Shown: piece after piece, positions 1 through 64,000 of the stretch
Layout: every line of letters begins with the position of its first letter
Position numbering within the stretch: the first letter of the stretch is position 1
DNA from: an uncultured bacterium
GTDB taxonomy: Bacteria; Macinerneyibacteriota; Macinerneyibacteria; Macinerneyibacteriales; DSCS01
DNA: 64,000 nucleotides
Reading direction: 5' to 3'
Assembly: GCA_964574875.1 (NCBI GenBank)
Contig: CAZNOX010000001.1
Coordinates: 149,335-213,334, forward strand
Made by a program: the position numbers and the translations under genes
The notes under the pieces: model-generated
Told to the model about the DNA's origin: nothing
The model's database searches: none
What the model saw: the letters and a program-made list of their open reading frames with translations, nothing else

Positions 1-7
1 TATCCTT

Positions 8-535
8 ATGCTCATCGAGTTTCCCATCCCCCTCTTCCCTCTTTTTCTGAAAATGGATTTTTCCGATCTCCCGGCGCTCATCGCCGCCCTCTCCATGGGG
101 CCGCTCAGCGGCGCCGCCGTGGAACTCATCAAAAACATCCTTCACGGGATTCTGGCAGGACACACGGCTTTTATCGGGGAGACGGCCAATTTCCTTGTGG
201 GGCTCTCCTTTATCCTGACAGCCTCCTTTGTGCACAGACGCTTACGCTCAGAGAAAAAAGCGGTCTATGCAGGGCTTGCGGGGACACTGGCCATGTCTGC
301 CTCAGCAGCGGTTCTCAACTTTGTTCTTTTTCTTCCTCTATACGAGACGGTGCTGGGGATCCCTGTGGAGGCTGTGATCAGGATGGCCTCTTCTGTCAAC
401 CGGCTTGTGACAGACAAATGGTCGCTGATCCTCTGGAGCATGGTTCCGTTCAATCTTCTGAAGGGGATGATCCTGACTGTGATCCTGTCGCTTTTATACA
501 GAAAACTGGAGGGGATGATAAAGAGGGCCGGATGA
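8..535 (+). CDS. ECF-transporter S-component-like small polytopic membrane protein. The start lies within 7 nt of the window edge, so the 5' end and RBS cannot be verified.
   Basis: 175-aa hydrophobic ORF with ~5 predicted TM helices. Size and Gly/Ala-rich helices fit energy-coupling-factor S components. Assignment is by pattern only. Confidence 0.45.
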   Translation: MLIEFPIPLFPLFLKMDFSDLPALIAALSMGPLSGAAVELIKNILHGILAGHTAFIGETANFLVGLSFILTASFVHRRLRSEKKAVYAGLAGTLAMSASAAVLNFVLFLPLYETVLGIPVEAVIRMASSVNRLVTDKWSLILWSMVPFNLLKGMILTVILSLLYRKLEGMIKRAG

Positions 536-560
536 GCCCGGCCCTCTCTATGTGAACCTG

Positions 561-1502
561 TTATTGATTCAGCTTTTCATTGAGGCGTTTGAGATGTTCC
601 TGGTCGCGGTAGATCCTCATAAACCCGGCCTTACGGTCCACCTCGATCATCTTTTCCCTGTAGTCGATGGCTTTGGGATAGTCTTTCTTTTTCTCATAGA
701 GGAAAGAAAGATTCTCATAATTCTGCAGGATCTTGGAAAAGACTCCGATCTTGAGGTTGATGTCCAATGACTTCAGATAATTCTCCCTGGCCTGGTCATA
801 GTCTCCCATGGTCTCATAGATGATGCCGAGGTTCTGGTAGTCATCAGCCAGGTTCCCTTTGTAGGGAAGCTGAGCATCGTACTTGATGGCATAGTTCAGA
901 TACTCGATGGCCTTGGTGTAATTATCATCGTTGTAATGATAAGAGGCCAGGTTGTTGTAGGCGATGCCTAACCCTTCGATGTGGTTGATCTCCTGATTGG
1001 CCCACAGGGCCTTCCGGTAGAAGAGCTGGGCGAACTTCTTGTTCCCGAGGATATAATAGATATTGGCGATATTATTATACTCCCGGGCCATGCCATACTT
1101 CAGGTTAAAAGCCTCATCAATAATCAGGGCTTTTTGGTAATAATCCAGGGCCTTCTGGTAGTTCCCTTTCATCTTATAGATAACACCGATGTTGTTATAG
1201 GCCCAGGCGATATTGACGGTATCTCTCGATTTATCAGCAGCCTGGATCCCTTTGTCGTAGAACTCGATGGCCTTATCATAGTTTTCAAGGGCCATATAGA
1301 CGCGTCCCATGAGGATATTGGCTTTGGAGCCCAGGGCACCGTCCTGGAGGACTTTTTCAGCCATATCCGCGGCTTCCATATAATTTCCGTTATAAAAGAG
1401 TTCTTCCGCTTTCTTATAGATGCCCTCGGAAGTCATCTCCTGGGGGAGAGCCGACAGGACCATTACCAGTGCAAGCAGCACAAGGACAACTGTTTTTCTC
1501 AT
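561..1502 (-). CDS. TPR-repeat secreted protein or lipoprotein
   Basis: N-terminal signal peptide MRKTVVLVLLALVMVLSALP. Repeated 34-aa TPR-like units with AxxYxxxG/YxxA patterns throughout. AGGAGG RBS 7 nt upstream of the ATG at 1502. Confidence 0.8.
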   Translation of the reverse strand: MRKTVVLVLLALVMVLSALPQEMTSEGIYKKAEELFYNGNYMEAADMAEKVLQDGALGSKANILMGRVYMALENYDKAIEFYDKGIQAADKSRDTVNIAWAYNNIGVIYKMKGNYQKALDYYQKALIIDEAFNLKYGMAREYNNIANIYYILGNKKFAQLFYRKALWANQEINHIEGLGIAYNNLASYHYNDDNYTKAIEYLNYAIKYDAQLPYKGNLADDYQNLGIIYETMGDYDQARENYLKSLDINLKIGVFSKILQNYENLSFLYEKKKDYPKAIDYREKMIEVDRKAGFMRIYRDQEHLKRLNEKLNQ

Positions 1503-1612
1503 AATCCACCTCCTGTGGTTGATGCTTCATTATCCGTCCTCTTGTGCGGGGGTTCAATGAAACTTAAGTGTGCTTTCGGATTCAGAAAATGATACTTCCG
1601 TTCATGGTCTCA

Positions 1613-1630
1613 AGTGATACTTAAGTATCA
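1613..1630. promoter_or_regulatory. Perfect 18-bp palindrome GTGATACTTAAGTATCAC, 12 nt upstream of a -35-like TTGACA, in the divergent intergenic region
   Basis: Read directly from the sequence. Half-site-like copies CTTAAGT and GATACTT recur at 1563-1569 and 1591-1597. Confidence 0.4.
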
Positions 1631-1641
1631 CCTCCCCTTTC

Positions 1642-1670
1642 TTGACACCCTTCTCAGGGGGGAGTAAGAT
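1642..1670 (+). promoter_or_regulatory. Sigma70-like promoter: TTGACA, 17 nt, TAAGAT. The -10 ends 8 nt before the ATG at 1679, so the transcript is near-leaderless.
   Basis: Hexamers and 17-nt spacing read from the sequence. There is no convincing SD before 1679. Confidence 0.35.
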
Positions 1671-1678
1671 TTTATCAT

Positions 1679-2611
1679 ATGGAACATATTGTGATTTTTC
1701 TCAAGTTCATCAGTATCATCTTCGGGTTCGGGCTTCTTGTCTCCATCAATCAGCTGCGCACCCGTTATAAACAGACATTTCTGGACTACACCTTCTTTTT
1801 CTACCTCTTCGCCCTCCTCTCTCTCCTTTTTCAGCTTGTTATAAAATATACTGCCACGAATCTTCTCATGGGCGGAGATTTCAGCTCATTCCTGACGCTC
1901 AACCTGGTTTATATCGTCTCTTTACTCGGATTCACTCTTCTTTCTTCCTATAATTATGTCCTCATGACGCTCCGCTTTCTCCACGAGGAGTTCGAAAGGG
2001 CTGTGGCTATTATCTTTATCGTCATCTCTGCCGCACTCATCCTTGTCTTCCTTTTTTTCACACGGATCTACATCCTGACAAAGAGCTCTCTGATGATCTC
2101 CTCGTTCACCGTCGTCGCAGTCAAAGTGCTTCTTTTCATCATGATCCTCTCCAACATCAGGCTCCTTCTTTCCCTGGGACGGATCAGGTCAAAACAGCGC
2201 ACGTTCCTTGTGCTGATCCTGGCTGCTTTTTATACCCTTCTCTTCACGTTTCATCTCCTGACCTTCCAGATGATCATCACCCGCCAGGCGGGCTTCCCCA
2301 GTGCTCTTTTCTATCTCCTTCTCAACGGGATCCCTCTCCTTCTCCTGAGAAAACTCTCCACAAACTATTTCGGGCAGATCATCCATGATGAAAAAAAAGA
2401 GGAACGCCTCCAGGGCCTCTTTCAGTCGAAGAATATTTCAAAGAGAGAGAGTGAGATCATCCGCTATGTCTGTGAAGGCATGAGCAACAAGCAGATCGCC
2501 TGGGACCTCTCCCTGTCAGAACAGACGGTGAAACACCATATTTACAATATCTATCAGAAATTCGGCATCAACAGCCGTGTGGAACTCATCAACATCATTC
2601 ACTCAGCGTGA
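1679..2611 (+). CDS. Polytopic membrane protein with a C-terminal LuxR/GerE-type HTH, i.e. a membrane-anchored LuxR-family regulator
   Basis: About 7 hydrophobic helices over the first ~230 aa. The C-terminus ESEIIRYVCEGMSNKQIAWDLSLSEQTVKHHIYNIYQKFGINSRVELI matches the LuxR-family HTH signature. Confidence 0.75.
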   Translation: MEHIVIFLKFISIIFGFGLLVSINQLRTRYKQTFLDYTFFFYLFALLSLLFQLVIKYTATNLLMGGDFSSFLTLNLVYIVSLLGFTLLSSYNYVLMTLRFLHEEFERAVAIIFIVISAALILVFLFFTRIYILTKSSLMISSFTVVAVKVLLFIMILSNIRLLLSLGRIRSKQRTFLVLILAAFYTLLFTFHLLTFQMIITRQAGFPSALFYLLLNGIPLLLLRKLSTNYFGQIIHDEKKEERLQGLFQSKNISKRESEIIRYVCEGMSNKQIAWDLSLSEQTVKHHIYNIYQKFGINSRVELINIIHSA

Positions 2612-3378
2612 TCCCGGCTCAAGAGAGCCGGCCCTGAGCTGGTTCCCAGACGGTCAGCTCCCGCACGGATCATGGCAAGGGCCGTATCCCGGCTCCTGAT
2701 CCCCCCTGCAGCTTTGACTCCGCACAGCCTCCCGGCCACATCACACAGAAGAGCGACATCTTCGACAGCCGCCTTACCGTTGACCCCCGTTGATGTCTTG
2801 AGATAATCAGCCCCTGAAACAAAGGCGAGGAGAGCCGCATCTCTTTTCCGGAGGTCATCCATCCGGGAGAGCTCCAGAATCACCTTCACAACCCCGGCTG
2901 AAGCCTGTTTCACCGCCATGAGGTCTTCGAGGACAGCCGGGTAGTCTCCGGAAAGAAAGAGGCCCAGCGGCATGACGATATCCACTTCGTCACACCCGTT
3001 TTTGAAAGCATCGGCCACAGCAGTGACCCGGGCGGTTGTGAGTTCCCCACCGCCTGGAAAATCGATGACCACACTGATGCGGAAATCCGCCCCCTCACGG
3101 TCACGGACCTCTCTGGCCAGAGGGATCCAGCAGGGAAAAAGGCAGACGGCGCCGAACCTGAACCGGACGGCTTCACTGCACACGCGCCTGATATCTTCAC
3201 GGGTTGCAAAGGGATCCAGCAGCGTATGGTCGATCTTCTGAGCAAGGCCCTCTTCTTCTGCTCCCCCGCGGGGAACGGATGTTTCAAGGGCAGTCAGGGC
3301 TTTCCATCGCTCAGGGACACCTCTTTTAAGGAGAGTGTCCAGTTCAGAGACACGCTCATGCCATAATTCCTTTTTCAC
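2599..3378 (-). CDS. deoC: Deoxyribose-phosphate aldolase
   Basis: 259 aa. IDHTLL near the N-terminus and the Schiff-base lysine region VKAAGGIR are typical of DeoC. GTG start at 3378 is preceded by AGGAG. The 3' end overlaps the convergent gene by 13 nt. Confidence 0.85.
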   Translation of the reverse strand: MKKELWHERVSELDTLLKRGVPERWKALTALETSVPRGGAEEEGLAQKIDHTLLDPFATREDIRRVCSEAVRFRFGAVCLFPCWIPLAREVRDREGADFRISVVIDFPGGGELTTARVTAVADAFKNGCDEVDIVMPLGLFLSGDYPAVLEDLMAVKQASAGVVKVILELSRMDDLRKRDAALLAFVSGADYLKTSTGVNGKAAVEDVALLCDVAGRLCGVKAAGGIRSRDTALAMIRAGADRLGTSSGPALLSRDHAE

Positions 3379-3442
3379 AGGGCTCCTCTCTTTCTTCTTA
3401 CGACAAGAATAAACTTCTGCTATACTTTATCAAGGAGTTTAT

Positions 3443-4351
3443 ATGAATATTCTGAAGGATAAATCGCTGATCACCCTGTTGAACAGGATCAATGACGGCC
3501 TCTATATCGTGGACCGTGACCGGACCATTCTTTTCTGGAACCGTCAGGCTGAACTCATCACGGGGTATGACGCTTCAGAAGTCCTCCACTCCCATTGTTA
3601 TGACAACATCCTTATGCATGTGGACCATGAAGGCAAGATCCTTTGTCATGGGGGATGTCCCCTTCACGCGACGATGGATGACGGACAGGAGAGGAGCACC
3701 ACGGTCTATCTTCATCATAAAGAGGGCCATCGTGTCCCTGTGGCCGTAACGGTCATCCCTCTTTATGATAAGAAAGGCGCTGTGGAAGGAGCCGCCGAGT
3801 TTTTTACCGACAAATCCCAGCGCCAGCATCTTGAAGAAGAGATCAGTTTTCTCAAAAGCCAGGTCCTCTACGACACACTCACCACCCTCCCCAACAGGCG
3901 CTTCCTGGATACAGCCATTAATAATCTCCTGAATGAGACCCGCCATTACCAGATGACCTTCGGCCTGGTCTTCTTCGATATCGATGATTTCAAGCATATC
4001 AATGACACCTACAGCCACCTCTTCGGCGACAAGGTCCTGAAGATCCTGTCAACCACATTGAACAAGAATATCCGCTCATCGGACATTGCAGGACGATGGG
4101 GCGGAGAAGAGTTCATCATTCTGCTCAAATATGTCAATTCTGATTCTCTCATGGAAAAAGCGGAAAAGCTGAGGATGCTCGTCTCCCGTTCCCGCTACAG
4201 GACGAGTGAAGGGGAGAATGTCAAGGTGACCATTTCCGGGGGAGCCACACTGGCCCGCCGGGATGACTCTGCTGTGACTCTCCTCAAACGGGCGGACACC
4301 CTGTTGTACCAGAGCAAAAACACAGGGAAAAACAAAATCACGGCGGGGTGA
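3443..4351 (+). CDS. PAS-domain diguanylate cyclase (GGDEF)
   Basis: His/Cys-rich N-terminal PAS-like domain (HSHCYDNILMHVDHEGKILCHGGCPLHA). C-terminal GGDEF domain with RWGGEEF and an upstream RSSD I-site-like motif. AAGGAG RBS. Confidence 0.85.
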   Translation: MNILKDKSLITLLNRINDGLYIVDRDRTILFWNRQAELITGYDASEVLHSHCYDNILMHVDHEGKILCHGGCPLHATMDDGQERSTTVYLHHKEGHRVPVAVTVIPLYDKKGAVEGAAEFFTDKSQRQHLEEEISFLKSQVLYDTLTTLPNRRFLDTAINNLLNETRHYQMTFGLVFFDIDDFKHINDTYSHLFGDKVLKILSTTLNKNIRSSDIAGRWGGEEFIILLKYVNSDSLMEKAEKLRMLVSRSRYRTSEGENVKVTISGGATLARRDDSAVTLLKRADTLLYQSKNTGKNKITAG

Positions 4352-4356
4352 TCCGT

Positions 4357-5028
4357 ATGCCCTGGGGATCGTTGATCAATGGGATCGCTGTGATCGCCGG
4401 CAGCCTCTTCGGTCTTTTCATAGGGAAAAAATACCCGGAAAACATCCGTCTTGTGGTCATGGACGGGGTGGGCCTGGCCAGCCTTTTTCTCGGCCTTTCC
4501 ATGGCTCTGAAATCCCAGAATGCCCTCATCGTCATCTTCAGCCTTCTCATCGGCGGGATCCTTGGAGAGCTTTTTTCTCTTCATGACCGCGTTGAACATC
4601 TCACCCGCCGTATGGGCCGTCATACAAGGGATGCGGGACTCTTCTCTGAAGGCCTCCTTACGGCCTTTCTCATCTTCTGCATGGGCTCCATGACCATCGT
4701 CGGTGCCATTGAAGAGGGGATCAGCGGTGACCGGAGTCTCCTTCTGACAAAATCCATCCTGGATGCCTTTACATCCGTGGCCCTGGCGTCCACTTTCGGA
4801 GCAGGCGTCCTCTTCTCCGCCATCCCCCTTTTCCTCTTTCAGGGGGGGATCACCCTGACAGCTGCTCTCTCCCGAAGCTTCTTCTCAGAGGCTCTTGTCT
4901 CCAATCTCACGGGAACAGGAGGTCTGATGATCATCGCACTGGGACTCAACATCCTCAATATCAAGAAAATCAAAGTCCTGAACTATATCCCGGCCCTTCT
5001 GGTCGCCGCCGCCGCCACTCTTCTCTAA
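4357..5028 (+). CDS. DUF554-family (YqgA/YdfK-like) membrane protein
   Basis: About 224 aa. The N-terminus GSLINGIAVIAGSLFGLFIGKKYPE and the overall helix pattern match DUF554. The start is adjacent to or overlaps the GGDEF stop, which is consistent with translational coupling. An alternative GTG start lies at 4348. Confidence 0.65.
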   Translation: MPWGSLINGIAVIAGSLFGLFIGKKYPENIRLVVMDGVGLASLFLGLSMALKSQNALIVIFSLLIGGILGELFSLHDRVEHLTRRMGRHTRDAGLFSEGLLTAFLIFCMGSMTIVGAIEEGISGDRSLLLTKSILDAFTSVALASTFGAGVLFSAIPLFLFQGGITLTAALSRSFFSEALVSNLTGTGGLMIIALGLNILNIKKIKVLNYIPALLVAAAATLL

Positions 5029-5084
5029 GCCTCCTTGCAAGATAAGGCTCCGGGACGTATAATAAGGGAAACAAAGGAGGTTTT

Positions 5085-5450
5085 ATGAGCAGGACACTCT
5101 CTTTCACAAGTCATGCCAGGGTTTATTTTTCCGAATTACGGGAACGGCTGAACCAGACTGAACGCCCCCTGGAGGCTCTTAAAGAGTTTTCCGTGGCAGC
5201 GACGTCATTTCTCACAAAGGCATGCGAGGAGAAAGGAGTGACACTTCCCGGAGAGGCGGTGACCCTCACCCCGGGAGAAGACGACCTTTTCATGATCCAC
5301 AGTGATCTCCTGAGTCAGGAGACTTTTCAAAAGCTGTGGACCGATTCAGATCTTCCCCATATCATCTCCCAGATGGCTGAACAGGCCACAAACCGCTGGA
5401 TCCATCTTTCGAAGCATCAGGAAAAGACCAATAAAAAGATCCGGGGTTGA
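5085..5450 (+). CDS. Hypothetical cytoplasmic protein (121 aa)
   Basis: Strong RBS AAGGAGG 6 nt upstream. No recognisable motifs. Confidence 0.4.
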   Translation: MSRTLSFTSHARVYFSELRERLNQTERPLEALKEFSVAATSFLTKACEEKGVTLPGEAVTLTPGEDDLFMIHSDLLSQETFQKLWTDSDLPHIISQMAEQATNRWIHLSKHQEKTNKKIRG

Positions 5451-5467
5451 CACCATCCGCAGGAGCC

Positions 5468-6046
5468 CTATCCTTCGGCTAAAAACCGATGAGCTCCGGC
5501 ATGCTTCGATTTGAGCATCCCCAGAAAAATGTCCCTTGCCAGAGTCGCATCATAGAGGCCGTTATGAGCCTGGCTCTGATCATAATCCAACCCGTAGTAG
5601 AGAGCAGCCTCTCTCAGTGTGGGGAATTTATAACCGCCATGGGAGCGTCGGGGTAATTTCAGGACAGACGTATTCTCCTTCATGGTACAGAACTGCTTCT
5701 CCGGAATAAAGGGAAGAAATGCTGTATCAAAATCGATATTATGGGCCACCCAGTGGCTGCACCCGAAAGAAAAGGCAAAGAGGTCGTCATCCCCGGTAAA
5801 ATAACGGGCATATTCAGCCATCTGGTTTACCCGGTTTTCCTCGATGATATCCGGAGAAAGGCCATGGACTTCAAAGGCTTTCATGTTGAACGATTCCAGG
5901 GCATGGTAATACCTGTGGAAGATATGGATGGGAATGGCTTCTCCCTGGTCATTGACCCTGCATTTGATCAACGCCGCTTCAAGGACACTGCTTCCGGCAA
6001 ACCCGTTTGTCTCAAAATCGAAAAAGATGACCAGACGCGAATTCAT
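5468..6046 (-). CDS. DEDDh 3'-5' exonuclease (DnaQ/epsilon-like, stand-alone)
   Basis: Exo I FFDFETNG, Exo II HNIDFDTAFL, Exo III HNGLYDATLARDIF. The ATG at 6046 is preferred over the upstream TTG at 6064. The RBS is weak. Confidence 0.75.
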   Translation of the reverse strand: MNSRLVIFFDFETNGFAGSSVLEAALIKCRVNDQGEAIPIHIFHRYYHALESFNMKAFEVHGLSPDIIEENRVNQMAEYARYFTGDDDLFAFSFGCSHWVAHNIDFDTAFLPFIPEKQFCTMKENTSVLKLPRRSHGGYKFPTLREAALYYGLDYDQSQAHNGLYDATLARDIFLGMLKSKHAGAHRFLAEG

Positions 6047-6147
6047 AGACAACAATTCTATCAAAAAAGAGGAGCACAGGCAACAGAGAAAGGCTCTTGC
6101 AGGCCGGGGTGAAAACCTCTATTGTAGAACAAACAGGAGGAACTGAT

Positions 6148-7212
6148 ATGGACAGTCAACGTCTTCAGCGTGTCATGGAATCCATGAACCGGTCTCAGAG
6201 CAGCCAGATGCTTCTCACCTCTCCATCGAACATCTTTTATCTCACAGGGATCTCTTTCGATCCGGGGGAGCGTTTTGCAGGACTCCTCCTGGCCCGGGGC
6301 GAAGCCCCTCTGTTCTTCTGCAACCGCCTCTTCCCCCAGGGAGAAGACTCCCCGTACGAGACCATCTGGCATGAGGACGGAGAAGACCCGTTCAGAGGAG
6401 TCGTGAACCGTCTGTCCCGCTCTGCTCCCCTGGCTGTGGACAAAGACTGTCCCGCCCGGTTTCTCTTCCCTCTCCTGGAGTCTTCTGTCTCTCTTGCTAA
6501 CGCCTCTCCTCTCATCGACAGGGTGAGGATGATCAAAGACGTCAAAGAGATCACTCTGATGAAGGAGGCGTCCCGCCTGAACGACAAAGCCCTGGGATTT
6601 CTTGCTGAGTGTTTCCATCCTGAAACGACGGAAAAGGAGCTTGTGAGAAAGCTGGATGAATTCTACTCCGGACACGACTCGTCCTTCTCTTTTGCCCCGC
6701 TCATCGCTTTCGGCAGCCACGCTGCTGTCCCCCATCATGAGAGCGGCCACGGGACTCCTGTTCCCGGCAGCAGCGTCCTTTTTGATATCGGAGGACGGAC
6801 AAAGGGCTACTGCTCCGATATGACGCGGACCTTCTCCTTCGGGCAACCCGGCCCCAAGCTTAAAGAGATCTATGCGATTGTCCTGGAAGCGAATCTGGCT
6901 GCAGAATCTGTGATCAGGCCCGGGACCCCCTTCTCGGAGATCGACAGGGCGGCCAGAGATGTCATCACTCAAAAGGGATACGGAGAGTACTTCACCCACA
7001 GGACAGGCCATCATATCGGGATCGATGTCCATGAGTTCCCGGATGTGAGCCTGGCCAATCCCATGGCTGCAGAAGCCGGCATGATCTTCTCTGTGGAACC
7101 GGGGATCTATCTTCCCGGAGAGTGCGGCGTTCGTATTGAAGACCTTGTGCTGGTCACAGAAAACGGGGTTGAGATCCTGAACCGATATCCCAAAGAACTG
7201 ATCCGCCTTTAA
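6148..7212 (+). CDS. M24-family Xaa-Pro aminopeptidase/prolidase
   Basis: Creatinase-like N-domain. The C-terminal pita-bread fold carries HRTGHHIGIDVHEFP plus the metal ligands D..D..H..E..E. An AGGAGG RBS precedes the ATG at 6148. Confidence 0.85.
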   Translation: MDSQRLQRVMESMNRSQSSQMLLTSPSNIFYLTGISFDPGERFAGLLLARGEAPLFFCNRLFPQGEDSPYETIWHEDGEDPFRGVVNRLSRSAPLAVDKDCPARFLFPLLESSVSLANASPLIDRVRMIKDVKEITLMKEASRLNDKALGFLAECFHPETTEKELVRKLDEFYSGHDSSFSFAPLIAFGSHAAVPHHESGHGTPVPGSSVLFDIGGRTKGYCSDMTRTFSFGQPGPKLKEIYAIVLEANLAAESVIRPGTPFSEIDRAARDVITQKGYGEYFTHRTGHHIGIDVHEFPDVSLANPMAAEAGMIFSVEPGIYLPGECGVRIEDLVLVTENGVEILNRYPKELIRL

Positions 7213-7278
7213 GACGAGGCATCGGAATCTTCACGGAGGAGCAACAAGGCCGCAGCTGAACTGCGGCCTTGCTGATGA

Positions 7279-9666
7279 TTACCGGATGGGACAGATCCCG
7301 GCTTCGCAGGTCTCGTCCCCAAGGTCGATCTCCGTCTCGTTCAACTCATACTTTGCAATGAGTGAAGGCACCAGGGGTTTCATGGCTTCACTGAGTTTCT
7401 CAAACTCCTCTTTGGAGATCTTCTCATATGGAGCCTGCTGATAAAAATGGTCATCCAGGGAAATAAAAGAGATGGCGACGATATCATCCCAATTCTCCCA
7501 GACCCACTCTTCCACAGCCTCCCACTCCTCTTCTCTCACATGGACGGTGATCGACGCATTATGGTCCACGTAGTTCTGCATGAACATCTTGTAAAGCTCT
7601 AGCTGTTCCAGGGCGGTCACATCGTATTTGGTCCGGCCTTCGGGAGATTTCACGGGAAAAGCGAGGACATAGTTATTGGGATTGTTGATATCATCTTCCA
7701 TGGGATATCCCAGTTCACGGCAGACCTTGGCCAGGACATCGGTCTTGCTGATACGGACCCTCCTCAGGTAGTAGGGGGAATGAGAGTAATGAAGCCCGCT
7801 GCTCACTGTGGGGAGCTGAGAAAGCGTCCCTTCGGGCTTTACCGTGGTCACAAGAAGGGGGATGCGTCCGCTGCATTCGGCTGCTGCCTTTTCAGCGGCT
7901 TTATTCGCCGCTTTTCGGGATTCTTTCAGCAGTTTCGCCTGTTCCTCTTTTGACATTCCGGTGGCATTGACCATATCCTGCCATCCCGTGATGCTCACTC
8001 CCAGAAGACGGTCTCTCTGCTGGTTGTTGTCCCATTCGGGAAGTTCCAGGTAGACAGCACTCATCCGGTACCCTGCACGGACACTGAGTTCCAGGGCTCT
8101 GAGCCACTTCTCACGGTTGAACGAAGACCGTGTCTGGCCGTCTTTCCCTTTTTTCTCCTCCACAAAAGCCATGACATTGTTTGTGGTCAGGTTGCAGAGT
8201 CCCTTGTCAGCCAGCAGGATCTCTGCACAGGGATTCACTCCCTGAAAATCGGAACGGCGCTTCCTGGCCGCCTGAGCGTTGACAAAACCCGGCTCTCCCG
8301 AATACCGGATCTGTTCCATATGCCAGTGCAGCTTGTCACGCTGAGGTTTCTCCTCATAGAAGATGGAATTGTTGCTCATCTGGCGGTGAAGGATATCCTC
8401 ATTGGCCATCCATTGCCCGGCATCATTCTGATAATAGAGGTCGTTTTTCGCGGTGATGCATTTCTGGTCATTGGCGTCGATGAGCCCGAGTTCGGCTGTC
8501 CTGCGCACTCCACCGACCACCACACAGGCTCCCATGATATTCATGATATCCATACAATCGATGGGTTCCAGCCTGGTGACATTGGTGAGAGCCCTGGCTC
8601 CCGCTTTTTTGATCACCCCGTCGATCTTCCTGAACATGTCCTGAAGGGCCTTGTATCCGCTGGCGGTCCCCCCGAAAGTCTTCAGGCGCTCCCCCCTGGG
8701 GCGCACGGAATTGTAATCGATGAGGACGGTCTTGCATCGTCTGTATTTATGGGCATACATGAGTTCGAGCAAAAACTCAAGGGCAGAGACCCATCCTTCT
8801 TTGGAGTCGCCCACTTTGATCCGGGCGATCTCGCCGCTCTCCACGAAGGTGAGTGACGTGGTCTCATGCCGTTTCTCCTCCGTCTCGGGTAGAAACTGCT
8901 CGTGGATGATCTCCAGGTTGGTCCGCACCCGGGGAAGTTTTTCCGCATCACTTTTCAAGACACGGAAACCCACTCCGGAGCCCACCATGAGAAGATAGAA
9001 GGCCTCTGAAAAGGCGCTCATACTGTCGATGACCGTGAAGGCGCAGTTGTAGTTGGCCGTGGGGAATTTTTTAGCCACATCCGTCCCTCCCACCCAGAAA
9101 GTCCGTCCCGAAAGGAACTGTCTCAGATGAAAGATATTATCGAAAAGCTCCCTGGCCTCTTTCTGGCTGACCCCTTTGACAAGGCTGCAGTTATACTCCA
9201 CAGCGCGTGAAACCGTCTCCCACCACTCTTCACGGCGTCCCACCTGATCCAGAAACCGGCTGTAGGTCCGGTAGTAGACAAAATGACCCAGCGGCCCCAT
9301 GGGAGAGGGTGTATGTTTATATCGGCTCAGGAACTCCTCGTCAAGAAGCCCGTAGACCTTTTCCTTTTTCGGAACCAGGTTCCGTTTCAGGGCCCGTGCG
9401 CCACGATAGAGGATATACTCTTTGGCCACATCCTTCCTGTCGCTGTCCATGAGAAAATTCTCGACAATATCCTGGATCTGCTCAACGGTGATGACAGATT
9501 CATAGTTTTTTTCGATAAACTCTGTGACTTTTTTGACCACGCGTTCAGCCAATTCCCGGCAAGCTCCGTTCAGGGATTTGGCTGAAGCCAGATAGATGGC
9601 ATTTTCGATCTTTTCAGGCTGAAAAGCCGCCTCTTCCCCGCTTCTCTTCACAACACGGATGTTCAT
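7279..9666 (-). CDS. Ribonucleotide reductase, class II-like (adenosylcobalamin-type) with N-terminal ATP-cone and C-terminal Cys pair
   Basis: The ATP-cone MNIRVVKRSGEEAAFQPEKIENAI begins at the ATG at 9666 after a GGAGG RBS. The catalytic core has NPCAEI and GGVRRTAELG. There is no glycyl-radical motif. The C-terminus is ...CEAGICPIR. The class call is less certain than the RNR call. Confidence 0.8.
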   Translation of the reverse strand: MNIRVVKRSGEEAAFQPEKIENAIYLASAKSLNGACRELAERVVKKVTEFIEKNYESVITVEQIQDIVENFLMDSDRKDVAKEYILYRGARALKRNLVPKKEKVYGLLDEEFLSRYKHTPSPMGPLGHFVYYRTYSRFLDQVGRREEWWETVSRAVEYNCSLVKGVSQKEARELFDNIFHLRQFLSGRTFWVGGTDVAKKFPTANYNCAFTVIDSMSAFSEAFYLLMVGSGVGFRVLKSDAEKLPRVRTNLEIIHEQFLPETEEKRHETTSLTFVESGEIARIKVGDSKEGWVSALEFLLELMYAHKYRRCKTVLIDYNSVRPRGERLKTFGGTASGYKALQDMFRKIDGVIKKAGARALTNVTRLEPIDCMDIMNIMGACVVVGGVRRTAELGLIDANDQKCITAKNDLYYQNDAGQWMANEDILHRQMSNNSIFYEEKPQRDKLHWHMEQIRYSGEPGFVNAQAARKRRSDFQGVNPCAEILLADKGLCNLTTNNVMAFVEEKKGKDGQTRSSFNREKWLRALELSVRAGYRMSAVYLELPEWDNNQQRDRLLGVSITGWQDMVNATGMSKEEQAKLLKESRKAANKAAEKAAAECSGRIPLLVTTVKPEGTLSQLPTVSSGLHYSHSPYYLRRVRISKTDVLAKVCRELGYPMEDDINNPNNYVLAFPVKSPEGRTKYDVTALEQLELYKMFMQNYVDHNASITVHVREEEWEAVEEWVWENWDDIVAISFISLDDHFYQQAPYEKISKEEFEKLSEAMKPLVPSLIAKYELNETEIDLGDETCEAGICPIR

Positions 9667-9685
9667 GGCATCCCCCTCCTTCGAT

Positions 9686-9723
9686 ATATATTGTATGATA
9701 ACGAGTTCCTTCATACAATATAT
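9686..9723. promoter_or_regulatory. 13-bp perfect inverted repeat ATATATTGTATGA-N12-TCATACAATATAT, 20-57 nt upstream of the RNR start, overlapping a likely TACAAT -10
   Basis: Read from the sequence. AT-rich palindromes in this position are characteristic of nrd operators (NrdR boxes). It could also form a 5' leader hairpin. Confidence 0.4.
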
Positions 9724-9792
9724 GGATATTCAGCCTCACTTTCAAGGAAAAAGTTGCTTTTTTTCAAAAAGAGGATTGAAGGCGGATGACCT

Positions 9793-12417
9793 TTACGGGA
9801 TATTGTCCTGAATGAGGGTGAAGAGGTTTTTTAAATCGACAGGTTTCTGGAGAAATCCCACAGCCCCCCGCTCGAGTGTGCGGCTGATGCGCTCGTCTTT
9901 TCTGAATCCCGAAGCCAGAATGACTTTCACGTCAGGATTCATCTTTTTCATCTTGAGAAACGCTTCTTCTCCCGAAAGCCTGGGCATGAGCATATCCATG
10001 ATCACAAGTTTGATCTGCGCCCGTTCTTTCTGATAGAGCCTCACCGCCTCTTCTCCGTCGGAAGCCGTAAAGACCAGGAACCCGTGGAGCTCGATGATCT
10101 CTTTGAGAGTTTCCCGGATGATGGTCTCATCATCCACAAGGAGGATCCCCTCACCATGTCCGGCGACTCTCTCCGCCTCTTCCGGCGGCAGGGCTGTCCT
10201 GACATCGGGATGGTCCAGAAGGAGCGGGAGATAGAGGATAAAACGGGATCCCTTCCCTTTTTGAGATTCCACGGAAAGGAACCCGTTATGTCTCTTCACA
10301 ATACTGTCAGCCATGGCCAGCCCCAGGCCCGTTCCCTGATAACGCTGTTTTGTGGTGAAAAAGGGTTCGAAGATGTGCTCCGCTGTCTCCGGATCCATCC
10401 CTACGCCTGTATCTTCCACAGAGATCAGCGCCATGGGTTCCCCCTCTCTCCGTCCCTGCCTGGCGGCTTCTTCGCCATGCAGATGCACGGGTTCAGCTGT
10501 GAGTGTCAGGACTCCTCCCGGGGTCTCATTCTTCTCACGCATGATCGTCATGGCGTGTGAGGCATTGATACAGAGATTCAACAGGACCTGTTCAAGCTGC
10601 GTCTTGTCCCCTTCGATGATCACAGGGCCGGGATAAAGATCGGTATGGAAGGTGATGCTTTTATCCAGAGTGTTTTCACAGATCCTCACCACATTATGGA
10701 GAACGTCACTGAAATCCAGCTTCTCCTTGACAGGCTCCTTCTGCTGGGAGAGGGTCAGGAGCTCCTGGACGATGGACGAGGCCCGTTCAATGGCATTTTC
10801 GATGGTCTGGATATACTTGCGGATCTCCTTCTCATCCATGGGGATATCGTTTTCCCTTTTGAGTTTCATGATGGAAAGGGTTCCGGCGATCCCCCCGAGG
10901 ACATTATTGAAATCATGGGCCAGGCCTCCGGCCAGCTCCCCCAGGATCTCGATCTTCTGAATATTCTGGATCTGTTTGTCTTTTTCCTTCAACTCCGTGA
11001 TATCCGTCACAAAACCTTCGATGAACAGGGGACTGGGGCCTTTATAGATGGGACGCCCTTTTTCCCAGAGCCATCTGATGCTGCCGTCTTTATGATAGAT
11101 GCGGTAGACCAGTTCAAATGTGTTGTCCCTGGTCATGGAATCCCGGATCTGTTTATAGACCATAAGGCGGTCCTCTTCATGGATCAGATCGCCATACGCC
11201 TTGACCTTGTTCAGAAGCAGTTCATCAGCGTCATACCCTGTCAGCTCCCGGACGCCGTCGCTTAAAAAGACCATAGTCCAGTTTTCATCGTTGACACAGC
11301 GATAGGCCATGCCGGGAAGATTGGACAGGAGTGTGGACAGCATCCGTTCATTTTCGATGAGTGCAGCTTCCCTGCTGAGGACAGCATCCACCATGGTGGC
11401 AAAACTGTCTCTCAATTCATCGATCTCGGTATAAGAATCAGCCACTCTCACCTGACGGTACTCCCCTTTTGCTGCATTTTTCGCTGCTGCGCTCAGTTTC
11501 ATGATGGGCCGGACTGTCCTTTGAACGAAAAGGCTGCCCAGGAGAAAAGCCAGGAGGGTATAGACCACAAGCCCGATGAGAAAAGAGGGGAAAGCCCGAT
11601 AGAGGTCGGCGAAGGCCTCTTTGGTGTCCTGGATAAAAAAGATCGTCCATCCTCCCGGGGCCAGGTAGGACGCCGAGATGATCTTATCCCCTTCAGATGT
11701 GGAGACCACCCGTGTCCTCTGTTCCACAATAAGTTCAGGATGAGAGATCCCCAGTTCGGTGATGTTGGCCCGTTCCTGGACCACCCGGGTATCGGGATGA
11801 GCGATGAGCGTCCCCTTCCGGTCCATGATAAAAGCCATCCCCGTCTTTCCGATGGCCATCTTTGTGACGATCTGGTTCAGATAGGCTAAGTCGATGTAAG
11901 CGATGAGAGTCCTTTTGCCCATGGGCAGGATCACAGCCACAGAGGGATTTCCTGTCTTCCCGGAGATGAATGTATCCGACCATCTCAGCTGCCGGCTAGC
12001 TTCATCCTGTATGGTGACATAGGAGTGGCCCGACATGTCGTTTCCCAGCAGGTCCCTGTCAGGAGGATAGACCATCTCGATCTTGTTCCTCTCATCGACA
12101 ACGACGATCTGCTGGAGGATCGGGTCCTTGTCCAGGGTCATCTGCATATACTGTTCTGAGATTCGATCTCTCCGCCCGAAGGATGAGTCTTTCTCCCAGA
12201 GGTCACGGAGGATCTCCACAGGAGTCAGCATCTCATCCAGATAGCGCTGGATCTCTCCCCGGGCCAGATTGACGATGAGGATGTTTTTCTCGTAGACATC
12301 CCGGCGGATCTTGATCACGATCCCTGAATAGGTGACGATGACAATAAAAAGGATGGAGATGAGGCCCGCTATCATGAAGTAACGGACCAGGACGTTTTTA
12401 AGGCTGTTTTCCTTCAC
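9793..12417 (-). CDS. Hybrid sensor histidine kinase (dCache-HAMP-PAS-HisKA-HATPase-REC)
   Basis: Two TM helices flank a ~250-aa periplasmic Cache-like domain. A PAS domain follows. H-box LAHDFNNVL, N/G boxes, and a C-terminal receiver ILLVDDE...DMLMP. Confidence 0.85.
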   Translation of the reverse strand: MKENSLKNVLVRYFMIAGLISILFIVIVTYSGIVIKIRRDVYEKNILIVNLARGEIQRYLDEMLTPVEILRDLWEKDSSFGRRDRISEQYMQMTLDKDPILQQIVVVDERNKIEMVYPPDRDLLGNDMSGHSYVTIQDEASRQLRWSDTFISGKTGNPSVAVILPMGKRTLIAYIDLAYLNQIVTKMAIGKTGMAFIMDRKGTLIAHPDTRVVQERANITELGISHPELIVEQRTRVVSTSEGDKIISASYLAPGGWTIFFIQDTKEAFADLYRAFPSFLIGLVVYTLLAFLLGSLFVQRTVRPIMKLSAAAKNAAKGEYRQVRVADSYTEIDELRDSFATMVDAVLSREAALIENERMLSTLLSNLPGMAYRCVNDENWTMVFLSDGVRELTGYDADELLLNKVKAYGDLIHEEDRLMVYKQIRDSMTRDNTFELVYRIYHKDGSIRWLWEKGRPIYKGPSPLFIEGFVTDITELKEKDKQIQNIQKIEILGELAGGLAHDFNNVLGGIAGTLSIMKLKRENDIPMDEKEIRKYIQTIENAIERASSIVQELLTLSQQKEPVKEKLDFSDVLHNVVRICENTLDKSITFHTDLYPGPVIIEGDKTQLEQVLLNLCINASHAMTIMREKNETPGGVLTLTAEPVHLHGEEAARQGRREGEPMALISVEDTGVGMDPETAEHIFEPFFTTKQRYQGTGLGLAMADSIVKRHNGFLSVESQKGKGSRFILYLPLLLDHPDVRTALPPEEAERVAGHGEGILLVDDETIIRETLKEIIELHGFLVFTASDGEEAVRLYQKERAQIKLVIMDMLMPRLSGEEAFLKMKKMNPDVKVILASGFRKDERISRTLERGAVGFLQKPVDLKNLFTLIQDNIP

Positions 12418-13543
12418 TCTTCAAGGCTCCGATCGTCACAAAGGTCCCGTTTTTGACGACCACAAGTTTCTTTTCAGGAGAGGCATTGTAAAGAGGGTCT
12501 CCCTGAGGGGAAAAGGAGATGGTCCCCTGAAGCCCCTGAAAATCCTTTATCCGGACGATAGTCTCTTTAAGATGCTTCACATCAGAGTCGTCTGACAGGG
12601 CCTGCTGGAGCACCAGAAGAGCTTCGAATGCGCTGTGTGCAGCATAATCCGGACTTGAACGGTATCGCTCCTTGTAAAGTTCTCTGAACTTCAGATAAGC
12701 GGGATCAGTGTTGTCTTCGTCATAGTGCTGAAAAAAAATGACCCCTTCCCCTGATGTCCCTGCGTGGTAGATGAACTCCTTTGTCTTGGCCCAGATACAG
12801 GAGATGACAGGAAGATCCATCTTCATTTTTTCCATCTGCTGACAGATCAATGCGGCATCCAGCCCGTTGACGATGAGGACCACACAGTCCGGCTCTTCGA
12901 TTTCCAGCCCTCTGACCATGCTGTAATAGGAGACCTCATCACGGCTGTCGAATTTCATGGGGATCAGTGTGACTTCATGGTAGGATGTCAGGTCTTGCCG
13001 AAAGCTTTCATACCAGTTCAGCGTGTAACTGCTGTTGGACAGGTCGATAAAGGCCGCGATCCGTTTGGGTTTGATGCTTCTCATGATATAAGCGGCAATA
13101 TTACGCGTCTCATAACTGTTGGGAGGCTGGATACGGAAGAACCAGTCATCGACTCCGGTCAAAGCATCTGTGGTCGCCGAAGGGCTCATGAGCAGGATCT
13201 TTCTCTTCTCCGCTTCTTCCACGGCTGCCATGGCTGCTGTGCTGGTGAGAGGGCCGATTATGGCCGCGGCCCCTTCTGAACTCAGGTCTTTTACCGCCTG
13301 GACTGTCCTGTGGGGATCCATGCCGTTGTCTTTGATGATGATTTTGATCTCATGCCCGTCGATTCCTCCCCGTGAATTCAGAACATCCCGGGCCAGAAGA
13401 ATCCCGTTTTTTGCAGAGAGGCCGAGGTCCGAACCTTTCCCGGTGACACATCCGATGAATCCGATTCTCACCGGCTGTTTCTGACAGGCTGCAGTAAGAA
13501 GGATGATGACGATCAGTAACAGCTTTTGTGCTTTCGTTCCCAT
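12398..13543 (-). CDS. Periplasmic solute-binding lipoprotein, LivK/Peripla_BP_6 type (branched-chain amino-acid-like)
   Basis: Lipobox LLTAAC. GFIGCVTGKGSDLGLSAKNGILLARDVLN and the overall type-I PBP pattern. A GGAGG RBS precedes the ATG at 13543. The stop lies 20 nt inside the downstream kinase gene. Confidence 0.8.
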   Translation of the reverse strand: MGTKAQKLLLIVIILLTAACQKQPVRIGFIGCVTGKGSDLGLSAKNGILLARDVLNSRGGIDGHEIKIIIKDNGMDPHRTVQAVKDLSSEGAAAIIGPLTSTAAMAAVEEAEKRKILLMSPSATTDALTGVDDWFFRIQPPNSYETRNIAAYIMRSIKPKRIAAFIDLSNSSYTLNWYESFRQDLTSYHEVTLIPMKFDSRDEVSYYSMVRGLEIEEPDCVVLIVNGLDAALICQQMEKMKMDLPVISCIWAKTKEFIYHAGTSGEGVIFFQHYDEDNTDPAYLKFRELYKERYRSSPDYAAHSAFEALLVLQQALSDDSDVKHLKETIVRIKDFQGLQGTISFSPQGDPLYNASPEKKLVVVKNGTFVTIGALKSEGKQP

Positions 13544-13591
13544 GGAAACCTCCAAGCTAAGTTTACCATGAGTTGTCACTGCTGACAAGAG

Positions 13592-14695
13592 CTATCCTCT
13601 GAAGAGGCCTTTCATCTCAGGAGGGACTCTGCAGACGACAATCGCGTTCATTCCTTCATCCCCCTTCTCCGGCTGACGATAAAGATAAAAAACAAGATGC
13701 CCCTCATCCATCCCCACCACCGATAGGATAGAGACATGCTCAAACAAAGGATGAGTCAGGACAAGGGCCAGCGTTCCCCGGGCCGTATCAAAAACGTAAA
13801 GGGTCCCGCGGAAATCCTCCAGGGAGAACCTGTTTCCCTGTCTTCTTATCCGGAGTGAACACTCGGGAGCAGCCAGGACACCTTTGTGCAGAGCCATGGT
13901 CGAGATCACATGATCCCCCGCATTTGAGGTGAACCCCGGGCCGATGGCCCATTTCACAGGGACATACTCCTCCCTGTTTTCGACTCTGATCTCTTTAACC
14001 GTCTCAAGGTCTTCATTGAAAACCGTGATCCGGTAGGGGGCATTGATGTGTCCCGCGTAAAGAAGACCCTCTTTGTCTTTGACAAGAGAAACACCCGAAA
14101 AAGGATCCCCGTCCCGGGGAACATCATGATTTCCGTTGGAGACCGTCTTCTCCACAGTCATGGAACGGACATCATACTTCCCCACCAGGGTCTCTCTCAT
14201 CCCGCAATAATAGAGTGTCTCTCCTTCGAGTGTGAAATCAAGTATGGAATCAAGCCCTGACCGGGCATCCATTTGAAAACTGTCGGTAAAGGATCCGTCA
14301 AGGCTGAACATGTTCAGGCGTTTCATGAAAAAGTCGGGAATCATGATGGTCCTGTCCTGGATCCTCACACCCATGGCCTGCAGAAACTCTCCGGGTCCTT
14401 TCCCCCTGGGAAAAGTGACCGTATGGGTCCGGCCGGTTTCTGGATGGAAAAAGAAGAGCCTGAAAGAGTCTTCAAACTCCTGAAGGTAATAGACTTCACC
14501 TTCATAGAGGCCCATACACATGACCAGATTACTCCGGACGAAATCCCTCACCTCGAGGCGTGCGACCTCTTGAAGAGCAATCGTCTGCACCGAGTCATCC
14601 ATTCTGGAGACCACGGCCTCCTCTGAACTCCGGGCGCATCCTGAAAGAATGAGAAGAACCAGGGCTGCTGCCCCTGTCATGATCGAAGATCTCAT
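13592..14695 (-). CDS. Beta-propeller-like lipoprotein, GKGPGE-motif family, subfamily A
   Basis: Lipobox LILSGC. Motif FPRGKGPGEF. Clearly alignable with the 21046-22122 product. The start is chosen at MRSSIMTG. Confidence 0.6.
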   Translation of the reverse strand: MRSSIMTGAAALVLLILSGCARSSEEAVVSRMDDSVQTIALQEVARLEVRDFVRSNLVMCMGLYEGEVYYLQEFEDSFRLFFFHPETGRTHTVTFPRGKGPGEFLQAMGVRIQDRTIMIPDFFMKRLNMFSLDGSFTDSFQMDARSGLDSILDFTLEGETLYYCGMRETLVGKYDVRSMTVEKTVSNGNHDVPRDGDPFSGVSLVKDKEGLLYAGHINAPYRITVFNEDLETVKEIRVENREEYVPVKWAIGPGFTSNAGDHVISTMALHKGVLAAPECSLRIRRQGNRFSLEDFRGTLYVFDTARGTLALVLTHPLFEHVSILSVVGMDEGHLVFYLYRQPEKGDEGMNAIVVCRVPPEMKGLFRG

Positions 14696-14746
14696 CTTCC
14701 TCCTTTTTTTAATTATGACAAAGACAGGAGGAATAAGTTTCACGGA

Positions 14747-15649
14747 TCAGTAAAATTCTTTGATTTTTTGCAGGGGGAGAGGCCCGCGTATAAGCCTTCG
14801 CTCAGCATAAAGCCCTCCGTCATCCCGTGTGGAGACACGCCACAGGACAAGGGAGAGGCGGCCCTTCTCGATCTCTATTCCGGTGATCCCTGCCCTGTGG
14901 ACACCGTTGCCGGTATTGAAATAGGCTGTGGGGTCATGACCGGGCTCTGAAAAACGCGTCCTGTGGGTATGCCCCATGATGATGGCTCTCTTCCGGGACC
15001 GGGCCCAGCGGATGATCTTCCGCTCGATGATGCGTCTTTTTTTATATTCCTGGGCCGGGCTTGACGGGTTGTGAAACCCCATGGTCTGAAGATGGACCCA
15101 GAAATAACGGACAAAGAAGCGCCCCACTTTCCAGAGCCTGTCATTGAGCCAGTCCCCCTGATGCCCATGGACGAGAAAAAGCTCCGCTTCTCCCCCTTTA
15201 TAATCCAGCCGGAGTCCTTCATGGGCGTCCAGGCCGGTGAAGAGAGGGAGATACTTCCCGTTATAACTGTCGTAGAACCTGTGGAGGAAACGGCGCCGGA
15301 CCCCTTCGTCTTTTCTTTCCATGTCGTGGTTTCCGAAGATCAGAGACAAGCGTCCATGCTCATGCATTTTTATCATGATCTCGAATATCGTCTCATGAGC
15401 CTTATAGATATCCCAATAACGCTTGTTTTCCCACAACTCGTCGCCGTCACCCAGCTCGATGTAATGAAACCGGTGCTTGTCATAGTATTTTAAAGCATAC
15501 TCAAAGAGATGCCTGTTTTGTGAAAAATCATCATTCTTGTTGTCTCTCCCCCTGTGGAGGTCGGAAAAGAGGATCACCCTGCTCTTGTCAGTGATGGGGA
15601 GAGAAGGAGCTTTTTTGTAGACCTGGTCTAACCGCCCGGCGATGCTCAT
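14747..15649 (-). CDS. Calcineurin-like metallophosphoesterase
   Basis: Motifs LFSDLHRG, GDGDE, GNHD and GHTH(R) in canonical order. Confidence 0.8.
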   Translation of the reverse strand: MSIAGRLDQVYKKAPSLPITDKSRVILFSDLHRGRDNKNDDFSQNRHLFEYALKYYDKHRFHYIELGDGDELWENKRYWDIYKAHETIFEIMIKMHEHGRLSLIFGNHDMERKDEGVRRRFLHRFYDSYNGKYLPLFTGLDAHEGLRLDYKGGEAELFLVHGHQGDWLNDRLWKVGRFFVRYFWVHLQTMGFHNPSSPAQEYKKRRIIERKIIRWARSRKRAIIMGHTHRTRFSEPGHDPTAYFNTGNGVHRAGITGIEIEKGRLSLVLWRVSTRDDGGLYAERRLIRGPLPLQKIKEFY

Positions 15650-15743
15650 GATTGTATCATACCCCGGAAAGCCTCGGAAAACAAGAGGTATCTGCTTCGT
15701 GAATTGTCTTGTCTCGCCTGCTGCTGTGTGATATTCTCACAAC

Positions 15744-16184
15744 ATGCGTACCATATCCCTGTTCATTTTCAGCCTGCTTCTCTTGTCCTGCTTTGATGCC
15801 TCTTCGCAGAAAGAGGGGGATAGCCTCCCTGACCGCATCGCAGGGTCACACCGTATTTCTTCTCCCCGCATGGGAAAGGGCTTACGGACCCATCTCTGGG
15901 TCCCCTTCCAGCTGAACGGACAATACATCAGCTTTGAGTCAGCGCCCCAACTCTCAGTCCAGGTGGTGGGACTGGGAAAGACGGCAAACGGAGAGCCCTT
16001 CCATTTTTCTGTTAAAATTGAGAAGATCAAGAGCGAAAATGACGGATTTTCCCTCACACTTCTCTCATCGGAATTCCCGGTGGATTCAGTGGACTATGTG
16101 GATGTCAACTATCTGGCCATGACAGACTGTAAAGGGGCCGGATGTGTCTCACAGCCCCCATGCGGATCCTGCTGTCTCCAGTAA
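15744..16184 (+). CDS. Small secreted lipoprotein with a Cys-rich C-terminus
   Basis: Signal peptide plus lipobox LLLSC. The C-terminus is CKGAGCVSQPPCGSCC. No SD. A possible leaderless promoter TTGTCT-N17-TATTCT ends 6 nt before the ATG. Confidence 0.4.
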   Translation: MRTISLFIFSLLLLSCFDASSQKEGDSLPDRIAGSHRISSPRMGKGLRTHLWVPFQLNGQYISFESAPQLSVQVVGLGKTANGEPFHFSVKIEKIKSENDGFSLTLLSSEFPVDSVDYVDVNYLAMTDCKGAGCVSQPPCGSCCLQ

Positions 16185-16192
16185 CGAGTCTC

Positions 16193-17329
16193 TTACCAGC
16201 CCGCTTTATAGACGGTATTGGCGCCTTCTCTCATGCGTCCTTCTTTGTCTGTCTGGAACGGAGCATAAAAATAGAGGCCGTCTTCCAAAGCCAGGAGAGA
16301 AAAGGAGAGAATGGTCTTCAAAAAAGGGTAACGGCGTCTTTCCAGAAAAACTCCCTTTTCGGCGTCAAAGACATCCACAAATCCGGTTTTTAACTCGGGT
16401 ATGGGTTTTCGTTCTCCTTTGATCGAGGCTCCGTCCCATTCATATTCAGCATAGCCCCCTGTCCCCCTCAGAACATAGACCTTTCCGCCCGCAGCGCAGA
16501 CCCCTTCCGTGGTTCTGGCCCCCTGCATCTGAAAACGTCTGTTGGGAAAGACGACAGGGGCGCTGCTCAGGATCTCCGTCCATCCGTCTTCGATGGTGTT
16601 GATCCAGACAAGCTTCAGGTCTTTGTCATATTTCCTGATCTCATAACGGTCTTTTCGGCCGTTGAAGACAAAAAAGAGGTTTCCCCGGTCATCTGTATCT
16701 TTGATCAGGAGATTCTTCGTCATGGCATCCTGCCCGTCCCGGGCATCACTGTCGATCTTTGCAACCATCTTCCCGTCTGTGCCGAGTTTCACCACCAGAG
16801 GCATCCGGACCGGCCCGATATAAAAAGCTCCATCAGCTGCATCGACGGATACACCGCCGTATGAAACAGAAAAAGAGAGGTCGGAGAAGAGGATGGAATC
16901 ATCATATTCACACTGGTCATTAAAGCATTCCATCCCGTTTTTCTGAAAGTCAAGGATATAGATCTTCCCGTTCCCCACGGACAATGACGCCGGCCACTGC
17001 ACTTCTCCGGGGCCTTTTCCCGATATCAGAGGTTTTTCTGTGAGGAGAGTCATCTCCCGGTTGAAAAGAGAGATCATGACCGTCTTCCCGTCTGTCTGCG
17101 TCAGGGCGGCCAAACGTTGATCTTTATCCGCATCGGCATGCCAAAGTAATAATCTCTTGTCCGGGTCCAAGGGAAATGCAGCGAGAAGAGCCGCTTCATG
17201 CCCGCAATCTTTATCGATCCGTGTGGTGATGAGGCTGACCCCCTCTTTTCTTTCGATCTTCGTGACAGGTGATGAACAGGCTCCCAGTATCATGATCATG
17301 ATTGCAGCATAAAACGCTCTTTTTCTCAT
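16193..17329 (-). CDS. Beta-propeller-like lipoprotein, GKGPGE-motif family, subfamily B
   Basis: Lipobox ILGAC. ISGKGPGEV. Paralog of the 57353-58531 product. AGGAGG RBS before the ATG at 17329. Confidence 0.6.
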   Translation of the reverse strand: MRKRAFYAAIMIMILGACSSPVTKIERKEGVSLITTRIDKDCGHEAALLAAFPLDPDKRLLLWHADADKDQRLAALTQTDGKTVMISLFNREMTLLTEKPLISGKGPGEVQWPASLSVGNGKIYILDFQKNGMECFNDQCEYDDSILFSDLSFSVSYGGVSVDAADGAFYIGPVRMPLVVKLGTDGKMVAKIDSDARDGQDAMTKNLLIKDTDDRGNLFFVFNGRKDRYEIRKYDKDLKLVWINTIEDGWTEILSSAPVVFPNRRFQMQGARTTEGVCAAGGKVYVLRGTGGYAEYEWDGASIKGERKPIPELKTGFVDVFDAEKGVFLERRRYPFLKTILSFSLLALEDGLYFYAPFQTDKEGRMREGANTVYKAGW

Positions 17330-17453
17330 CAGTCCTCCTTTGTGAAAAAGACAGGAAAGCGAAACTTTTTGTTTCACCGGCGTGTATAGTGAAGAGATCC
17401 TCTTGTCTTTTCTTCATAAAGAGGCTATTTTCATTCAAGCAAAGGAGTTTTTG

Positions 17454-18812
17454 ATGACCCATGACCTCACCCGCGGCAATATCCTGAAAAACCTCCTCAT
17501 GGTCTCGATCCCCACAATGATCGGATTCAGTGCTCAGATGATCTATGATATTGTGGATATTTTCTGGCTCGGGCGGATATCGGGACAAGCCATTGCCGGG
17601 GTTACGGTCTTTTCCACGATCTTCTGGATCGTCGAATCCCTGAACGAGGTCATCGGCGTGAGCTCCATCTCCCTCATCTCACAGGCTTTCGGAAAAAAAG
17701 ACATCCCCGGGACAAACCGGGCCATCGAACAGACGATCACCTTCAAATTCATCGTTGCAGCCCTTGCCGCCCTCTTTCTGGCTCTCTTCCTCAAACCCAT
17801 CATGGGGTTCTTCACCGATGCCGCTGTCACATCCATGGGGCTGGAATACGGATACCTTCGTCTCTTCTTTCTGCCCATTATGTTTTCCTCATATTCAGTG
17901 AATACGGCTTTACGCTGTATCGGTGACGCCCGGACCCCCATGTTTATCATGCTGGGGACAAGTCTTTTCAACCTTATTCTGGACCCCTTCCTCATTTTTG
18001 AGACTGTTCCGGTGGTGGGATGCCCCGGAGCCGGGCTGGGGATCTTCGGAGCAGCCCTGGCCACGATCTTCTCCCAGACACTTGCTTTTCTCACAGGCTT
18101 TGCGCTCCTTTTTTCGGGAAAAAGGGGGATCAAACCCTCATTGAAAAGACTTTTCCGGCTTGACAGGACGCTGGATAAAAAACTCATGACCATCGGACTT
18201 CCCAATGGAGTGGAGATCTTTCTGCGGAACATCTCCATGGCGGCCATTTTAAAATATGTCTCCATCTTCGGCACAGCCGCTATCGCCGCCTACGGGATCG
18301 GAGGGCGCCTCATCGGAATCGCTTTTATGCCGCTCGTGGGGCTCTCCATGGGAGGGTCGGCGATCGTGGGCCAATGCCTTGGCGCGGAAAACATCTCCAG
18401 GGCCAGAGAGACCTGCCGGATCTCAGCGCTTCTATCAGCCTCTGTCATGGCTCTTTTTACGGCTGTTGCTGTCTTCTGGGGAAAGTTTTTTATCAGGCTT
18501 TTTTCAGACAATCCCGAAGTGATCTCCATGGGAGCTGATTTTCTCCGCTATGCGACCTTTGCACTCATCTTCATCGGGATCGGATTCGGACTCTCCATTG
18601 CATTCTCCGGGTCAGGCTACAACCTTCCCTTTCTCGTTTCGAGTATCATCGGACGCTGGGCGTTTCAGATCCCGTTTCTCATCATCACCGTGACCCTGCT
18701 CAACGCCCCTCTCCTTTTTGTCTGGCTCTCTTTTATCATCGGAGATATCGCTGAACTCTCATCCCTGGTCCTCTTTTACAGACAGGGAAAATGGCAGACG
18801 AAGCGGGTATAA
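17454..18812 (+). CDS. MATE-family multidrug/oligosaccharidyl-lipid efflux transporter
   Basis: 12 TM helices. The N-terminus ILKNLLMVSIPTMIGFSAQMIYDIVDIFWLG is typical of MATE. AAGGAG RBS before the ATG at 17454. Confidence 0.85.
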   Translation: MTHDLTRGNILKNLLMVSIPTMIGFSAQMIYDIVDIFWLGRISGQAIAGVTVFSTIFWIVESLNEVIGVSSISLISQAFGKKDIPGTNRAIEQTITFKFIVAALAALFLALFLKPIMGFFTDAAVTSMGLEYGYLRLFFLPIMFSSYSVNTALRCIGDARTPMFIMLGTSLFNLILDPFLIFETVPVVGCPGAGLGIFGAALATIFSQTLAFLTGFALLFSGKRGIKPSLKRLFRLDRTLDKKLMTIGLPNGVEIFLRNISMAAILKYVSIFGTAAIAAYGIGGRLIGIAFMPLVGLSMGGSAIVGQCLGAENISRARETCRISALLSASVMALFTAVAVFWGKFFIRLFSDNPEVISMGADFLRYATFALIFIGIGFGLSIAFSGSGYNLPFLVSSIIGRWAFQIPFLIITVTLLNAPLLFVWLSFIIGDIAELSSLVLFYRQGKWQTKRV

Positions 18813-18850
18813 AAAAAGGGCCGCTTCCTGAGGAAACGGCCCTGTGCTCT
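18812..18850. terminator. Bidirectional rho-independent terminator between convergent genes
   Basis: A8 run, then GGGCCG-loop-CGGCCC hairpin. The minus-strand reading gives a hairpin followed by T8. Confidence 0.5.
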
Positions 18851-18866
18851 TATCGGCTCTGTCCGT

Positions 18867-19817
18867 TCACCATGTCACTTCAATGGGAATGGATCCCAGT
18901 TCAAGAGCATCGTCCACATTGGAATCGAAAAAACGGACTTCATATTTCCCCGGCTTGGACGGGGCTTCCAGCTCCACAGTCCCTTCAGTCTCTTCCATCC
19001 CCACATAAGCAAAGGGGTACCCGTATTCACTGTTGTTCTCAGAGCTGGCCACCTGGTCGTTATGAGGAACATCCGGTGTGACAAAACCGAACCAGGTCCC
19101 GTTGCGGAGGAAGACATTGGTCTTGTAAGTCACCTGAAACCGTTCCCCGGCCTTCACAACGCTTTTGGATGACGAGAGGGATGTCTCAGGCTTGAGAGAA
19201 GCCACTTGAAACACGATGCGGGAGATCTCATACCCGGTGGGATCCATGGATGTGTAGGCGCGCAGATGATAGGTCCCGGGTTCTGAAGGGGCATCAAACT
19301 CCAGATAGTCTTCGCGTTTCGGGTCCATCCCGCCTTCAACGATAAAATAATCCCTCACAGCTTCTCCGTTGAGTTTCGGAACATCAGCCGAAAACATCCC
19401 CACCCAGCACCCGTCCCGGAACTCCGGGTTCATCGTTGAAAAATAGACGGTCATGGGCTCATTGGGAAAATATCTCAGCTTATTCGCCAGGATATAATGG
19501 ACCGTGATGGCCTTTTTTTCCAAAACAGTCCCCGGGCTGTCAGGCAGGACAATGGTCAACTCATAGACCCCCTGCTTGTCAGGTGTGGTGAAATTGACCT
19601 CTTCGCCGTTGACGACCACGGGATACTGTTCCAAAGTCTTTTTTCCGTCGGAGAAAACAGCCAGAAGAGTCTCAGTCACATCTTTCTGTGCCACGGTGAC
19701 CCCCAGACGGCTTTGGGGCAGGAAGGTATCGCCGTTCGTCCTGAGTTTCAGTTCGCCGGCCGTGAGCCCCGCTGCTGTAAAAATGACCAAGAGAATAAGA
19801 AGAACTTTGCCTTTCAT
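18867..19817 (-). CDS. Secreted protein with three internal Ig-like repeats
   Basis: Signal peptide MKGKVLLILLVIFTAAGLTAG. Repeated GxYE(L/V)... motif units. Confidence 0.5.
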   Translation of the reverse strand: MKGKVLLILLVIFTAAGLTAGELKLRTNGDTFLPQSRLGVTVAQKDVTETLLAVFSDGKKTLEQYPVVVNGEEVNFTTPDKQGVYELTIVLPDSPGTVLEKKAITVHYILANKLRYFPNEPMTVYFSTMNPEFRDGCWVGMFSADVPKLNGEAVRDYFIVEGGMDPKREDYLEFDAPSEPGTYHLRAYTSMDPTGYEISRIVFQVASLKPETSLSSSKSVVKAGERFQVTYKTNVFLRNGTWFGFVTPDVPHNDQVASSENNSEYGYPFAYVGMEETEGTVELEAPSKPGKYEVRFFDSNVDDALELGSIPIEVTW

Positions 19818-19940
19818 TTCCCGATCTCCTTTCGTTAATCTCCAATTTATATCTTGTTTTTAAAAAAAATCAAGGAAAAGAGAGAGGGCATTTTCCCGAA
19901 AATCATAAAAAGGAAGGAGAGAGGACAATGACCCCGTCCC

Positions 19941-20945
19941 CTAGTCCAGTTCCGAACGTGTTCCGTCAGCCCACTCCAGAAAAAGTTTCCCGTCGTGTTC
20001 TGAAAACCCGGAGGGAACCGTCTTTTCCTCATTATGGGCATCACCCCTGTCTCTCCATGGAGCAGGGTAGGGAAGATGAAAGATAAGGTAAGCGGTCTCT
20101 TTCATCCGTTCGGGGTCGATATACTGGCCGTAAGCTATACACCATCTCCTGTCGGGACTCACCTCCAGGAGATCCAGGATCAGAGAGGGATCGCGGTAGA
20201 GGATCTTTTCCGGCGCCCCCTTCCGGCGATAATAGATCATCCCGTTACGGGCTTCCACTGAAGTGATCTCCATGGTCTTTTCGTGAAAAATGCGGATCTC
20301 GCTCAGGCAGGTATCATCCCATTGTGATCCGGAATAGACAGCTGAGATCTTGAGCTCAAGGAGATAACAGGACTCATAGGCCTTGGGATACCCCTTGATC
20401 ATCGAAAAGGCTTCAAAAGCCCGGTCCAGAGTCTCTCTTTTCCCGTCGATCTCATCCCAGGGAAGGGAGAGCTGAAGAACCTGAAGCTCCCGTGTGTCCT
20501 TTATCTTCAGGGAGAGGGGTTCAGAGGCCGGTCTGGTGAGCAGAAGCGGCCCCTGTTCAGTGACATACCCTGAAGGGGTGTATCCCCGTTCCACTGTGAG
20601 GGTCAGCTCTTTGACTCGGTTGTTCTTTGAAAAGAGGGCCGGGGACCGGGCAAAGCCGTTGATCAGAGCCATGGTATCGGCTCCATGGGGGATGATCATG
20701 GTGATCGTCTCTCCTGCTCCACTTCCCTCTTTCCCTTCGACCCATGAAGATCCGGCATACCCGTCAAAAAGATTCTGCATCCGGTAATCCTGCCCCGGTT
20801 CTTCAAGTGTCGATGAGGCCCTGTAGATCTCACCCATGTAGTCGCTGAACGTCCGGGACAGAAAAGTCATCGGAGCCTCCTCACCCCGGAGAGCTCCGGT
20901 GAGTGCAACCATGATCATGACAACGACGAAACCTCTTCTTCCCAT
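19941..20945 (-). CDS. Secreted protein with a discoidin (F5/8 type C)-like domain
   Basis: AAGGAG RBS 5 nt before the ATG at 20945 (MGRRGFVVVMIMVALTG). LFDGYAGSSWVEG resembles the discoidin-domain signature. Confidence 0.5.
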   Translation of the reverse strand: MGRRGFVVVMIMVALTGALRGEEAPMTFLSRTFSDYMGEIYRASSTLEEPGQDYRMQNLFDGYAGSSWVEGKEGSGAGETITMIIPHGADTMALINGFARSPALFSKNNRVKELTLTVERGYTPSGYVTEQGPLLLTRPASEPLSLKIKDTRELQVLQLSLPWDEIDGKRETLDRAFEAFSMIKGYPKAYESCYLLELKISAVYSGSQWDDTCLSEIRIFHEKTMEITSVEARNGMIYYRRKGAPEKILYRDPSLILDLLEVSPDRRWCIAYGQYIDPERMKETAYLIFHLPYPAPWRDRGDAHNEEKTVPSGFSEHDGKLFLEWADGTRSELD

Positions 20946-21045
20946 GAAGACTCCTTTCATCCGGAAACAGAGTGTATTCAAGTATAGCAGATCTTCAGCC
21001 TGAGCGAAAGGAAAAGCCTGTCATCTCCGGGACTGCTCCGTCTCG

Positions 21046-22122
21046 CTATTCCGTATCAAAGACAAACAGAGTGCGAGAGGATCTTTTCTCTGAATCTGGC
21101 CACAAAGTCTTCGTGGCTGTCCCGTAATCGACCACAAGAGAGAAGAGTTTCCCCTCTTCGATATCCACGAGGACGTTATCCCCCTGGATCTCCTGAGGGC
21201 CGGATGGCCTGATCTGCCTGACATAAGCCCCTGTCTTCATATCGTAGACATCAAAATAGTAGTCCATGACCCGGTAACGCCACTCTTTATCAAAGTCCTG
21301 GCCGTTGGGATTGGCCACATAGAGGAAGCGTCCGTCATTGCGCATGGACGAGATCAGGTAACACCCCACAGTCCCGTCAGTGATTTCATTGCGGAAATAC
21401 TCCGGAGAGGGGTATTTTTCAAGCCCTTGTCGTGTAAAAGTCATGATCTTTTCGAGCCGCTTGTCATACTTCTCGATACGGTAGGGCTGGCCGTAATATC
21501 CCAGGAAGACATCCCCTGTGGCTTGATCCACAGACAGGGTCCCTCCCGGGAGGACTCCCCCCTCATACCTCTTTTCAAAAGGAAGAGAGAGGACCTCGCC
21601 TGTCTCTCTGTCCACACGGGAGAGTTTGAACCGGATGGTCCCGGCAAAATAAAAGGCCTCATCCGTGACTTCGAACGACCAGGGGTTCCCGATCTCATCG
21701 GTGAGGGCAAATTCATCCAGATAGGCCCCCTGAAGATCATAGATGTTCACCCGGCGCATGAGCAGATCACAAAAATAGATGCGGCTGTCATGGATCCGGA
21801 TACCCAGATTGTGCATGACTTCCCCGGGGCCCTTTCCCCTGTTCAGTGTGATGTTCTCTTCCTTTCCTGTGTCGATCTCTTTCACGTGGATGATGTACCG
21901 GTCAGGGCGTCTCTCCAGATAGTAGAGCCTTCCCTGAAAGACAGCGGCAGAATAGAAGAGATTATTGGTGGCCACTTCCGTGGTATCCAGCATCCTTCTG
22001 AATGCCACAGTGCGCACTCCCTCCATGGGCCTCTCGTTCTTCTGAATCACCTCTCCCTGCGGGGCACATCCCCACACCAGGGAAAGGAGGACAAGGTAAA
22101 GACAAGTTACGATCTGTTTCAT
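21046..22122 (-). CDS. Beta-propeller-like lipoprotein, GKGPGE-motif family, subfamily A
   Basis: Lipobox VWGCA. NRGKGPGEV. Alignable with the 13592-14695 product. Confidence 0.6.
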   Translation of the reverse strand: MKQIVTCLYLVLLSLVWGCAPQGEVIQKNERPMEGVRTVAFRRMLDTTEVATNNLFYSAAVFQGRLYYLERRPDRYIIHVKEIDTGKEENITLNRGKGPGEVMHNLGIRIHDSRIYFCDLLMRRVNIYDLQGAYLDEFALTDEIGNPWSFEVTDEAFYFAGTIRFKLSRVDRETGEVLSLPFEKRYEGGVLPGGTLSVDQATGDVFLGYYGQPYRIEKYDKRLEKIMTFTRQGLEKYPSPEYFRNEITDGTVGCYLISSMRNDGRFLYVANPNGQDFDKEWRYRVMDYYFDVYDMKTGAYVRQIRPSGPQEIQGDNVLVDIEEGKLFSLVVDYGTATKTLWPDSEKRSSRTLFVFDTE

Positions 22123-22261
22123 CAGAAAACCTCCGTTTACTTCATAGGACACATCTTCAATCCTGAAGTTTCAGGAGAACCGGGAGACTTTCCTTCGATA
22201 TCTCCCGCAACGATGTCTTTTGTGCTATACTGTCTCATACGTCAATAAGAAAGGAGTCAAA

Positions 22262-23104
22262 ATGGAAGATCAACTCGCTGCTCTTGTGGACAATGGGGAA
22301 AAGCTCTCCGGGATAGCTTTGGCCTGGGCTCCGAAACTTGCCGGCGCCCTGCTTGTCCTTGTCCTCGGCCTCTGGATCGTGAAACTCTTTATCAAGGGTT
22401 TGAAAAAGATGCTTTCCAAAAGAAAGATCGACCCCTCGCTACTCTCTTTTATCGCCAGTTTCCTGGGAGCGCTTCTGCGGGTCCTTGTTGTGATCAGCGT
22501 CATGGGAATGGCAGGGATCCAGATGACCTCCTTTATCGCTCTTCTGGGTGCAGCCGGCCTGGCCATGGGCATGGCCCTCTCCGGGACATTACAGAATTTT
22601 GCCGGAGGAGTGATCATTCTCATCTTCCGGCCGTTTAATGTGGGGGACTATATCCAGGCCCAGGGCCATGCGGGAATCGTCAGGGAGATCACCATCTTTA
22701 CAACCCACCTCAATACAGTGGACAATAAGGTCATCATCCTTCCCAACGGCCCTCTGGCCACCAATGACCTGGTCAATTACACGAAAGAAGAGACCCGCCG
22801 CATCGACTGGACCTTCGGAATCGCTTACGGTGATAAACTGGATGATTTTAAGAGGGCCTTGAACGATTTCATCAAAGAAGACCAACGGATCTTCACTGAG
22901 CCGGAACCCTTCATCGGCCTGACAGAACTGGCTGACAGCTCTGTCAACCTGACTGTCCGTGTCTGGGCGAAGACAAGTGACTATTGGAATATCTTTTTTG
23001 AGATGAATGAAAAAGTCTACACCCGGTTTGCCGATTACGGCCTGCATATCCCCTTCCCCCAGATGGATATTCATCTCCATCAGGCGCAAGAGGACCGGAA
23101 ATAA
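22262..23104 (+). CDS. Small-conductance mechanosensitive channel (MscS family)
   Basis: Three TM helices followed by the conserved MscS beta-domain. AAGGAG RBS before the ATG at 22262. Confidence 0.8.
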   Translation: MEDQLAALVDNGEKLSGIALAWAPKLAGALLVLVLGLWIVKLFIKGLKKMLSKRKIDPSLLSFIASFLGALLRVLVVISVMGMAGIQMTSFIALLGAAGLAMGMALSGTLQNFAGGVIILIFRPFNVGDYIQAQGHAGIVREITIFTTHLNTVDNKVIILPNGPLATNDLVNYTKEETRRIDWTFGIAYGDKLDDFKRALNDFIKEDQRIFTEPEPFIGLTELADSSVNLTVRVWAKTSDYWNIFFEMNEKVYTRFADYGLHIPFPQMDIHLHQAQEDRK

Positions 23105-23132
23105 AAAGGGGCGCCTTCAGGCGCCCCCTCTT
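23104..23132. terminator. Bidirectional terminator hairpin GGGGCGCC-TTCA-GGCGCCCC
   Basis: 8-bp GC stem flanked by A5 upstream and a T-rich tract downstream. It sits between the MscS and tricorn-like genes. Confidence 0.55.
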
Positions 23133-23136
23133 ATCC

Positions 23137-26100
23137 TTAATTCTCCTGACTGTCCAGCTCTTTCAACAGTTCTTTCACCGCTGCTTCAAGCTGCTGGTCA
23201 CGGCCCCGGGAGATCACTTCGTAATCGGTATCAACCCTGATATCAGGTTCAAGCTGCTGATTTTCCAGGTAGTTTCCGTTTAAGTCCCTGCCTCCGATCT
23301 CCGGGATCCCGAAATTGATCGCCGGATTCTGAAGCCGTTCCCACCAGACAGATGTCATGGTTCCGGGAACAGGCATCCCCACAAGCTTTCCAAGCCCCAG
23401 TGTCTTGTAGGCATAAGGAAACCCATGAGCATCGGAATAGTTTCCTTCACTCATGATGACAATACTTTTTTTGAACCAGTATCGTGAAGTATCATAACCG
23501 TAATCCTGGCCCCGAGGTGTCCAGTGGATATACTTTTTGCCGTTGAGAAGCATCACCAGCTCCTGGGTCAGGTTTCCCCCGCCATTGAACCGGGTATCCA
23601 CGATGATACCTTCTGTATGGGCATAGCGTCCGAACATATCATTATAGACAAGGTTATAGCTTGTGGAATTCATGGACGGGACATGGACATACCCCAGTCT
23701 GCCTTCAGAAAGAGTCTCCACGGTCCGCCGGTTCTTTTCAACCCACCGGTTGTAGACGGCCCAGTAATCCGAGTTTTCCGCCTTGATAAAGAGCTCCTCG
23801 TCACCGGAAAAGATCCCGGGCCTGTTCACGGTCACTTTGACAAATGTCCCTTCTTTATGGTTCAACGCGGCAAAATAATCCCTGAGGGAGTGCACAGGTT
23901 GTCCGTCGATCTCTTTGATCACAGTCCCTTCCGGAATAGTGGCTCCGGATTTGAAAAAGGGCCCGTCCGGGATGACCTCTTTGATGATGATCCCGTCTTT
24001 GTTTTCATCATCAAAACCGAAAAAGATCCCCAGTGTGGCGACATTGTCGTTCTCCCGGGATGAGAGCCGGGCATAAGCGCCTGTGTGGGATGCGTTCAAC
24101 TCCCCGAGCATCTCACTGGCCAGCTCGGCAAAATCAAAGTCATTATTGATAGAGGGCAAAAAGGGCTCATACTCCCTTTTATACATCTCCCAGTCCACAC
24201 CGTTCATACCGGGGTCGAAGAACTTCTCCTTCACCTGGCGCCAGATATGTTCGAAGAAATAGGCTCTCTCTTCCCGGGGTCTCAGAAACTGCTCCGCCTC
24301 GAAAGCCACTGATTGTTTTTCACGGGTCATCACATTATAGGAGAGGATCGCTCCCTTGGTAAGGACCCATATGGTATCCCGTTTTCCATTGACCGCATAA
24401 AGCCTGGTGTCCTCGGGAAATGTCGCGATCTGGGTGTATTCATTCTGCCTGAGGCTGACCTTCCACAACTCGGTCTTATCCGTATGCCCGGAGAGGTAAT
24501 AGAGGCTGTCCCCGTCTTCAGAGAGAAAGGTCCCGGCCAGCTGAGCAGGAAAACGGGTGAGTTTCAGCGTCCGCTTTTCCAGGTTGTTCCAGTCGATTTC
24601 AATCTTTTCGGTCTTTTTTTCTCCGTCTTTTTTCTTCTTTTCCTTGTCATCCTCCGGTTTCTCCTCTTCCTGACCGAGACGGAGATATTCCTGATACTCT
24701 TCGCTGTTCAACGTGGCTTTAAGATAAGCGTCCCGGTTCATGAAGAGAGCATAGACATTATACTCTTCAAACCATCCGCCGAAACGCCGGGTCCCGTATT
24801 TCCCCGTATTGTAGATGATCGCCTGCCCCTTCATCTCCCAGCTGGCGCCCCAGTTGTAATATCCGCTGTCGGTGAGGTTGAAGACAGGGCCCTTCCCCTG
24901 AGCATCCCTCATCCCGATATCATTTGTATTCTTCCCTTTATTAAGCATGTCAAAGATCAGCCATCGGCTGTCGGGAGACCAGCTGAAAAAAATATCTCCG
25001 TCGATATAAGAGTAGTTCCGGTCCCGCTCAAGGATGGTCGTTGCCTTTTTGGAATCAATATCCATGACCTTCAGGGTCTGGCGGTCTTCAAGATAGGCGA
25101 TTTTTTTCCCGTCAGGAGAGAAAAGAGGCTGAAACTCCTCTTGCGGGCCTGCAGCCAGGGGAATCTCCTCAAGAGCTGTTGAATAGGCCAATGACTTTTC
25201 TTTTTTATCAGTCAACCGTGTCATGTAGATGTCCCAGCTTCCGTTCCGTTCAGAGGCATAGACCACGGCGCGCCCGTCAGGGCTGAATCCCACCGAGCGT
25301 TCCTGTTCCGGTGTATCTGTGATCCGGATGGTCTTTTTAAATTTCGCCGAGGTCACAAAGACATCTCCCCGGACAACGAAAACGACATCTGATTCATCAG
25401 GGGAGACATCAAACTCGGTGACCCCTCCTGTATGGACGATACGGTCCACAGCGTAGTGTTTGGGCTCATTGATGATCTCCACATCCACTTTCCGGCTCTT
25501 CCCGCCGTTCAGGAGGTAGATATCCCCGTGATATCCGTAGCAGAGGGTGTTGTCGTCTGATATGGTCAGGAAGCGGACAGGATGGCGGTCATGAAAGGTC
25601 ACCTGTGTGACTTGAGTGGGATCATCCAGAGAAAATGACGCCACGTTGAAATCGCCGAACTGTTCCGTGAGGTAATAGACCCTCCTCCCGGTATTGTCCA
25701 GAACAGGATTACGGTCTTCTCCCTTGAAGCTCGTCAGCATGGTATGGGTCTTGTTTTGAATGTCATACATCCTGATATTTCTGGCCACAGAGGATGTGTG
25801 ATGCTTTCTCCAGGCATTCTCGCCCCCTTTGAGGTCCTGATAGAGGAGAAAATCTCCATTCTTCGAGATGACCACTTCTTCAGCCGGTGTTGTCAGGACC
25901 TGCCGGACCCGGCTGTCACTGATGGCCACACGGTAAAGCTCATCCAGGTAATAGGCTGGATAGAGGCGGTTTTCAGGGGCATCCTGGATGTGAGCGCTGA
26001 AGAGGATCTCTTTCCCGTCCGGTGTAAATGTGTAGGGAATCTCAGAGCCCGGAAAATTCGTGATGCGCCGGGCTTCTCCCCCGGTAAAGGGAACAGTATA

Positions 26101-26367
26101 GAGGTCGAACTGCCCGTAACGGAATGAGGCAAAAGCAATGGTCTTTCCGTCAGGGGACCAGACCGGCCTGAAGTCGTAAGCCTCGTTCACGGTGAGCTGA
26201 CGGGCCCGTCCGCCTCCGGATGAAACGATATAAATATCATCCTGATAGGAGAAGGCGATCCATTTTCCGTCTGGAGAGAGAGAAGGATAACGCTTCCATT
26301 GGCTCTCCCGGGCCGGGAGAAGGGTGAACGACGACAAGACGATGAGCGCTAATAAGATCTTTTTCAT
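23137..26367 (-). CDS. Tricorn-protease-like secreted peptidase (TolB/PD40 beta-propellers + PDZ + S41 C-terminal protease domain)
   Basis: Signal peptide. Repeated SPDGKxIAF propeller motifs. The C-terminal region matches S41 tail-specific protease. Length is 1,076 aa. Confidence 0.75.
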   Translation of the reverse strand: MKKILLALIVLSSFTLLPARESQWKRYPSLSPDGKWIAFSYQDDIYIVSSGGGRARQLTVNEAYDFRPVWSPDGKTIAFASFRYGQFDLYTVPFTGGEARRITNFPGSEIPYTFTPDGKEILFSAHIQDAPENRLYPAYYLDELYRVAISDSRVRQVLTTPAEEVVISKNGDFLLYQDLKGGENAWRKHHTSSVARNIRMYDIQNKTHTMLTSFKGEDRNPVLDNTGRRVYYLTEQFGDFNVASFSLDDPTQVTQVTFHDRHPVRFLTISDDNTLCYGYHGDIYLLNGGKSRKVDVEIINEPKHYAVDRIVHTGGVTEFDVSPDESDVVFVVRGDVFVTSAKFKKTIRITDTPEQERSVGFSPDGRAVVYASERNGSWDIYMTRLTDKKEKSLAYSTALEEIPLAAGPQEEFQPLFSPDGKKIAYLEDRQTLKVMDIDSKKATTILERDRNYSYIDGDIFFSWSPDSRWLIFDMLNKGKNTNDIGMRDAQGKGPVFNLTDSGYYNWGASWEMKGQAIIYNTGKYGTRRFGGWFEEYNVYALFMNRDAYLKATLNSEEYQEYLRLGQEEEKPEDDKEKKKKDGEKKTEKIEIDWNNLEKRTLKLTRFPAQLAGTFLSEDGDSLYYLSGHTDKTELWKVSLRQNEYTQIATFPEDTRLYAVNGKRDTIWVLTKGAILSYNVMTREKQSVAFEAEQFLRPREERAYFFEHIWRQVKEKFFDPGMNGVDWEMYKREYEPFLPSINNDFDFAELASEMLGELNASHTGAYARLSSRENDNVATLGIFFGFDDENKDGIIIKEVIPDGPFFKSGATIPEGTVIKEIDGQPVHSLRDYFAALNHKEGTFVKVTVNRPGIFSGDEELFIKAENSDYWAVYNRWVEKNRRTVETLSEGRLGYVHVPSMNSTSYNLVYNDMFGRYAHTEGIIVDTRFNGGGNLTQELVMLLNGKKYIHWTPRGQDYGYDTSRYWFKKSIVIMSEGNYSDAHGFPYAYKTLGLGKLVGMPVPGTMTSVWWERLQNPAINFGIPEIGGRDLNGNYLENQQLEPDIRVDTDYEVISRGRDQQLEAAVKELLKELDSQEN

Positions 26368-26562
26368 AAGGACTCCTCAGATTCTTTATACGTGTATACG
26401 GATATGATACCTGTTTGTTGAGTCATTGAAAGATTTTTTTTCGGTTCCCTTAATTATTCTCCGGCCCCCGTCCTTTTCTTCCCCTCACACGAGTCAATCT
26501 CCGCAGACCACCCTCGGGAGAAGGGAGGGACAACCCGAGGGCCGGACAGATTTTTCTCTTTC

Positions 26563-28689
26563 CTAATCTTTAAGCATCAGGTCGATCCTTCGGATCTCAC
26601 TTCGGATCAGGTTCGCTTCCCCCCAGTTCCCCGTTCCGGTGAGGAGGAGTGTCAGGGCTTTTTTTCTCAGGAGAAGAGCCTCTCTGTTGACGCTGTCCTC
26701 AGTGAGGATCAACTGGGTGATCAAGAGTGCCGAGGCTGTGTTGCCTTCACTGAGAAGGGCTTCTCCCCTCTTGAGGAGCCTTTTGGGAGGACAGATCTCC
26801 CTGATATCCCGGTAGACGGTTTCCAGGGGGATATCCAGAAGCGAAAGGGGGTCTTCATCGTACCATCCGGCATAGTTGTAATAGAGAGCGCGGACAGCCC
26901 ACGAGACTTTCCCGAACACTTCGGGCAGCTGCAGGTTTGCCGGAAGCTTGACCTCTTGAATGAGTGCGGCGAGGGCTTTCCCGTCGTTTAATCCGGTAAT
27001 CACAGCTTCATTGACAAAATCCACGGCGTCCCGATACCGGGTCAGGCTCTCGCGGATGGGTTCATTCCCGTGAAGGGGGCCTCCGTGTCCCGGAATCATG
27101 AGATCCGGATTCAGGGAAAGAATGCGGTCCAGGGCTGCAATATAATCATCAGCATAACGCGGGGTCGAGCCTCTGGGTGTCCCCAGCATGGGGAAGGAGC
27201 CAGAAAAACAGTCTCCTGACAGGACAACTTTTTTCTGAGGAAACCAGACCAGGGAGGCCTCCTCAGTCTCTGCGGGGGCATGGAAAAGAGCCACTTCGAT
27301 ACCGTCGATGGTGCCTTTCCACTCGTCTGTAAAGGTCACTGTAGGGGCCAGGGGGGTTGTGATCTTCTGCGGCATCCATTGCCCCCCTGTAAAGGCCCTG
27401 TTCCTCCGGACATAGAACGACTCGAAACGGAAAGGATACTCATAGGTCTTTTTCCATTCTCTCTGAATGATCACCGGAACCCCGGACTGGACTGGCCAGA
27501 GTGAGAGTCCGTTATAATGATCCTGATGGGCATGGGTGAAGAGGATGGCCTGAAGCGGCCTCTCCCGGAATTTGAGTGCAAGCCACGACGCATCATGTCC
27601 TGTGGAGGAGGGGTCCACAAGGATATACCCGTTGTCACTCTCCACAACGACCGTGTTACAGTCCCCTTCTTCCCGATAGACACCGGGAGCCTCCTGCAGA
27701 AGGCTGCAGACTGTATCAATGATCCATTCGCGGGTCGACTCGTCCAGGGGAAGAAGATCCAGGATTCCGGGATTTCCTGAGTTCTGAAGGTCATATCCCA
27801 CCAGGGCGGCCTCTTCCATCTTTTCGACTTTTTTCCGAGAAGGCATCCTCTCATGAAGATGAGCGGGATAAAATGTTTTTTCAGGAATCCAGTCCATCTC
27901 GTCGTCAGGGATCCTGGCCGCGATCACCGCACTCAGTGCAGCCTGATGCAAAAAGATCATATGAAGCTGATCCTGAACATAGCGTTCCCGGTAGTCCTGG
28001 TCGGTCAACCGTTTGACAAAGACCTCTTTCCAGGTTTGAAAGAGGCCGTCCTCCGGACGGACAGCCATGATCTCGCAGTTGATGTAAAAGCGGGCCTTTT
28101 TCTCCTCCACGTAAGCTGTGATAACCGGAACATCCCGGAAAGAGACTCCGGCATCATCATAGAGTGTCTGCCAGAATCCGTCAGGCTCCGTATCCGGAGA
28201 CTCCCCCACCGTATTCAGAAGCATCACAGGCTGCAGTTTCACTCGTTTCCCTTCCCGGGGAAGGAAGGGTTCAAGGGAGTGAAAAGCAAGCATCTCTGTA
28301 TCAGAATAGATCAGTGTCTCATATTCGTCGGCAAGAAGCGCTTCTGCGGTGGCACAGGCATGCACTTTTCTCGAAAAGGGAAAACCGCGCAGTTCAGGAG
28401 CGATATCGATGGGATGACACGTGACCCCGGGAAGGGCCAGTGACCGCGTATCCAGGCCGGCCCGTTCATCCACCATCACATGGATGGGAATATCGTTCAT
28501 CTCCCGGGCGTATGTCCGGATACTTCGGATAAAGAGAGCCGCATTTTTGATTGTTAACGGGTGGGTGACATAAAGGACCAGGGCCTTTTCTTTTTTTTCT
28601 TTCATGGAGTTCTCCTTACGTGCATAGAGGGACGGGACAATCAGGACGGCAAGGACACACAGAACAGTGATCATCTTTTTTATTTTCAT
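26563..28689 (-). CDS. Secreted two-domain protein: unknown N-terminal domain (~350 aa) + MBL-fold metallo-hydrolase domain
   Basis: Signal peptide. HxHxDH motif ILFTHAHQDHYNG with downstream His/Asp ligands. GGAGG RBS before the ATG at 28689. Confidence 0.65.
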   Translation of the reverse strand: MKIKKMITVLCVLAVLIVPSLYARKENSMKEKKEKALVLYVTHPLTIKNAALFIRSIRTYAREMNDIPIHVMVDERAGLDTRSLALPGVTCHPIDIAPELRGFPFSRKVHACATAEALLADEYETLIYSDTEMLAFHSLEPFLPREGKRVKLQPVMLLNTVGESPDTEPDGFWQTLYDDAGVSFRDVPVITAYVEEKKARFYINCEIMAVRPEDGLFQTWKEVFVKRLTDQDYRERYVQDQLHMIFLHQAALSAVIAARIPDDEMDWIPEKTFYPAHLHERMPSRKKVEKMEEAALVGYDLQNSGNPGILDLLPLDESTREWIIDTVCSLLQEAPGVYREEGDCNTVVVESDNGYILVDPSSTGHDASWLALKFRERPLQAILFTHAHQDHYNGLSLWPVQSGVPVIIQREWKKTYEYPFRFESFYVRRNRAFTGGQWMPQKITTPLAPTVTFTDEWKGTIDGIEVALFHAPAETEEASLVWFPQKKVVLSGDCFSGSFPMLGTPRGSTPRYADDYIAALDRILSLNPDLMIPGHGGPLHGNEPIRESLTRYRDAVDFVNEAVITGLNDGKALAALIQEVKLPANLQLPEVFGKVSWAVRALYYNYAGWYDEDPLSLLDIPLETVYRDIREICPPKRLLKRGEALLSEGNTASALLITQLILTEDSVNREALLLRKKALTLLLTGTGNWGEANLIRSEIRRIDLMLKD

Positions 28690-28868
28690 CATAACCTCCC
28701 ATAACATGGAGTCTACTCTTTTTTTTGCATTATTGCAATATATAATTTACATTTTGTCTCTCTTTGTTTTATACATCTGTATTTTGATTATTATAATAGC
28801 TGATTCATTCCTTCGCCATCCCCTTGGAGAGAGGCGATGACTGGACAGAACGCCGTGCTCCCCCTTGT

Positions 28869-30554
28869 CTAAGGCTCCACGACCACCATCCAGGATGAGG
28901 AGAAGGTCTCGGTATCGAACGTCCCGTGAAGGGTCTTTTGGGCGCTGCCTTTGAGAAGGGTCCGGCCGTCTCCCTCTTTTACGGCCACAGCCTCCTGATA
29001 AGTCTCACTTCCGAAATCCTGGCTCACTTCAAAAGAATCCTCCTCTTCAAAAGAACGGTCGATCTCTCTTTGTTGAGACCCGGAATGCTGTGTCCCTTTG
29101 ACCGTGTGCATGACTGTCCCCTGAAGGGTAAACTGTGGAAAAGTCGCCGTGATGATCATGCCCGTTTCCGGATCCACATCCAGGACAAGCATGGCCCCGC
29201 TTTTCTGGATCTCCAGGCCGGAATAGACACCGCGTGTTTCAGAAACCGTGACCGTATGGACACCTGATATATCCTCATCACTTGTCCCGTGGCCTGTCAA
29301 CGAGGCATTTATAAGAGAAACATCCTTGACAGGATACCGGTAGCGGGTGACTTTGATCTTTCCTGATCCGGGGTCAAAGGAGACTGATTCGCGCGGTGTC
29401 TTCTCAAGGTTCAGCAGGATCTTCGCTTCTCTTTTTTCCGACCACGTCTTGTCCACTTGGTGACGGGGCCCTTGGTCCCTCTTTTCCGCTCTCTTTTTTT
29501 CGTACGTTATCGAGAGGGTGGCATAGACCCCGGGTCGTTTATACGGGATCTTCTCTTCTGCAATCACCTTTCGGGAGATCTCCGTCTTTTGCAGGGGCCG
29601 ATAAGCAGGATCCCGTATGGTATGGCAATGGTAGACCTGCACTGTCTCTTCTCCTTCAAGGGAGGTATCAGGAGCTCTGTACTCCACAGTCACTTCTCCG
29701 CTGCCCACAAGAAAGACCGCCGCTTTTCCCCGGGGCAATCCTTCCGGTACAACTCCGTTGAGGATCTCGCCCTCCTTGACAAAGACGGCGATCCGGCAGA
29801 ACTCCCGTGATGTGCGCCCCCGGGCATCCTGAAAACCATTCACCGTGATCGTCATTGTCGTGTTATAAGCCACAGCCTCTTTTTCTCCCCGGATGCGGCA
29901 TGATACCGGCATCTTTTCAAAATCATCGGTCATATCGGTGAGAGGCAAATCGCTTTTGAGAAGAGCATCACGGTTTTCAAACATCTGTGCGGCTAATGAG
30001 CCATAGGTATGAAGGGAAGAGTGGCCTGTCCACTCCCGGACAAGCTCTTGTTCTCCTCCCTTATCGTAGTAGAGGCGGAGTCGAAGTGTGGAAGGATAGT
30101 GTTGCGCCCCGTCGATAAGATCCACATTGGGGATCCTTGCGCAATCATAGATCCCTTCAAAAAAGTAGTCGCTCCCGCTCTTTTGGACAAAGGAGACCCG
30201 GGATGAGCTGAAGAGGCCGGCCAGTGAAGAGGCAAGAACCGACCGGAGTTCTTCGTCGCTGTGCCAGTCAAACTCATAGCCCCAATCAGGTTTCAGATCA
30301 GCACACGCTGAAAGAGCTTCCTCGTAACGGGCGCGGTTCTCATCATCGACGAACCACTCTTCTCCGTGGCTGAACCCCATGGCATCATTGAGACATTGTG
30401 AATAGGCGTTCTGTCTTGCATCAAAATCATCGGGGTAAGCCTTGTTTTCACACTCCCCCACACGGAAAAGACGTCTGCATTCGGGACACCCGTCTCCAAA
30501 CAACGGGAAAAATCCTGCAAAAAGAAGGACAACCAGAAAAACGATCTTCCTCAT
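28869..30554 (-). CDS. Secreted hypothetical protein (561 aa)
   Basis: Signal peptide MRKIVFLVVLLFAGFFPLFG. No recognisable catalytic motifs. Confidence 0.45.
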   Translation of the reverse strand: MRKIVFLVVLLFAGFFPLFGDGCPECRRLFRVGECENKAYPDDFDARQNAYSQCLNDAMGFSHGEEWFVDDENRARYEEALSACADLKPDWGYEFDWHSDEELRSVLASSLAGLFSSSRVSFVQKSGSDYFFEGIYDCARIPNVDLIDGAQHYPSTLRLRLYYDKGGEQELVREWTGHSSLHTYGSLAAQMFENRDALLKSDLPLTDMTDDFEKMPVSCRIRGEKEAVAYNTTMTITVNGFQDARGRTSREFCRIAVFVKEGEILNGVVPEGLPRGKAAVFLVGSGEVTVEYRAPDTSLEGEETVQVYHCHTIRDPAYRPLQKTEISRKVIAEEKIPYKRPGVYATLSITYEKKRAEKRDQGPRHQVDKTWSEKREAKILLNLEKTPRESVSFDPGSGKIKVTRYRYPVKDVSLINASLTGHGTSDEDISGVHTVTVSETRGVYSGLEIQKSGAMLVLDVDPETGMIITATFPQFTLQGTVMHTVKGTQHSGSQQREIDRSFEEEDSFEVSQDFGSETYQEAVAVKEGDGRTLLKGSAQKTLHGTFDTETFSSSWMVVVEP

Positions 30555-30663
30555 CTCTCCTCCCTCCCTGAATCCCTGCCGGACTGCGTTTTTGATATGA
30601 GCTGATCTTATAGTATAAAGGGCCTGATCCTGTTTATCAAGGTTATCGATGAAGAGATCGGGA

Positions 30664-31227
30664 TCAGAACAGGTGAGCGCCGGTCTTGTTTTTTAAAGAC
30701 GGAGGAATGAGGTAATTGACAAGCTCAAGTGTCCGTCCATCGGGAGTCAGACAGATCTCTTCGCTGACGGCCCGCCCTCCCAATGAGAGAGGAATCTTCC
30801 TGCTCGGCCCGTTTCTTTTATCCACCGGATAGAGAAACGCCCGGGGATGAAGATGATGAGAGGCCCAATCATAGAGGCCGCGGATGGCTTCCCGTCCCAG
30901 CCCCAGGCCGAAAGAGGCTTCTTTGATCCAGATTCCCAGTTCGGGAGTCCTTTTTTCGAGTCCGTGAAGACCTGCACATCCCACAAAAGCTCCTGTCATC
31001 TTCTCCGTGATCACCAGCTGGAGGTCTTTCCCTTCTGCCATGGCTTTCAGGGAATGTGCGATAAACCGGCGAGTCACTTCGATGTCGTCCGAAGAGGCCG
31101 GATACATGAACCGTGTCACACGGGGAGTAAAGTTCAGAAAGATCTCCAGGTCATCTTCTCCCGTGATGGGACGCAGGAGAAGGCGCTCTGTCTCGATCTT
31201 CGTCCTGAACAGGTCCTCTCTCTTCAT
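30664..31227 (-). CDS. GNAT N-acetyltransferase (RimJ/RimL-like)
   Basis: TERLLLRP and the GNAT motif A region. The ATG at 31227 overlaps the upstream stop (ATGA). Confidence 0.7.
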   Translation of the reverse strand: MKREDLFRTKIETERLLLRPITGEDDLEIFLNFTPRVTRFMYPASSDDIEVTRRFIAHSLKAMAEGKDLQLVITEKMTGAFVGCAGLHGLEKRTPELGIWIKEASFGLGLGREAIRGLYDWASHHLHPRAFLYPVDKRNGPSRKIPLSLGGRAVSEEICLTPDGRTLELVNYLIPPSLKNKTGAHLF

Positions 31228-31694
31228 TCTTTTCTCACCCGGGTCTCCATACTCATCATAAAGGGTGAAAACCCAAGAGATGTATAAAAAGCCACAGCCT
31301 CTGTGTTGTCCGGAAGGACAGAGAGCCTCAACAGGGGGATCTCCCGCTCCAGAGCCCACAACGAGGCCGTCTCCATCAACATTCGTCCCACTCCCTGATG
31401 CCTCCATTCTTCATCAACATAGATCTCATTGATATAGACAAACCTCTTTTTGACAAGGAACGGAAGCGGCTTTGTCTCCAGGGCTTCCAGCAGAAGAAAC
31501 CCTATGGCTTTCCCTTCATTTTCAGCAAGAAGGGCACATTTCTCTTCCTGTCCCATCCATTCTGAGGCCTCAGCTTCCCCGGCCCAGCTGATTTTAAAGA
31601 GGTCGGGTCGCAGTCGGGCATGATAGGCCCGCTGCCGGCTGATCAGGCTCTGAATGACTTCACGGTCTTCGTCTCCGGCAACCCGTATGTTCAC
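31224..31694 (-). CDS. GNAT N-acetyltransferase
   Basis: HQGVGRMLM motif A. 156 aa. Confidence 0.7.
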   Translation of the reverse strand: MNIRVAGDEDREVIQSLISRQRAYHARLRPDLFKISWAGEAEASEWMGQEEKCALLAENEGKAIGFLLLEALETKPLPFLVKKRFVYINEIYVDEEWRHQGVGRMLMETASLWALEREIPLLRLSVLPDNTEAVAFYTSLGFSPFMMSMETRVRKE

Positions 31695-31769
31695 AGGACA
31701 CCTCCCGGCCCTCTGTCGGGCCCGTGTTCAGATACTCCCGGATGTGTGGCTCCCTCATGAGAAGCCGGA

Positions 31770-32507
31770 TCACTCCCTGAGGAAATGTTCCATGTAGGAG
31801 CATGCCGACCTGTTCATCTCCAGGGCAAAGGGCGCCATATATTTTCTTTCACAAAACTTTCGGATGTATTCGTCAAAATCAAAATCGTCTTTTCCGCTTC
31901 TTTTGGAAAACATCTCTCTGAGCTCGTCTTCACGCAACCGGCGGTACCGGTCTTTGAAAACAAGAAACGACTGATTAAAACGTGCAGGTTTTTCACGCTT
32001 TTTTTGTGCGTCATCAGGATAACCGAAGACGACCAGAGCAATGGGAAGAACAAACTCGTCAAGATTCAGGAGGGAGACCACCTTTTCGCGGTTTTCCAGA
32101 ATATCACCGATATAACAGGAGCCGATCCCCATGGACCAGGCGGCCGTCACACTGTTCTGGGCTGCGATGAGAGCATCTTCGCAGGCCAGAAGAAGGTCTC
32201 CGGCAGAAGGTTTCCGGTACGGGGCCCCGGCTGCTTCATAAGCATCCATCCAGCGCCGGCAATCGGCCAGAAAGACCAGGACGAGAGGAGCCTTTGCAAC
32301 AAAGGGTTGCCGGTCACAGCTTTCAGCCAGAGCTTCTTTAATGTTGTGATCCTGGATGTCCAGGATGGTATAAAGGAGCTGATTCCCTGCTGAAGGGGCC
32401 TGGAGAGCGGCTTCCAGGATCATTGTCTTCTCTTGCCCGGAAACCTCTTTATCCAGAAAAGCCCTCACCGACTTTCGTTCAAAGAGCGACCGGACCACTT
32501 CATTCAC
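31770..32507 (-). CDS. Nitroreductase-family flavoprotein
   Basis: N-terminal RKSVRAF...APSAGNQ signature. Confidence 0.8.
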   Translation of the reverse strand: MNEVVRSLFERKSVRAFLDKEVSGQEKTMILEAALQAPSAGNQLLYTILDIQDHNIKEALAESCDRQPFVAKAPLVLVFLADCRRWMDAYEAAGAPYRKPSAGDLLLACEDALIAAQNSVTAAWSMGIGSCYIGDILENREKVVSLLNLDEFVLPIALVVFGYPDDAQKKREKPARFNQSFLVFKDRYRRLREDELREMFSKRSGKDDFDFDEYIRKFCERKYMAPFALEMNRSACSYMEHFLRE

Positions 32508-33067
32508 TTTTCTTCCCTCCCTTCGGGAAGCTGCAGTCTCCCGGCGATGTCGCTCTCCTTCAGGGCTCTGTTATCACGGATAAAATCCCGGGCCGTCTCC
32601 CCGTTGTGATCGATGAGTGAAGGATCCGCTCCCGAATCAAGGAGTCTTTCCAGGACCTTACTGTTCCGGTTTTCCCAGGCGGCGAGGATAAGCGGTGTGG
32701 CTCCCCATGAGTTCCGGGCGTTCACATCACTCCCTCCTTTGATGAGCCGTGTGATCATCTCAGGGTTTCCGTTCAGCCTTGCTGCCAGGTGAAGAGGCGT
32801 ATTTCCCTCACGGTCCCTGGCTTCGGGATCAGCCCGGTGTTGTAAAAGGAGCGTCACCATATCAGGGTCGGGATTGAAGGCTGCAGCGAGGTGAAGAAGA
32901 GAGGCGCTTCGTGAATTCGCTGTATTGACATCCCCCCCGTCTTTCAGGAACTCTTCCATCTCCCGGGGCTCCCCTTCCGAAGCCAGGACAAAGATGTTCC
33001 TTTCCTGACGTGTACAGGATCCCGCCGCAAAGCACACCACAACGATGACAAAAATCCATTGTCTCAT
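32504..33067 (-). CDS. Ankyrin-repeat lipoprotein
   Basis: Lipobox AAGSC. Four ankyrin repeats (LHLAA...GNTPLHLAA...). AAGGAG RBS before the ATG at 33067. Confidence 0.75.
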   Translation of the reverse strand: MRQWIFVIVVVCFAAGSCTRQERNIFVLASEGEPREMEEFLKDGGDVNTANSRSASLLHLAAAFNPDPDMVTLLLQHRADPEARDREGNTPLHLAARLNGNPEMITRLIKGGSDVNARNSWGATPLILAAWENRNSKVLERLLDSGADPSLIDHNGETARDFIRDNRALKESDIAGRLQLPEGREEK

Positions 33068-33081
33068 GTCAGGCTCCTTTC

Positions 33082-34374
33082 TCAAGAGTTGTCTTCCTGG
33101 ATAAATTCCTTCAGTTTGGGGAGAAGCCTGTCCATCCTCAACTCTCCCCCCATGGCCAGGACTGTGCCGTCAGGCCCGATGAGCAGAGGATGAGGGATTC
33201 CCCAGATATGGTAGAGTCCGGAAATATCATTCTCAGGAGTGCTGAGGATTGTCGGCAGAGTGATCCCCTGTCCTTGCATAAAGGGCTTCATCTCTTCTTC
33301 GCGTGTCTGGGTCACACCCAAAAAGACGACATTTTCTCCTTTCATCTCCCTGCGTGCTTCATCGATATAGGGGATCTCTTTGACACACCAGGGACAGGTC
33401 CTGCTCCAGAAGACAAGGTAAACGTACTGTCCCCTGTAATCCTCGAGACACCGTTGGTCTCCGGAGAGGATCTCTTTCCCCTGGAAGGGAGGGGCTGTAT
33501 AACCCACCTGTGCTGCCAGGAGAGGTTTGCCGGCAGGCTGTTTTTCAAGCCTGATTGTCATTGTGGAGGGGTCGGCCCCTTGAAAACGGTAATGGTCACC
33601 CCCGGCTTCAAAGAGATCTCCTTCTGTAAAGTTCTCATAGGTCTTCGACGCTTGAAAATAAGAGAATGTGGCATAGTCAAAGGCCAGGCCGTTTCCTGGG
33701 AAGATCAGGAATTTCTTCCCGAGAAAGGTCCCTTCTCCTCGGAAAAAAACCATCCATCCCATGCTCTGTCCGCCCCAGTCCAGAAAGATCACAGGGATCG
33801 TCAGTGTCCGGATTTTTCCGTTAATTTTCGCTTCCACCGTTATGTTTATACAGGCTTCTTTTCTCTCTTTTTCAGAGAGTCTGTCCCACTCTTCTCCTGT
33901 GAGAAGGGAAACAGGAGTGTTGTTTGAAAAATCGTGGTCATTGTCGGAATCGATGAGATAACGGATGGTCCCCGTCTCGTCTTTTCCCCGGGCCACATAG
34001 AAGTAACAGCGGAGAAACTTTTCAGACAGCCTCCGGCCGAGAACTTCCTCCGGCTCTCCTTTGAAATAATAATCAAGATGGTCTTTATCAATGATCCCCG
34101 CTTTATAGCTCTGATAACGGAACTGGTCATAGTTCATGACCACATCTTTGACCAGGATATCGGTCCAGGTTTCAGGAATCCCTTTGACCTCGTTTTTCAT
34201 CCCGGCCCAGGGATATCCCTCATAATCGGGGCGCCACTGAAGGCCTCCGGTGACAGTCTCCGCCTGAGCTTTATGATATCCCGTTTTGAATGTGAAGTTC
34301 ACTCCGCTCTCCTGCCGCATGCAGGATATCAGGATGACACTCACAACCATGATGATCAACACTCCTCTTCTCAT
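33082..34374 (-). CDS. Lipoprotein with C-terminal TlpA/ResA-like thioredoxin domain (CPWC)
   Basis: Lipobox LISC. The C-terminal FWSRTCPWCVKE thioredoxin active site. The N-terminal ~290 aa is of unknown function. Confidence 0.75.
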   Translation of the reverse strand: MRRGVLIIMVVSVILISCMRQESGVNFTFKTGYHKAQAETVTGGLQWRPDYEGYPWAGMKNEVKGIPETWTDILVKDVVMNYDQFRYQSYKAGIIDKDHLDYYFKGEPEEVLGRRLSEKFLRCYFYVARGKDETGTIRYLIDSDNDHDFSNNTPVSLLTGEEWDRLSEKERKEACINITVEAKINGKIRTLTIPVIFLDWGGQSMGWMVFFRGEGTFLGKKFLIFPGNGLAFDYATFSYFQASKTYENFTEGDLFEAGGDHYRFQGADPSTMTIRLEKQPAGKPLLAAQVGYTAPPFQGKEILSGDQRCLEDYRGQYVYLVFWSRTCPWCVKEIPYIDEARREMKGENVVFLGVTQTREEEMKPFMQGQGITLPTILSTPENDISGLYHIWGIPHPLLIGPDGTVLAMGGELRMDRLLPKLKEFIQEDNS

Positions 34375-34386
34375 GATGACCTCCTT

Positions 34387-34842
34387 CTATTCCCCGGACA
34401 ACTGATCAATATTCTTGTCAGGGCCGGTAACCGCCAACGAAACAGCGATCTTTCCATCCTGACGGCTCAAGCGAAAATGATAGGCATGGTAATGCCAGTT
34501 GTTGAACTTATACTGGACAAATCCTGCGATCTCCTGTGTCTCATAAAAAACACGAAAGGTGTTGTTTCCGTAACCATACCGCTCCCGGTTCAATCCCTCC
34601 CTGTTGAGACGTCCATGGTCGACCACTGTGCTGTCATCCCAGGTGACACTGACCTTCCCGGGGTCCAGCTCATCAGAAAGAGAGACTTTTATGCTGTTCA
34701 TGTTCAAAAGATAACTCAGAGCATGTGCGGCAGTCGTCCGGCTCAACACCCCTCCGGGCCTGAAAAAGAGAACACAAAGAGCTCCGGAAACCAGCATCAG
34801 CCCTAATATGACGGTAAACTTCAGCGGGTGAATCATGGCCAT
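34387..34842 (-). CDS. Membrane-anchored hypothetical protein
   Basis: Single N-terminal TM helix. The start overlaps the stop of the upstream gene. Confidence 0.45.
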   Translation of the reverse strand: MAMIHPLKFTVILGLMLVSGALCVLFFRPGGVLSRTTAAHALSYLLNMNSIKVSLSDELDPGKVSVTWDDSTVVDHGRLNREGLNRERYGYGNNTFRVFYETQEIAGFVQYKFNNWHYHAYHFRLSRQDGKIAVSLAVTGPDKNIDQLSGE

Positions 34843-34849
34843 ACCCCTG

Positions 34850-35662
34850 TCACCGGATCTGCCCGGCTCCTGAACAGATATAGACTACGGTCATCAGATA
34901 CCGGTACATCTCTTGAGCATCCCGGACCTTCACCCTGATCTTCCGGGGATGAAGACGTTCTGTCCCCGGGATCACCGAACACATGTATCCCTGGAGGGCA
35001 TCCCTGAACTCGATCTCCATCTCCCCGGGGAAAGAGAATTCCACAAGGGTTCCCGGGCTCTCTTTCAACAGCGCCCCTTCTTTTTCCAGACTGTCGATCA
35101 GCTCCCGGTAAGGTTTCATGATGCCGGCAAACTTGGAGACCGTTCTTTTGGAGACAAGAAACCGGGCCCCGGGGGCTTTGGAAGAGAGGAACTGCTCCGT
35201 GACATCGTCCCCGTAGACAAAAGAGAGGGGAACCCCGTACTCTCCTGCCAGAGAGGCATTGATCATCCCTTCATCGACATCCTCGCCGTTGACTGTGATC
35301 CCGTAAATGGCTGAGCCGGAGTAGGTATGCTCCATCATGCCTCCCCCTCCCACAGGACTGTGATATCCGAAAAAGACGAGGGATGTGAACGTCTCATCGA
35401 TTCCCTCCATCATGTAAAGGTTACGGGGATATCCTTTGACGAGGGTGATTCCCGGCTCCAATCTCTCCCACAGGATATTCCGTCCATGGGCATGGGAGTC
35501 ACACAGAAGGATCCCGGCATCGGGGGCGCTCTTCCTGATACCACGGCAGAAGGCATTGACCTGTTCTGTGGCCAGCCGGTCCTGTTCCGGGCACCCTGAG
35601 GTCTCGGTCCAGGACGCCACTCCTCCGATTCCCTCATAATCAAAAGAAATAAAGACTTTCAT
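34850..35662 (-). CDS. dppA: D-aminopeptidase DppA family (peptidase M55)
   Basis: MKVFISFDYEGIGGV, CDSHAHGRN, MMEGIDETF and FGYHS blocks align with B. subtilis DppA. GGAGG RBS. Confidence 0.75.
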   Translation of the reverse strand: MKVFISFDYEGIGGVASWTETSGCPEQDRLATEQVNAFCRGIRKSAPDAGILLCDSHAHGRNILWERLEPGITLVKGYPRNLYMMEGIDETFTSLVFFGYHSPVGGGGMMEHTYSGSAIYGITVNGEDVDEGMINASLAGEYGVPLSFVYGDDVTEQFLSSKAPGARFLVSKRTVSKFAGIMKPYRELIDSLEKEGALLKESPGTLVEFSFPGEMEIEFRDALQGYMCSVIPGTERLHPRKIRVKVRDAQEMYRYLMTVVYICSGAGQIR

Positions 35663-35900
35663 GTCTCCTCCTTGTTCAGGCTCTTTCAAAGATACTCAAA
35701 TTATACGAAAACATCATCATCTGTAAAGAGCTCATTTTCAGGGTCCTGTTTCAAAAGCGGGATCAAACGAGTCAGGTTTCATTATCACCTGTTCACTGCC
35801 GCAGATCAGGGAGATCCCTCTGCCGTCTTGACAGGATCATGAGGAATCCCTATAATAAGAGAGCTAAATTATTTAATAAACAGCCTGACAGGGAGGTTTT

Positions 35901-36221
35901 ATGGAGAAGGGACTTGTGATCGTCAAACGTATTCATCAGAGAAAAAGCCGTTTTCGCCGTTTCCGGGTCTTGATCGACGGAGAACGGAGACAGCCTGTCA
36001 AAGACGGTGAAGCTGTTTCGCTGGAGCTTCCCATCGGGAAACACGATATTCAGATAAGACAGGATATATACCGCAGCCAGAAGATCGTATTCGACCTTAA
36101 GGCCGGAGAAACAGTGACTCTGGAGTGCGGGAGCCCTATCCAGGGAATCAAGCTCATCGCCACCTGGCTTTATGCCCTCATCCCCATCCCCGGCGTCTAC
36201 ATCTATCTCAAAAGGACGTAA
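35901..36221 (+). CDS. Hypothetical 106-aa protein
   Basis: GGAGG RBS. Basic N-terminus and hydrophobic C-terminus. Confidence 0.4.
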   Translation: MEKGLVIVKRIHQRKSRFRRFRVLIDGERRQPVKDGEAVSLELPIGKHDIQIRQDIYRSQKIVFDLKAGETVTLECGSPIQGIKLIATWLYALIPIPGVYIYLKRT

Positions 36222-36238
36222 GTCCATAATGTCCGCCG

Positions 36239-37300
36239 CTATCGGATCTTCATGGAAAAGAGCCCGGAGGCCATGATAAGGCGCCGTAAAATCCCGTTGT
36301 ACATGAACGGAAGTTTTCTGTTCTTCAACCAGATCGTCCTCCTGAGCCCCCTTGTCATGTGGTGATAGGTCTTTTGAAATGAGAGAAAATCACTGTTGAT
36401 ACTCTCGGCAAGAAGAAGCCCGCTTTTCATGGCATAGCTGATGCCTTCTGCTGAACTGGGGCTGATGAAACCGGCGGCCTCACCTGTGAACGCGACATTA
36501 TCCAGGTGGGTCCTGATCTCGCTCACTTTTTTGGGCCGGTTGATAAAGGCCCCCTCTTTTCTTACGGGGTCTCCTGTAATGAGTCCGCGTCTTTTCAACG
36601 TTGCCACAAGGTCTTCGAATCTTCTTTTCCTCTCTTGTCCCGGAGGAAGAGCACTGCCAACGAGAAGATGATCCTCTTTTTGAATGATCCACGAGTAGAA
36701 ATCAGTGACAGAGCGGTGGAAAAGGGATGTATAAAAAGGAGTCTCCTTCTCCGTCTTGAACCAGTACTGCAAAGCCAGATAAGAAGGCCCCCGGAAAGAC
36801 GGATCAGCCTGCCGTCTGACGCGTGAGCCTGCACCGTCAGCGCCTACGAGGATCTTTGTCCGGGCCTCTCTGATCTCCCCGTTCTGGCGGAAAGTCACGG
36901 TGATCCCGTCTCCGTCTTTTCGGTGGGAAAGATAGAGTGAGTCATATCTTTGATCCACATGCTCAGGAAGAGCCGCAGCAAGCCATCGGTCGAATTTTTC
37001 CCGGTCGATGTTGATATAAAAACGCTGATAGTAGCGCTCAAGATCATGATCCATGTCAATGGTACGGACACTGAACAGCTGAGGGCTTGTAAGAACATCA
37101 CCCGGGAGGCCCATTCCGAGCCGGGCCAGGATATTCTGCGCATCCGGAGCGAGAAGCCCTCCGCAGCACTTTTGAAACCGCGGAGAATCCGGACTATCCA
37201 GATTTCTTTTATCAATGAGCAGAACACGATATCGTGGATCAAGAAAACGGGCTAAAAAGACCCCGGACGGGCCTGCCCCGATTATGACAACATCATACAC
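36239..37300 (-). CDS. FAD-dependent oxidoreductase (geranylgeranyl-reductase/FixC-like family)
   Basis: VYDVVIIGAGPSG dinucleotide fold and the GADGAGSRVR motif. The GTG at 37300 is preceded by GGAAGGGGA. An upstream TTG lies at 37360. Confidence 0.7.
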   Translation of the reverse strand: MYDVVIIGAGPSGVFLARFLDPRYRVLLIDKRNLDSPDSPRFQKCCGGLLAPDAQNILARLGMGLPGDVLTSPQLFSVRTIDMDHDLERYYQRFYINIDREKFDRWLAAALPEHVDQRYDSLYLSHRKDGDGITVTFRQNGEIREARTKILVGADGAGSRVRRQADPSFRGPSYLALQYWFKTEKETPFYTSLFHRSVTDFYSWIIQKEDHLLVGSALPPGQERKRRFEDLVATLKRRGLITGDPVRKEGAFINRPKKVSEIRTHLDNVAFTGEAAGFISPSSAEGISYAMKSGLLLAESINSDFLSFQKTYHHMTRGLRRTIWLKNRKLPFMYNGILRRLIMASGLFSMKIR

Positions 37301-37504
37301 GGTTATTCCCCTTCCTACAGCAGGTGTAAGGATTTTAGGGGAGAACCGGTAACAGCTCAATAGCTTTTTTCTTCTCGGTCAGGCCATTGTCGATCCGGTC
37401 GTTCTTGTCATGATCGGCCAGCCTTCAGGAGGGGATTGCTCCAAGAGTTGATCCCTCTACCGCTCACGATCTCCACCATCTCTGGGGGAGAAGGAGGCCT
37501 GCGG

Positions 37505-38203
37505 TCATGGGGTTAGATCGCCGGCCTCCTCACACCCTCCATGCACCGGTTGCATGGCTGTCAGGATCCAGGCTTTACAAAGGAGGTGAACAGCCTTTTC
37601 GATCCTTACGGCAGCGGGTTGTGTCGGCTCTTCAAGAAGGTCCCGTAACCCCCGGGGATCCATCACCCGGGGGTGCAATTCACATATTTTTTTCATCCGC
37701 TGTCCGGCCCTGCAGGAGTAGGAGACTTCCACCATAAACCGGCCTGTCCCCTGTTGGAGGGCATAGAGCAGTGTCCGGACATCGCCGGGGTCTTTGAGAG
37801 GAAGGCAGACGTCCTGTTCGCCGGACAAGAGAGCCAGGGCCGTCCTGCTGACGATCTCGATCTCTTCCAGGGCATATCGGAACACGACAGTGACTCCGGC
37901 GATGCCGCCAGAATCCAGGGGTTTCAACGTCAGGCGGACCAGGGCCCTGGTCCCTCCTGTTCCCGGTTCGGCCGAAAACTCGATTCTTTCACCATGGATG
38001 GTCATGTCCTGGCGGATGAAACTCTTTTTCACATCACGGACATGATGCAGCCCTCTGACATAGCAATAGGCATAGTTCAGGGCCGTGATCCAGAGGACTG
38101 TTTCCACGATGAGCGACGACCATCGGTCAGCTCCGTAAACAATATTGACAAGAACAAGCCCGGCCAGAACGGACAGCAAAACCATGATCTTCAACTTCTC
38201 CAT
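37505..38203 (-). CDS. Membrane protein of unknown function
   Basis: Two or three N-terminal TM helices. GGGGGG RBS before the ATG at 38203. Confidence 0.45.
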   Translation of the reverse strand: MEKLKIMVLLSVLAGLVLVNIVYGADRWSSLIVETVLWITALNYAYCYVRGLHHVRDVKKSFIRQDMTIHGERIEFSAEPGTGGTRALVRLTLKPLDSGGIAGVTVVFRYALEEIEIVSRTALALLSGEQDVCLPLKDPGDVRTLLYALQQGTGRFMVEVSYSCRAGQRMKKICELHPRVMDPRGLRDLLEEPTQPAAVRIEKAVHLLCKAWILTAMQPVHGGCEEAGDLTP

Positions 38204-38343
38204 ATCCCCCCTTTTCAGATACCTGTCTCCTCTTATCCTGAACATCAACACCCGGCGTGCTCAGAACGCGGATCGCAGCACCGGACAGCCGAGTTCTTCC
38301 TATCATAACATACCGACCGTTCTTTTTCCATATTTTTTTCTTT

Positions 38344-38457
38344 TCACTCCCAGAGGCTCTTCCGTCTTTTTTTCTGTTCCTCTTTCTTCTTCATGTGTCC
38401 GTCCAGGTTCACCACAACGGCCAAAACGATGATAATGGCCAAAATCAGCTGCTCCAC
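38344..38457 (-). CDS. Predicted 37-aa single-TM small protein (not in the ORF track)
   Basis: AAGGAGG, then 6 nt, then a GTG start. Sequence (V/M)EQLILAIIIVLAVVVNLDGHMKKKEEQKKRRKSLWE: a hydrophobic helix plus a Lys/Arg-rich tail. Confidence 0.4.
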   Translation of the reverse strand: MEQLILAIIIVLAVVVNLDGHMKKKEEQKKRRKSLWE

Positions 38458-38696
38458 GAGAACCCTCCTTTTTCATGAGTCAAAATCGGCCGATGAGTTG
38501 TCTCATGATTATTATAGAAACACTTCGATGATTAGTATAGACATCACTTTCGACAGATTTTAGTTCCCCTGTTTGATACAAGTGTTTGTTATTTAAAGAG
38601 TTTTTTCATCGATACGGATTATTAGGTTCCCAATAGATGAACTGGGCTTGCAAACGGACGTCAAGATGTTGTAGGGCACAGTCCATGGTCACATCC

Positions 38697-41600
38697 CTAT
38701 GAACGAGTGCTCTCCTCCTCTCCCCTGTCAAGAGGAAGACGGCCGCTGATAAGAAGGGAGTGGTAGGCCTTCTCTGCAATCATCGTTCCCAGAAGCTGAA
38801 AATAGGCCCGGTCAGACGTGGCCGAGTAGCGGTCGGAATCGATATCGAGATAGACAGAGGCTGTTGTCTTTTTATTCATCTGCGCTTTCCAGATCAGAGT
38901 GCCTTTTCCTTCGTCAGAGACAAGGGACGGATCGGTGATGATCCGGCTGCTTTCCCCTCTGAGTCCCAGACAGAGAAGATTCCGGGGATGCTCCATGACC
39001 ACAAAGAGCGACCGTGCATGAAAATAGGCCACCAGCAGATTGAAGATCTCCCTGACCATGGTCTCCGGTCCGGTAATGGGCCTGATCTTCTGGGCCATGT
39101 CAAAGACAGCATCGATCTTTTCACTTTCCCGGACAGGATCCCTGAGAGCTTTTTCTTCGGCTTCTCTTTCCCTCCGCCGGGGGACACCCCGGATGGAGAC
39201 ACTCCTGTTCCTTCCGGTCTCTTTGGCATAAAAGAGCGCTTCATCAGCCTTGGCCACAAGCTCCTCCAGAGTTGTTCCGTCGCCGGGGTAGAGTGCATAC
39301 CCGATACTGCAGGTCAGCTTGTAATTCTGGTTCAACACTGAATTTTCGGTGTTTTTCCTGATCCGGTCGATGATCGTCCCACTGTCTGCATCACGGGGAA
39401 CCATCATGGAGACAGAGAACTCTTCACCACCGTACCGTCCTACGATATCACTCATGCGGACTGTGTTTTTGATAACGCGCCCCATCTCTTTCAACACGGA
39501 GTCTCCCCGTGAATGTCCGTAGGTATCGTTGATATTCTTGAAATGATCCAGATCCAGGATGGCGATGATCGCCTGCTGCTCTCTCTTATCGGCGTACCCC
39601 AGAAGGTCTTTTGAGAGATTGCTCCAGTGCTCTCTCTTATAGAGGCCGGTGAGCCGGTCCAGGAGTGCCGTCTTCTTTAAATAATCGTAGTAGCCGGCGG
39701 CATTGATATAATCCCGGAAGGGGCCGAGTCCTTCGGTGATCTCTTTATCCGGATAGAGGAGAAGCCGTGTGGTATCCAGGTAGAGGCATCCTCTCAACGC
39801 AAAGTAGTGATAACTCGATTGTCTGTTTTCCCGGACCCTGTTTTTCCCGCGGCCCAATTTCTCGATATCCAGTACTGGAATGATCAGAATCCCGGTCAGG
39901 CTTCGTCCCTGGTGCTTCTCTTCCCTGTGGAAAAAGATGTCTCTGTGCGTTTTTTCAAAAAGGATCTCGTTGAGAAGATCGCGCCTCATGGGGACCGGGG
40001 GGTGGCAGCGCCCCTCCTTCTCCATGACCAACTCTTCTGTCCATCCCGAGTAGAGGTCATATTCAAAAAAAGCTCCCCGTGTCATCCCGGTAATATCCAT
40101 GAGATCCGTGAGGATCGTCTTGTAGAGGCCTGCTCCTTCGCTCACCGGGGAGAGTTGGTAATCTTTCAGCGCCCGTCGTTTATCATCTGCGATCTTTTTC
40201 TGTGCAATACGGCGATGAGTTTCCCGGAAAGCTTCGGGAAGGCCTGTGACCGGATCGATCCCGTGTCGGGACAGGAGATGATGATGAAAGGCCCATTCCT
40301 TGTTGTTTTCCATGAAAGAGGTCCTGTACTGGAGGGGAATGGTGTTCAGCCACTCTTTCATTTGAACGAAGAGATCAAGAAGCCTGTCATAGAAGAGAGC
40401 GGACCCCTCTTCGCTGTTCTCCACCAAAAGGTGAAGTGTAGAGAGCATCTGTGACGAACTGAAAAAAGGAGCCCGGGATACCCTTGCAAAGGCCTCCTTG
40501 TTTCCCAGAAGGGCTCTCAGAAGATCGGCACGGTTTTTTTCAGACTCGTCCTCTGCTTCAGTCTCATACTCGTCCATGACTTCCAGAAAGTGCGACGCCA
40601 GGGCATCCTCTCCTCTCAGCAGAGCCTGTTCGGCTCCATGGATGAGGAGCGTGCGATAATGCGTCTTATCTTCCTCCGATTGAAACTGCGAAAAGAGCGA
40701 CTTCATGAGTGATGTCAACGCCCCCGGCCCCTCCTCCTCTGCCCGGCCAGTGACACAGACAAGGTGATATTCCACGCATTCGCGGAGTGATGACCGGTTG
40801 CCATAAAACTTCCCGGCCTCTTTCAGAGCTTTCCGTGCCTGCGTCCTGTCCCCCATCTCATAGAGGAGATCGGCCAGAAGATAGTTCATCTTCGCCCGTT
40901 CACGCGCACCTTTTTCATCTTCCAGATAGTGGAATCCTTTGACAATGACATCATAGGCCTTGTCATAGAGGTGAAGCGTCTTATAAGCCTGGGCCAGGTT
41001 CATGGTATTCACGGTTGCCGCATGGAAGTAGCGGATCCGTTCTGCCGCCCGGATAGCACGGATCCAGGAGGAGATCGCCTCTTCATACTCTCCCCGGTCG
41101 ATATTGATGATCCCGGTGTTGGTCGAGACGATGGCCACGAGCCTCTGATTATCGAGCCGCTGGGCGATCTCCAGGCCCCGGTTGAAATATTCAAGCGCCT
41201 GCTCATACTCCCTGTTCCTCCGGTAGGCAATGGCCCGTCCATTGTAGGCATTGAACTCCGTATCAAGTGAGAGGTGTTCCCGGTGCTTTTCAACCAGGGT
41301 GAGCATCTCTTCAGCTGTCTCTTTGATCTTTTCGTTATTCTGATTATCCATTGAGGTGACCAGGAGCTGGTTGAGAATGAGAGACTGTCTGTTTTCATCC
41401 AGCCCGTAAATCATCTCCCGAAACTTCTCCACAGTCTCTTCCACCTTGTCGTATTCTCCATCGATCACGTAATGCATCAGAAGATTATTGAAGACACTCC
41501 CCCACTCCTCAGGGTGATCAGCCGGTCCTTTTTTTATAAAATCAAGGAGCGATGCGACCTGATGCTCGTCCCGGCTTTGATCAATGACAAGTCGATAGCT

Positions 41601-43493
41601 TTCAAAAAGGATCCGGCGCAGCGGGGTATCCGCATAAGTCTTCATCTGTTCTAAGATCACATCGCGGCTGATGGACCGCTGAACATCAATATCATCCAAA
41701 ATCTGATAAAGCCTGAAAAGATTCACCCCGAGAAGATCATGAACAGAATGATGAAACTGCAAAAAGAGGTGCCGGAAAAATCTGTGATGAAGGGACTGTT
41801 CCCGAACACCCAATTGAAGATAGGTGTCCATGGCCTTCTGATACGCTTCGGCTCCGAACCCGGAGTTCAATGCAAGATAGACATAACTTTCCAGATAGGA
41901 GAGTTCCCGGAATCCGTTCTCTTCAAAATAGTCCAGAACGCGGCGGGCCAGGGCGGGATCCACACTCTTCTTTTCAGAGTCCATGAGGGAAGAGAGCCGG
42001 AAGACAGTGAACAAGTCATCCTGATAGGCAACATCCTGACGCTCAAAGGACTCCAGGGCTTTTTTCATGGAAGGAGGAGCCTTCTCCGTAAATGCCAGCG
42101 GAATCTTTCCCCCCATGGCCCGCGCGAGTGCCAGAACCTCTTTGGCATCAATCTCCGATGTCCCTTTTTCTGCTTTGAAACTGAGCCCCGGTGCGAAACA
42201 CTTCTGTGGATGCAAAAAAACACCCCGGCTGTCATGAAGCTCGAAACACCCCTCTTCACCTGCCTTTTTCAAACTTTTCATGATCAGGGCTGGTTCACCT
42301 TCGCTTTGCCGGATCACCTCCCGGGCAATATCACGAGGATCATCAAGGAAGATAAAGTAATATTGGAGGATACGGGCCGCTTCTTTTTCATCCAGGCGTG
42401 CCATTGTCAGGGGCACCATCCCTTTCAGAGGTCGTCTGTTCCAGGCGATGATCCGAAGGTCTTTGGGCTGGAAACGCCTGGAGAGATAATTTAAAAACCT
42501 CATATCGTCTTCTGTCAGCCTGTCTGCACGCCCAAAGCCCAAAAGAACCGGGCCTGTGGCGGTTTTGTTCTCCAGTGACCGAACAGCTTTCGTCCGGAAC
42601 TCTTCAGGAGTCCGCAGGCGGGACTCTCTCTCTTTCTCTTCAGGATGCTCAAGATATTTGATGATCCGTTCAGCAGGGGAGATCGTCTCCTCTTCCATAC
42701 CGAAATACTCGTACCCTTTGGACTGGAACAGGGGGATCAATCCCTGATACCAGAGACAGGCATTCTCTTCAGAGGCGTAATCAAAGAGAAGCATGAGTGA
42801 TTCCGGCGTCTCCAGGAGAGGGATCTCCCTCTCCCAAAGGATCAGGGCTCCGGGAAACGGGGTGGAGCGGACATGCTCCCTGACGACAGCGGCCTGAATG
42901 CTGTCGGAGATCACCTCTTTATGGGGAAAGTAGAGCCTGAGGTCCATCACATCCTTTTCTGAAATCCTGTATCCGGCTTCGTCCATGAGACGCACAAAAG
43001 AGAGCAGGTCGGCCCGCCGTCCCATGTCGATGTCCACGTAAAGGGGGCTCATATCAAAAAAAACGACTTTCCCGTCACGGGTCTTTAAAACGTTGCTCTC
43101 CCGGAGGTCTCCGTGATATGTCCCGTTGGCATGGAGAAAAGAGATGAGGGCATAAAGGCTGTTGATCAGCTCCTCTTTATTCTTCGAATTCATATGAAAG
43201 AGCTCCGGCATCTTGTCCGCAATATAAAAAGAGCGGCCGCTGTCCGTAAAACGGCCGTCGATACTCATCAGGCTGTGAAAAGAACGGATGGGACGCAGAA
43301 GCGGGTGGCGATAGAGAGAAGTGGCCATATACTCTTTCTTCAGAAGGTCTTTCTGAAACTTCTCTTCAGAAACGGTCATTTTAAGAATGAGTTCTCTTTC
43401 GGGGGAAAAGAGGTCCCCGGCTTCATAAACGATGAAATTGTCGTTACTGTTGAGAAGCTGTTTTATGGTAAAACGCCCGTTGAGCAGTCTCAT
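38697..43493 (-). CDS. Giant multidomain signalling protein: ePK-like protein kinase N-domain + TPR repeats + GAF-like region + GGDEF diguanylate cyclase
   Basis: Kinase-like elements ILK (beta3 Lys), HGDLRESNVL (catalytic loop) and FFDMS (DFG-like). TPR-like repeats in the middle. RMSD I-site plus RYGGEEF. No P-loop. Paralog of the 45394-50121 product. Confidence 0.8.
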   Translation of the reverse strand: MRLLNGRFTIKQLLNSNDNFIVYEAGDLFSPERELILKMTVSEEKFQKDLLKKEYMATSLYRHPLLRPIRSFHSLMSIDGRFTDSGRSFYIADKMPELFHMNSKNKEELINSLYALISFLHANGTYHGDLRESNVLKTRDGKVVFFDMSPLYVDIDMGRRADLLSFVRLMDEAGYRISEKDVMDLRLYFPHKEVISDSIQAAVVREHVRSTPFPGALILWEREIPLLETPESLMLLFDYASEENACLWYQGLIPLFQSKGYEYFGMEEETISPAERIIKYLEHPEEKERESRLRTPEEFRTKAVRSLENKTATGPVLLGFGRADRLTEDDMRFLNYLSRRFQPKDLRIIAWNRRPLKGMVPLTMARLDEKEAARILQYYFIFLDDPRDIAREVIRQSEGEPALIMKSLKKAGEEGCFELHDSRGVFLHPQKCFAPGLSFKAEKGTSEIDAKEVLALARAMGGKIPLAFTEKAPPSMKKALESFERQDVAYQDDLFTVFRLSSLMDSEKKSVDPALARRVLDYFEENGFRELSYLESYVYLALNSGFGAEAYQKAMDTYLQLGVREQSLHHRFFRHLFLQFHHSVHDLLGVNLFRLYQILDDIDVQRSISRDVILEQMKTYADTPLRRILFESYRLVIDQSRDEHQVASLLDFIKKGPADHPEEWGSVFNNLLMHYVIDGEYDKVEETVEKFREMIYGLDENRQSLILNQLLVTSMDNQNNEKIKETAEEMLTLVEKHREHLSLDTEFNAYNGRAIAYRRNREYEQALEYFNRGLEIAQRLDNQRLVAIVSTNTGIINIDRGEYEEAISSWIRAIRAAERIRYFHAATVNTMNLAQAYKTLHLYDKAYDVIVKGFHYLEDEKGARERAKMNYLLADLLYEMGDRTQARKALKEAGKFYGNRSSLRECVEYHLVCVTGRAEEEGPGALTSLMKSLFSQFQSEEDKTHYRTLLIHGAEQALLRGEDALASHFLEVMDEYETEAEDESEKNRADLLRALLGNKEAFARVSRAPFFSSSQMLSTLHLLVENSEEGSALFYDRLLDLFVQMKEWLNTIPLQYRTSFMENNKEWAFHHHLLSRHGIDPVTGLPEAFRETHRRIAQKKIADDKRRALKDYQLSPVSEGAGLYKTILTDLMDITGMTRGAFFEYDLYSGWTEELVMEKEGRCHPPVPMRRDLLNEILFEKTHRDIFFHREEKHQGRSLTGILIIPVLDIEKLGRGKNRVRENRQSSYHYFALRGCLYLDTTRLLLYPDKEITEGLGPFRDYINAAGYYDYLKKTALLDRLTGLYKREHWSNLSKDLLGYADKREQQAIIAILDLDHFKNINDTYGHSRGDSVLKEMGRVIKNTVRMSDIVGRYGGEEFSVSMMVPRDADSGTIIDRIRKNTENSVLNQNYKLTCSIGYALYPGDGTTLEELVAKADEALFYAKETGRNRSVSIRGVPRRREREAEEKALRDPVRESEKIDAVFDMAQKIRPITGPETMVREIFNLLVAYFHARSLFVVMEHPRNLLCLGLRGESSRIITDPSLVSDEGKGTLIWKAQMNKKTTASVYLDIDSDRYSATSDRAYFQLLGTMIAEKAYHSLLISGRLPLDRGEEESTRS

Positions 43494-43520
43494 ATCCGCC
43501 TTCTCTCCTTCCGGGTTCCA

Positions 43521-44489
43521 TCACCCGTGCTCTTCACGCCCCATGGATTCCATGAGACGCATGGCATTCTGACAGGCGATCTTTTCGCACTCTCCCGTAC
43601 TGAATCCCGCTTTTTCAAAAGCCCGGAAAAGACGGGGCATGCCTGAATAATCTTCGATCTCCAGGGGACAGAAGATCCCGTCGAAATCACTCCCCAGAGC
43701 ACACACGTCTATTCCCCCGCGTTGCTTCAGGTGTTTCATATGCCTGACGATCCCGTCAATGGTCCCTTTTTCTCCGGTTCCGAGAAATGCGGCTGAAAAA
43801 TTGATTCCGACCACCCCTCCGTGATCAGCGACAGTCCGGATCATATCATCCGTCAGGTTTCGTGGATGAGACACCAGTTCCCGGCAGCAGGAGTGGCTAG
43901 CCACAAAAGGCCCGTTCAGGATCTCCGCCACATCACCGAACCCTGCGTCTGACAGGTGAGAGACATCCACGAGGATTCCTTTCCTCTCCATTGTCCTGAT
44001 GATCTCCTTCCCCAGGGGGGTCAGCCCTTTTTCGGTATGGATCCAATCTTTATTGGGATACCCCAGAGAGTTAGGGAAATTCCAGGTGAGGGTGATCAGG
44101 CGGACCCCTTTCTCATACAGTGTCTCAAGATCGTCTTCTGTTGTGATGATCCCGCCTTCTTCCAGAGTCAGCACGGCGCTGATGCTCTCTTTATCACTGT
44201 TCCTTTGGATATCCTCATGAGTGAAAGCCGCCTCCAGGCCGCGATTCTCTTCGATTTCTTCATAAAAACGGTCGATCATGGAAAAAGCATATTGCCGATA
44301 CTCATCGATTGATTTCTCCGGATCGTTCATCAAGATAAATGCGGCAAACAATTGTGCCTGAGCTCCCCCTTCTCTCAACTTCTCCATATCGACGTGATAC
44401 TCATTGGAGTCAAACCGTCCGCCGTACGTCAGAGTACGCCACAGGGTATCACAATGGAGGTCGATGACAGGGAAAAAAGGCGTCATCAC
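43521..44489 (-). CDS. Membrane dipeptidase family (peptidase M19)
   Basis: N-terminal VIDLHCDTL metal-binding motif and overall renal-dipeptidase-like pattern. Confidence 0.75.
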   Translation of the reverse strand: MMTPFFPVIDLHCDTLWRTLTYGGRFDSNEYHVDMEKLREGGAQAQLFAAFILMNDPEKSIDEYRQYAFSMIDRFYEEIEENRGLEAAFTHEDIQRNSDKESISAVLTLEEGGIITTEDDLETLYEKGVRLITLTWNFPNSLGYPNKDWIHTEKGLTPLGKEIIRTMERKGILVDVSHLSDAGFGDVAEILNGPFVASHSCCRELVSHPRNLTDDMIRTVADHGGVVGINFSAAFLGTGEKGTIDGIVRHMKHLKQRGGIDVCALGSDFDGIFCPLEIEDYSGMPRLFRAFEKAGFSTGECEKIACQNAMRLMESMGREEHG

Positions 44490-44490
44490 T

Positions 44491-45369
44491 TTAAAGGCCG
44501 TTCCATCCGGCCAGCCTGGCCCAGAGCCACCAGGCAGCGTAAGCTTTGAGGTTCCCGTTCAAGGCCTGGGTATGAGCGGGATAACAGAGGTACCAATCCA
44601 CCCCGGATGTGTGGGCCTCCTGCCATTGCAGGGCCCAATTGGCATCACGGGTCTGATCTCCGTTGGAATCATAATCGCAGTTATCATTGGCCAGCTTTGA
44701 GAGATACTCCCCTCCGTCGGGGTCGTAACTCTCGATATCGGCAAAATCATAGAGGATCTTTTCATATTGACGGCAGTAGGCCCTGATCTGCTCATTACGC
44801 TGATTCAGGTTCCCGTCTATGCCTGTCCCGTCCAGATGTCCGGTCATATAGACAAAAGCGACTCCGGGATAATCGATTTCCAGCTGATTCATGAGATTCA
44901 GGTATGTGAGAATATTATCTTCTGTCGCATCGGAGACTTGTCCGCACCAGGACCAGATCACCACATTGCACTCGGGATGGCTGTCGAGATAACTCCTGGT
45001 GGCCTGGGCCCAGGAGGTCCTGTCGGGGTTTCCCAGGTCGATGGCTCCGCTGAACGGAGTATCCTGGAGGTCGAGAGCCCCTCCGCTGCCGCCTTCGTTC
45101 CAGGTATAGAGACCCTCTCCTCCCATAAAAGCATCCAGGGCGTTCATTCCGGTGATGATCTGGCTTCCGTGAGACGTATGGCCGTAAGCGATGTGAAGAT
45201 TTGACTTGGCCGCCTCAATGGCCGATTCCGGAACCACCGTAATATCTGTGCAGAGATGATCCACCACAAACCCGTCACTGAAGACGGGATCAAGGATCCT
45301 TGACTCTGTCTTGGCACATCCTGTTAAAAGAACAGGCAGGAAAATAAGGAAAAATAATGTCCTCTTCAT
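44491..45369 (-). CDS. Lipoprotein of unknown function (possible hydrolase)
   Basis: Lipobox LLTGCA. The start is adjacent to the dipeptidase stop. Confidence 0.5.
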   Translation of the reverse strand: MKRTLFFLIFLPVLLTGCAKTESRILDPVFSDGFVVDHLCTDITVVPESAIEAAKSNLHIAYGHTSHGSQIITGMNALDAFMGGEGLYTWNEGGSGGALDLQDTPFSGAIDLGNPDRTSWAQATRSYLDSHPECNVVIWSWCGQVSDATEDNILTYLNLMNQLEIDYPGVAFVYMTGHLDGTGIDGNLNQRNEQIRAYCRQYEKILYDFADIESYDPDGGEYLSKLANDNCDYDSNGDQTRDANWALQWQEAHTSGVDWYLCYPAHTQALNGNLKAYAAWWLWARLAGWNGL

Positions 45370-45393
45370 AAGACCTCCTCCGGGTTTGACATC

Positions 45394-48300
45394 CTACTCG
45401 TTCTGGACAGTATGAAAGGATGCCAGGAAAACCTTTTCGCTGATCATATTTCCAAGCATAGTGAAAAAACGGGTATCTTTTTGGATCGAATAGCGGTCCG
45501 ACTCTATTTCAAGGTAGACAGAGACGCTATAATGCTCATGGATCACATAGGTGTTCACTTTTGACCCTGCAATACCGCTGTCAGAATCCGTTTCTCTCGT
45601 TTCGACGCCCTGAGCCGATGCTTTTTTTTCATAGACATGGAAATGGCCGTTTCCTCCAAGAACGATGGCCAGCCGCGTAGCCTGAAAGAGGGAGACAAGG
45701 ATATCATAGATATCCGAGATGATCACGGCAACCGGCTTGAGGGGGTCGATCTTTTCCTGTAGAGCCAGCAGGGCGTCCAGTTTTTCTTTTTCACGGACAG
45801 GGTCATCAATGGCTTTTTTGCTCTTGTGCTTTTCTCCGGCCATGTGATCCGGCATAGTCTCAAAGGCGATGGTGACGTTGCGCCCGCTTGATTTGGCATA
45901 AAAGAGAGCTTCGTCAGCCTGTCCCAGAAGAGTATCCAGGAGTTCTGCATCACGCGGATAGAGGGCATACCCGATACTCACAGTCAGGTTGAATTTTTTA
46001 TTCAGGGCTGAGTTTTGAATATCAGCCCGGACCCGGTCAATGATCCCTGATGAGGTCGATTGCGGGGGGACCATCATGGCCAGGACGATCTCCTCACCTC
46101 CGTATCGGCCCACAATATCCGTAGCCCGTACAGTCTCTTTGATCATGGCACTCACATCTTTCAAAACAGCATCTCCGCGCGCATGTCCGTACCGGTCATT
46201 GATATTTTTGAAATGATCGATATCAAGGATAGCGATGATGACCTTCTGGTCATTGTTCAAAGCATAATCCATAAGATTCTTCGTCAGATTAAGCCAATGC
46301 TCCCGTTTATAGAGGCCCGTAAGTTTGTCCATGAGAGCTGTCTGCTTCAGGTAATCATAATATCCGGCAGCATTGATATAATCCCTCAAAGGCCCCAGGC
46401 CTTCTGTGACACTCTTGTCAGGGACCAGAAGCATCCTGTCACTGTCCAGATAGAGACAGCCGCGTAAGGCAAAATAGTGAAAGCTGGACTGACGCTTCTC
46501 ATCACCCCGGAACTTGTTATGTCCCAGCTTTTCAATATCAAGGACCGGGATCACCATAACAGCGCTCACTGAGGGGCCTCTTGTTTCGGATTCTTGCCTG
46601 AACGCGATCTCCCGGTGAGAACTTTCGAAGAGGACATCACTGATGGCTTCTTTATTCACAGGAAGGGGCGGATGATACCCTGTTCCCAGGTCCAGAAGGA
46701 CTTTCTGCTGCCATCCCTCATACATGTCATACTCAAAATAGGCCGCACGTGTCAAGCCTGTGATCCTGAGCAGGTCTTTGAGAATAGACCGGTAAAGAGC
46801 CTCACCTTCTCCCATGGAAGACAACCTGTAGTTCTTCAAGGCCCTGCTCTTCTCCCGGCGCATGTACCGCTGAGCTGTGCTGCTGTGATTGCGGCGGAAA
46901 TCATCCAGGGAGAATCCTTCGATCTCATATCCAAGTCCCTGAAGAAGATCGTGGTGAAACCGCCACTCCAGGTTGTTTATCATAAACGATTCCCTGTACT
47001 CATACGGAATATGGTTCAGCCAGCGGTTCATAATAGAGAGAAGCTGGGCGCAATATTCCAGGTGCAGGGGAGACTTCCGATCCTCTTTCATGATCAGGGC
47101 ATGGAGGATAAACATGGAACGGGAATATCCCGTAAACTCCCCGAGAACCTCGTTCGCGAACTCTTCACTTTCTCCACTGAGAAAACGGATGACATCCATG
47201 ACCTGGCGGTCACCCGGCTCCAGTGTCTCCAGTGAAGAGCTGCTGATCCTTTTGACATAATCTGCTGCATCCCGTAGATTTCCCGAACAGAGGGACTGAA
47301 GAGCAGCGGTGAGGAGGATGAGGCTGTAATAGGATCTGTCCTCCTCCGAGGAAAAACGGGAAAAGAGATCTTCAATAAAACCATCCATGGCCTCTTTCCC
47401 CTCTTTTTGAAAAAGAAGAGAGGCCTTGACATTGAAATATTCATAACTCACTTTCAGAGCATCCCGTTCCTCATAGAAGTGAGCGGCTTCTGTTAAATGG
47501 ATGTCTGCCTTTCGGAAATCCCCCAGTTCCATGAGCATGTCCGCATAGAGAAGATGCAGTTTGGAGTTTTCCCTCACTGTGGGTGCTTCTGCAAGATAGA
47601 GTTCGATTTTTTTAAACGTGGCCAGGGCCTGTTTATACTGATGAAGAAGCTTAAAGACCAAAGAAAGATTGATGGAGTTGGTGACCATGGAAAAATAGAT
47701 CCTGGCTTGTTCGGCCGCTTTCACAGCACTGGTCCATGACGCGGTGCAAGCTTCATAATCGCCTGAATAGTAATGGATGACTCCGATATTGGTAGCGACG
47801 ATCGCTTCATAGCGATAGTTCTCGAGGAGCCTGGCGATTTCAAGGGCTTTCTTATAATGGTCCAGGGCCTCGGAGAGACGCCCTTGCCGGCGGAGGACGA
47901 TCGCCAGATTATTATGGCTGCTGAAATGGGCATCCAGGCCTGTACTCTCTTTCTTTTTCTCCACGGTCTCAAGCATGGCCTGTGCAGCCTCCTGCATTTT
48001 TTCAAGATTCATCTTATCCATATAACAGGAAAACATCTCATTCATGATCATGACCCGGTTTTCATCATCCAGAGAGTCGATAAGAGGCCTGTACTCCTCC
48101 ATGAGTTTTTCCATCTCTTCGTACAATCCCAGAAACTTGAGTTTCAGGAGGACATGCCGGAGAATGAGGGGCCAGGTCTCCGCTTCACTTTTCTCCTCTT
48201 TCAGGAGAGAAAGCATCTCTTTGACGTCGTCCAGAGTCGTCTTGTCATCCAGAGTGAGTCTCATCGCCTTGACGATGTGGCGCTCTTTCTCTGTCGAGGC

Positions 48301-50121
48301 GTTCTTCTCAAGCTTCTCCAGTAAAAGAGTGTTCTCATAGAAATGATTGTAATCCAGCTTCAACAGGTGAAAGTAGAGGTCAAAACACTTTCCCTCTTCC
48401 AGGGCGCTGCTGTTTTTATCAAACATACGGAAGAGCCTGAAAAAGAGAGGCCTGTCCAGGGAGCGTTCCCGCTCAGTCAAGCCTTTGTAAAAATCCATGA
48501 CCTTCACATAGGCATCGTGTCCCAGGCCCACAGTCAATGAGTAGAAGACATAACTTTCCAGAAATTCCTTCTCCTGGAAAGCAAGTTTTTCCAATTCACG
48601 GACAAAAGTCCGGCTCTCCGGCATCTCCCCCCGGTTTTTCAACAGCGTCGAGGGAATACGGTTGATACGCAGAATGAAAAAGAGCCTGTCCCTGTAGACC
48701 GCTTTTTCGTCGAGCAGATAGGCGAGAGCCTCTTTCTCCTCTTGGGACAGGAAGTGATAAAAGGATAGGGGCGCTTTCCCTCCCATGGCTCGGATCAGCG
48801 CCAGGACCTCTTGAGCTGCTTTTCGGATGGAGACCGGGATCTCTCTCACCGAAAGGGAAAAATCGAAACAGTCCTTTCTCTCCTTCAAAAAAACAGCAGC
48901 ATTTCTGAAATCGAGGCAATCCCGGGCAGCCATGTGGCGGATCAGCCCGCAGAGAAGGGAGGGTTCGCCTTCTGACTGACTCCACAACCGGTGTGCGGGT
49001 TCTTCACTTTTGTCAAGAAACGGAAGATAGTATTCAAGGACATGGACGACTTCCTCATCTGTGAGTAACGGAAAAGAGACGCTTTCAAAACCCTCAACGG
49101 GTTCCCTGTTCCAGGCAAAAAAGCGAACACGATTGTGATCGAAATGACGGGAGAGTCTTTGTAAAAGACGGAGATCATCTCCGCTCAACCGGTCCGCTGC
49201 TCCAAGGCCGATGGCCAGAGGCCCGTATCCTGCGGCATCTTCAAGAGAATCCAGGAGCTCCTCATCCCCATCCCCCTCATGGAAAAGGGCTGTGAGACGT
49301 TGAGAAAGGGTTCCCTCCCCCTCTACCCGGTAGAGTTCATACCCCTCTGTCTGGATAAGCGACATGATCCCATCATACCAGATCCGCGCATTATGGGAAT
49401 CACGGTAATCATAGATCACATTCACCGGATGAGATAATAAAGCTCCGTCCTGATGCCTGTTCTGCAAGAACCGCTCAGCAGGAAACGGCGTAGTCCGGAT
49501 ATGTTCCAGAGTAACCGCCTTGACATAATCATCCGAGATGAGGGAGAGAAACCCGGGAAGGGAGAAGAGTCTCTCCTCGTCTTCACTGTGGAAAGGAAAC
49601 CCCAGAGACCTCATGATCTCCACGACAGCATTCCTGTCGTTCTTTTGTCCCAGGTCACTGTTCACGTAGAGAGGGCTCATGTCAAAAAAGAGGGGAAGCC
49701 CCTGGCTGTCAGCCAGGATATTGCTCTCCCTGAGATCTCCGTGATACGCCCTGTTCCTGTGCAGAAATCCCAGGAACGTGTAGAGTGCATTGACGAGAAC
49801 CCCGGCCTTGTCCTTCCGGGCCCGGTAAAGCTCCGGATACTTCTCAGCCACATAAAAACACCGGGAAGAATCCGTAAAACGGCCGTCTATGGTCCTCAGT
49901 GTGTGAAATGACTCCAGAGGGCGAAGCAGAGGGTGCCGGTTCATCAGCCCTGCGAGAAACTCTTTTCTGAGGAGATCGGTCTGAAAACGCTCTTCCGAAA
50001 CCGTGATCTTCAAGATCTTTTCCTTCCGGGGTGCAAGACGGTCGGTGATCTCATAGACGATGAAATTGCTGTTTTCGTTCAGAAGGCTCACGATCTCGAA
50101 ACGGCCGTTGATGGTTCTCAT
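45394..50121 (-). CDS. Giant multidomain signalling protein, paralog: ePK-like kinase + TPR + GAF-like + GGDEF (variant GGEEI)
   Basis: About 60% identical to the 38697-43493 product over the first 60 aa, by eye, and alignable throughout. HGDLRESNIL and FFDMS are present. RATD I-site plus RYGGEEI, encoded at 46087-46101. Confidence 0.8.
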   Translation of the reverse strand: MRTINGRFEIVSLLNENSNFIVYEITDRLAPRKEKILKITVSEERFQTDLLRKEFLAGLMNRHPLLRPLESFHTLRTIDGRFTDSSRCFYVAEKYPELYRARKDKAGVLVNALYTFLGFLHRNRAYHGDLRESNILADSQGLPLFFDMSPLYVNSDLGQKNDRNAVVEIMRSLGFPFHSEDEERLFSLPGFLSLISDDYVKAVTLEHIRTTPFPAERFLQNRHQDGALLSHPVNVIYDYRDSHNARIWYDGIMSLIQTEGYELYRVEGEGTLSQRLTALFHEGDGDEELLDSLEDAAGYGPLAIGLGAADRLSGDDLRLLQRLSRHFDHNRVRFFAWNREPVEGFESVSFPLLTDEEVVHVLEYYLPFLDKSEEPAHRLWSQSEGEPSLLCGLIRHMAARDCLDFRNAAVFLKERKDCFDFSLSVREIPVSIRKAAQEVLALIRAMGGKAPLSFYHFLSQEEKEALAYLLDEKAVYRDRLFFILRINRIPSTLLKNRGEMPESRTFVRELEKLAFQEKEFLESYVFYSLTVGLGHDAYVKVMDFYKGLTERERSLDRPLFFRLFRMFDKNSSALEEGKCFDLYFHLLKLDYNHFYENTLLLEKLEKNASTEKERHIVKAMRLTLDDKTTLDDVKEMLSLLKEEKSEAETWPLILRHVLLKLKFLGLYEEMEKLMEEYRPLIDSLDDENRVMIMNEMFSCYMDKMNLEKMQEAAQAMLETVEKKKESTGLDAHFSSHNNLAIVLRRQGRLSEALDHYKKALEIARLLENYRYEAIVATNIGVIHYYSGDYEACTASWTSAVKAAEQARIYFSMVTNSINLSLVFKLLHQYKQALATFKKIELYLAEAPTVRENSKLHLLYADMLMELGDFRKADIHLTEAAHFYEERDALKVSYEYFNVKASLLFQKEGKEAMDGFIEDLFSRFSSEEDRSYYSLILLTAALQSLCSGNLRDAADYVKRISSSSLETLEPGDRQVMDVIRFLSGESEEFANEVLGEFTGYSRSMFILHALIMKEDRKSPLHLEYCAQLLSIMNRWLNHIPYEYRESFMINNLEWRFHHDLLQGLGYEIEGFSLDDFRRNHSSTAQRYMRREKSRALKNYRLSSMGEGEALYRSILKDLLRITGLTRAAYFEYDMYEGWQQKVLLDLGTGYHPPLPVNKEAISDVLFESSHREIAFRQESETRGPSVSAVMVIPVLDIEKLGHNKFRGDEKRQSSFHYFALRGCLYLDSDRMLLVPDKSVTEGLGPLRDYINAAGYYDYLKQTALMDKLTGLYKREHWLNLTKNLMDYALNNDQKVIIAILDIDHFKNINDRYGHARGDAVLKDVSAMIKETVRATDIVGRYGGEEIVLAMMVPPQSTSSGIIDRVRADIQNSALNKKFNLTVSIGYALYPRDAELLDTLLGQADEALFYAKSSGRNVTIAFETMPDHMAGEKHKSKKAIDDPVREKEKLDALLALQEKIDPLKPVAVIISDIYDILVSLFQATRLAIVLGGNGHFHVYEKKASAQGVETRETDSDSGIAGSKVNTYVIHEHYSVSVYLEIESDRYSIQKDTRFFTMLGNMISEKVFLASFHTVQNE

Positions 50122-50195
50122 TTTTCTATTTTATCATCTTCCCTCATATATTCAATCTCTTTTCCCCGGCTTCCGTTCTTTTTCCCAATCACCTC

Positions 50196-50224
50196 TTGCT
50201 TATCTCCAGTCTCCCTGATATAAT
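50196..50224 (+). promoter_or_regulatory. Sigma70-like promoter TTGCTT-N17-TATAAT. The -10 ends 7 nt before the ATG at 50232, which suggests a leaderless transcript.
   Basis: Read from the sequence. No SD upstream of the ATG. Confidence 0.4.
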
Positions 50225-50231
50225 TTCATTA

Positions 50232-51002
50232 ATGAAACGAGACGCATCTTTGTATCATTGCCCTGAATGCAGTGAGTTTGTCACAATGTCCCAATCCTCC
50301 TGTCCTGCCTGCGGGACACGCCTCTCCCCTTCCAGGCTCAGGACTTTGCCACACGATGAGGGAGTGAGGGCCAGACACAGGCGTTCTCTTGGCCTTCCCC
50401 TTATGCTCTTTTTCCTTGTCCTGATCGCTTTGCTATTTTTTCTCAGCCCTCTCAACAGGACACTTCGCCCCCTGCTACCGGGACACCCGCGTATGCGTGA
50501 GACGCCCGGGACTTTTGAATGGGACGGGGAATACCTCACATCACGCTCCGGTAATTTTTTTATCCGGCTTCCCTCTCCGCCCTCCTTTGAAATATCACAG
50601 CTGCACACCGAGACGGGCGTTTTCGACGAGTACATCTTCACAGCTCAGGATAAAGAAAATCAGTGCCGTGTCCTCTTTACCTTTCTTGATGACAAGACCT
50701 GCGGAACTCTTGATTTCACCCGTCCCGCAGAAGCCCTTGACAATCTCCGTAAGATGAAGATCATCGACGGAAATCCCCTCGGGGCGTCCCCCCTTCTCTT
50801 TTATGATCTTTGGCCCGGAGTCGAATTTCAACTGGAGATCATTCCCCGACAGGGGACATCGCTTCGGGGTTCAGGCCGGGCCTTCCTGAAAGGGAAGACA
50901 CTCTATGTCATGGAGACCGTCAGGCCATGGGCCCAGGGCCTTCCTGAAGGCGAAGACTCAAACCCGTGGATCGATTCTTTCGGCCTGATCACAACAGATT
51001 AA
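50232..51002 (+). CDS. Zinc-ribbon + single-TM protein with a C-terminal extracytoplasmic domain
   Basis: CPECSEF...CPACGTRL zinc ribbon, then a TM helix LMLFFLVLIALLFFL, then a ~180-aa domain. Confidence 0.5.
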   Translation: MKRDASLYHCPECSEFVTMSQSSCPACGTRLSPSRLRTLPHDEGVRARHRRSLGLPLMLFFLVLIALLFFLSPLNRTLRPLLPGHPRMRETPGTFEWDGEYLTSRSGNFFIRLPSPPSFEISQLHTETGVFDEYIFTAQDKENQCRVLFTFLDDKTCGTLDFTRPAEALDNLRKMKIIDGNPLGASPLLFYDLWPGVEFQLEIIPRQGTSLRGSGRAFLKGKTLYVMETVRPWAQGLPEGEDSNPWIDSFGLITTD

Positions 51003-51095
51003 GGGAGGGAACTCTCAAACAAGGAGAGGCAGCAGAGGGCTTCTTTCGGAGCGGCTCTCATCGTCTTCCGGTTCTCATGAAAACAGTCGTCAAAG

Positions 51096-53585
51096 TCACC
51101 TTTTGTGATCCATTTTCTGAAGCATCTGTGACAGGTCTGCAACGGAAAAGGGCTTCTGTAAGAATCCCAGGGCCCCTTCCCTGATCATCTTCCGGATCCT
51201 CTTATCGCCGGTAAACCCCGAAAGCAGGATGACAGAGACCGTGCTGTCGATCTTTTTCAACTCACGGAAGACCTCGTAACCGTCCATCCCGGGCATGGAG
51301 AGGTCGAGCAGGACCCCCTTGAACTCCGCGCCCTTTTCACGGTAGAGGGCAAGGCCCTCGGGCCCTCCGTCTGCACAGCGGGCCTCGTATCCGCACAACT
51401 GAAGCATCTCGCTGGTGAGGTCTCTCACCATGGTCTCATCATCGATGATGAGGATCTCTCCTTCTCCCCGGATGATCTCACCGGTCTCGTTTTTGCGTTC
51501 TGTCATCTCTTCATCTCCACAGTATGCGGGAAGAGTCATGGTAAAAAGAGTCCCTTCCCCTTCAGTGGAATCTACGGTAACCGTCCCGTGATGTCCTGCA
51601 ACCGCATTGGAGACCATGATAAGCCCCAGGCCGCTTCCGGCGCTCTTCTTTTTCGTGGTGAAAAATGGATCGAAGATCTGTTTTCGCACCCGTTCACTCA
51701 TCCCCACTCCGGTATCCCGGACAGTGATGACCCATGACGGTTGTCCGTCTGTTGAGGGCCGGAGCGTGACAGAAAGTGTCCCCCCCATTTTACTGTGGGG
51801 GGGGCGCATGATGGTCATAGCATGTTCGGCATTGACACAGAGGTTCAGAAGCATGTGTTCGATCTGATAGTAATCCCCCTTGATGAGAGCCTTTTCATCG
51901 GAAAAATGAAAATCAAGGACCACCGATTTATCCAGTGTATTCTTGCAGATCTCATAGATCTCTTCAAGAGCTTCATTCAGGTCGAAGACACTCTTCTCCC
52001 CGCTGTTCATCTTTGAAAGGCTGAGGAGTCTGTCGATCACCGAAGAGGCGCGCCGTGAGGCCTTGGAGAGGTTGCCGAAATAGCGCAGAAGTTTTTCTTT
52101 GTCGGGTTCGTCAGTCCTGTTGAGATAGTATTCAGCCAGAGAGACAGTCCCTTCGATCCCTCCGAGGACATTGTTGAAATCATGAGCCAGGCCCCCTGCC
52201 AGCGTCCCCACCACTTCCATCTTCTGAGCCTGGACAAGCTGCCGGGTCATGATGTGTGATTCTGTGACATCATCCACACGGACGACTCCTTCCCGGCTGT
52301 TTTCAGCAAAGGGAAAGTAAGTCACGTTGAAGTAATAATCAGACTCCCCTGATTCATAGGGAAGGCCCATAACCGTCTTTTCCCTCCCCGCCTCCACGGC
52401 ACTCCTGATCTCAGACTCCACCGAAGAAAAAAGAGGGGAAATCTCTTCGAGAGACAATCTCCGGCCTGTGTGGCCCTGTCTGAAAAAGACACGTTCAGCG
52501 GCCTTGTTCCACCCGGTCACATTCAGGTCCCTGTCAATGGTGATCAGGACAGAGGGAGAGGAGTCGATGATCCCCTGAAAGTAGTTGCGGGATTCGGTGA
52601 GGGCCTTTTCCATCCTCCGTATCTCTTCCATCTCTCTTCTGGCCCGTGTATTTTTCAGGCTGATGATGATAAAACCGGAGACCAGGGCGATGAGGATGAC
52701 GACTGTGAGAAAGAGACGCCACCGGTATCCCATAAGGACTTCGACCTCGCTGCTGTCGGGTGTCGAGACAGCCACTGACCAGAAGGTATCCCCCACACGG
52801 ATGGGATAAAAAGAGGCGTGCATGGTGATCTTTTTGTCTCTCTCCTGCGGTTTGAGAAGATACGTCCCCTTTCCCTTCTCTCCTTTGAGCATGGATGTGA
52901 TCAGGCGTGTGAATCCGGGAGAATCCTCATAGAGCGGCATGATCTCTTTTCCGATCAATTCCTTTGCAGGATGATAGATGACATACCCCCCCTCTGAGAT
53001 GACCCAGGGATACCCTTCGCCGGACTCCCCGATGGGTTCAAAGAAACGGCGCGCAATAGACTCAAAGGGGATCAGGACGGTGAGACACCCTGTGAACTCT
53101 TCTCCATGAAAAACGGGATAGGCGTACGCTACAGCCTGATACCCCTGAACGGTCTCAAAGACATCACTGATCACAGGTTTTTTGTCCCTTAATATCCGTT
53201 TATTGTGGGGCTGTCCGCTCACATCGGTTCCAAGGATGTCCTTTCGGACGGGGAAAGTCCCGGTGATATGCCCGGCAGCATCGATCCGTGTCACAGCGAA
53301 AATGTGCCCTTCATTGGCCCGGTAGTAACGTTCAAGGAGCATCCCCATATCAGGAGTGTTGAAGATCACCCGGCGATGAGCTGATAAAAAAACAAGGTCT
53401 TTCTCATAGTGGCTGAAATACTCCCGGAGAGCCACTGAAGTCTGCTCCACGATGAGCCGCCGCTGGCGTTCATGATGTGTGACGATCTCTTGTGTGATCT
53501 TATTGTAATTGATCAGAAGAAAGATGAGTCCGAAACAGGTGAGACACCCTCCGATTATGATCGACCTTGAAATTTTCCTTCCCAT
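51096..53585 (-). CDS. Hybrid sensor histidine kinase (Cache-like-HAMP-PAS-HisKA-HATPase-REC), paralog of the 9793-12417 product
   Basis: The same architecture. H-box LAHDFNNVLGGI. Receiver ILIIDDE...DLSMPGMDG. Confidence 0.85.
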   Translation of the reverse strand: MGRKISRSIIIGGCLTCFGLIFLLINYNKITQEIVTHHERQRRLIVEQTSVALREYFSHYEKDLVFLSAHRRVIFNTPDMGMLLERYYRANEGHIFAVTRIDAAGHITGTFPVRKDILGTDVSGQPHNKRILRDKKPVISDVFETVQGYQAVAYAYPVFHGEEFTGCLTVLIPFESIARRFFEPIGESGEGYPWVISEGGYVIYHPAKELIGKEIMPLYEDSPGFTRLITSMLKGEKGKGTYLLKPQERDKKITMHASFYPIRVGDTFWSVAVSTPDSSEVEVLMGYRWRLFLTVVILIALVSGFIIISLKNTRARREMEEIRRMEKALTESRNYFQGIIDSSPSVLITIDRDLNVTGWNKAAERVFFRQGHTGRRLSLEEISPLFSSVESEIRSAVEAGREKTVMGLPYESGESDYYFNVTYFPFAENSREGVVRVDDVTESHIMTRQLVQAQKMEVVGTLAGGLAHDFNNVLGGIEGTVSLAEYYLNRTDEPDKEKLLRYFGNLSKASRRASSVIDRLLSLSKMNSGEKSVFDLNEALEEIYEICKNTLDKSVVLDFHFSDEKALIKGDYYQIEHMLLNLCVNAEHAMTIMRPPHSKMGGTLSVTLRPSTDGQPSWVITVRDTGVGMSERVRKQIFDPFFTTKKKSAGSGLGLIMVSNAVAGHHGTVTVDSTEGEGTLFTMTLPAYCGDEEMTERKNETGEIIRGEGEILIIDDETMVRDLTSEMLQLCGYEARCADGGPEGLALYREKGAEFKGVLLDLSMPGMDGYEVFRELKKIDSTVSVILLSGFTGDKRIRKMIREGALGFLQKPFSVADLSQMLQKMDHKR

Positions 53586-53830
53586 TGATATACCCTAACG
53601 TTAAGTATGACCTGAGGTGAGGCGCTTGTCAATAAGCATCACGTTTTTGAATCTTTTTAAAGAGCTTCTCCGCCGCATGGCCTGTGCACTGGTATTGTCC
53701 GAAGCTCCTCCCTGTCTCCCAACACCACAATCACGCTTGTAGGAAGAAGGTGGTCAGCCCCGGCTCGGAGCCGCTGCCGGGGCTGTGGGATGTGGAGGAT
53801 ACGGTGGAAAGGAAAGGCGGCTCCGATATC

Positions 53831-54304
53831 TCAGGCCGAAAGAGAAGCGGGACTCCCCGCGTTCACATTGACGGCCAATAACGGTGTTTCAAAAAGATGT
53901 TTCGCAAAGGAGATGTTCAGGGCTTCGTGCCGGCCTGCCAGGGCGACCTCGCGGTATCCGGCCACAGTCTCAGCAAAGAGAAAGACATTATCAAGCCTGA
54001 ATGTACGCCCGAGAACACGCAGGTCGGCATAATCACTCTTTAACAGGGGGAGAAACCGTCTGACATAATCGGTCACCCGGGAATCCTTTTCGAGATGAAG
54101 CATGATCATCAAATAAGCTTCACGACCCGGCTCTTCTCCTGCAGAGATCCACTTCCGGGTCCGAAGCTGATCACGGTAAAACCACATGGGGCACGGATCG
54201 ACCTTGTAAAAAAGAGGTGAGTCTCCCCATTCGCCGGTCAGGGCAAAATCCCAGGGGCCTGTTTGATTCATGAGCAGTCTTGTGTCCGGAAGAGCTCCTT
54301 TCAT
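53831..54304 (-). CDS. Hypothetical 157-aa protein
   Basis: The ATG overlaps the stop of the upstream small ORF (ATGA). Confidence 0.45.
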   Translation of the reverse strand: MKGALPDTRLLMNQTGPWDFALTGEWGDSPLFYKVDPCPMWFYRDQLRTRKWISAGEEPGREAYLMIMLHLEKDSRVTDYVRRFLPLLKSDYADLRVLGRTFRLDNVFLFAETVAGYREVALAGRHEALNISFAKHLFETPLLAVNVNAGSPASLSA

Positions 54305-54438
54305 ACGGGGCTCCGTTTCTCCCTTGAAAAAGAGGGGCGATGAGCCAGGCTATGGCGGATCATGGAGACGACTTCCCGTGTGATGAGTCCCCAGAGAAGA
54401 GCGGCTGTCCCCAGCAGAAGAAAAGCTAAAAGCATCAT
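54301..54438 (-). CDS. Predicted 45-aa single-TM small protein (not in the ORF track)
   Basis: AAGGAG, then 5 nt, then ATGATG. Sequence MMLLAFLLLGTAALLWGLITREVVSMIRHSLAHRPSFSREKRSPV. The stop overlaps the next gene's start. Confidence 0.4.
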   Translation of the reverse strand: MMLLAFLLLGTAALLWGLITREVVSMIRHSLAHRPSFSREKRSPV

Positions 54439-54635
54439 GATATCTCCTTTCTGTCCTCATCATACGTCCCTTCTGAGTTTCTGTATAGAGAGCAGTTTTC
54501 TTTCGTATATGTTCCCTTATAAGCATATATCTGGTTAATTTATTGAGACTTATGAGTTTTTATGGTTTTTAGAGGTTCCCACTTTATGAACTGATGAATC
54601 CGGGCGGAGACGATTCCTCCGCCCGTAAGAAGGCC

Positions 54636-55940
54636 TTATTTCCCTGAGATGGTGATCCCCTCAGTCAGGACCCAGGGGATACGGCTGTGCCCTGAATCAT
54701 TGGTCTCCCGGGAGACCGCCGTGATATTCTGAAACAGGTCCTTGATGTTTCCGCTGATCATGGTTTCACTCAGCCCCTGCTTGATTTCTCCGTTTTCGAT
54801 GAGAAAACTGTTTTTTGCCACTCCTGAAAAATCACCGTTTTCTCCGGGGTTCCCGCCTGAAAACCGGGTGAGGAGGAGTCCTTTCTTCACACGCCCGATC
54901 ATGGCGTCCAGAGAATCATCCCCCGGTTCAAGGACATAGAAATAGCCGTTATTGGCCGCCCTGTCCAGGTTGCATTTCACCGCACCGTATTGGCTCAACA
55001 GGTAGCTTTTCAAAACCCCCTTCTCGATAAGAGTCAGGTTTTCTGCGGGGAAACCGTCGTGAGTGATGGCATAACCTCCCGCCATGGACGGATCCAGGGG
55101 AAGAGACCTCAATGTGACCAGAGGAGAAGCGACGCCTTTTCCCAACGAATCTTTCAGAAATGAGGTCCTGGTGATCATGGCCCGGTCACTCAGATGCGAC
55201 GAAAGAAACATGATGAAGTCCATCAGGCATTCGGGCGTCACGATGATCTGCCCCACGCATTTCCCGGGAAAAGGTTTTGTCTCAATAAGGAAGGGTGCTT
55301 CTCCGATGAGCCTGTCCACTCCTCCGATATCAAAAAGAGGCCGCGAAAGGTCATTCATGGTGACATTGACATAGTTGAATGAAGAGCTTTTTGCCTCTCT
55401 TTTTGCTGAAAACATCACTGTGAACTCGTAAAAACCTCTTTCATGGTAGAGATCGGCGCTGTTGCTGTTTTTATAATGCCGGGTGAGGACTTTATAGTCC
55501 AGAATAGCTTGTTCCAGGATAACTTCAGGGTATTTCTGGCGGACATCTGCTGTGAACTCTTTCAGCCGCTCATACATACGGTCAGCATCGGGCTCGTCTC
55601 CTGAGAGCTCCGTTTTCATGATATTGTGCCCTGAAATGTCGTAAGCGGGGTCCTTCTCCGACGAAAGGGCGATATCGTATGTCTCCTGAACGGTCTCTCT
55701 GATCGAGGCTTCATCGGTCCTGTTGGTGGTCATGGTCCCTTTTCTGGCATCTTTGATGACGGTGAGTGTGAGCTCAGTATTGAATATGGTCCTGAAAAGG
55801 CTGATCTCCCCGCCGTCCACATTCAGTTCATGTGTTTTGGAGTGGGAGAGGTCGCAGGCCGTTTTTTCGGCTCCGGTCTCTTTCAGGGAGGAACAGCTTT
55901 TCTTCAGGATCTCCAGGCTTTTGTCATAGGACATCATCAT
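54636..55940 (-). CDS. pmbA: PmbA/TldE-family metalloprotease partner
   Basis: TldD/PmbA-family fold without HExxxH, as expected for PmbA. The start overlaps the stop of the upstream tldD. Confidence 0.75.
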   Translation of the reverse strand: MMMSYDKSLEILKKSCSSLKETGAEKTACDLSHSKTHELNVDGGEISLFRTIFNTELTLTVIKDARKGTMTTNRTDEASIRETVQETYDIALSSEKDPAYDISGHNIMKTELSGDEPDADRMYERLKEFTADVRQKYPEVILEQAILDYKVLTRHYKNSNSADLYHERGFYEFTVMFSAKREAKSSSFNYVNVTMNDLSRPLFDIGGVDRLIGEAPFLIETKPFPGKCVGQIIVTPECLMDFIMFLSSHLSDRAMITRTSFLKDSLGKGVASPLVTLRSLPLDPSMAGGYAITHDGFPAENLTLIEKGVLKSYLLSQYGAVKCNLDRAANNGYFYVLEPGDDSLDAMIGRVKKGLLLTRFSGGNPGENGDFSGVAKNSFLIENGEIKQGLSETMISGNIKDLFQNITAVSRETNDSGHSRIPWVLTEGITISGK

Positions 55941-55941
55941 C

Positions 55942-57363
55942 TTACTTCCCTCCTATGTTGACTCTGCATTTGACAGCAGGACCACCCATCCCCACAGGAA
56001 TAGCCTGTTTTTTCCCGCACATCCCGGCGCAGCTCCAGGACATCTCGTCGGAGACCATGCTCACTGTCCTGAGCATATCAAAAGCGACCCCGGAGATCGT
56101 GGTGTTCTTCAGGGCTTTTCCGAGTTTTCCGTTTATGATCTCGTACCCCATGACGACACCGAACATAAACTCGCTCGTGGTGTCCGCCTGTCCGTTACTG
56201 GCCCTGGCCAGATAATATCCATGGTCGATCGAGGCGATCATATCCCCGAGTCTGTCCTTTCCGGGAAGGATCGCTGTATTTCTCATACGGATAAGAGGCT
56301 CATCGCTATACTCCGATGCCCTGGCATTCCCTGTGGGTGCAAAACCGAAATGAAGAGCTGTCTCTTTATTAAAGAGATAACTCTTCAGAACTCCTTTTTC
56401 GATAATGGCGACATCTTCTCCTTCGGTTCCTTCATCGTCCACATAGACAGGGACCGGACACGGCTTCCCCAGGGCTGTATGAGCAAAATCGGTGAGTGAG
56501 ACAAGGGGGCTCGCCACCTCTTTATTCAGGTAGTCCCCCGCCACGGACCCGCCCAGGACAATATCAGCTTCCGTGGTATGCCCGATGGCTTCATGGGCCA
56601 GGATCCCGGCAAGGTCGGCATCCATGATCACATCATGCTCTCCTGCTTCGGGATAGATCCCTTCGGATTTCGCTTTGAGTTTGACGTACAACTTATCAAG
56701 ACGCTCGTAAAAGTCTTCGGCAATGCCGAAATGATCCTCGTATTGTCCAAACCCTCCGTAGACATCATAGAGATCCACAGGGCCGTCACCTTTATCCAAA
56801 GTCAGGGAAATCACGAGAAGGGCCCGCGGGATCATGGAATAGGCCCGGGATCCTTCAGACGTCAACAGGGCTTTCTCCATATCAAGATTGGCCATGGTGA
56901 CGCTGCGGGCACTGATATCGGGATAGCTTTTTTTCAAATATCCGTCGATCTCGCGCAAAAAACCTGTTATCTCTTTTGGAGCCGCCTTCCCCTGAATCGT
57001 GGAGAAATCGTGATATCCCCGGGCACTGCCGTAGGCCAGGGGCATGGCATTCCTGTTCTCCCTGCTGTCCAGAAACTGAGCATTGCGGGTTGCGGCGCGG
57101 ATGACAGCCCTGACATCTTCATGAGCCGTCTCAGGGCTGGCGGAAAATCCCCAGACTCCGCCTGCATAGACACGCGCAGAGATCCCGCTGATACGGTTGC
57201 GTGTATTGGCAACGATATCCCCGTTGAGGAGTGAGATCCTCAGATTGCTGTTTTTCTGATACCGAAGCTCGGTATATTCACTGAAATCGTCACGAAACCC
57301 ATCAAGATATTCCAGGTTCAAAATACCCTCCTTTTTTGCACTCTCATTATAATCACCGGGCAT
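55942..57363 (-). CDS. tldD: TldD-family zinc metalloprotease
   Basis: HEAIGH zinc motif and the GxC C-terminal region. The ATG at 57363 is preceded by AGGGGA. The start overlaps the upstream lipoprotein gene by 11 nt. Confidence 0.75.
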   Translation of the reverse strand: MPGDYNESAKKEGILNLEYLDGFRDDFSEYTELRYQKNSNLRISLLNGDIVANTRNRISGISARVYAGGVWGFSASPETAHEDVRAVIRAATRNAQFLDSRENRNAMPLAYGSARGYHDFSTIQGKAAPKEITGFLREIDGYLKKSYPDISARSVTMANLDMEKALLTSEGSRAYSMIPRALLVISLTLDKGDGPVDLYDVYGGFGQYEDHFGIAEDFYERLDKLYVKLKAKSEGIYPEAGEHDVIMDADLAGILAHEAIGHTTEADIVLGGSVAGDYLNKEVASPLVSLTDFAHTALGKPCPVPVYVDDEGTEGEDVAIIEKGVLKSYLFNKETALHFGFAPTGNARASEYSDEPLIRMRNTAILPGKDRLGDMIASIDHGYYLARASNGQADTTSEFMFGVVMGYEIINGKLGKALKNTTISGVAFDMLRTVSMVSDEMSWSCAGMCGKKQAIPVGMGGPAVKCRVNIGGK

Positions 57364-58531
57364 TCCCCTGTAAAGCGGGAATCTCCTCAAGAGGTTCCAG
57401 GCCTGTGGTGTAGATATAATCGCTGGTCTCTTTCTCTTTTCCCGTCTCTTTATCGATCTCTGATGTCGCGACAAAGACAAAGCGGTCATCAAAGGGGTAG
57501 AGGCGGTAATCCTGGTGGGGCTCGAGAAACTCAGCATCCACTCTTGCAAGATGCTTCAATGTCCCGGTATCGAAAATATCGACAAATCCTTTTTTTAACC
57601 CGGGAATGGGCAGGCCGTAGTAGACCTTTTTCCCGTCCTCCCATTTCACATCATTGATCCCGGCGACTCCACGCAGGACATAGAGCTTTCCCCCTTTGAC
57701 ACAGAGAGATGTGGCTGAAGCTCCCCCGTTGGCTTCAAATGAACCGTCGGGGAAACGGCAGATCTCCAGAGAGAGCAGGTCATTCAGGCCGTCGTCATTA
57801 AAGGCGGTTTTCACAAGATTCATCCCGGAATCATACTTTCTGATCTCATAGGATCCTTTGAGCCCCAGCATAACGGCATAGACGTTTCCCGAAGGATCCA
57901 CCGTATAACGGACGAGGTTTTCAAACATCTTCTGCACATCGAGTTCCGTCTCTGTACTGATGCGCGCAAGAGCATTGAACTGGGCGTCTGTCTTCACCAC
58001 AGACCCCGGATAGGTCATCCCGATATAGTAGTTCTCTCCGAAGTGCGTCACCACACAATTTCCGAAGGAGAGGCTGTAGGAGGCGTCCTGGATGGGGACA
58101 GAATCTTCAAATCGTCCGTCATAAGCGAACATCTCCATGGAGTTTTTCTGACGGTCGATAAAAGTGATCACTTGTCCGTCCATTCCCATTCCCGGAATCC
58201 AGCTTCCCAGCTCTCCGGGCCCTTTCCCGGATGGAAGCGTAAAAGCTCCCGTCTGTTCGAGCTCTTTATTGAAAAGAACGACTTTTCGTGTTTGATCTTC
58301 AGGGTGCACGACCACGGCAAGCCGGTCCTTCCCGTCTGATTCGTGAAGATAAAAATCGATATTCCCTTCGTCCACGCGGACCGTCTTGATCAGGGGCAGA
58401 CGTCCGTCGGGTTTAAGCGCGATCTTGTTATGGATCACTTTCTCTTCTTTTTCAGAAGAGCAGCTCATGAGTGCAGTGAGGAGAAGAAGAGGAAGAAGGG
58501 AAAGAGAAGAGATCTTTATCAGCATAGACAA
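57353..58531 (-). CDS. Beta-propeller-like lipoprotein, GKGPGE-motif family, subfamily B
   Basis: Lipobox LMSCS. LPSGKGPGEL. Alignable with the 16193-17329 product (CVKGGKLYVLRG vs CAAGGKVYVLRG). Confidence 0.6.
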   Translation of the reverse strand: MSMLIKISSLSLLPLLLLTALMSCSSEKEEKVIHNKIALKPDGRLPLIKTVRVDEGNIDFYLHESDGKDRLAVVVHPEDQTRKVVLFNKELEQTGAFTLPSGKGPGELGSWIPGMGMDGQVITFIDRQKNSMEMFAYDGRFEDSVPIQDASYSLSFGNCVVTHFGENYYIGMTYPGSVVKTDAQFNALARISTETELDVQKMFENLVRYTVDPSGNVYAVMLGLKGSYEIRKYDSGMNLVKTAFNDDGLNDLLSLEICRFPDGSFEANGGASATSLCVKGGKLYVLRGVAGINDVKWEDGKKVYYGLPIPGLKKGFVDIFDTGTLKHLARVDAEFLEPHQDYRLYPFDDRFVFVATSEIDKETGKEKETSDYIYTTGLEPLEEIPALQGNAR

Positions 58532-58619
58532 GCTCCTTTCGTATCAGGTTTTTTTTCGTAATCCGTTATCATAGGACAACGTGAACGCAGGAGTTGTTTC
58601 AGGAAGTGATTCGTCTCAG

Positions 58620-59549
58620 TTATTTGGCATACATGGTCAAAAAGCGCATGACATCCTGGACAAAATCATACTTTTTTTCAGCAAAGGGATAATGCCCGGC
58701 GTCATTGTAGATGATAAAGATCGAATTGGGAATCAGGTCGTGAAGAGCCATGGGGCTGGCTTCTCCCACAGGATCCTTCTCTCCGTGGATGATCAGGACA
58801 GGAGAATGGAGTGACTCCAGGCGAGGTGTGATGTCATACGACGCCAGAAAGGGATGCAACGCCGACATCACGGAAAACATCTTATGAATACGGTCTCTGT
58901 CCAGTCCTAAATCGATCTCCTGAGCTTTATTCCCGTCACCCATGGACATTTTAAAAAAACAGGTCAGGACATAGGAGACGGCCTGCGGATCCTCTTTTTC
59001 AAACTCCCCGCTCTTCATGATCTCTTTAAACCGGGCCTGCTCTTCGAATGAAAGACGGGAAAAATCATTGTGGGCAGGAAGGAGAGAGGATTTCGTGGGA
59101 GCAGCACTCACAAGAACGAGAGCTCCGCAATGATCAGGATAGCGTTTGGCATACTCCAGGGCGAGGAGAGCCCCGAATGAATGCCCCAGAAGATTGATAC
59201 GCTCCAGCTTCAGTTCTTTCCTGACAATGTCAATATCATCGACGAGAGCATCAAAAGTGATTTCTGAAGTCTCTCCCCCCTTTGATGCTCCGCACCCGCG
59301 CTGGTCGAAAAAGATGAGTTTGAATTTTTGAGTTAAAAAAGAGAGGTAAGGCTCCAGATAGTGGAATCCGAATCCCGGCCCTCCATGAAGGACCACAACA
59401 GGAAGCCCTTTTCCCGCTTCTTGATAAAAGAGAGAGGCCTCTCCGTTTTCGATGTATCCTTCTTTAGGCTGTGTGGATAGACAGGAAATAAAAAGGAACA
59501 GGGCCGCCATTCCGGCAATCAAAACAATAAGAACCCACAGCTTCTTCAT
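58620..59549 (-). CDS. Alpha/beta-hydrolase lipoprotein, prolyl aminopeptidase-like (S33)
   Basis: HGGPG oxyanion motif and GHSFG nucleophile elbow. AGGAGG RBS before the ATG at 59549. Lipobox-like FISC. Confidence 0.7.
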   Translation of the reverse strand: MKKLWVLIVLIAGMAALFLFISCLSTQPKEGYIENGEASLFYQEAGKGLPVVVLHGGPGFGFHYLEPYLSFLTQKFKLIFFDQRGCGASKGGETSEITFDALVDDIDIVRKELKLERINLLGHSFGALLALEYAKRYPDHCGALVLVSAAPTKSSLLPAHNDFSRLSFEEQARFKEIMKSGEFEKEDPQAVSYVLTCFFKMSMGDGNKAQEIDLGLDRDRIHKMFSVMSALHPFLASYDITPRLESLHSPVLIIHGEKDPVGEASPMALHDLIPNSIFIIYNDAGHYPFAEKKYDFVQDVMRFLTMYAK

Positions 59550-59660
59550 CGATCCTCCTGTCATGCTCTTTAGAATATACAGAAGCCGTGATAATTATCA
59601 AGACAAAAAAAGGGAGAGAGTGGAACCCTCTCTCCCCCCACCGGTAATAATAAGGCCTGT

Positions 59661-60233
59661 TTACTCTTCGTTGTCTTTCTTCTGCTCTTTCAGCATCTCT
59701 TTCTTCTGTTCCTCGAGTTTCAACTGTTCCTGAAGCTTTTTCTGCTCCTGGAGCTTCTTCTGCTCCTTCAGCTGAGCTTCATCAGAGACACCGTCCTTCT
59801 TCTGCTCTTTTGCCTGGATCTGTTTGGCCTCTTCCGACACACCCGGGTCGTTATTCTGGTTCAGGGCTTTATTGGCTTCCATGTTTTTAAGCTGTGTCTC
59901 CTCGCCCTTATTCTGATTGGCTTCCTTATTCAGCTCTTTTTCCTTCTCCCCTTCTCCGGACTGGTCTTTTGTCTGGACAGCCTCTCCGTTGACCTCTTTT
60001 TCCTGTTCCTTGTTTTGAGTCTCTCCGTTGTTTTTATTCGCATTGATCTCTTTTTCTTTTTCCAGAAGTTCTTTCTGCTCCTGGATCATGGTCTTCACCT
60101 TTTTCTTCTCAACAGTCCCTTTTCCGCTTCCGGCTGCCCCTGTGGTCCCCTGAGCTCCTGCAGGGCCTCCTTTGGCCAGGATCAGCCCGAAACCGGCCAT
60201 GACACATAAAAGTAACAGAACAGATCTTTTCAT
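59661..60233 (-). CDS. Secreted Lys/Glu-rich low-complexity repeat protein
   Basis: Signal peptide. Repeated EQKKLQEQ/KEKE tracts. AAGGAGG RBS. Confidence 0.5.
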   Translation of the reverse strand: MKRSVLLLLCVMAGFGLILAKGGPAGAQGTTGAAGSGKGTVEKKKVKTMIQEQKELLEKEKEINANKNNGETQNKEQEKEVNGEAVQTKDQSGEGEKEKELNKEANQNKGEETQLKNMEANKALNQNNDPGVSEEAKQIQAKEQKKDGVSDEAQLKEQKKLQEQKKLQEQLKLEEQKKEMLKEQKKDNEE

Positions 60234-60285
60234 AATGATCCCTCCTTTACTTTTAAATACGCTGCCGGCCCCCTACAGGTTACAT

Positions 60286-63200
60286 TCAGTTCACTGTGAT
60301 GACTTTCGTCAGGGCTTCTCCCCCGACGTCTTTGACCTGTTTTTCATTTCCGTAGACGCTGTATATCCCCTGCTGGATCATCTTCCGGAAAAGAGGGGCA
60401 TAGGAGCGGATCTTTTCCGGCGTCGTAGAGAGGACTTCTCGTCTTATCCTGTTGATCTCCTGTAGGTCTCCGCCTGTGAGGACCTTTTTAAAATAGTATC
60501 GGCCGCGGCTGAGAGGAGCATTGGAGAGATCCAGGTTCGCTATGGTCCCGATGAGGTAGAGTTCCATCTCTTTTTCTGAAGGTTCAAACCCGTCGAGAAA
60601 GTCAACGGCCTTCTCAAAGACCTGGAGAGTCTCCCTGATATGAGGATCCCTGAAGGAATACATGAGCATGGTCCTGTCGGGAAAGACTGACATCCCGCCT
60701 CCGTATGCTCCGCCCCGGACGCGCAGGGCCTGCCAGAGATAGACATTCCTCACAATGTTCGATGCAGCCAGAAGTGAACCGCTGTAGAGGATACCTTCTT
60801 TATCCAGATCGGCCACCTGGGCCACGAAATTGACACGTGACGGCGAAGCGAAGCCCTCCCGAAGAGTGATCTCAGCCATTCGGGGAGAACGTGGCGGTTC
60901 TGTGGCTCCTGGCCTGAAAAGAGGAAGTCCGGAGAGGATCTTTTCTGTTGCTGCCATCCCCTCCCCCATGAGGTCCGTATCGGTGACCAGGCCCGCTGTC
61001 ACCCTGTTTCCGGCAAAGATGTATTCATATGTTTTTTTCAGCTCTTTTCGGACAGCAGAAGGGTCTTTTTGAAAATCACGGTTCACCCTGTTGATAAAGA
61101 GGCTGTAGTCATATCCTGAGGTGATCTCATCAAAGACAAAGGGCCCGCCCATGGCGCTGTTTGCACGGGAGATGGCGATGTCAAGGCCATCATTGATCAT
61201 CTTTCTTTCCATGCGGGCTTTTTCGTTGGCCAGAAGAGTCGCCAGGCGCTGCTCTGCATTGAAATCCGTTCTCTTCAGAATGAGCTTCAGAAGTCTCACA
61301 GCCTCATCAGCTTCTCTTGACAAGGCCCGCAGAGAGACCACGGCGTAAACCTTCCAGCGGTGGGTGTCCTGCTCATCTGTCATGCGCGAGATGTCAAAGG
61401 AAAGCCCGCCGAGATGGCTGTTGACTTCCATGGAAAGCTTTTCATCATCATAAGGGCCTGCCCCGAGCTGTCCCAGGAAACGGGACAGAAGCACAGCCTT
61501 CTGGAGCTCCTCTTGATCCAGGTCAGAGATATCAAAATAAAGGTCCCAATAAAAGATCCCGTTGGTATTGTCAGTATAGATCATGACGGGACGCCCGGAA
61601 AGATGGCGGACTTCCCCCACGGGAACGGTGATATCCGGTTCGATATCGGCAAGATCCAGGAGAGGGACGGTGGCCAGGGCTTCAGGGGTGTCAGGAGTTT
61701 CCTGATACTCCTTGAGTTCCCTGTTCATGGCGATGATCCGTGACAGGTCAGCTTCGGAGAGAGATTCTCTGATCCTCTCCAGTTTTTCCTTTTCCTCTTG
61801 TCGAAGACGTTCTGTCATCCCGGGGTCGGGAATCATGGTGATGGAAGCGGCATGCTGATTATTGACAAATTGATTGTTCAGGATCCTCTTCCATATCACC
61901 CGGTCTTTTCTGAGATGAGCCAGCTTCTCTTCAAAAGCAAGCCCCTCCAGCGGATCCCCGAAGGTGATCCAGGATGCAGTCGCCTGAAACATCAGGGAAA
62001 GCCCCCTGGGGAAACGTCCTGAAGCGGGTTCCCGGAGACGAAACTCCAGCTTGTTGAGAAGAGATTCCAGAAGTGAGGGATCCAGCCCTTTTTCTGCGAG
62101 ATCGCTGAGCACACGGGTGACAGTCTCTGTAAACTCTGTCTGCCGTTCTCTGTCCCCCCCCGCAGCGACAAAACTCATGACCGGAGGGGTCGTCCGGGAG
62201 AGCCATCCGTAGACCAGGGTTCCGAAACCCTTCTCTTCCAAGGCCTTTTTCAGCGGAGAGGCGGGACTTCCCATGAGATACTCTTCCAGGACTCCCAGCG
62301 CCATCACCTCTTCAGGAGTGGTGATGGCGTTCAGGACAAAGTGAACAGAGAGATAATCGCGAGGTTCGGAACCGCCCTTTCCTGCAGGATAAGGAAAGGT
62401 GACGCTTTTTCTTTCTTGAAACGGTTTCTGTCCTTCCTGCCCTGCGCCTGCAGGCCTTTTTTCAAATGCGGATAGATATTCTCTGTCGATAAAGGCCAGC
62501 TCTTCGGCTGTATCAAGATTCCCATAGAGGTAGATATAGGCATTAGACGGGTGGTAATAGGCCGAGTGAAAGGCGACAAATTCGTCCTGGGTGAGATCAG
62601 GGATGAACCGGGGATCTCCTCCTGAATTTCTGGCATAGACCGTATCAGGAAGGAGGGTCTCATCGATGGCGTAGTTCAATGCCCTGTCCGGAGAAGACAT
62701 GGCTCCCTTCATCTCATTGAAGACGATTCCGTTGTAGTGCAGGGTCTGTGTCTCGGGATCATATTCATACCGCCATCCCTCCTGTCTGAGGATCCTCTCG
62801 TCGTTGAGAAGAGCAGGATGAAAGACTCCGTCCAGATAGACACTCATCAGGTTGTAAAAATCTTTCTTGTTTTGACTTGCAATGGGATACATGGTCCGGT
62901 CAGCTCCGGTCATGGCGTTGAGAAAGGTCCTCAGAGACCCTTTCCTCATGATATCGAAGGGGCTTTTGACAGGGAATCGTTCCGAACCGCAGAGGACAGA
63001 GTGTTCCATAATATGAGCCACCCCTGTATCGTCTTGCGGAAGAGTCCGAAAAGTGATACTGAAGACATTATTGGAATCATCGTTTTCCAGCTTGATGAGA
63101 CGGGCACCGCTCTTGATATGCTCAAAAACAAGGGCCGTCACTTTTATTTCGGACAGGGTCTCTTTCCGGAGAAGCCGGAATCCTGAGTAGGTTTTTCCCG

Positions 63201-63297
63201 GGGTCATCCCCGTCTTCATCGGAGTCTCCCCTCCGAAGACAACAGAAAAGAGACAGACCAGGATAACGCCCATTCCGGAAAACTTTTTTATTCTCAT
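60286..63297 (-). CDS. M16-family zinc peptidase (1,003 aa, PreP/M16C-like)
   Basis: HIMEHSVLCGSERFP matches the inverted zinc motif HxxEH. Signal peptide. GGAGG RBS. Confidence 0.8.
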   Translation of the reverse strand: MRIKKFSGMGVILVCLFSVVFGGETPMKTGMTPGKTYSGFRLLRKETLSEIKVTALVFEHIKSGARLIKLENDDSNNVFSITFRTLPQDDTGVAHIMEHSVLCGSERFPVKSPFDIMRKGSLRTFLNAMTGADRTMYPIASQNKKDFYNLMSVYLDGVFHPALLNDERILRQEGWRYEYDPETQTLHYNGIVFNEMKGAMSSPDRALNYAIDETLLPDTVYARNSGGDPRFIPDLTQDEFVAFHSAYYHPSNAYIYLYGNLDTAEELAFIDREYLSAFEKRPAGAGQEGQKPFQERKSVTFPYPAGKGGSEPRDYLSVHFVLNAITTPEEVMALGVLEEYLMGSPASPLKKALEEKGFGTLVYGWLSRTTPPVMSFVAAGGDRERQTEFTETVTRVLSDLAEKGLDPSLLESLLNKLEFRLREPASGRFPRGLSLMFQATASWITFGDPLEGLAFEEKLAHLRKDRVIWKRILNNQFVNNQHAASITMIPDPGMTERLRQEEKEKLERIRESLSEADLSRIIAMNRELKEYQETPDTPEALATVPLLDLADIEPDITVPVGEVRHLSGRPVMIYTDNTNGIFYWDLYFDISDLDQEELQKAVLLSRFLGQLGAGPYDDEKLSMEVNSHLGGLSFDISRMTDEQDTHRWKVYAVVSLRALSREADEAVRLLKLILKRTDFNAEQRLATLLANEKARMERKMINDGLDIAISRANSAMGGPFVFDEITSGYDYSLFINRVNRDFQKDPSAVRKELKKTYEYIFAGNRVTAGLVTDTDLMGEGMAATEKILSGLPLFRPGATEPPRSPRMAEITLREGFASPSRVNFVAQVADLDKEGILYSGSLLAASNIVRNVYLWQALRVRGGAYGGGMSVFPDRTMLMYSFRDPHIRETLQVFEKAVDFLDGFEPSEKEMELYLIGTIANLDLSNAPLSRGRYYFKKVLTGGDLQEINRIRREVLSTTPEKIRSYAPLFRKMIQQGIYSVYGNEKQVKDVGGEALTKVITVN

Positions 63298-63397
63298 GAT
63301 GCGACCTCCATTTTTATTCTTATACGGATTACGAAAGATTTTGTTTCGTTTTCAGGAATATTTTATCGGACTTTTTCAGGAAAATAAAGAAAAAAAA

Positions 63398-63420
63398 AGC
63401 GGCCCCGAAGAGCCGCTTTT
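63398..63420 (-). terminator. Rho-independent terminator (AGCGGC-loop-GCCGCT followed by T8 on the minus strand)
   Basis: On the plus strand it reads A8 + hairpin. It lies directly downstream of the minus-strand gene ending at 63424. Confidence 0.65.
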
Positions 63421-63423
63421 CAC

Positions 63424-64000
63424 TTACATCTCGATGACTTCCACCGGGATCCCCGCTTTCTCGAATTGGGGGACGATCTTCTCTTTCTGGCCGAGAATAA
63501 CGGTGATAAAACGGTCGGGGTCCAGATTCTTTTCAAAGACACGCTGGGCCATCTCTGCTGACATGTTGTTGTAACGTTTGATATTCTCGTTGACACGGTC
63601 GGCGCTTTCACCCCAGATCTCCACACTGAGGACCACAGACTCGATGACATTGATCTTTTCCACATAGAATTTCGGCATGAGAGCATTGAAGAAATTCACC
63701 GTCTTGAACAGTTCGTCTTTGGTGATGGGCTGTGCCCTGTCAAGGATCTTGTCCATCTCTCCGATGATCGTCTCATAGGTATCAAGAGCGCTCTCGGGTT
63801 TCACTTCTGTGGTGACGACATATTCTCCGCCCAGCTTATTGGCATTATAAGTGGAGCGGGCATCATAAGCATACCCTTTCTTCACACGCAGGGTGTCCAT
63901 AAGGCGGCATTCAAAGGCTCCGCTCCCATAGACCATATTGGCGATTCTGAACTCCATATCCTCGGGATAATCATGGGTAAAGAGGTCGAATCCCATTTTA
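63424..64000 (-). CDS. M16-family peptidase, C-terminal part (gene continues beyond the window)
   Basis: The C-terminal inactive-half-like domain of M16 peptidases. The reading frame is open to the window edge. Confidence 0.55.
   Translation of the reverse strand, partial: KMGFDLFTHDYPEDMEFRIANMVYGSGAFECRLMDTLRVKKGYAYDARSTYNANKLGGEYVVTTEVKPESALDTYETIIGEMDKILDRAQPITKDELFKTVNFFNALMPKFYVEKINVIESVVLSVEIWGESADRVNENIKRYNNMSAEMAQRVFEKNLDPDRFITVILGQKEKIVPQFEKAGIPVEVIEM

Follow-up and report, generated by a model that had tools for sequence, protein, structure and literature searches.

Four paralogous lipoprotein genes with a predicted NHL-type beta-propeller fold in an uncultured Mcinerneyibacteriota bacterium

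Introduction

The '6-bladed beta-propeller' lipoproteins of the DUF5128, DUF4221 and TolB-like group are best known from Bacteroidota, and propeller lipoproteins of Bacteroides have been linked to NVEALA peptides. No experimental function for any member of DUF5128 or of the subfamily B described below emerged from literature searches on DUF5128, PF17170 and NVEALA, and nothing relevant was found on Mcinerneyibacterium or on bacterial NHL lipoproteins. Eukaryotic NHL domains (Brat, Mei-P26, TRIM2/3/71, and Thin) belong to multidomain TRIM proteins, in which they serve as cytosolic modules that bind RNA or protein, and have six recognizable repeats. Extracytoplasmic propellers in bacteria include the PknD sensor domain (1rwi), which is joined to a kinase, and BtuG (8bai, 8bmy), a group of Bacteroides surface lipoproteins that work with a TonB-dependent transporter.

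Here, we analyzed four lipoprotein genes (A1, A2, B1, and B2) in a window of 64,000 nucleotides from an uncultured Mcinerneyibacteriota bacterium. Their host differs from that of the Pfam families PF17170 (DUF5128), PF15869 (TolB_like), and PF13970 (DUF4221), which are Bacteroidota lipoprotein families, and subfamily B (B1 and B2) lies outside all Pfam and NCBIfam models. In contrast to the eukaryotic NHL domains, the window proteins have one recognizable repeat within a stand-alone lipoprotein that has ~100 extra residues, and unlike PknD they are not fused to a kinase. BtuG is a weak structural match (TM 0.36–0.40), and no TonB-dependent transporter adjoins the window genes. We consider it probable that the four genes encode lineage-specific, lipid-anchored, single-domain six-bladed NHL-type propellers of the DUF5128/DUF4221/TolB-like group that serve as non-catalytic binding modules.

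Results and discussion

The four open reading frames named in the initial annotation were all confirmed, on the minus strand, one with a revised start:

13592..14695, minus strand: A1, a 367-aa lipoprotein of subfamily A (lipobox LSGC, Cys20), predicted six-bladed NHL-type propeller
21046..22122, minus strand: A2, a 358-aa probable lipoprotein of subfamily A, atypical lipobox VWGC
16193..17329, minus strand: B1, a 378-aa lipoprotein of subfamily B, lipobox LGAC
57353..58525, minus strand: B2, a 390-aa lipoprotein of subfamily B, lipobox LMSC, start revised to the ATG at 58525

The previous B2 start, a TTG at 58531, is less likely than this ATG, which lies 7 nt after a GGAG. Longest-ORF starts for A1 (GTG 14743), A2 (GTG 22152), and B1 (GTG 17377) were rejected in favor of those preceded by a Shine-Dalgarno sequence. 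The products measure 358–390 aa; the C-terminus of B2 is 11 aa longer than in its orthologs, an extension that originates from a GAG in the window where the orthologs have a TAG stop (TAA in locus L007). As described, three copies lie within 9 kb (A1, B1, and A2 span 8.5 kb), and when every window ORF of 100 aa or more was searched with profiles, exactly these four genes and no fifth copy were recovered.

A1, B1, and B2 satisfy the PROSITE lipobox pattern PS51257, with a Cys after a hydrophobic h-region. The assignment of lipoboxes to all four proteins therefore stands for these three and fails for A2 under the strict pattern, owing to the Trp at position −2 of V-W-G-C; [VI]-W-G-C is nevertheless kept in four A2 orthologs, and the lipobox Cys is conserved across the family. 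Judging from these sequences, a type II signal peptide would direct export, the conserved Cys would be acylated, and the anchored protein would probably be held at a membrane, exposed either to the periplasm or on the cell surface.

Sequence comparisons identify A1, A2, B1, and B2 as true paralogs in two subfamilies, as first proposed. BLASTP aligned A1 with A2 (26% identity, E 6e-27) and B1 with B2 (32% identity, E 1e-52), and matches between the subfamilies had E-values from 6e-9 to 2e-3. Comparison of A and B profiles with hhalign gave a probability of 97.2% (E 3.5e-11, 243 columns), and a B-only profile scored A2 at 2.7e-24 and A1 at 2.2e-15. A GKGPGE motif had been noted ~100 aa into all four proteins, and it occurs there once per protein, at residue 98 (A1), 96 (A2), 104 (B1), or 102 (B2), as an inherited rather than coincidental feature; a loose six-frame scan found it nowhere else in the window.

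14387..14404, minus strand: GKGPGE of A1, start of its only canonical NHL repeat
21820-21837, minus strand: equivalent in A2
17003-17020, minus strand: equivalent in B1
58211-58228, minus strand: equivalent in B2

The region from about residue 97 to 142 matched the NHL repeats of TRIM2, TRIM71, and Thin in the PDB (E 1e-7 to 4e-10), whereas Pfam PF01436 (NHL repeat) had no match in any of the four proteins, and hhalign of this blade against the remainder of the protein detected no further copies. The predicted structure is a closed six-bladed propeller that can be superposed on solved NHL domains. Thus, the six-bladed propeller of the initial annotation holds at the level of predicted structure, as an NHL-type fold, but its repeated strand-like blocks show up in that structure alone and have no counterpart in an internal sequence repeat of the NHL blade. 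GKGPGE would mark the turn opening the one blade that is still recognizable as an NHL repeat, and the remaining blades may have kept the fold while their sequences diverged past recognition.

The four genes represent a lineage-specific expansion within DUF5128 ('6-bladed beta-propeller'), a family that is known but uncharacterized. Subfamily A reaches the curated gathering cutoff of PF17170 (22.9 bits), A1 with 31.2 bits and A2 exactly at the cutoff with 22.9 bits. For subfamily B, Pfam returned no match at E ≤ 1 for B1, B2, and eight other B-family proteins (seven representatives among them), and no NCBIfam model detected it. Homolog searches by word index gave just five to six close relatives per query, to which a combined A+B profile added none; wider relatives came from an exhaustive B-only profile search of 1.84 billion representatives. 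Subfamily B is rare among them, with 15 full-length clusters (50% identity) at E < 1e-30, whose identifiable members belong to Mcinerneyibacteriota, and it has motifs of its own (YEIRKYD, YVLRGxGG, and GFVDVFD). Below these clusters, the profile found NHL-repeat proteins and proteins of 300–420 aa. Among 65 of these next relatives that were scanned, 51 matched DUF5128, 29 NHL, and 21 TolB_like, and G-x-G-P-x-E stood about 60–140 aa into 67 of 77. DUF5128-positive proteins were retrieved at E 1e-10 to 1e-5. Because hhalign joins A to B and the B-only profile retrieves DUF5128 proteins, yet Pfam has no match, subfamily B is best described as a divergent sister group of DUF5128 and not as a model-defined member.

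Six-bladed propellers also include enzymes, and the window proteins might be lipid-anchored hydrolases or lyases with a metal-dependent site in the central channel, as in the SGL/Drp35 lactonases, PON1, DFPase, phytase, and peptidyl-alpha-hydroxyglycine lyase (PAL). Charged residues conserved in subfamily B (E107, K232, R287, D318, and R330 in B2 numbering) could form an active site. However, Asn serves in the Ca2+ sites of SGL and DFPase (the SGL-type site is Glu/Asn/Asn/Asp), PAL uses a His triad, and no column of the A+B or B-family alignments holds an invariant His or Asn; a PAL-type Zn site is unlikely for want of a conserved His. Outside the lipobox Cys, invariance across A and B is confined to glycines, one each of Pro, Ile, and Phe, the GPGE Glu, and three Asp whose positions are typical of NHL blades. 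The Pfam families SGL, Arylesterase, and Phytase had no match in the four proteins, and the nearest structural matches of the predicted fold are non-catalytic NHL domains. A catalytic role is unlikely.

On the favored binding-module reading, the propeller face would hold a ligand or a partner protein, as it does in NHL domains, and specificity may differ between the paralogs. The window offers a peptidase-rich setting (a Tricorn-like protease, an M16C peptidase, an S33 lipoprotein, TldD/PmbA, and an M19 peptidase), and A1 lies next to a Peripla_BP_6 protein with a Cache hybrid kinase. In such a neighborhood, dominated by peptidases and an amino-acid-binding sensor system, peptides, proteins, or other environmental substrates would be the likeliest ligands. 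More distant B-family genes have unrelated, inconsistent neighbors, so context points to no specific ligand outside the closest relatives. B1 is apparently monocistronic, with a MatE gene diverging on one side and a gene for a 146-aa lipoprotein converging on the other, and A2 heads a unit of three genes for secreted proteins:

19941-20981: gene downstream of A2, with a NADase_transloc/F5-8 type C domain
18867-19817: third gene of the unit
18817-18843: strong terminator following the third gene

Small ORFs beside the relatives contained no NVEALA or other peptide family. A possible RiPP/radical-SAM link at one locus (P0012: a 31-aa ORF, a 200-aa HExxH membrane protein [209 aa as the longest ORF], and a radical SAM gene) was rejected, as the 31-aa ORF appears to be spurious, its companion genes lie on the opposite strand, and no other B-family locus is alike. 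The suggestion of an antigenic or host-interaction role found no backing in the origin of the homologs, since, where a source is given, they derive from environmental metagenome assemblies and MAGs.

B2 had further been described as part of an operon with tldD/pmbA, which it adjoins:

55942..57321, minus strand: tldD homolog with the first, second, and third PmbA_TldD domains of Pfam, likely TTG start at 57321, no signal peptide
54636..55940, minus strand: pmbA homolog directly downstream of tldD, Pfam PmbA_TldD_3rd (E 6e-49)
57346..57374, minus strand: promoter-like TTTACA-N17-TATAAT at the B2/tldD junction, near-consensus (11/12 matches)
57327-57333, minus strand: Shine-Dalgarno AAGGAGG between the promoter-like element and the TTG at 57321

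The longest-ORF start of tldD (TTG 57549) was rejected in favor of the Shine-Dalgarno-preceded TTG 57321. TldD/PmbA are peptide-processing proteases (microcin B17 maturation), and B2, TldD/PmbA, and the upstream S33 and M16 peptidases could together form one co-transcribed module for peptide capture and degradation or for peptide maturation. The order M16C, KE-rich protein, S33, B2, tldD, pmbA is kept on one strand in the loci that extend far enough (L007 and L011–L016), the stretch from S33 through B2 to tldD has no predicted terminator, and S33 itself is closely preceded by a terminator and a promoter-like site. However, all loci with the B2–tldD linkage are close relatives (62–92% aa identity), so the synteny may reflect recent common descent only. 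In six orthologous loci, the two hexamers, the Shine-Dalgarno sequence, and the TTG do not vary, an argument that tldD has a promoter of its own. The B-family genes of Mcinerneyibacterium aminivorans and five other lineages (loci L006, L017, L019, L021, L023, and L024 in all) are not linked to tldD; moreover, B2 carries a lipobox for export, whereas the N-termini of TldD and PmbA contain no signal peptides. Such a module is therefore improbable, and the single operon is weakened and not demonstrable from the sequence; the apparent linkage should not be used for function transfer.

The locus survey, based on a six-sequence B alignment, reached close relatives only, and it revealed variation at the strain level. 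Between contigs ~96% identical, a clean 1148-bp indel corresponds exactly to A1, which makes A1 dispensable; at least this gene is accessory and strain-variable and not a core function. B1, for its part, is frameshifted in L010. In M. aminivorans, the paralogs are clustered and expanded differently, with five copies in 14 kb. Ortholog identities were 71–76% for A1 and 75–81% for B1, versus 86–93% for the neighboring MPE-like and MatE genes. Variable surface proteins (receptors, decoys, or adhesins) under diversifying or phage-driven selection, with strain variation outweighing any fixed biochemical role, would account for the A1 indel, the B1 frameshift, the differently clustered and expanded copies of M. 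aminivorans, and the somewhat lower conservation of A1 and B1 than of most housekeeping neighbors. This reading is very improbable: orthologs still share 71–86% identity with no hypervariable region noted, the A1 indel junctions showed no repeats, phase-variation tracts, or mobile elements, and the frameshift in L010 may stem from an assembly error.

Conclusions

These four lipoprotein genes open no long-standing question; they add four members and one divergent, model-less subfamily to a large bacterial propeller-lipoprotein family, and extend its reach from Bacteroidota to the barely studied candidate phylum Mcinerneyibacteriota. It is a long shot that subfamily B is an undescribed lipoprotein family, largely restricted to this phylum, with a specific envelope role in these peptide-fermenting bacteria. 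If so, B proteins might be the substrate-capture partner of a conserved cluster of secreted or lipid-anchored peptidases (M16C and S33), feeding peptides to cytoplasmic TldD/PmbA. Alternatively, A-type and B-type propellers might act as a pair, an option suggested by their co-location in three lineages (the window, L006, and L019). For annotation, a family model could be built for subfamily B, and GKGPGE is explained as a remnant NHL signature. The strain-level gain and loss of A1 marks the family as accessory envelope components and provides a starting point for population-genomic or phage-interaction studies.

Results

Four minus-strand genes in the window encode a paralogous family comprising subfamilies A and B, at the positions proposed in the initial annotation:

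13592-14695, minus strand: A1 (subfamily A), 367 aa, ATG start
16193-17329, minus strand: B1 (subfamily B), 378 aa, ATG start
21046-22122, minus strand: A2 (subfamily A), 358 aa, ATG start
57353-58531, minus strand: B2 (subfamily B), 392 aa with the TTG start

A GGAG or GGAGG site lies 5' of each start; for B2, an alternative ATG at 58525 has better GGAG spacing than the TTG at 58531 and yields a 390-aa product. Searches of all ORFs ≥100 aa (tblastn and three HMMs) identified exactly four copies. BLASTP linked A1 to A2 (26% identity, E 6e-27), B1 to B2 (32% identity, E 1e-52), and A to B proteins (E 6e-9 to 2e-3). Profile-profile comparison joined both families (97.2% probability, E 3.5e-11, 243 columns), and a B-only HMM recovered A2 (E 2.7e-24) and A1 (E 2.2e-15). 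These significant alignments establish the proposed paralogy and two-subfamily split. Each protein contains one GKGPGE motif (residues 96-104), and a loose six-frame scan detected no further copies in the window. Type II signal peptides are predicted for all four. The annotated lipoboxes of A1 (LSGC), B1 (LGAC), and B2 (LMSC) satisfy PROSITE PS51257, whereas VWGC in A2 departs from the strict pattern at position -2; this [VI]-W-G-C is kept in four orthologs.

A1 (31.2 bits) and A2 (22.9 bits) matched Pfam PF17170 (DUF5128, '6-bladed beta-propeller'; cutoff 22.9), and B1 and B2 had no Pfam match. The segment around GKGPGE (~aa 97-142) matched individual NHL repeats from TRIM71, TRIM2/3, and Thin among PDB sequences (E 2.6e-6 with A1 by itself, 1.4e-7 with the A profile, and 4e-10 with the B profile), which identifies GKGPGE as the G-x-G-x-G-Q/E-F signature opening an NHL blade. 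No second copy of this blade was found by hhalign in the rest of either family profile, and it is the sole blade recognizable at the sequence level. AlphaFold2 models from 12-13-sequence alignments were all-beta for A1 (pLDDT 75.8, pTM 0.79) and B1 (pLDDT 87.8, pTM 0.86). Because ~90% of a six-bladed domain could be superposed (<3 Å), the propeller was taken as six-bladed; ~100 extra residues would be accommodated in loop insertions and a beta extension at the N-terminus. A six-bladed NHL fold is predicted for the family, in line with the six-bladed propeller first suspected.

A word-indexed search retrieved 5-6 close relatives per query. An exhaustive search of 1.84 billion representatives with the B-only profile yielded 341 proteins at E ≤ 1e-3 and 15 at E < 1e-30. 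Full-length proteins among these 15 share a lipoprotein-like N-terminus and GKGPGE (one GKGPSE), those named belong to Candidatus Mcinerneyibacterium or unclassified MAGs, and seven scanned representatives had no significant Pfam match. Weaker matches comprised giant multi-NHL proteins and proteins of 300-420 aa, the latter with DUF5128 (51/65), NHL (29/65), or TolB_like (21/65) matches; 67 of 77 relatives of this size class carry a G-x-G-P-x-E motif at 60-140 aa. A DUF5128-rich profile recovered A2 (6.5e-43), A1 (5.2e-39), and B2 (3.2e-32). Subfamily A belongs to DUF5128, and subfamily B is a rare, divergent sister group with no covering model.

The closest loci in a genome scan came from Candidatus Mcinerneyibacteriota. 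In MAG ZodW_Metabat.255, B1 is 75% identical and shares its contig with the B2 ortholog, at a distance of 45 kb. The match in Ca. Mcinerneyibacterium aminivorans is 32% identical, and this species, reportedly an amino-acid fermenter of oil reservoir origin, has a 14-kb stretch with five members of the family, of which three are A-like, one is B-like, and one diverges further. A different lineage has a DUF5128 gene 68 nt 5' of a B-type gene. Relatives (63-93% aa identity) share the order Tricorn-like protease, MscS, A2, NADase_transloc-domain protein, 316-aa protein, MatE, B1, 146-aa lipoprotein, metallophosphoesterase-like 300-aa protein, A1, Peripla_BP_6, and Cache hybrid kinase. Two related loci, L009 and L010 (~96% DNA-identical to L005), cleanly lack a 1148-bp segment corresponding exactly to A1 and its 5' leader (L005 12584-13731 versus L009 8584-8603 and L010 8552-8571). 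A1 is thus accessory, strain-variable, and dispensable. B1 in L010 is split by a frameshift near 6460.

Several further features accompany this region:

14747-15649, minus strand: 300-aa protein with metallophosphoesterase-like motifs (DLHRG, GNHD, GHTH), no Pfam match
15744-16184, plus strand: 146-aa lipoprotein (LLSC lipobox) convergent to B1, no Pfam match
18817-18843: 12-bp-stem terminator ending the genes downstream of A2 and also closing the convergent MatE gene
18867-20981, minus strand, 3' of A2: secreted NADase_transloc/F5-8 type C domain protein and 316-aa secreted protein

The first two are syntenic between B1 and A1; the 316-aa protein apparently has three internal repeats, each with a 'PG.Y..R' motif.

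The two genes 3' of B2 encode TldD/PmbA-family proteins, and the order M16C, KE-rich protein, S33 hydrolase, B2, tldD, pmbA is kept in orthologous loci reaching far enough. No terminator was predicted between S33 and pmbA. The relevant sites are:

57346-57374: best sigma-70-like match in the region (TTTACA-N17-TATAAT, 11/12), B2/tldD junction
59574-59601: promoter-like site just upstream of S33
59609-59639: strong terminator just upstream of S33
59661-60233, minus strand: KE-rich protein, 190 aa, secreted, Lys/Glu/Gln-rich, low complexity

The KE-rich protein, whose gene is followed by the strong terminator, is 80-89% identical in orthologous loci. The junction element is followed by AAGGAGG and, five nt later, TTG 57321; both hexamers, the Shine-Dalgarno, and the TTG are invariant across six aligned junctions (window, L007, L011, L012, L014, and L015). 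Ortholog B2 genes terminate before the element, at TAG or TAA; window B2 has GAG instead and continues for 11 codons through it. From this conservation, tldD probably starts at 57321, 31 nt past the stop codon of B2, and is probably transcribed from a promoter of its own. The N-termini of TldD and PmbA carry no signal peptide, whereas B2 is predicted to be exported. At six more distant loci, the neighbors of B-family genes are unrelated. The adjacency and TldD/PmbA identity annotated initially therefore stand, but the invariant promoter-like element speaks against the operon, and the adjacency offers no basis for a functional link.

In one distant locus (L017 1-3406; GCA_964539615.1 CAZIJP010000115.1), a B-family gene is divergent to genes for a 440-aa radical SAM protein and a 200-aa membrane protein (209-aa as longest ORF) with an HEFGH motif; a 31-aa ORF between the genes looks spurious. 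This arrangement is absent from other B-family loci.

Discussion

The A and B proteins would be lipid-anchored in the envelope and would serve as binding modules, with ligands held on the propeller face as in NHL domains, and the paralogs may differ in specificity. Functionally analogous envelope propellers are the PknD sensor domain and BtuG. Strain-variable surface receptors are a possible alternative. Binding is favored over catalysis: the closest structures are non-catalytic, the A+B and B alignments contain no conserved His or Asn, and A-B invariant residues besides the lipobox Cys (Gly, Pro, Asp, Ile, Phe) occupy typical structural positions. An enzymatic role is less likely but retains some probability, because many propeller hydrolases are structural neighbors and charged residues are invariant in subfamily B.

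As to the ligands of such binding modules, the window is rich in peptidases:

23137-26367: Tricorn-like S41 protease (assigned from the ortholog in related loci L001-L004)
43521-44489: M19 dipeptidase
54636-57321: TldD/PmbA
58620-59564: S33-type alpha/beta hydrolase with lipobox
60286-63297: M16C PreP-like peptidase with signal peptide

This unusual density is in keeping with a lifestyle based on fermenting peptides or amino acids. Together with the amino-acid-type binding protein and sensor kinase adjoining A1, it points to peptides or proteins as the likeliest ligands, this step being the least secure in the argument. Two paralogous minus-strand giants, of 1598 aa (38697-43493) and 1575 aa (45394-50121), combine TPR repeats in the middle with a GGDEF diguanylate cyclase domain at the C-terminus; they flank the M19 gene and a 292-aa ORF whose match to the haemophore (MHB) domain is weak and sub-threshold.

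Among known groups, the DUF5128/DUF4221/TolB-like lipoproteins of Bacteroidota are the closest; we found no publications on their function. Families of this kind are already known, and subfamily B merits its own family model. The finding would not surprise a specialist and opens no long-standing question.

Follow-up and report, generated by a model that had tools for sequence, protein, structure and literature searches.

Within the 64,000-nucleotide (64-kb) stretch of DNA analyzed here, hereafter the window, three co-directional minus-strand open reading frames, at 57353..58531, 55942..57549 (the maximal ORF) and 54636..55940, encode a propeller lipoprotein, TldD and PmbA, raising the question as to whether they constitute one translationally coupled operon with the lipoprotein as a dedicated partner of the protease. 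A sequence-only reading had proposed just this, in the form of a peptide-capture and processing unit. We favor a different explanation, to which we give a probability of about 0.6 as a whole: the interval contains two adjacent units and not a single coupled operon, any tie between them lies at the pathway level, and they adjoin one another in a peptidase-rich island as a lineage-specific feature. The first unit would be the gene for an exported, lipid-anchored propeller, preceded by that for a lipoprotein S33 alpha/beta-hydrolase, and the second a canonical tldD-pmbA bicistron with its own promoter (57374-57346), Shine-Dalgarno and TTG start (57321). The identities previously given to the three products, a TldD with its catalytic motif, a PmbA that lacks it and a propeller lipoprotein, were right. 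The features of the region are as follows.

57353..58525, minus strand: lipoprotein gene; 390 aa, exported lipoprotein, predicted six-bladed NHL-like beta-propeller
58460..58525, minus strand: signal peptide and lipobox (MLIKISSLSLLPLLLLTALMS-C22) of the lipoprotein, read from the sequence
58211..58228, minus strand: GKGPGE motif of the lipoprotein, residues 100-105, from alignments
57353..57388, minus strand: C-terminal extension of the lipoprotein, 11 codons (EEIPALQGNAR plus stop), from junction and protein alignments
57346..57374, minus strand: promoter-like site, sigma-70-type (TTTACA-17 nt-TATAAT), directly 5′ of tldD, from promoter scan and conservation
57327..57333, minus strand: tldD Shine-Dalgarno AAGGAGG, 5 nt 5′ of the TTG, read from the sequence
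55942..57321, minus strand: tldD, M103 metalloprotease catalytic subunit, 459 aa from the conserved TTG
56578..56595, minus strand: HEAIGH zinc-binding motif of TldD, read from the sequence and aligned to 5nj5_A
54636..55940, minus strand: pmbA (tldE), non-catalytic partner subunit, 434 aa, from Pfam and PDB matches
54602..54624, minus strand: G+C-rich hairpin 12 nt 3′ of the pmbA stop, fold -20.5 kcal/mol
58620..59564, minus strand: S33 alpha/beta-hydrolase, proline iminopeptidase-like, upstream neighbor with its own signal peptide and lipobox
59639..59609: strong terminator before the S33 hydrolase gene, from terminator scan
59601..59574: promoter-like site before the S33 hydrolase gene, from promoter scan

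The junction between the lipoprotein gene and tldD

The 5′ end of tldD had been reported to overlap the lipoprotein gene by 11 nt, an arrangement that needs tldD to start at the ATG at 57363. We compared the junction in ten loci, comprising the window and nine related loci, and find this ATG in the window alone; the nine relatives have AAG/AAA or unrelated sequence at the position, including L085, which reads AAG and encodes a TldD 98.6% identical to that of the window. The ATG is also preceded by a poor Shine-Dalgarno. The conserved start signals of tldD are AAAAGGAGG, a spacing of 5-6 nt and the TTG at 57321; TATAAT, AAAAGGAGG and the TTG are invariant in all ten loci, and TTTACA is present in nine. 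A start at the TTG yields a 459-aa TldD, the same as the gene-caller prediction in L001, and TldD homologues at 60-61% identity align from residue 1 of this form. On this comparative evidence the tldD start is taken to be the TTG at 57321, behind its own near-consensus promoter-like site, with the overlap appearing only because a non-conserved start codon was chosen.

The position of the lipoprotein stop codon differs among the loci. In the window the TTG is 31 nt 3′ of the stop (TGA 57355-57353), as it is in L085, and in the other eight relatives the distance is 63-66 nt, the stop occurring about 33 nt earlier and the spacer holding the -10 element and the Shine-Dalgarno. A GAG in the window replaces the TAG/TAA stop of the relatives, and the 11-codon extension crosses DNA that is intergenic promoter in those genomes; it is present only in the window and P0001/L085, and its pLDDT is below 50. 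At the other end of the gene, a lipoprotein start at TTG 58531 was rejected, the start being ATG 58525, which is preceded by a conserved GAAAGGAG.

The promoter-like site 5′ of tldD matches 11 of 12 positions and is the best in the 10.5 kb scanned, and the whole 64-kb window contains three sites with at least 11 of 12 matches where 0.27 are expected; both scans used a sigma-70-type consensus that may not be the host's. Match to consensus and conservation together suggest that the site is active. The region from the lipoprotein gene to tldD has no terminator, and the two may be co-transcribed by read-through.

These data bear directly on the idea of a three-gene operon with overlapping stop and start codons, translational coupling and a dedicated peptide-capture and processing complex. 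The genes do share an orientation and are tightly spaced, their synteny is conserved inside the lineage, ATG 57363 would supply the 11-nt overlap, and gene callers chose overlapping upstream starts of tldD in L004 and L085. However, the ATG is missing from every relative, and the 63-66-nt spacer of eight of the nine contains a conserved -10 element and Shine-Dalgarno (with the -35 in nine of ten loci), and translational coupling of all three genes is thus set aside, with a conserved near-consensus promoter-like site and Shine-Dalgarno intervening between the first gene and the second. The same idea is opposed by the lack of overlap between tldD and pmbA, by the different compartments predicted for the products and by the missing pairing beside the nearest outside relatives of the TldD, all described below. 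As the comparative data already contradict it, we consider it very improbable.

The tldD-pmbA pair

An overlap claimed for tldD and pmbA is likewise not present; the sequence reads TAA (55944-55942), G, ATG (55940), leaving a 1-nt spacer, with a Shine-Dalgarno (GGAGG) for pmbA within the 3′ end of tldD, 8 nt upstream. In relatives the two genes either are likewise 1 nt apart or overlap slightly, and in the high-identity TldD loci pmbA lies directly 3′ of tldD wherever the contig continues. The 1-nt spacer and internal Shine-Dalgarno make these two genes, plausibly, the only pair here with translational coupling. The hairpin 3′ of pmbA (-20.5 kcal/mol, z = -2.76 against shuffles) has no U-tract and was not flagged by the terminator scan, but could be where the transcription unit ends.

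The motif assignments of the sequence-only reading hold. The HEAIGH of TldD aligns with the HEAVGH of Escherichia coli TldD (5nj5_A), a cysteine ligand is conserved in that the C-terminal GMCGK is matched by GVCGK in the same structure, and the PmbA translation lacks HExxxH yet has PmbA_TldD domains. TldD scores above the cut-offs for the first, second and third PmbA_TldD domains of Pfam (PF01523, 46 bits; PF19290, 28 bits; PF19289, 165 bits), and PmbA matches the first and third (PF01523, PF19289) as well as the PDB PmbA structures 1vpb, 3qtd and 5nj5_B. Both fall below NCBIfam equivalog cut-offs, TldD for the bacterial PRK10735 and archaeal NF040952 models (254.6 vs 635, 144.3 vs 513 bits) and PmbA for the PmbA model (90.6 vs 438). 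Judged by these profiles, TldD is a TldD-family protein that is an equivalog of neither curated NCBIfam model.

The pair shares with E. coli TldD/TldE (PmbA; MEROPS M103, PDB 5nj5) its domain architecture, the HExxxH and GxCGK cysteine ligand in TldD and the motif-less partner subunit, but the window TldD is only distantly similar to its E. coli counterpart (phmmer E 2e-41 to 5nj5_A) and, among NCBIfam models, scores best with the archaeal-type TldD. Moreover, tldD and pmbA occupy separate chromosomal loci in E. coli, whereas they are adjacent in the window. TldD/TldE is a cytoplasmic protease that threads unfolded peptides (PMC5810440, PMC10885120), and by analogy the same activity is expected of the window proteins, which would form a cytoplasmic heterodimeric zinc protease trimming or degrading unfolded peptides.

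The propeller lipoprotein, its compartment and its neighbors

The lipoprotein has the attributes by which bacterial lipoproteins are recognized, a signal peptide, a lipobox and an invariant cysteine, and lipidation is predicted. Its lipobox (LMS-C22) follows a hydrophobic core, with an N-terminal Kyte-Doolittle value of 2.18, and Cys22 is invariant in all nine sequences of one alignment (A2) and is shared by 90% or more of the 22 family members in another (A3). All A2 sequences carry the GKGPGE motif, which is at least 90% conserved in A3 and also occurs in three window paralogues. The predicted structure is a six-bladed NHL-like propeller. Neither the lipoprotein nor 21 of the 22 family members matches a Pfam or NCBIfam propeller model; the one remaining member gives a marginal match to DUF5128 / TolB_like-type models, and the lipoprotein itself has no match to the Pfam versions of these even at E<=10. 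The DUF5128 scores of window paralogues with GKGPGE are above or close to the cut-off (31.0 and 22.8 vs 22.9 bits), and the paralogue at 13592..14743, which scores 31 bits, matches the lipoprotein by BLASTP at 9e-8; through this paralogue the lipoprotein is probably related to DUF5128, but only transitively. The likeness to six-bladed propeller lipoproteins of Bacteroidota and others (DUF5128, PF17170; TolB_like, PF15869; DUF4221, structure 3s9j) and to NHL-repeat domains extends to size (~370-390 aa), a lipoprotein N-terminus and the occurrence of multi-paralogue clusters. With 15 clusters at E<=1e-30 among 1.84 billion representative proteins, the GKGPGE lipoproteins are, on such searches, a very small family of NHL-like propellers that lacks a database model.

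Hydrophobic N-termini are seen in the lipoprotein, the S33 hydrolase, a low-complexity protein and an M16C protein, whereas TldD and PmbA have no signal peptide. Because the lipoprotein is exported and the protease subunits are not, it is unlikely to be the dedicated physical partner that had been envisaged, and a physical complex for capturing and processing peptides is not favored. We infer instead a pathway-level link, in which the binding of protein or peptide beyond the membrane would fall to the lipoprotein, and peptide degradation or processing in the cytoplasm to TldD/PmbA.

The local gene content is rich in peptidases. The order is M16, a secreted M16C/PreP-like protein, a secreted Lys/Glu-rich protein, the S33 lipoprotein, the propeller lipoprotein and TldD/PmbA, and the window has genes for a Tricorn protease and M16 peptidases as well. 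The S33 hydrolase gene precedes that of the lipoprotein in every relative with a contig long enough to show it, and since the hydrolase too has a signal peptide and lipobox, it could be the real partner, the two lipoproteins forming a surface or periplasmic binding and hydrolase pair to which TldD/PmbA is an unrelated neighbor. The hydrolase-lipoprotein pair has a terminator and a promoter-like site at its start, an S9/DLH-type lipoprotein alpha/beta-hydrolase directly precedes the family member P0018 in an unrelated 29%-GC lineage (L107, L108), and a DLH/S9-like gene is located about 430 nt downstream of a paralogue in L097. The three hydrolases are nonetheless alike in fold only (BLASTP E >=0.15 for L107 or L097 against the window), alpha/beta-hydrolases are common, so that chance adjacency is much likelier than for TldD, and the 94 nt that separate the hydrolase gene from the lipoprotein gene include conserved blocks, possibly a promoter or operator distinct from that of the hydrolase. 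We regard this partnership as doubtful.

Distribution of the neighborhood and distant RiPP-like loci

The neighborhood is conserved among related genomes within the window lineage but no further. The order lipoprotein-TldD-PmbA is kept in all sampled loci of the lineage, down to 64% lipoprotein identity (L001, L004, L005 and L085-L091, with the fragment L094 consistent). A further 79 TldD loci lack it; a profile search recovered no GKGPGE family member in them, and the genes upstream of their tldD are unrelated and in many cases divergent. The nearest outside TldD relatives (51-62% identity) are also without an adjoining lipoprotein. From the side of the lipoprotein, pairing with TldD is absent in seven of the nine sampled subfamilies with readable downstream context.

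There is nonetheless a second pairing in a quite different setting. A distant lipoprotein family member (23% identity) precedes TldD/TldE in L096, an unrelated AT-rich (GC 25%) RiPP-like cluster with the order LytTR regulator, three precursor-like ORFs, radical SAM/SPASM maturase, YcaO, ABC exporter, propeller lipoprotein, TldD (HEAFGH) and TldE. The precursor-like ORFs are in tandem and 36-44 aa in length; they share a MEMEVIKNSK leader, and their C-termini contain Cys. In L099, where the lipoprotein shows 84% identity, the order ABC exporter, lipoprotein, TldD is retained, and the coding sequence of another family member, P0014 (L101), comes immediately after that for the C-terminus of a radical SAM/SPASM protein. 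A role as RiPP leader peptidases is established for TldD/E-type proteases, which are sometimes encoded within the biosynthetic clusters (PMC10885120, PMC12707348), and the content of L096 matches this role, as known for the TldD-type proteases that RiPP pathways encode or make use of (microcin B17, klebsazolicin, the ammosamide cluster and biphenomycin BipI). The window differs, in that no precursor or maturase genes were found in it, either by tblastn with the L096 radical SAM and YcaO proteins or among the larger window ORFs tested by Pfam scans. A propeller lipoprotein is not mentioned in PMC10885120 or PMC12707348, and no relevant pairing was found in the literature searched.

By rough arithmetic, assuming one tldD per 2,000-3,000 genes and eight further subfamilies, the chance of a second lipoprotein-TldD pairing is P ~0.003-0.01, and the L096/L099 pairing may therefore reflect a link more specific than a shared island. 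This raises the possibility of a recurrent module in which GKGPGE lipoproteins and TldD/TldE handle a specific, possibly modified and exported peptide, with the window trio a minimal or remnant version of the L096-type cluster; the lipoprotein might then be an extracytoplasmic immunity, binding or receptor component. Besides L096, L099, P0014 and the known leader peptidases, the retention of the trio within the lineage is as such a module would have it, but several observations weigh the other way: the window and L096 TldD proteins are only 25-26% identical, 435 nt separate the lipoprotein gene from tldD in L096, tblastn finds no homologue of the L096 radical SAM or YcaO proteins in the 64-kb window, the clade of the window TldD elsewhere lacks the lipoprotein, and the pairing is confined to two of nine subfamilies. 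We thus hold the module to be possible but unlikely, and still somewhat less likely the general form of the proposal, that GKGPGE lipoproteins are recurrent extracytoplasmic accessories of TldD/TldE peptide systems, both in the L096 RiPP cluster and, without maturases, in the window lineage. For the preferred explanation of two adjacent units, the recurrence of the neighborhood offers a hint of a loose link with peptide handling.

The outcome is mainly a correction, in which tldD-pmbA appears to be a protease operon of the ordinary kind with a promoter of its own, the overlap deriving from a non-conserved start codon. What is newly defined is the very small lipoprotein family, members of which adjoin peptide-processing genes (TldD/E, radical SAM/SPASM and secreted alpha/beta-hydrolases) in several unrelated lineages. 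If this association is general, it would provide the first functional handle on these lipoproteins, and perhaps on related DUF5128-type proteins, and would point to an accessory component, new to TldD/E-dependent peptide maturation; and if the lipoproteins are indeed recurrent accessories, the window trio would mark a peptide-handling pathway not yet recognized.

Gene structure of the lipoprotein, tldD and pmbA block

Three head-to-tail ORFs lie on the minus strand at 54636-58531, here given with the features that bear on their expression:

57353..58531, minus strand: lipoprotein gene, maximal ORF of 392 aa
55942..57549, minus strand: tldD, maximal ORF of 535 aa
54636..55940, minus strand: pmbA, 434 aa
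56578-56595, minus strand: HEAIGH motif of TldD, aligned to HEAVGH of E. coli TldD (5nj5_A, E 2e-41)
57374-57346, minus strand: promoter-like TTTACA-17-TATAAT, matching at 11/12 positions, the best in the 10.5 kb scanned
3' of pmbA: hairpin predicted by folding, -20.5 kcal/mol, z = -2.76, no U-tract

The gene identities in the sequence-only reading are confirmed by Pfam domains and structure matches. The tldD product matches all three PmbA_TldD domains and that of pmbA the first and third; the top NCBIfam models are archaeal-type TldD (254.6 bits) and PmbA, each well under its equivalog cut-off. The C-terminal GMCGK of TldD aligns with GVCGK of 5nj5_A, which carries the third metal ligand, and PmbA is similar to solved PmbA/TldE structures, with HExxxH absent from its translation. 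From these features we predict that TldD/PmbA is a divergent but catalytically complete M103 member.

The proposed 11-nt overlap of the lipoprotein gene with tldD depends on an in-frame ATG at 57363, ahead of the lipoprotein stop (TGA 57355-57353), with just a poor AGGGGA directly before it; fourteen codons further 3' there is an AAGGAGG (57333-57327) followed after 5 nt by a TTG (57321). We aligned this junction with those of nine related loci (TldD identity 78 to 98.6%), and among the ten ATG 57363 is exclusive to the window: its position reads AAG or AAA in eight of the nine relatives (among them L085, with a lipoprotein of 95% identity), and L091, the most divergent, has unrelated sequence there. 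TATAAT, AAAAGGAGG and the TTG start are invariant in all ten loci, and TTTACA, 17 nt 5' of TATAAT, in nine. The TTG yields a 459-aa TldD identical to the protein from the gene caller in the related locus L001, and TldDs of other phyla (L006 and L009; 60-61% identity) align with it from residue 1. A start at ATG 57363 is rejected because the codon occurs in no relative and the conserved signals point to TTG 57321; tldD therefore begins 31 nt after the lipoprotein stop, the gap being 63-66 nt in eight of the nine relatives.

In all nine relatives but one, the lipoprotein ORF is closed about 33 nt earlier, by TAG, TAA or TGA. Because a GAG (57388-57386) stands in the window where most of these carry their stop, the lipoproteins of the window and of L085 (family member P0001) bear an 11-residue tail, EEIPALQGNAR, encoded by a stretch that falls between the genes in the other aligned loci and placed at pLDDT < 50 in the structure model.

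The tldD and pmbA genes, also proposed to overlap, are separated by a 1-nt spacer (GGAGGGAAG-TAA-G-ATG), with GGAGG 8 nt ahead of the pmbA ATG, and relatives have either the same gap or small overlaps; translational coupling within this pair is plausible from the junction sequence. A split or frameshifted gene 3' of pmbA was considered and rejected, as the 157-aa ORF there (53831..54304) begins at an internal Met common to relatives.

Probable transcription units and the peptidase-rich setting

Over both strands of the window, three sites match the promoter consensus at 11/12 positions or better, with 0.27 expected from first-order Markov simulations. Consensus match and conservation together point to a promoter of its own ahead of tldD, apparently in all aligned loci, and read-through from the lipoprotein gene into tldD is possible. 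Coupled translation of all three genes is refuted by the comparative data, since the required start is not conserved and a promoter-like site and Shine-Dalgarno sequence lie ahead of tldD. From the sequence comparisons we favour a canonical tldD-pmbA bicistron with a promoter of its own, adjacent to the lipoprotein gene, which would itself group better with the upstream S33 lipoprotein hydrolase gene.

The other two sites of at least 11/12 form a pair at 35700-35856, near-consensus sigma-70-type sites pointing away from each other (TTGACA-17-TATAAT on the plus strand, 12/12; TTTACA-16-TATAAT on the minus strand, 11/12). Separately, nine loci share conserved blocks in the spacer between the hydrolase and lipoprotein genes (58526-58619), TGAAACA(A/T)C and TTGTC, the latter followed by ACGGATTACGA in 8/9 loci; these could be a promoter, operator or leader element.

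The surroundings are rich in peptidases (M16, secreted M16C/PreP-like, S33 hydrolase, TldD/PmbA and Tricorn protease), and the locus may therefore belong to a proteolysis island specific to this lineage:

59601-59574: promoter-like site upstream of the S33 hydrolase and lipoprotein pair
59639-59609: strong terminator upstream of the same pair
59661-60233: secreted Lys/Glu/Gln-rich low-complexity protein, 190 aa, no family match
60286-63996: secreted M16C/PreP-like peptidase of 1003 aa; at the edge of the window, another M16 fragment
23137-26367: Tricorn-type protease with PD40, Tricorn_C1, PDZ and S41 domains

Situated between the M16C peptidase and S33 hydrolase genes, the low-complexity gene is followed by the strong terminator; its product shows 80-89% identity to those of relatives.

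The lipoprotein family and its neighbourhoods

The lipoprotein starts at ATG 58525, preceded by a conserved GAAAGGAG, and not at the alternative TTG 58531. A signal peptide with lipobox (MLIKISSLSLLPLLLLTALMS-C) forms its N-terminus. A nine-sequence alignment shows Cys22 and GKGPGE without variation, and across 22 family members their conservation is 90% or higher. The protein has no Pfam or NCBIfam match even at E<=10, the 22 members have marginal single matches at most, and tblastn against a plasmid collection gave no match. Among 5.8 billion proteins a word-indexed search found 8 homologues, and among 1.84 billion cluster representatives a profile search made 15 matches at E<=1e-30, beyond which there are weak ones, many with several matched stretches; the family is very small. 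The AlphaFold2 model, built from the shallow nine-sequence alignment, is all-beta (pLDDT 79.7, pTM 0.82), and we regard the protein as new and unmodelled, related to the six-bladed propeller lipoproteins of the DUF5128, TolB_like and DUF4221 class. The window holds three further GKGPGE paralogues:

16193..17377: 32% identity, E 2e-50
13592..14743: DUF5128 at 31.0 bits, reaching the cut-off of 22.9
21046..22152: DUF5128 at 22.8 bits, just under that cut-off

The paralogue at 13592 is flanked by metallophosphatase-like (14747..15649) and periplasmic binding protein (12398..13588) genes; the order lipoprotein, metallophosphatase, binding protein is echoed in L106.

Conservation of the arrangement was examined from both sides. 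A TldD-first survey that took a single genome from each species gave 80 loci, of which the best match (89% identity) is in a metagenome-assembled genome titled Candidatus Mcinerneyibacteriota (L005), followed at 51-62% by matches titled Cloacimonadota, Spirochaetota, Fermentibacteraceae, Neomarinimicrobiota, Clostridia and others. In every high-identity locus of sufficient length pmbA directly follows tldD. The lipoprotein gene is present in L005 only: when a profile of the 22-member alignment was run over the ORFs of every locus, the other 79 gave no family member, and there the genes upstream of tldD are unrelated and in many cases divergent.

In the lipoprotein-first survey the order S33 hydrolase, lipoprotein, TldD, PmbA is kept, contig permitting, in all close relatives (L001, L004, L005 and L085-L091; 64-95% lipoprotein identity), the fragment L094 being consistent, with the M16C and low-complexity genes also upstream where contigs extend further. 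Neighbourhoods were sampled in ten subfamilies, in part through a metagenome scan with the nine-sequence alignment; nine have readable downstream context, and TldD/E adjoins two of these nine. Neighbourhoods outside the close relatives are as follows:

16193-type paralogue (window, L092, L093, L095): no TldD in the flanks examined
P0013 (L106): metallophosphatase, then periplasmic binding protein downstream
P0006 (L002): paralogue cluster, no TldD
P0016 (L103): paralogue cluster, no TldD
P0011 (L097): no TldD
P0008 (L100): RecR on the opposite strand
P0014 (L101, also L102): overlaps by 4 nt the end of an upstream radical SAM/SPASM gene; secreted protein downstream
P0018 (L107): preceded by a lipoprotein S9/DLH-like hydrolase; contig ends after P0018
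P0019 (L096, L099): TldD and TldE downstream

Conservation of the trio holds among close relatives and fails at the 79 other TldD loci and in most subfamilies.

The gene upstream of P0014 (L101 3-1423) has a SPASM-type Cys motif at its C-terminus (CEHCTYLPLCWGGCP), and this junction is a second link of the family to radical SAM/SPASM peptide maturases. In a 29%-GC lineage (L107 1735-3931, also L108) a lipoprotein alpha/beta-hydrolase of S9/DLH type is directly ahead of P0018, and in L097 (11271-13553) a DLH/S9-like gene lies ~430 nt 3' of a paralogue; both recall the S33 hydrolase and lipoprotein pair of the window, a resemblance at fold level only.

A second TldD/E association and the compartments of the products

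The P0019 lipoprotein (GKGPGD) on L096 (metagenome contig Ga0209947_1001664, 1-10410, GC 25%) is 23% identical to that of the window and lies upstream of TldD (HEAFGH) and TldE. The gene order is LytTR regulator, three tandem precursor-like ORFs, radical SAM/SPASM peptide maturase, YcaO, ABC exporter, lipoprotein, TldD, TldE; the precursor-like ORFs (495-626, 651-764 and 789-923; 36-44 aa) have a common MEMEVIKNSK leader and Cys-bearing C-termini. L099 (84% identity) retains the order ABC exporter, lipoprotein, TldD, and the two look like an undescribed RiPP-type cluster. A leader peptidase role is known from microcin B17 and from cluster-encoded TldD-like enzymes (PMC10885120, PMC12707348), and the natural reading of L096 would be at the level of a pathway comprising a cytoplasmic leader peptidase, an exporter and an extracytoplasmic lipoprotein. 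A RiPP cluster in the window is unsupported, as homology searches with the L096 proteins and Pfam searches of those larger ORFs that were scanned found no maturase or precursor genes.

By our rough arithmetic, taking tldD to occur about once in 2,000-3,000 genes and counting eight additional subfamilies, the chance of a second TldD adjacency is ~0.003-0.01, and the recurrence in L096 keeps alive the possibility of a more specific link between the lipoprotein and TldD/E. Literature searches from the DUF5128, RiPP/SPASM and gene-neighbourhood angles found nothing describing a propeller lipoprotein paired with TldD/E, nor did those on the candidate phylum find anything about this locus; the sole novel element is this weak, two-lineage association.

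The lipoprotein had also been proposed as a peptide-capture partner of the protease. Hydrophobic N-termini are present in the lipoprotein, the upstream S33 hydrolase, the Lys/Glu-rich protein and the M16C peptidase, while TldD and PmbA have neither such an N-terminus nor a transmembrane-like export segment, and the TldD/E heterodimer is known to be soluble and cytoplasmic (PMC5810440). If capture and processing took place in one physical complex, that complex would need to cross the membrane; nothing here points to one. The genes are of known kinds, TldD/PmbA and a propeller lipoprotein, and the contribution is a corrected gene structure; the lipoprotein would act outside the cytoplasmic membrane and TldD/PmbA on peptides inside.
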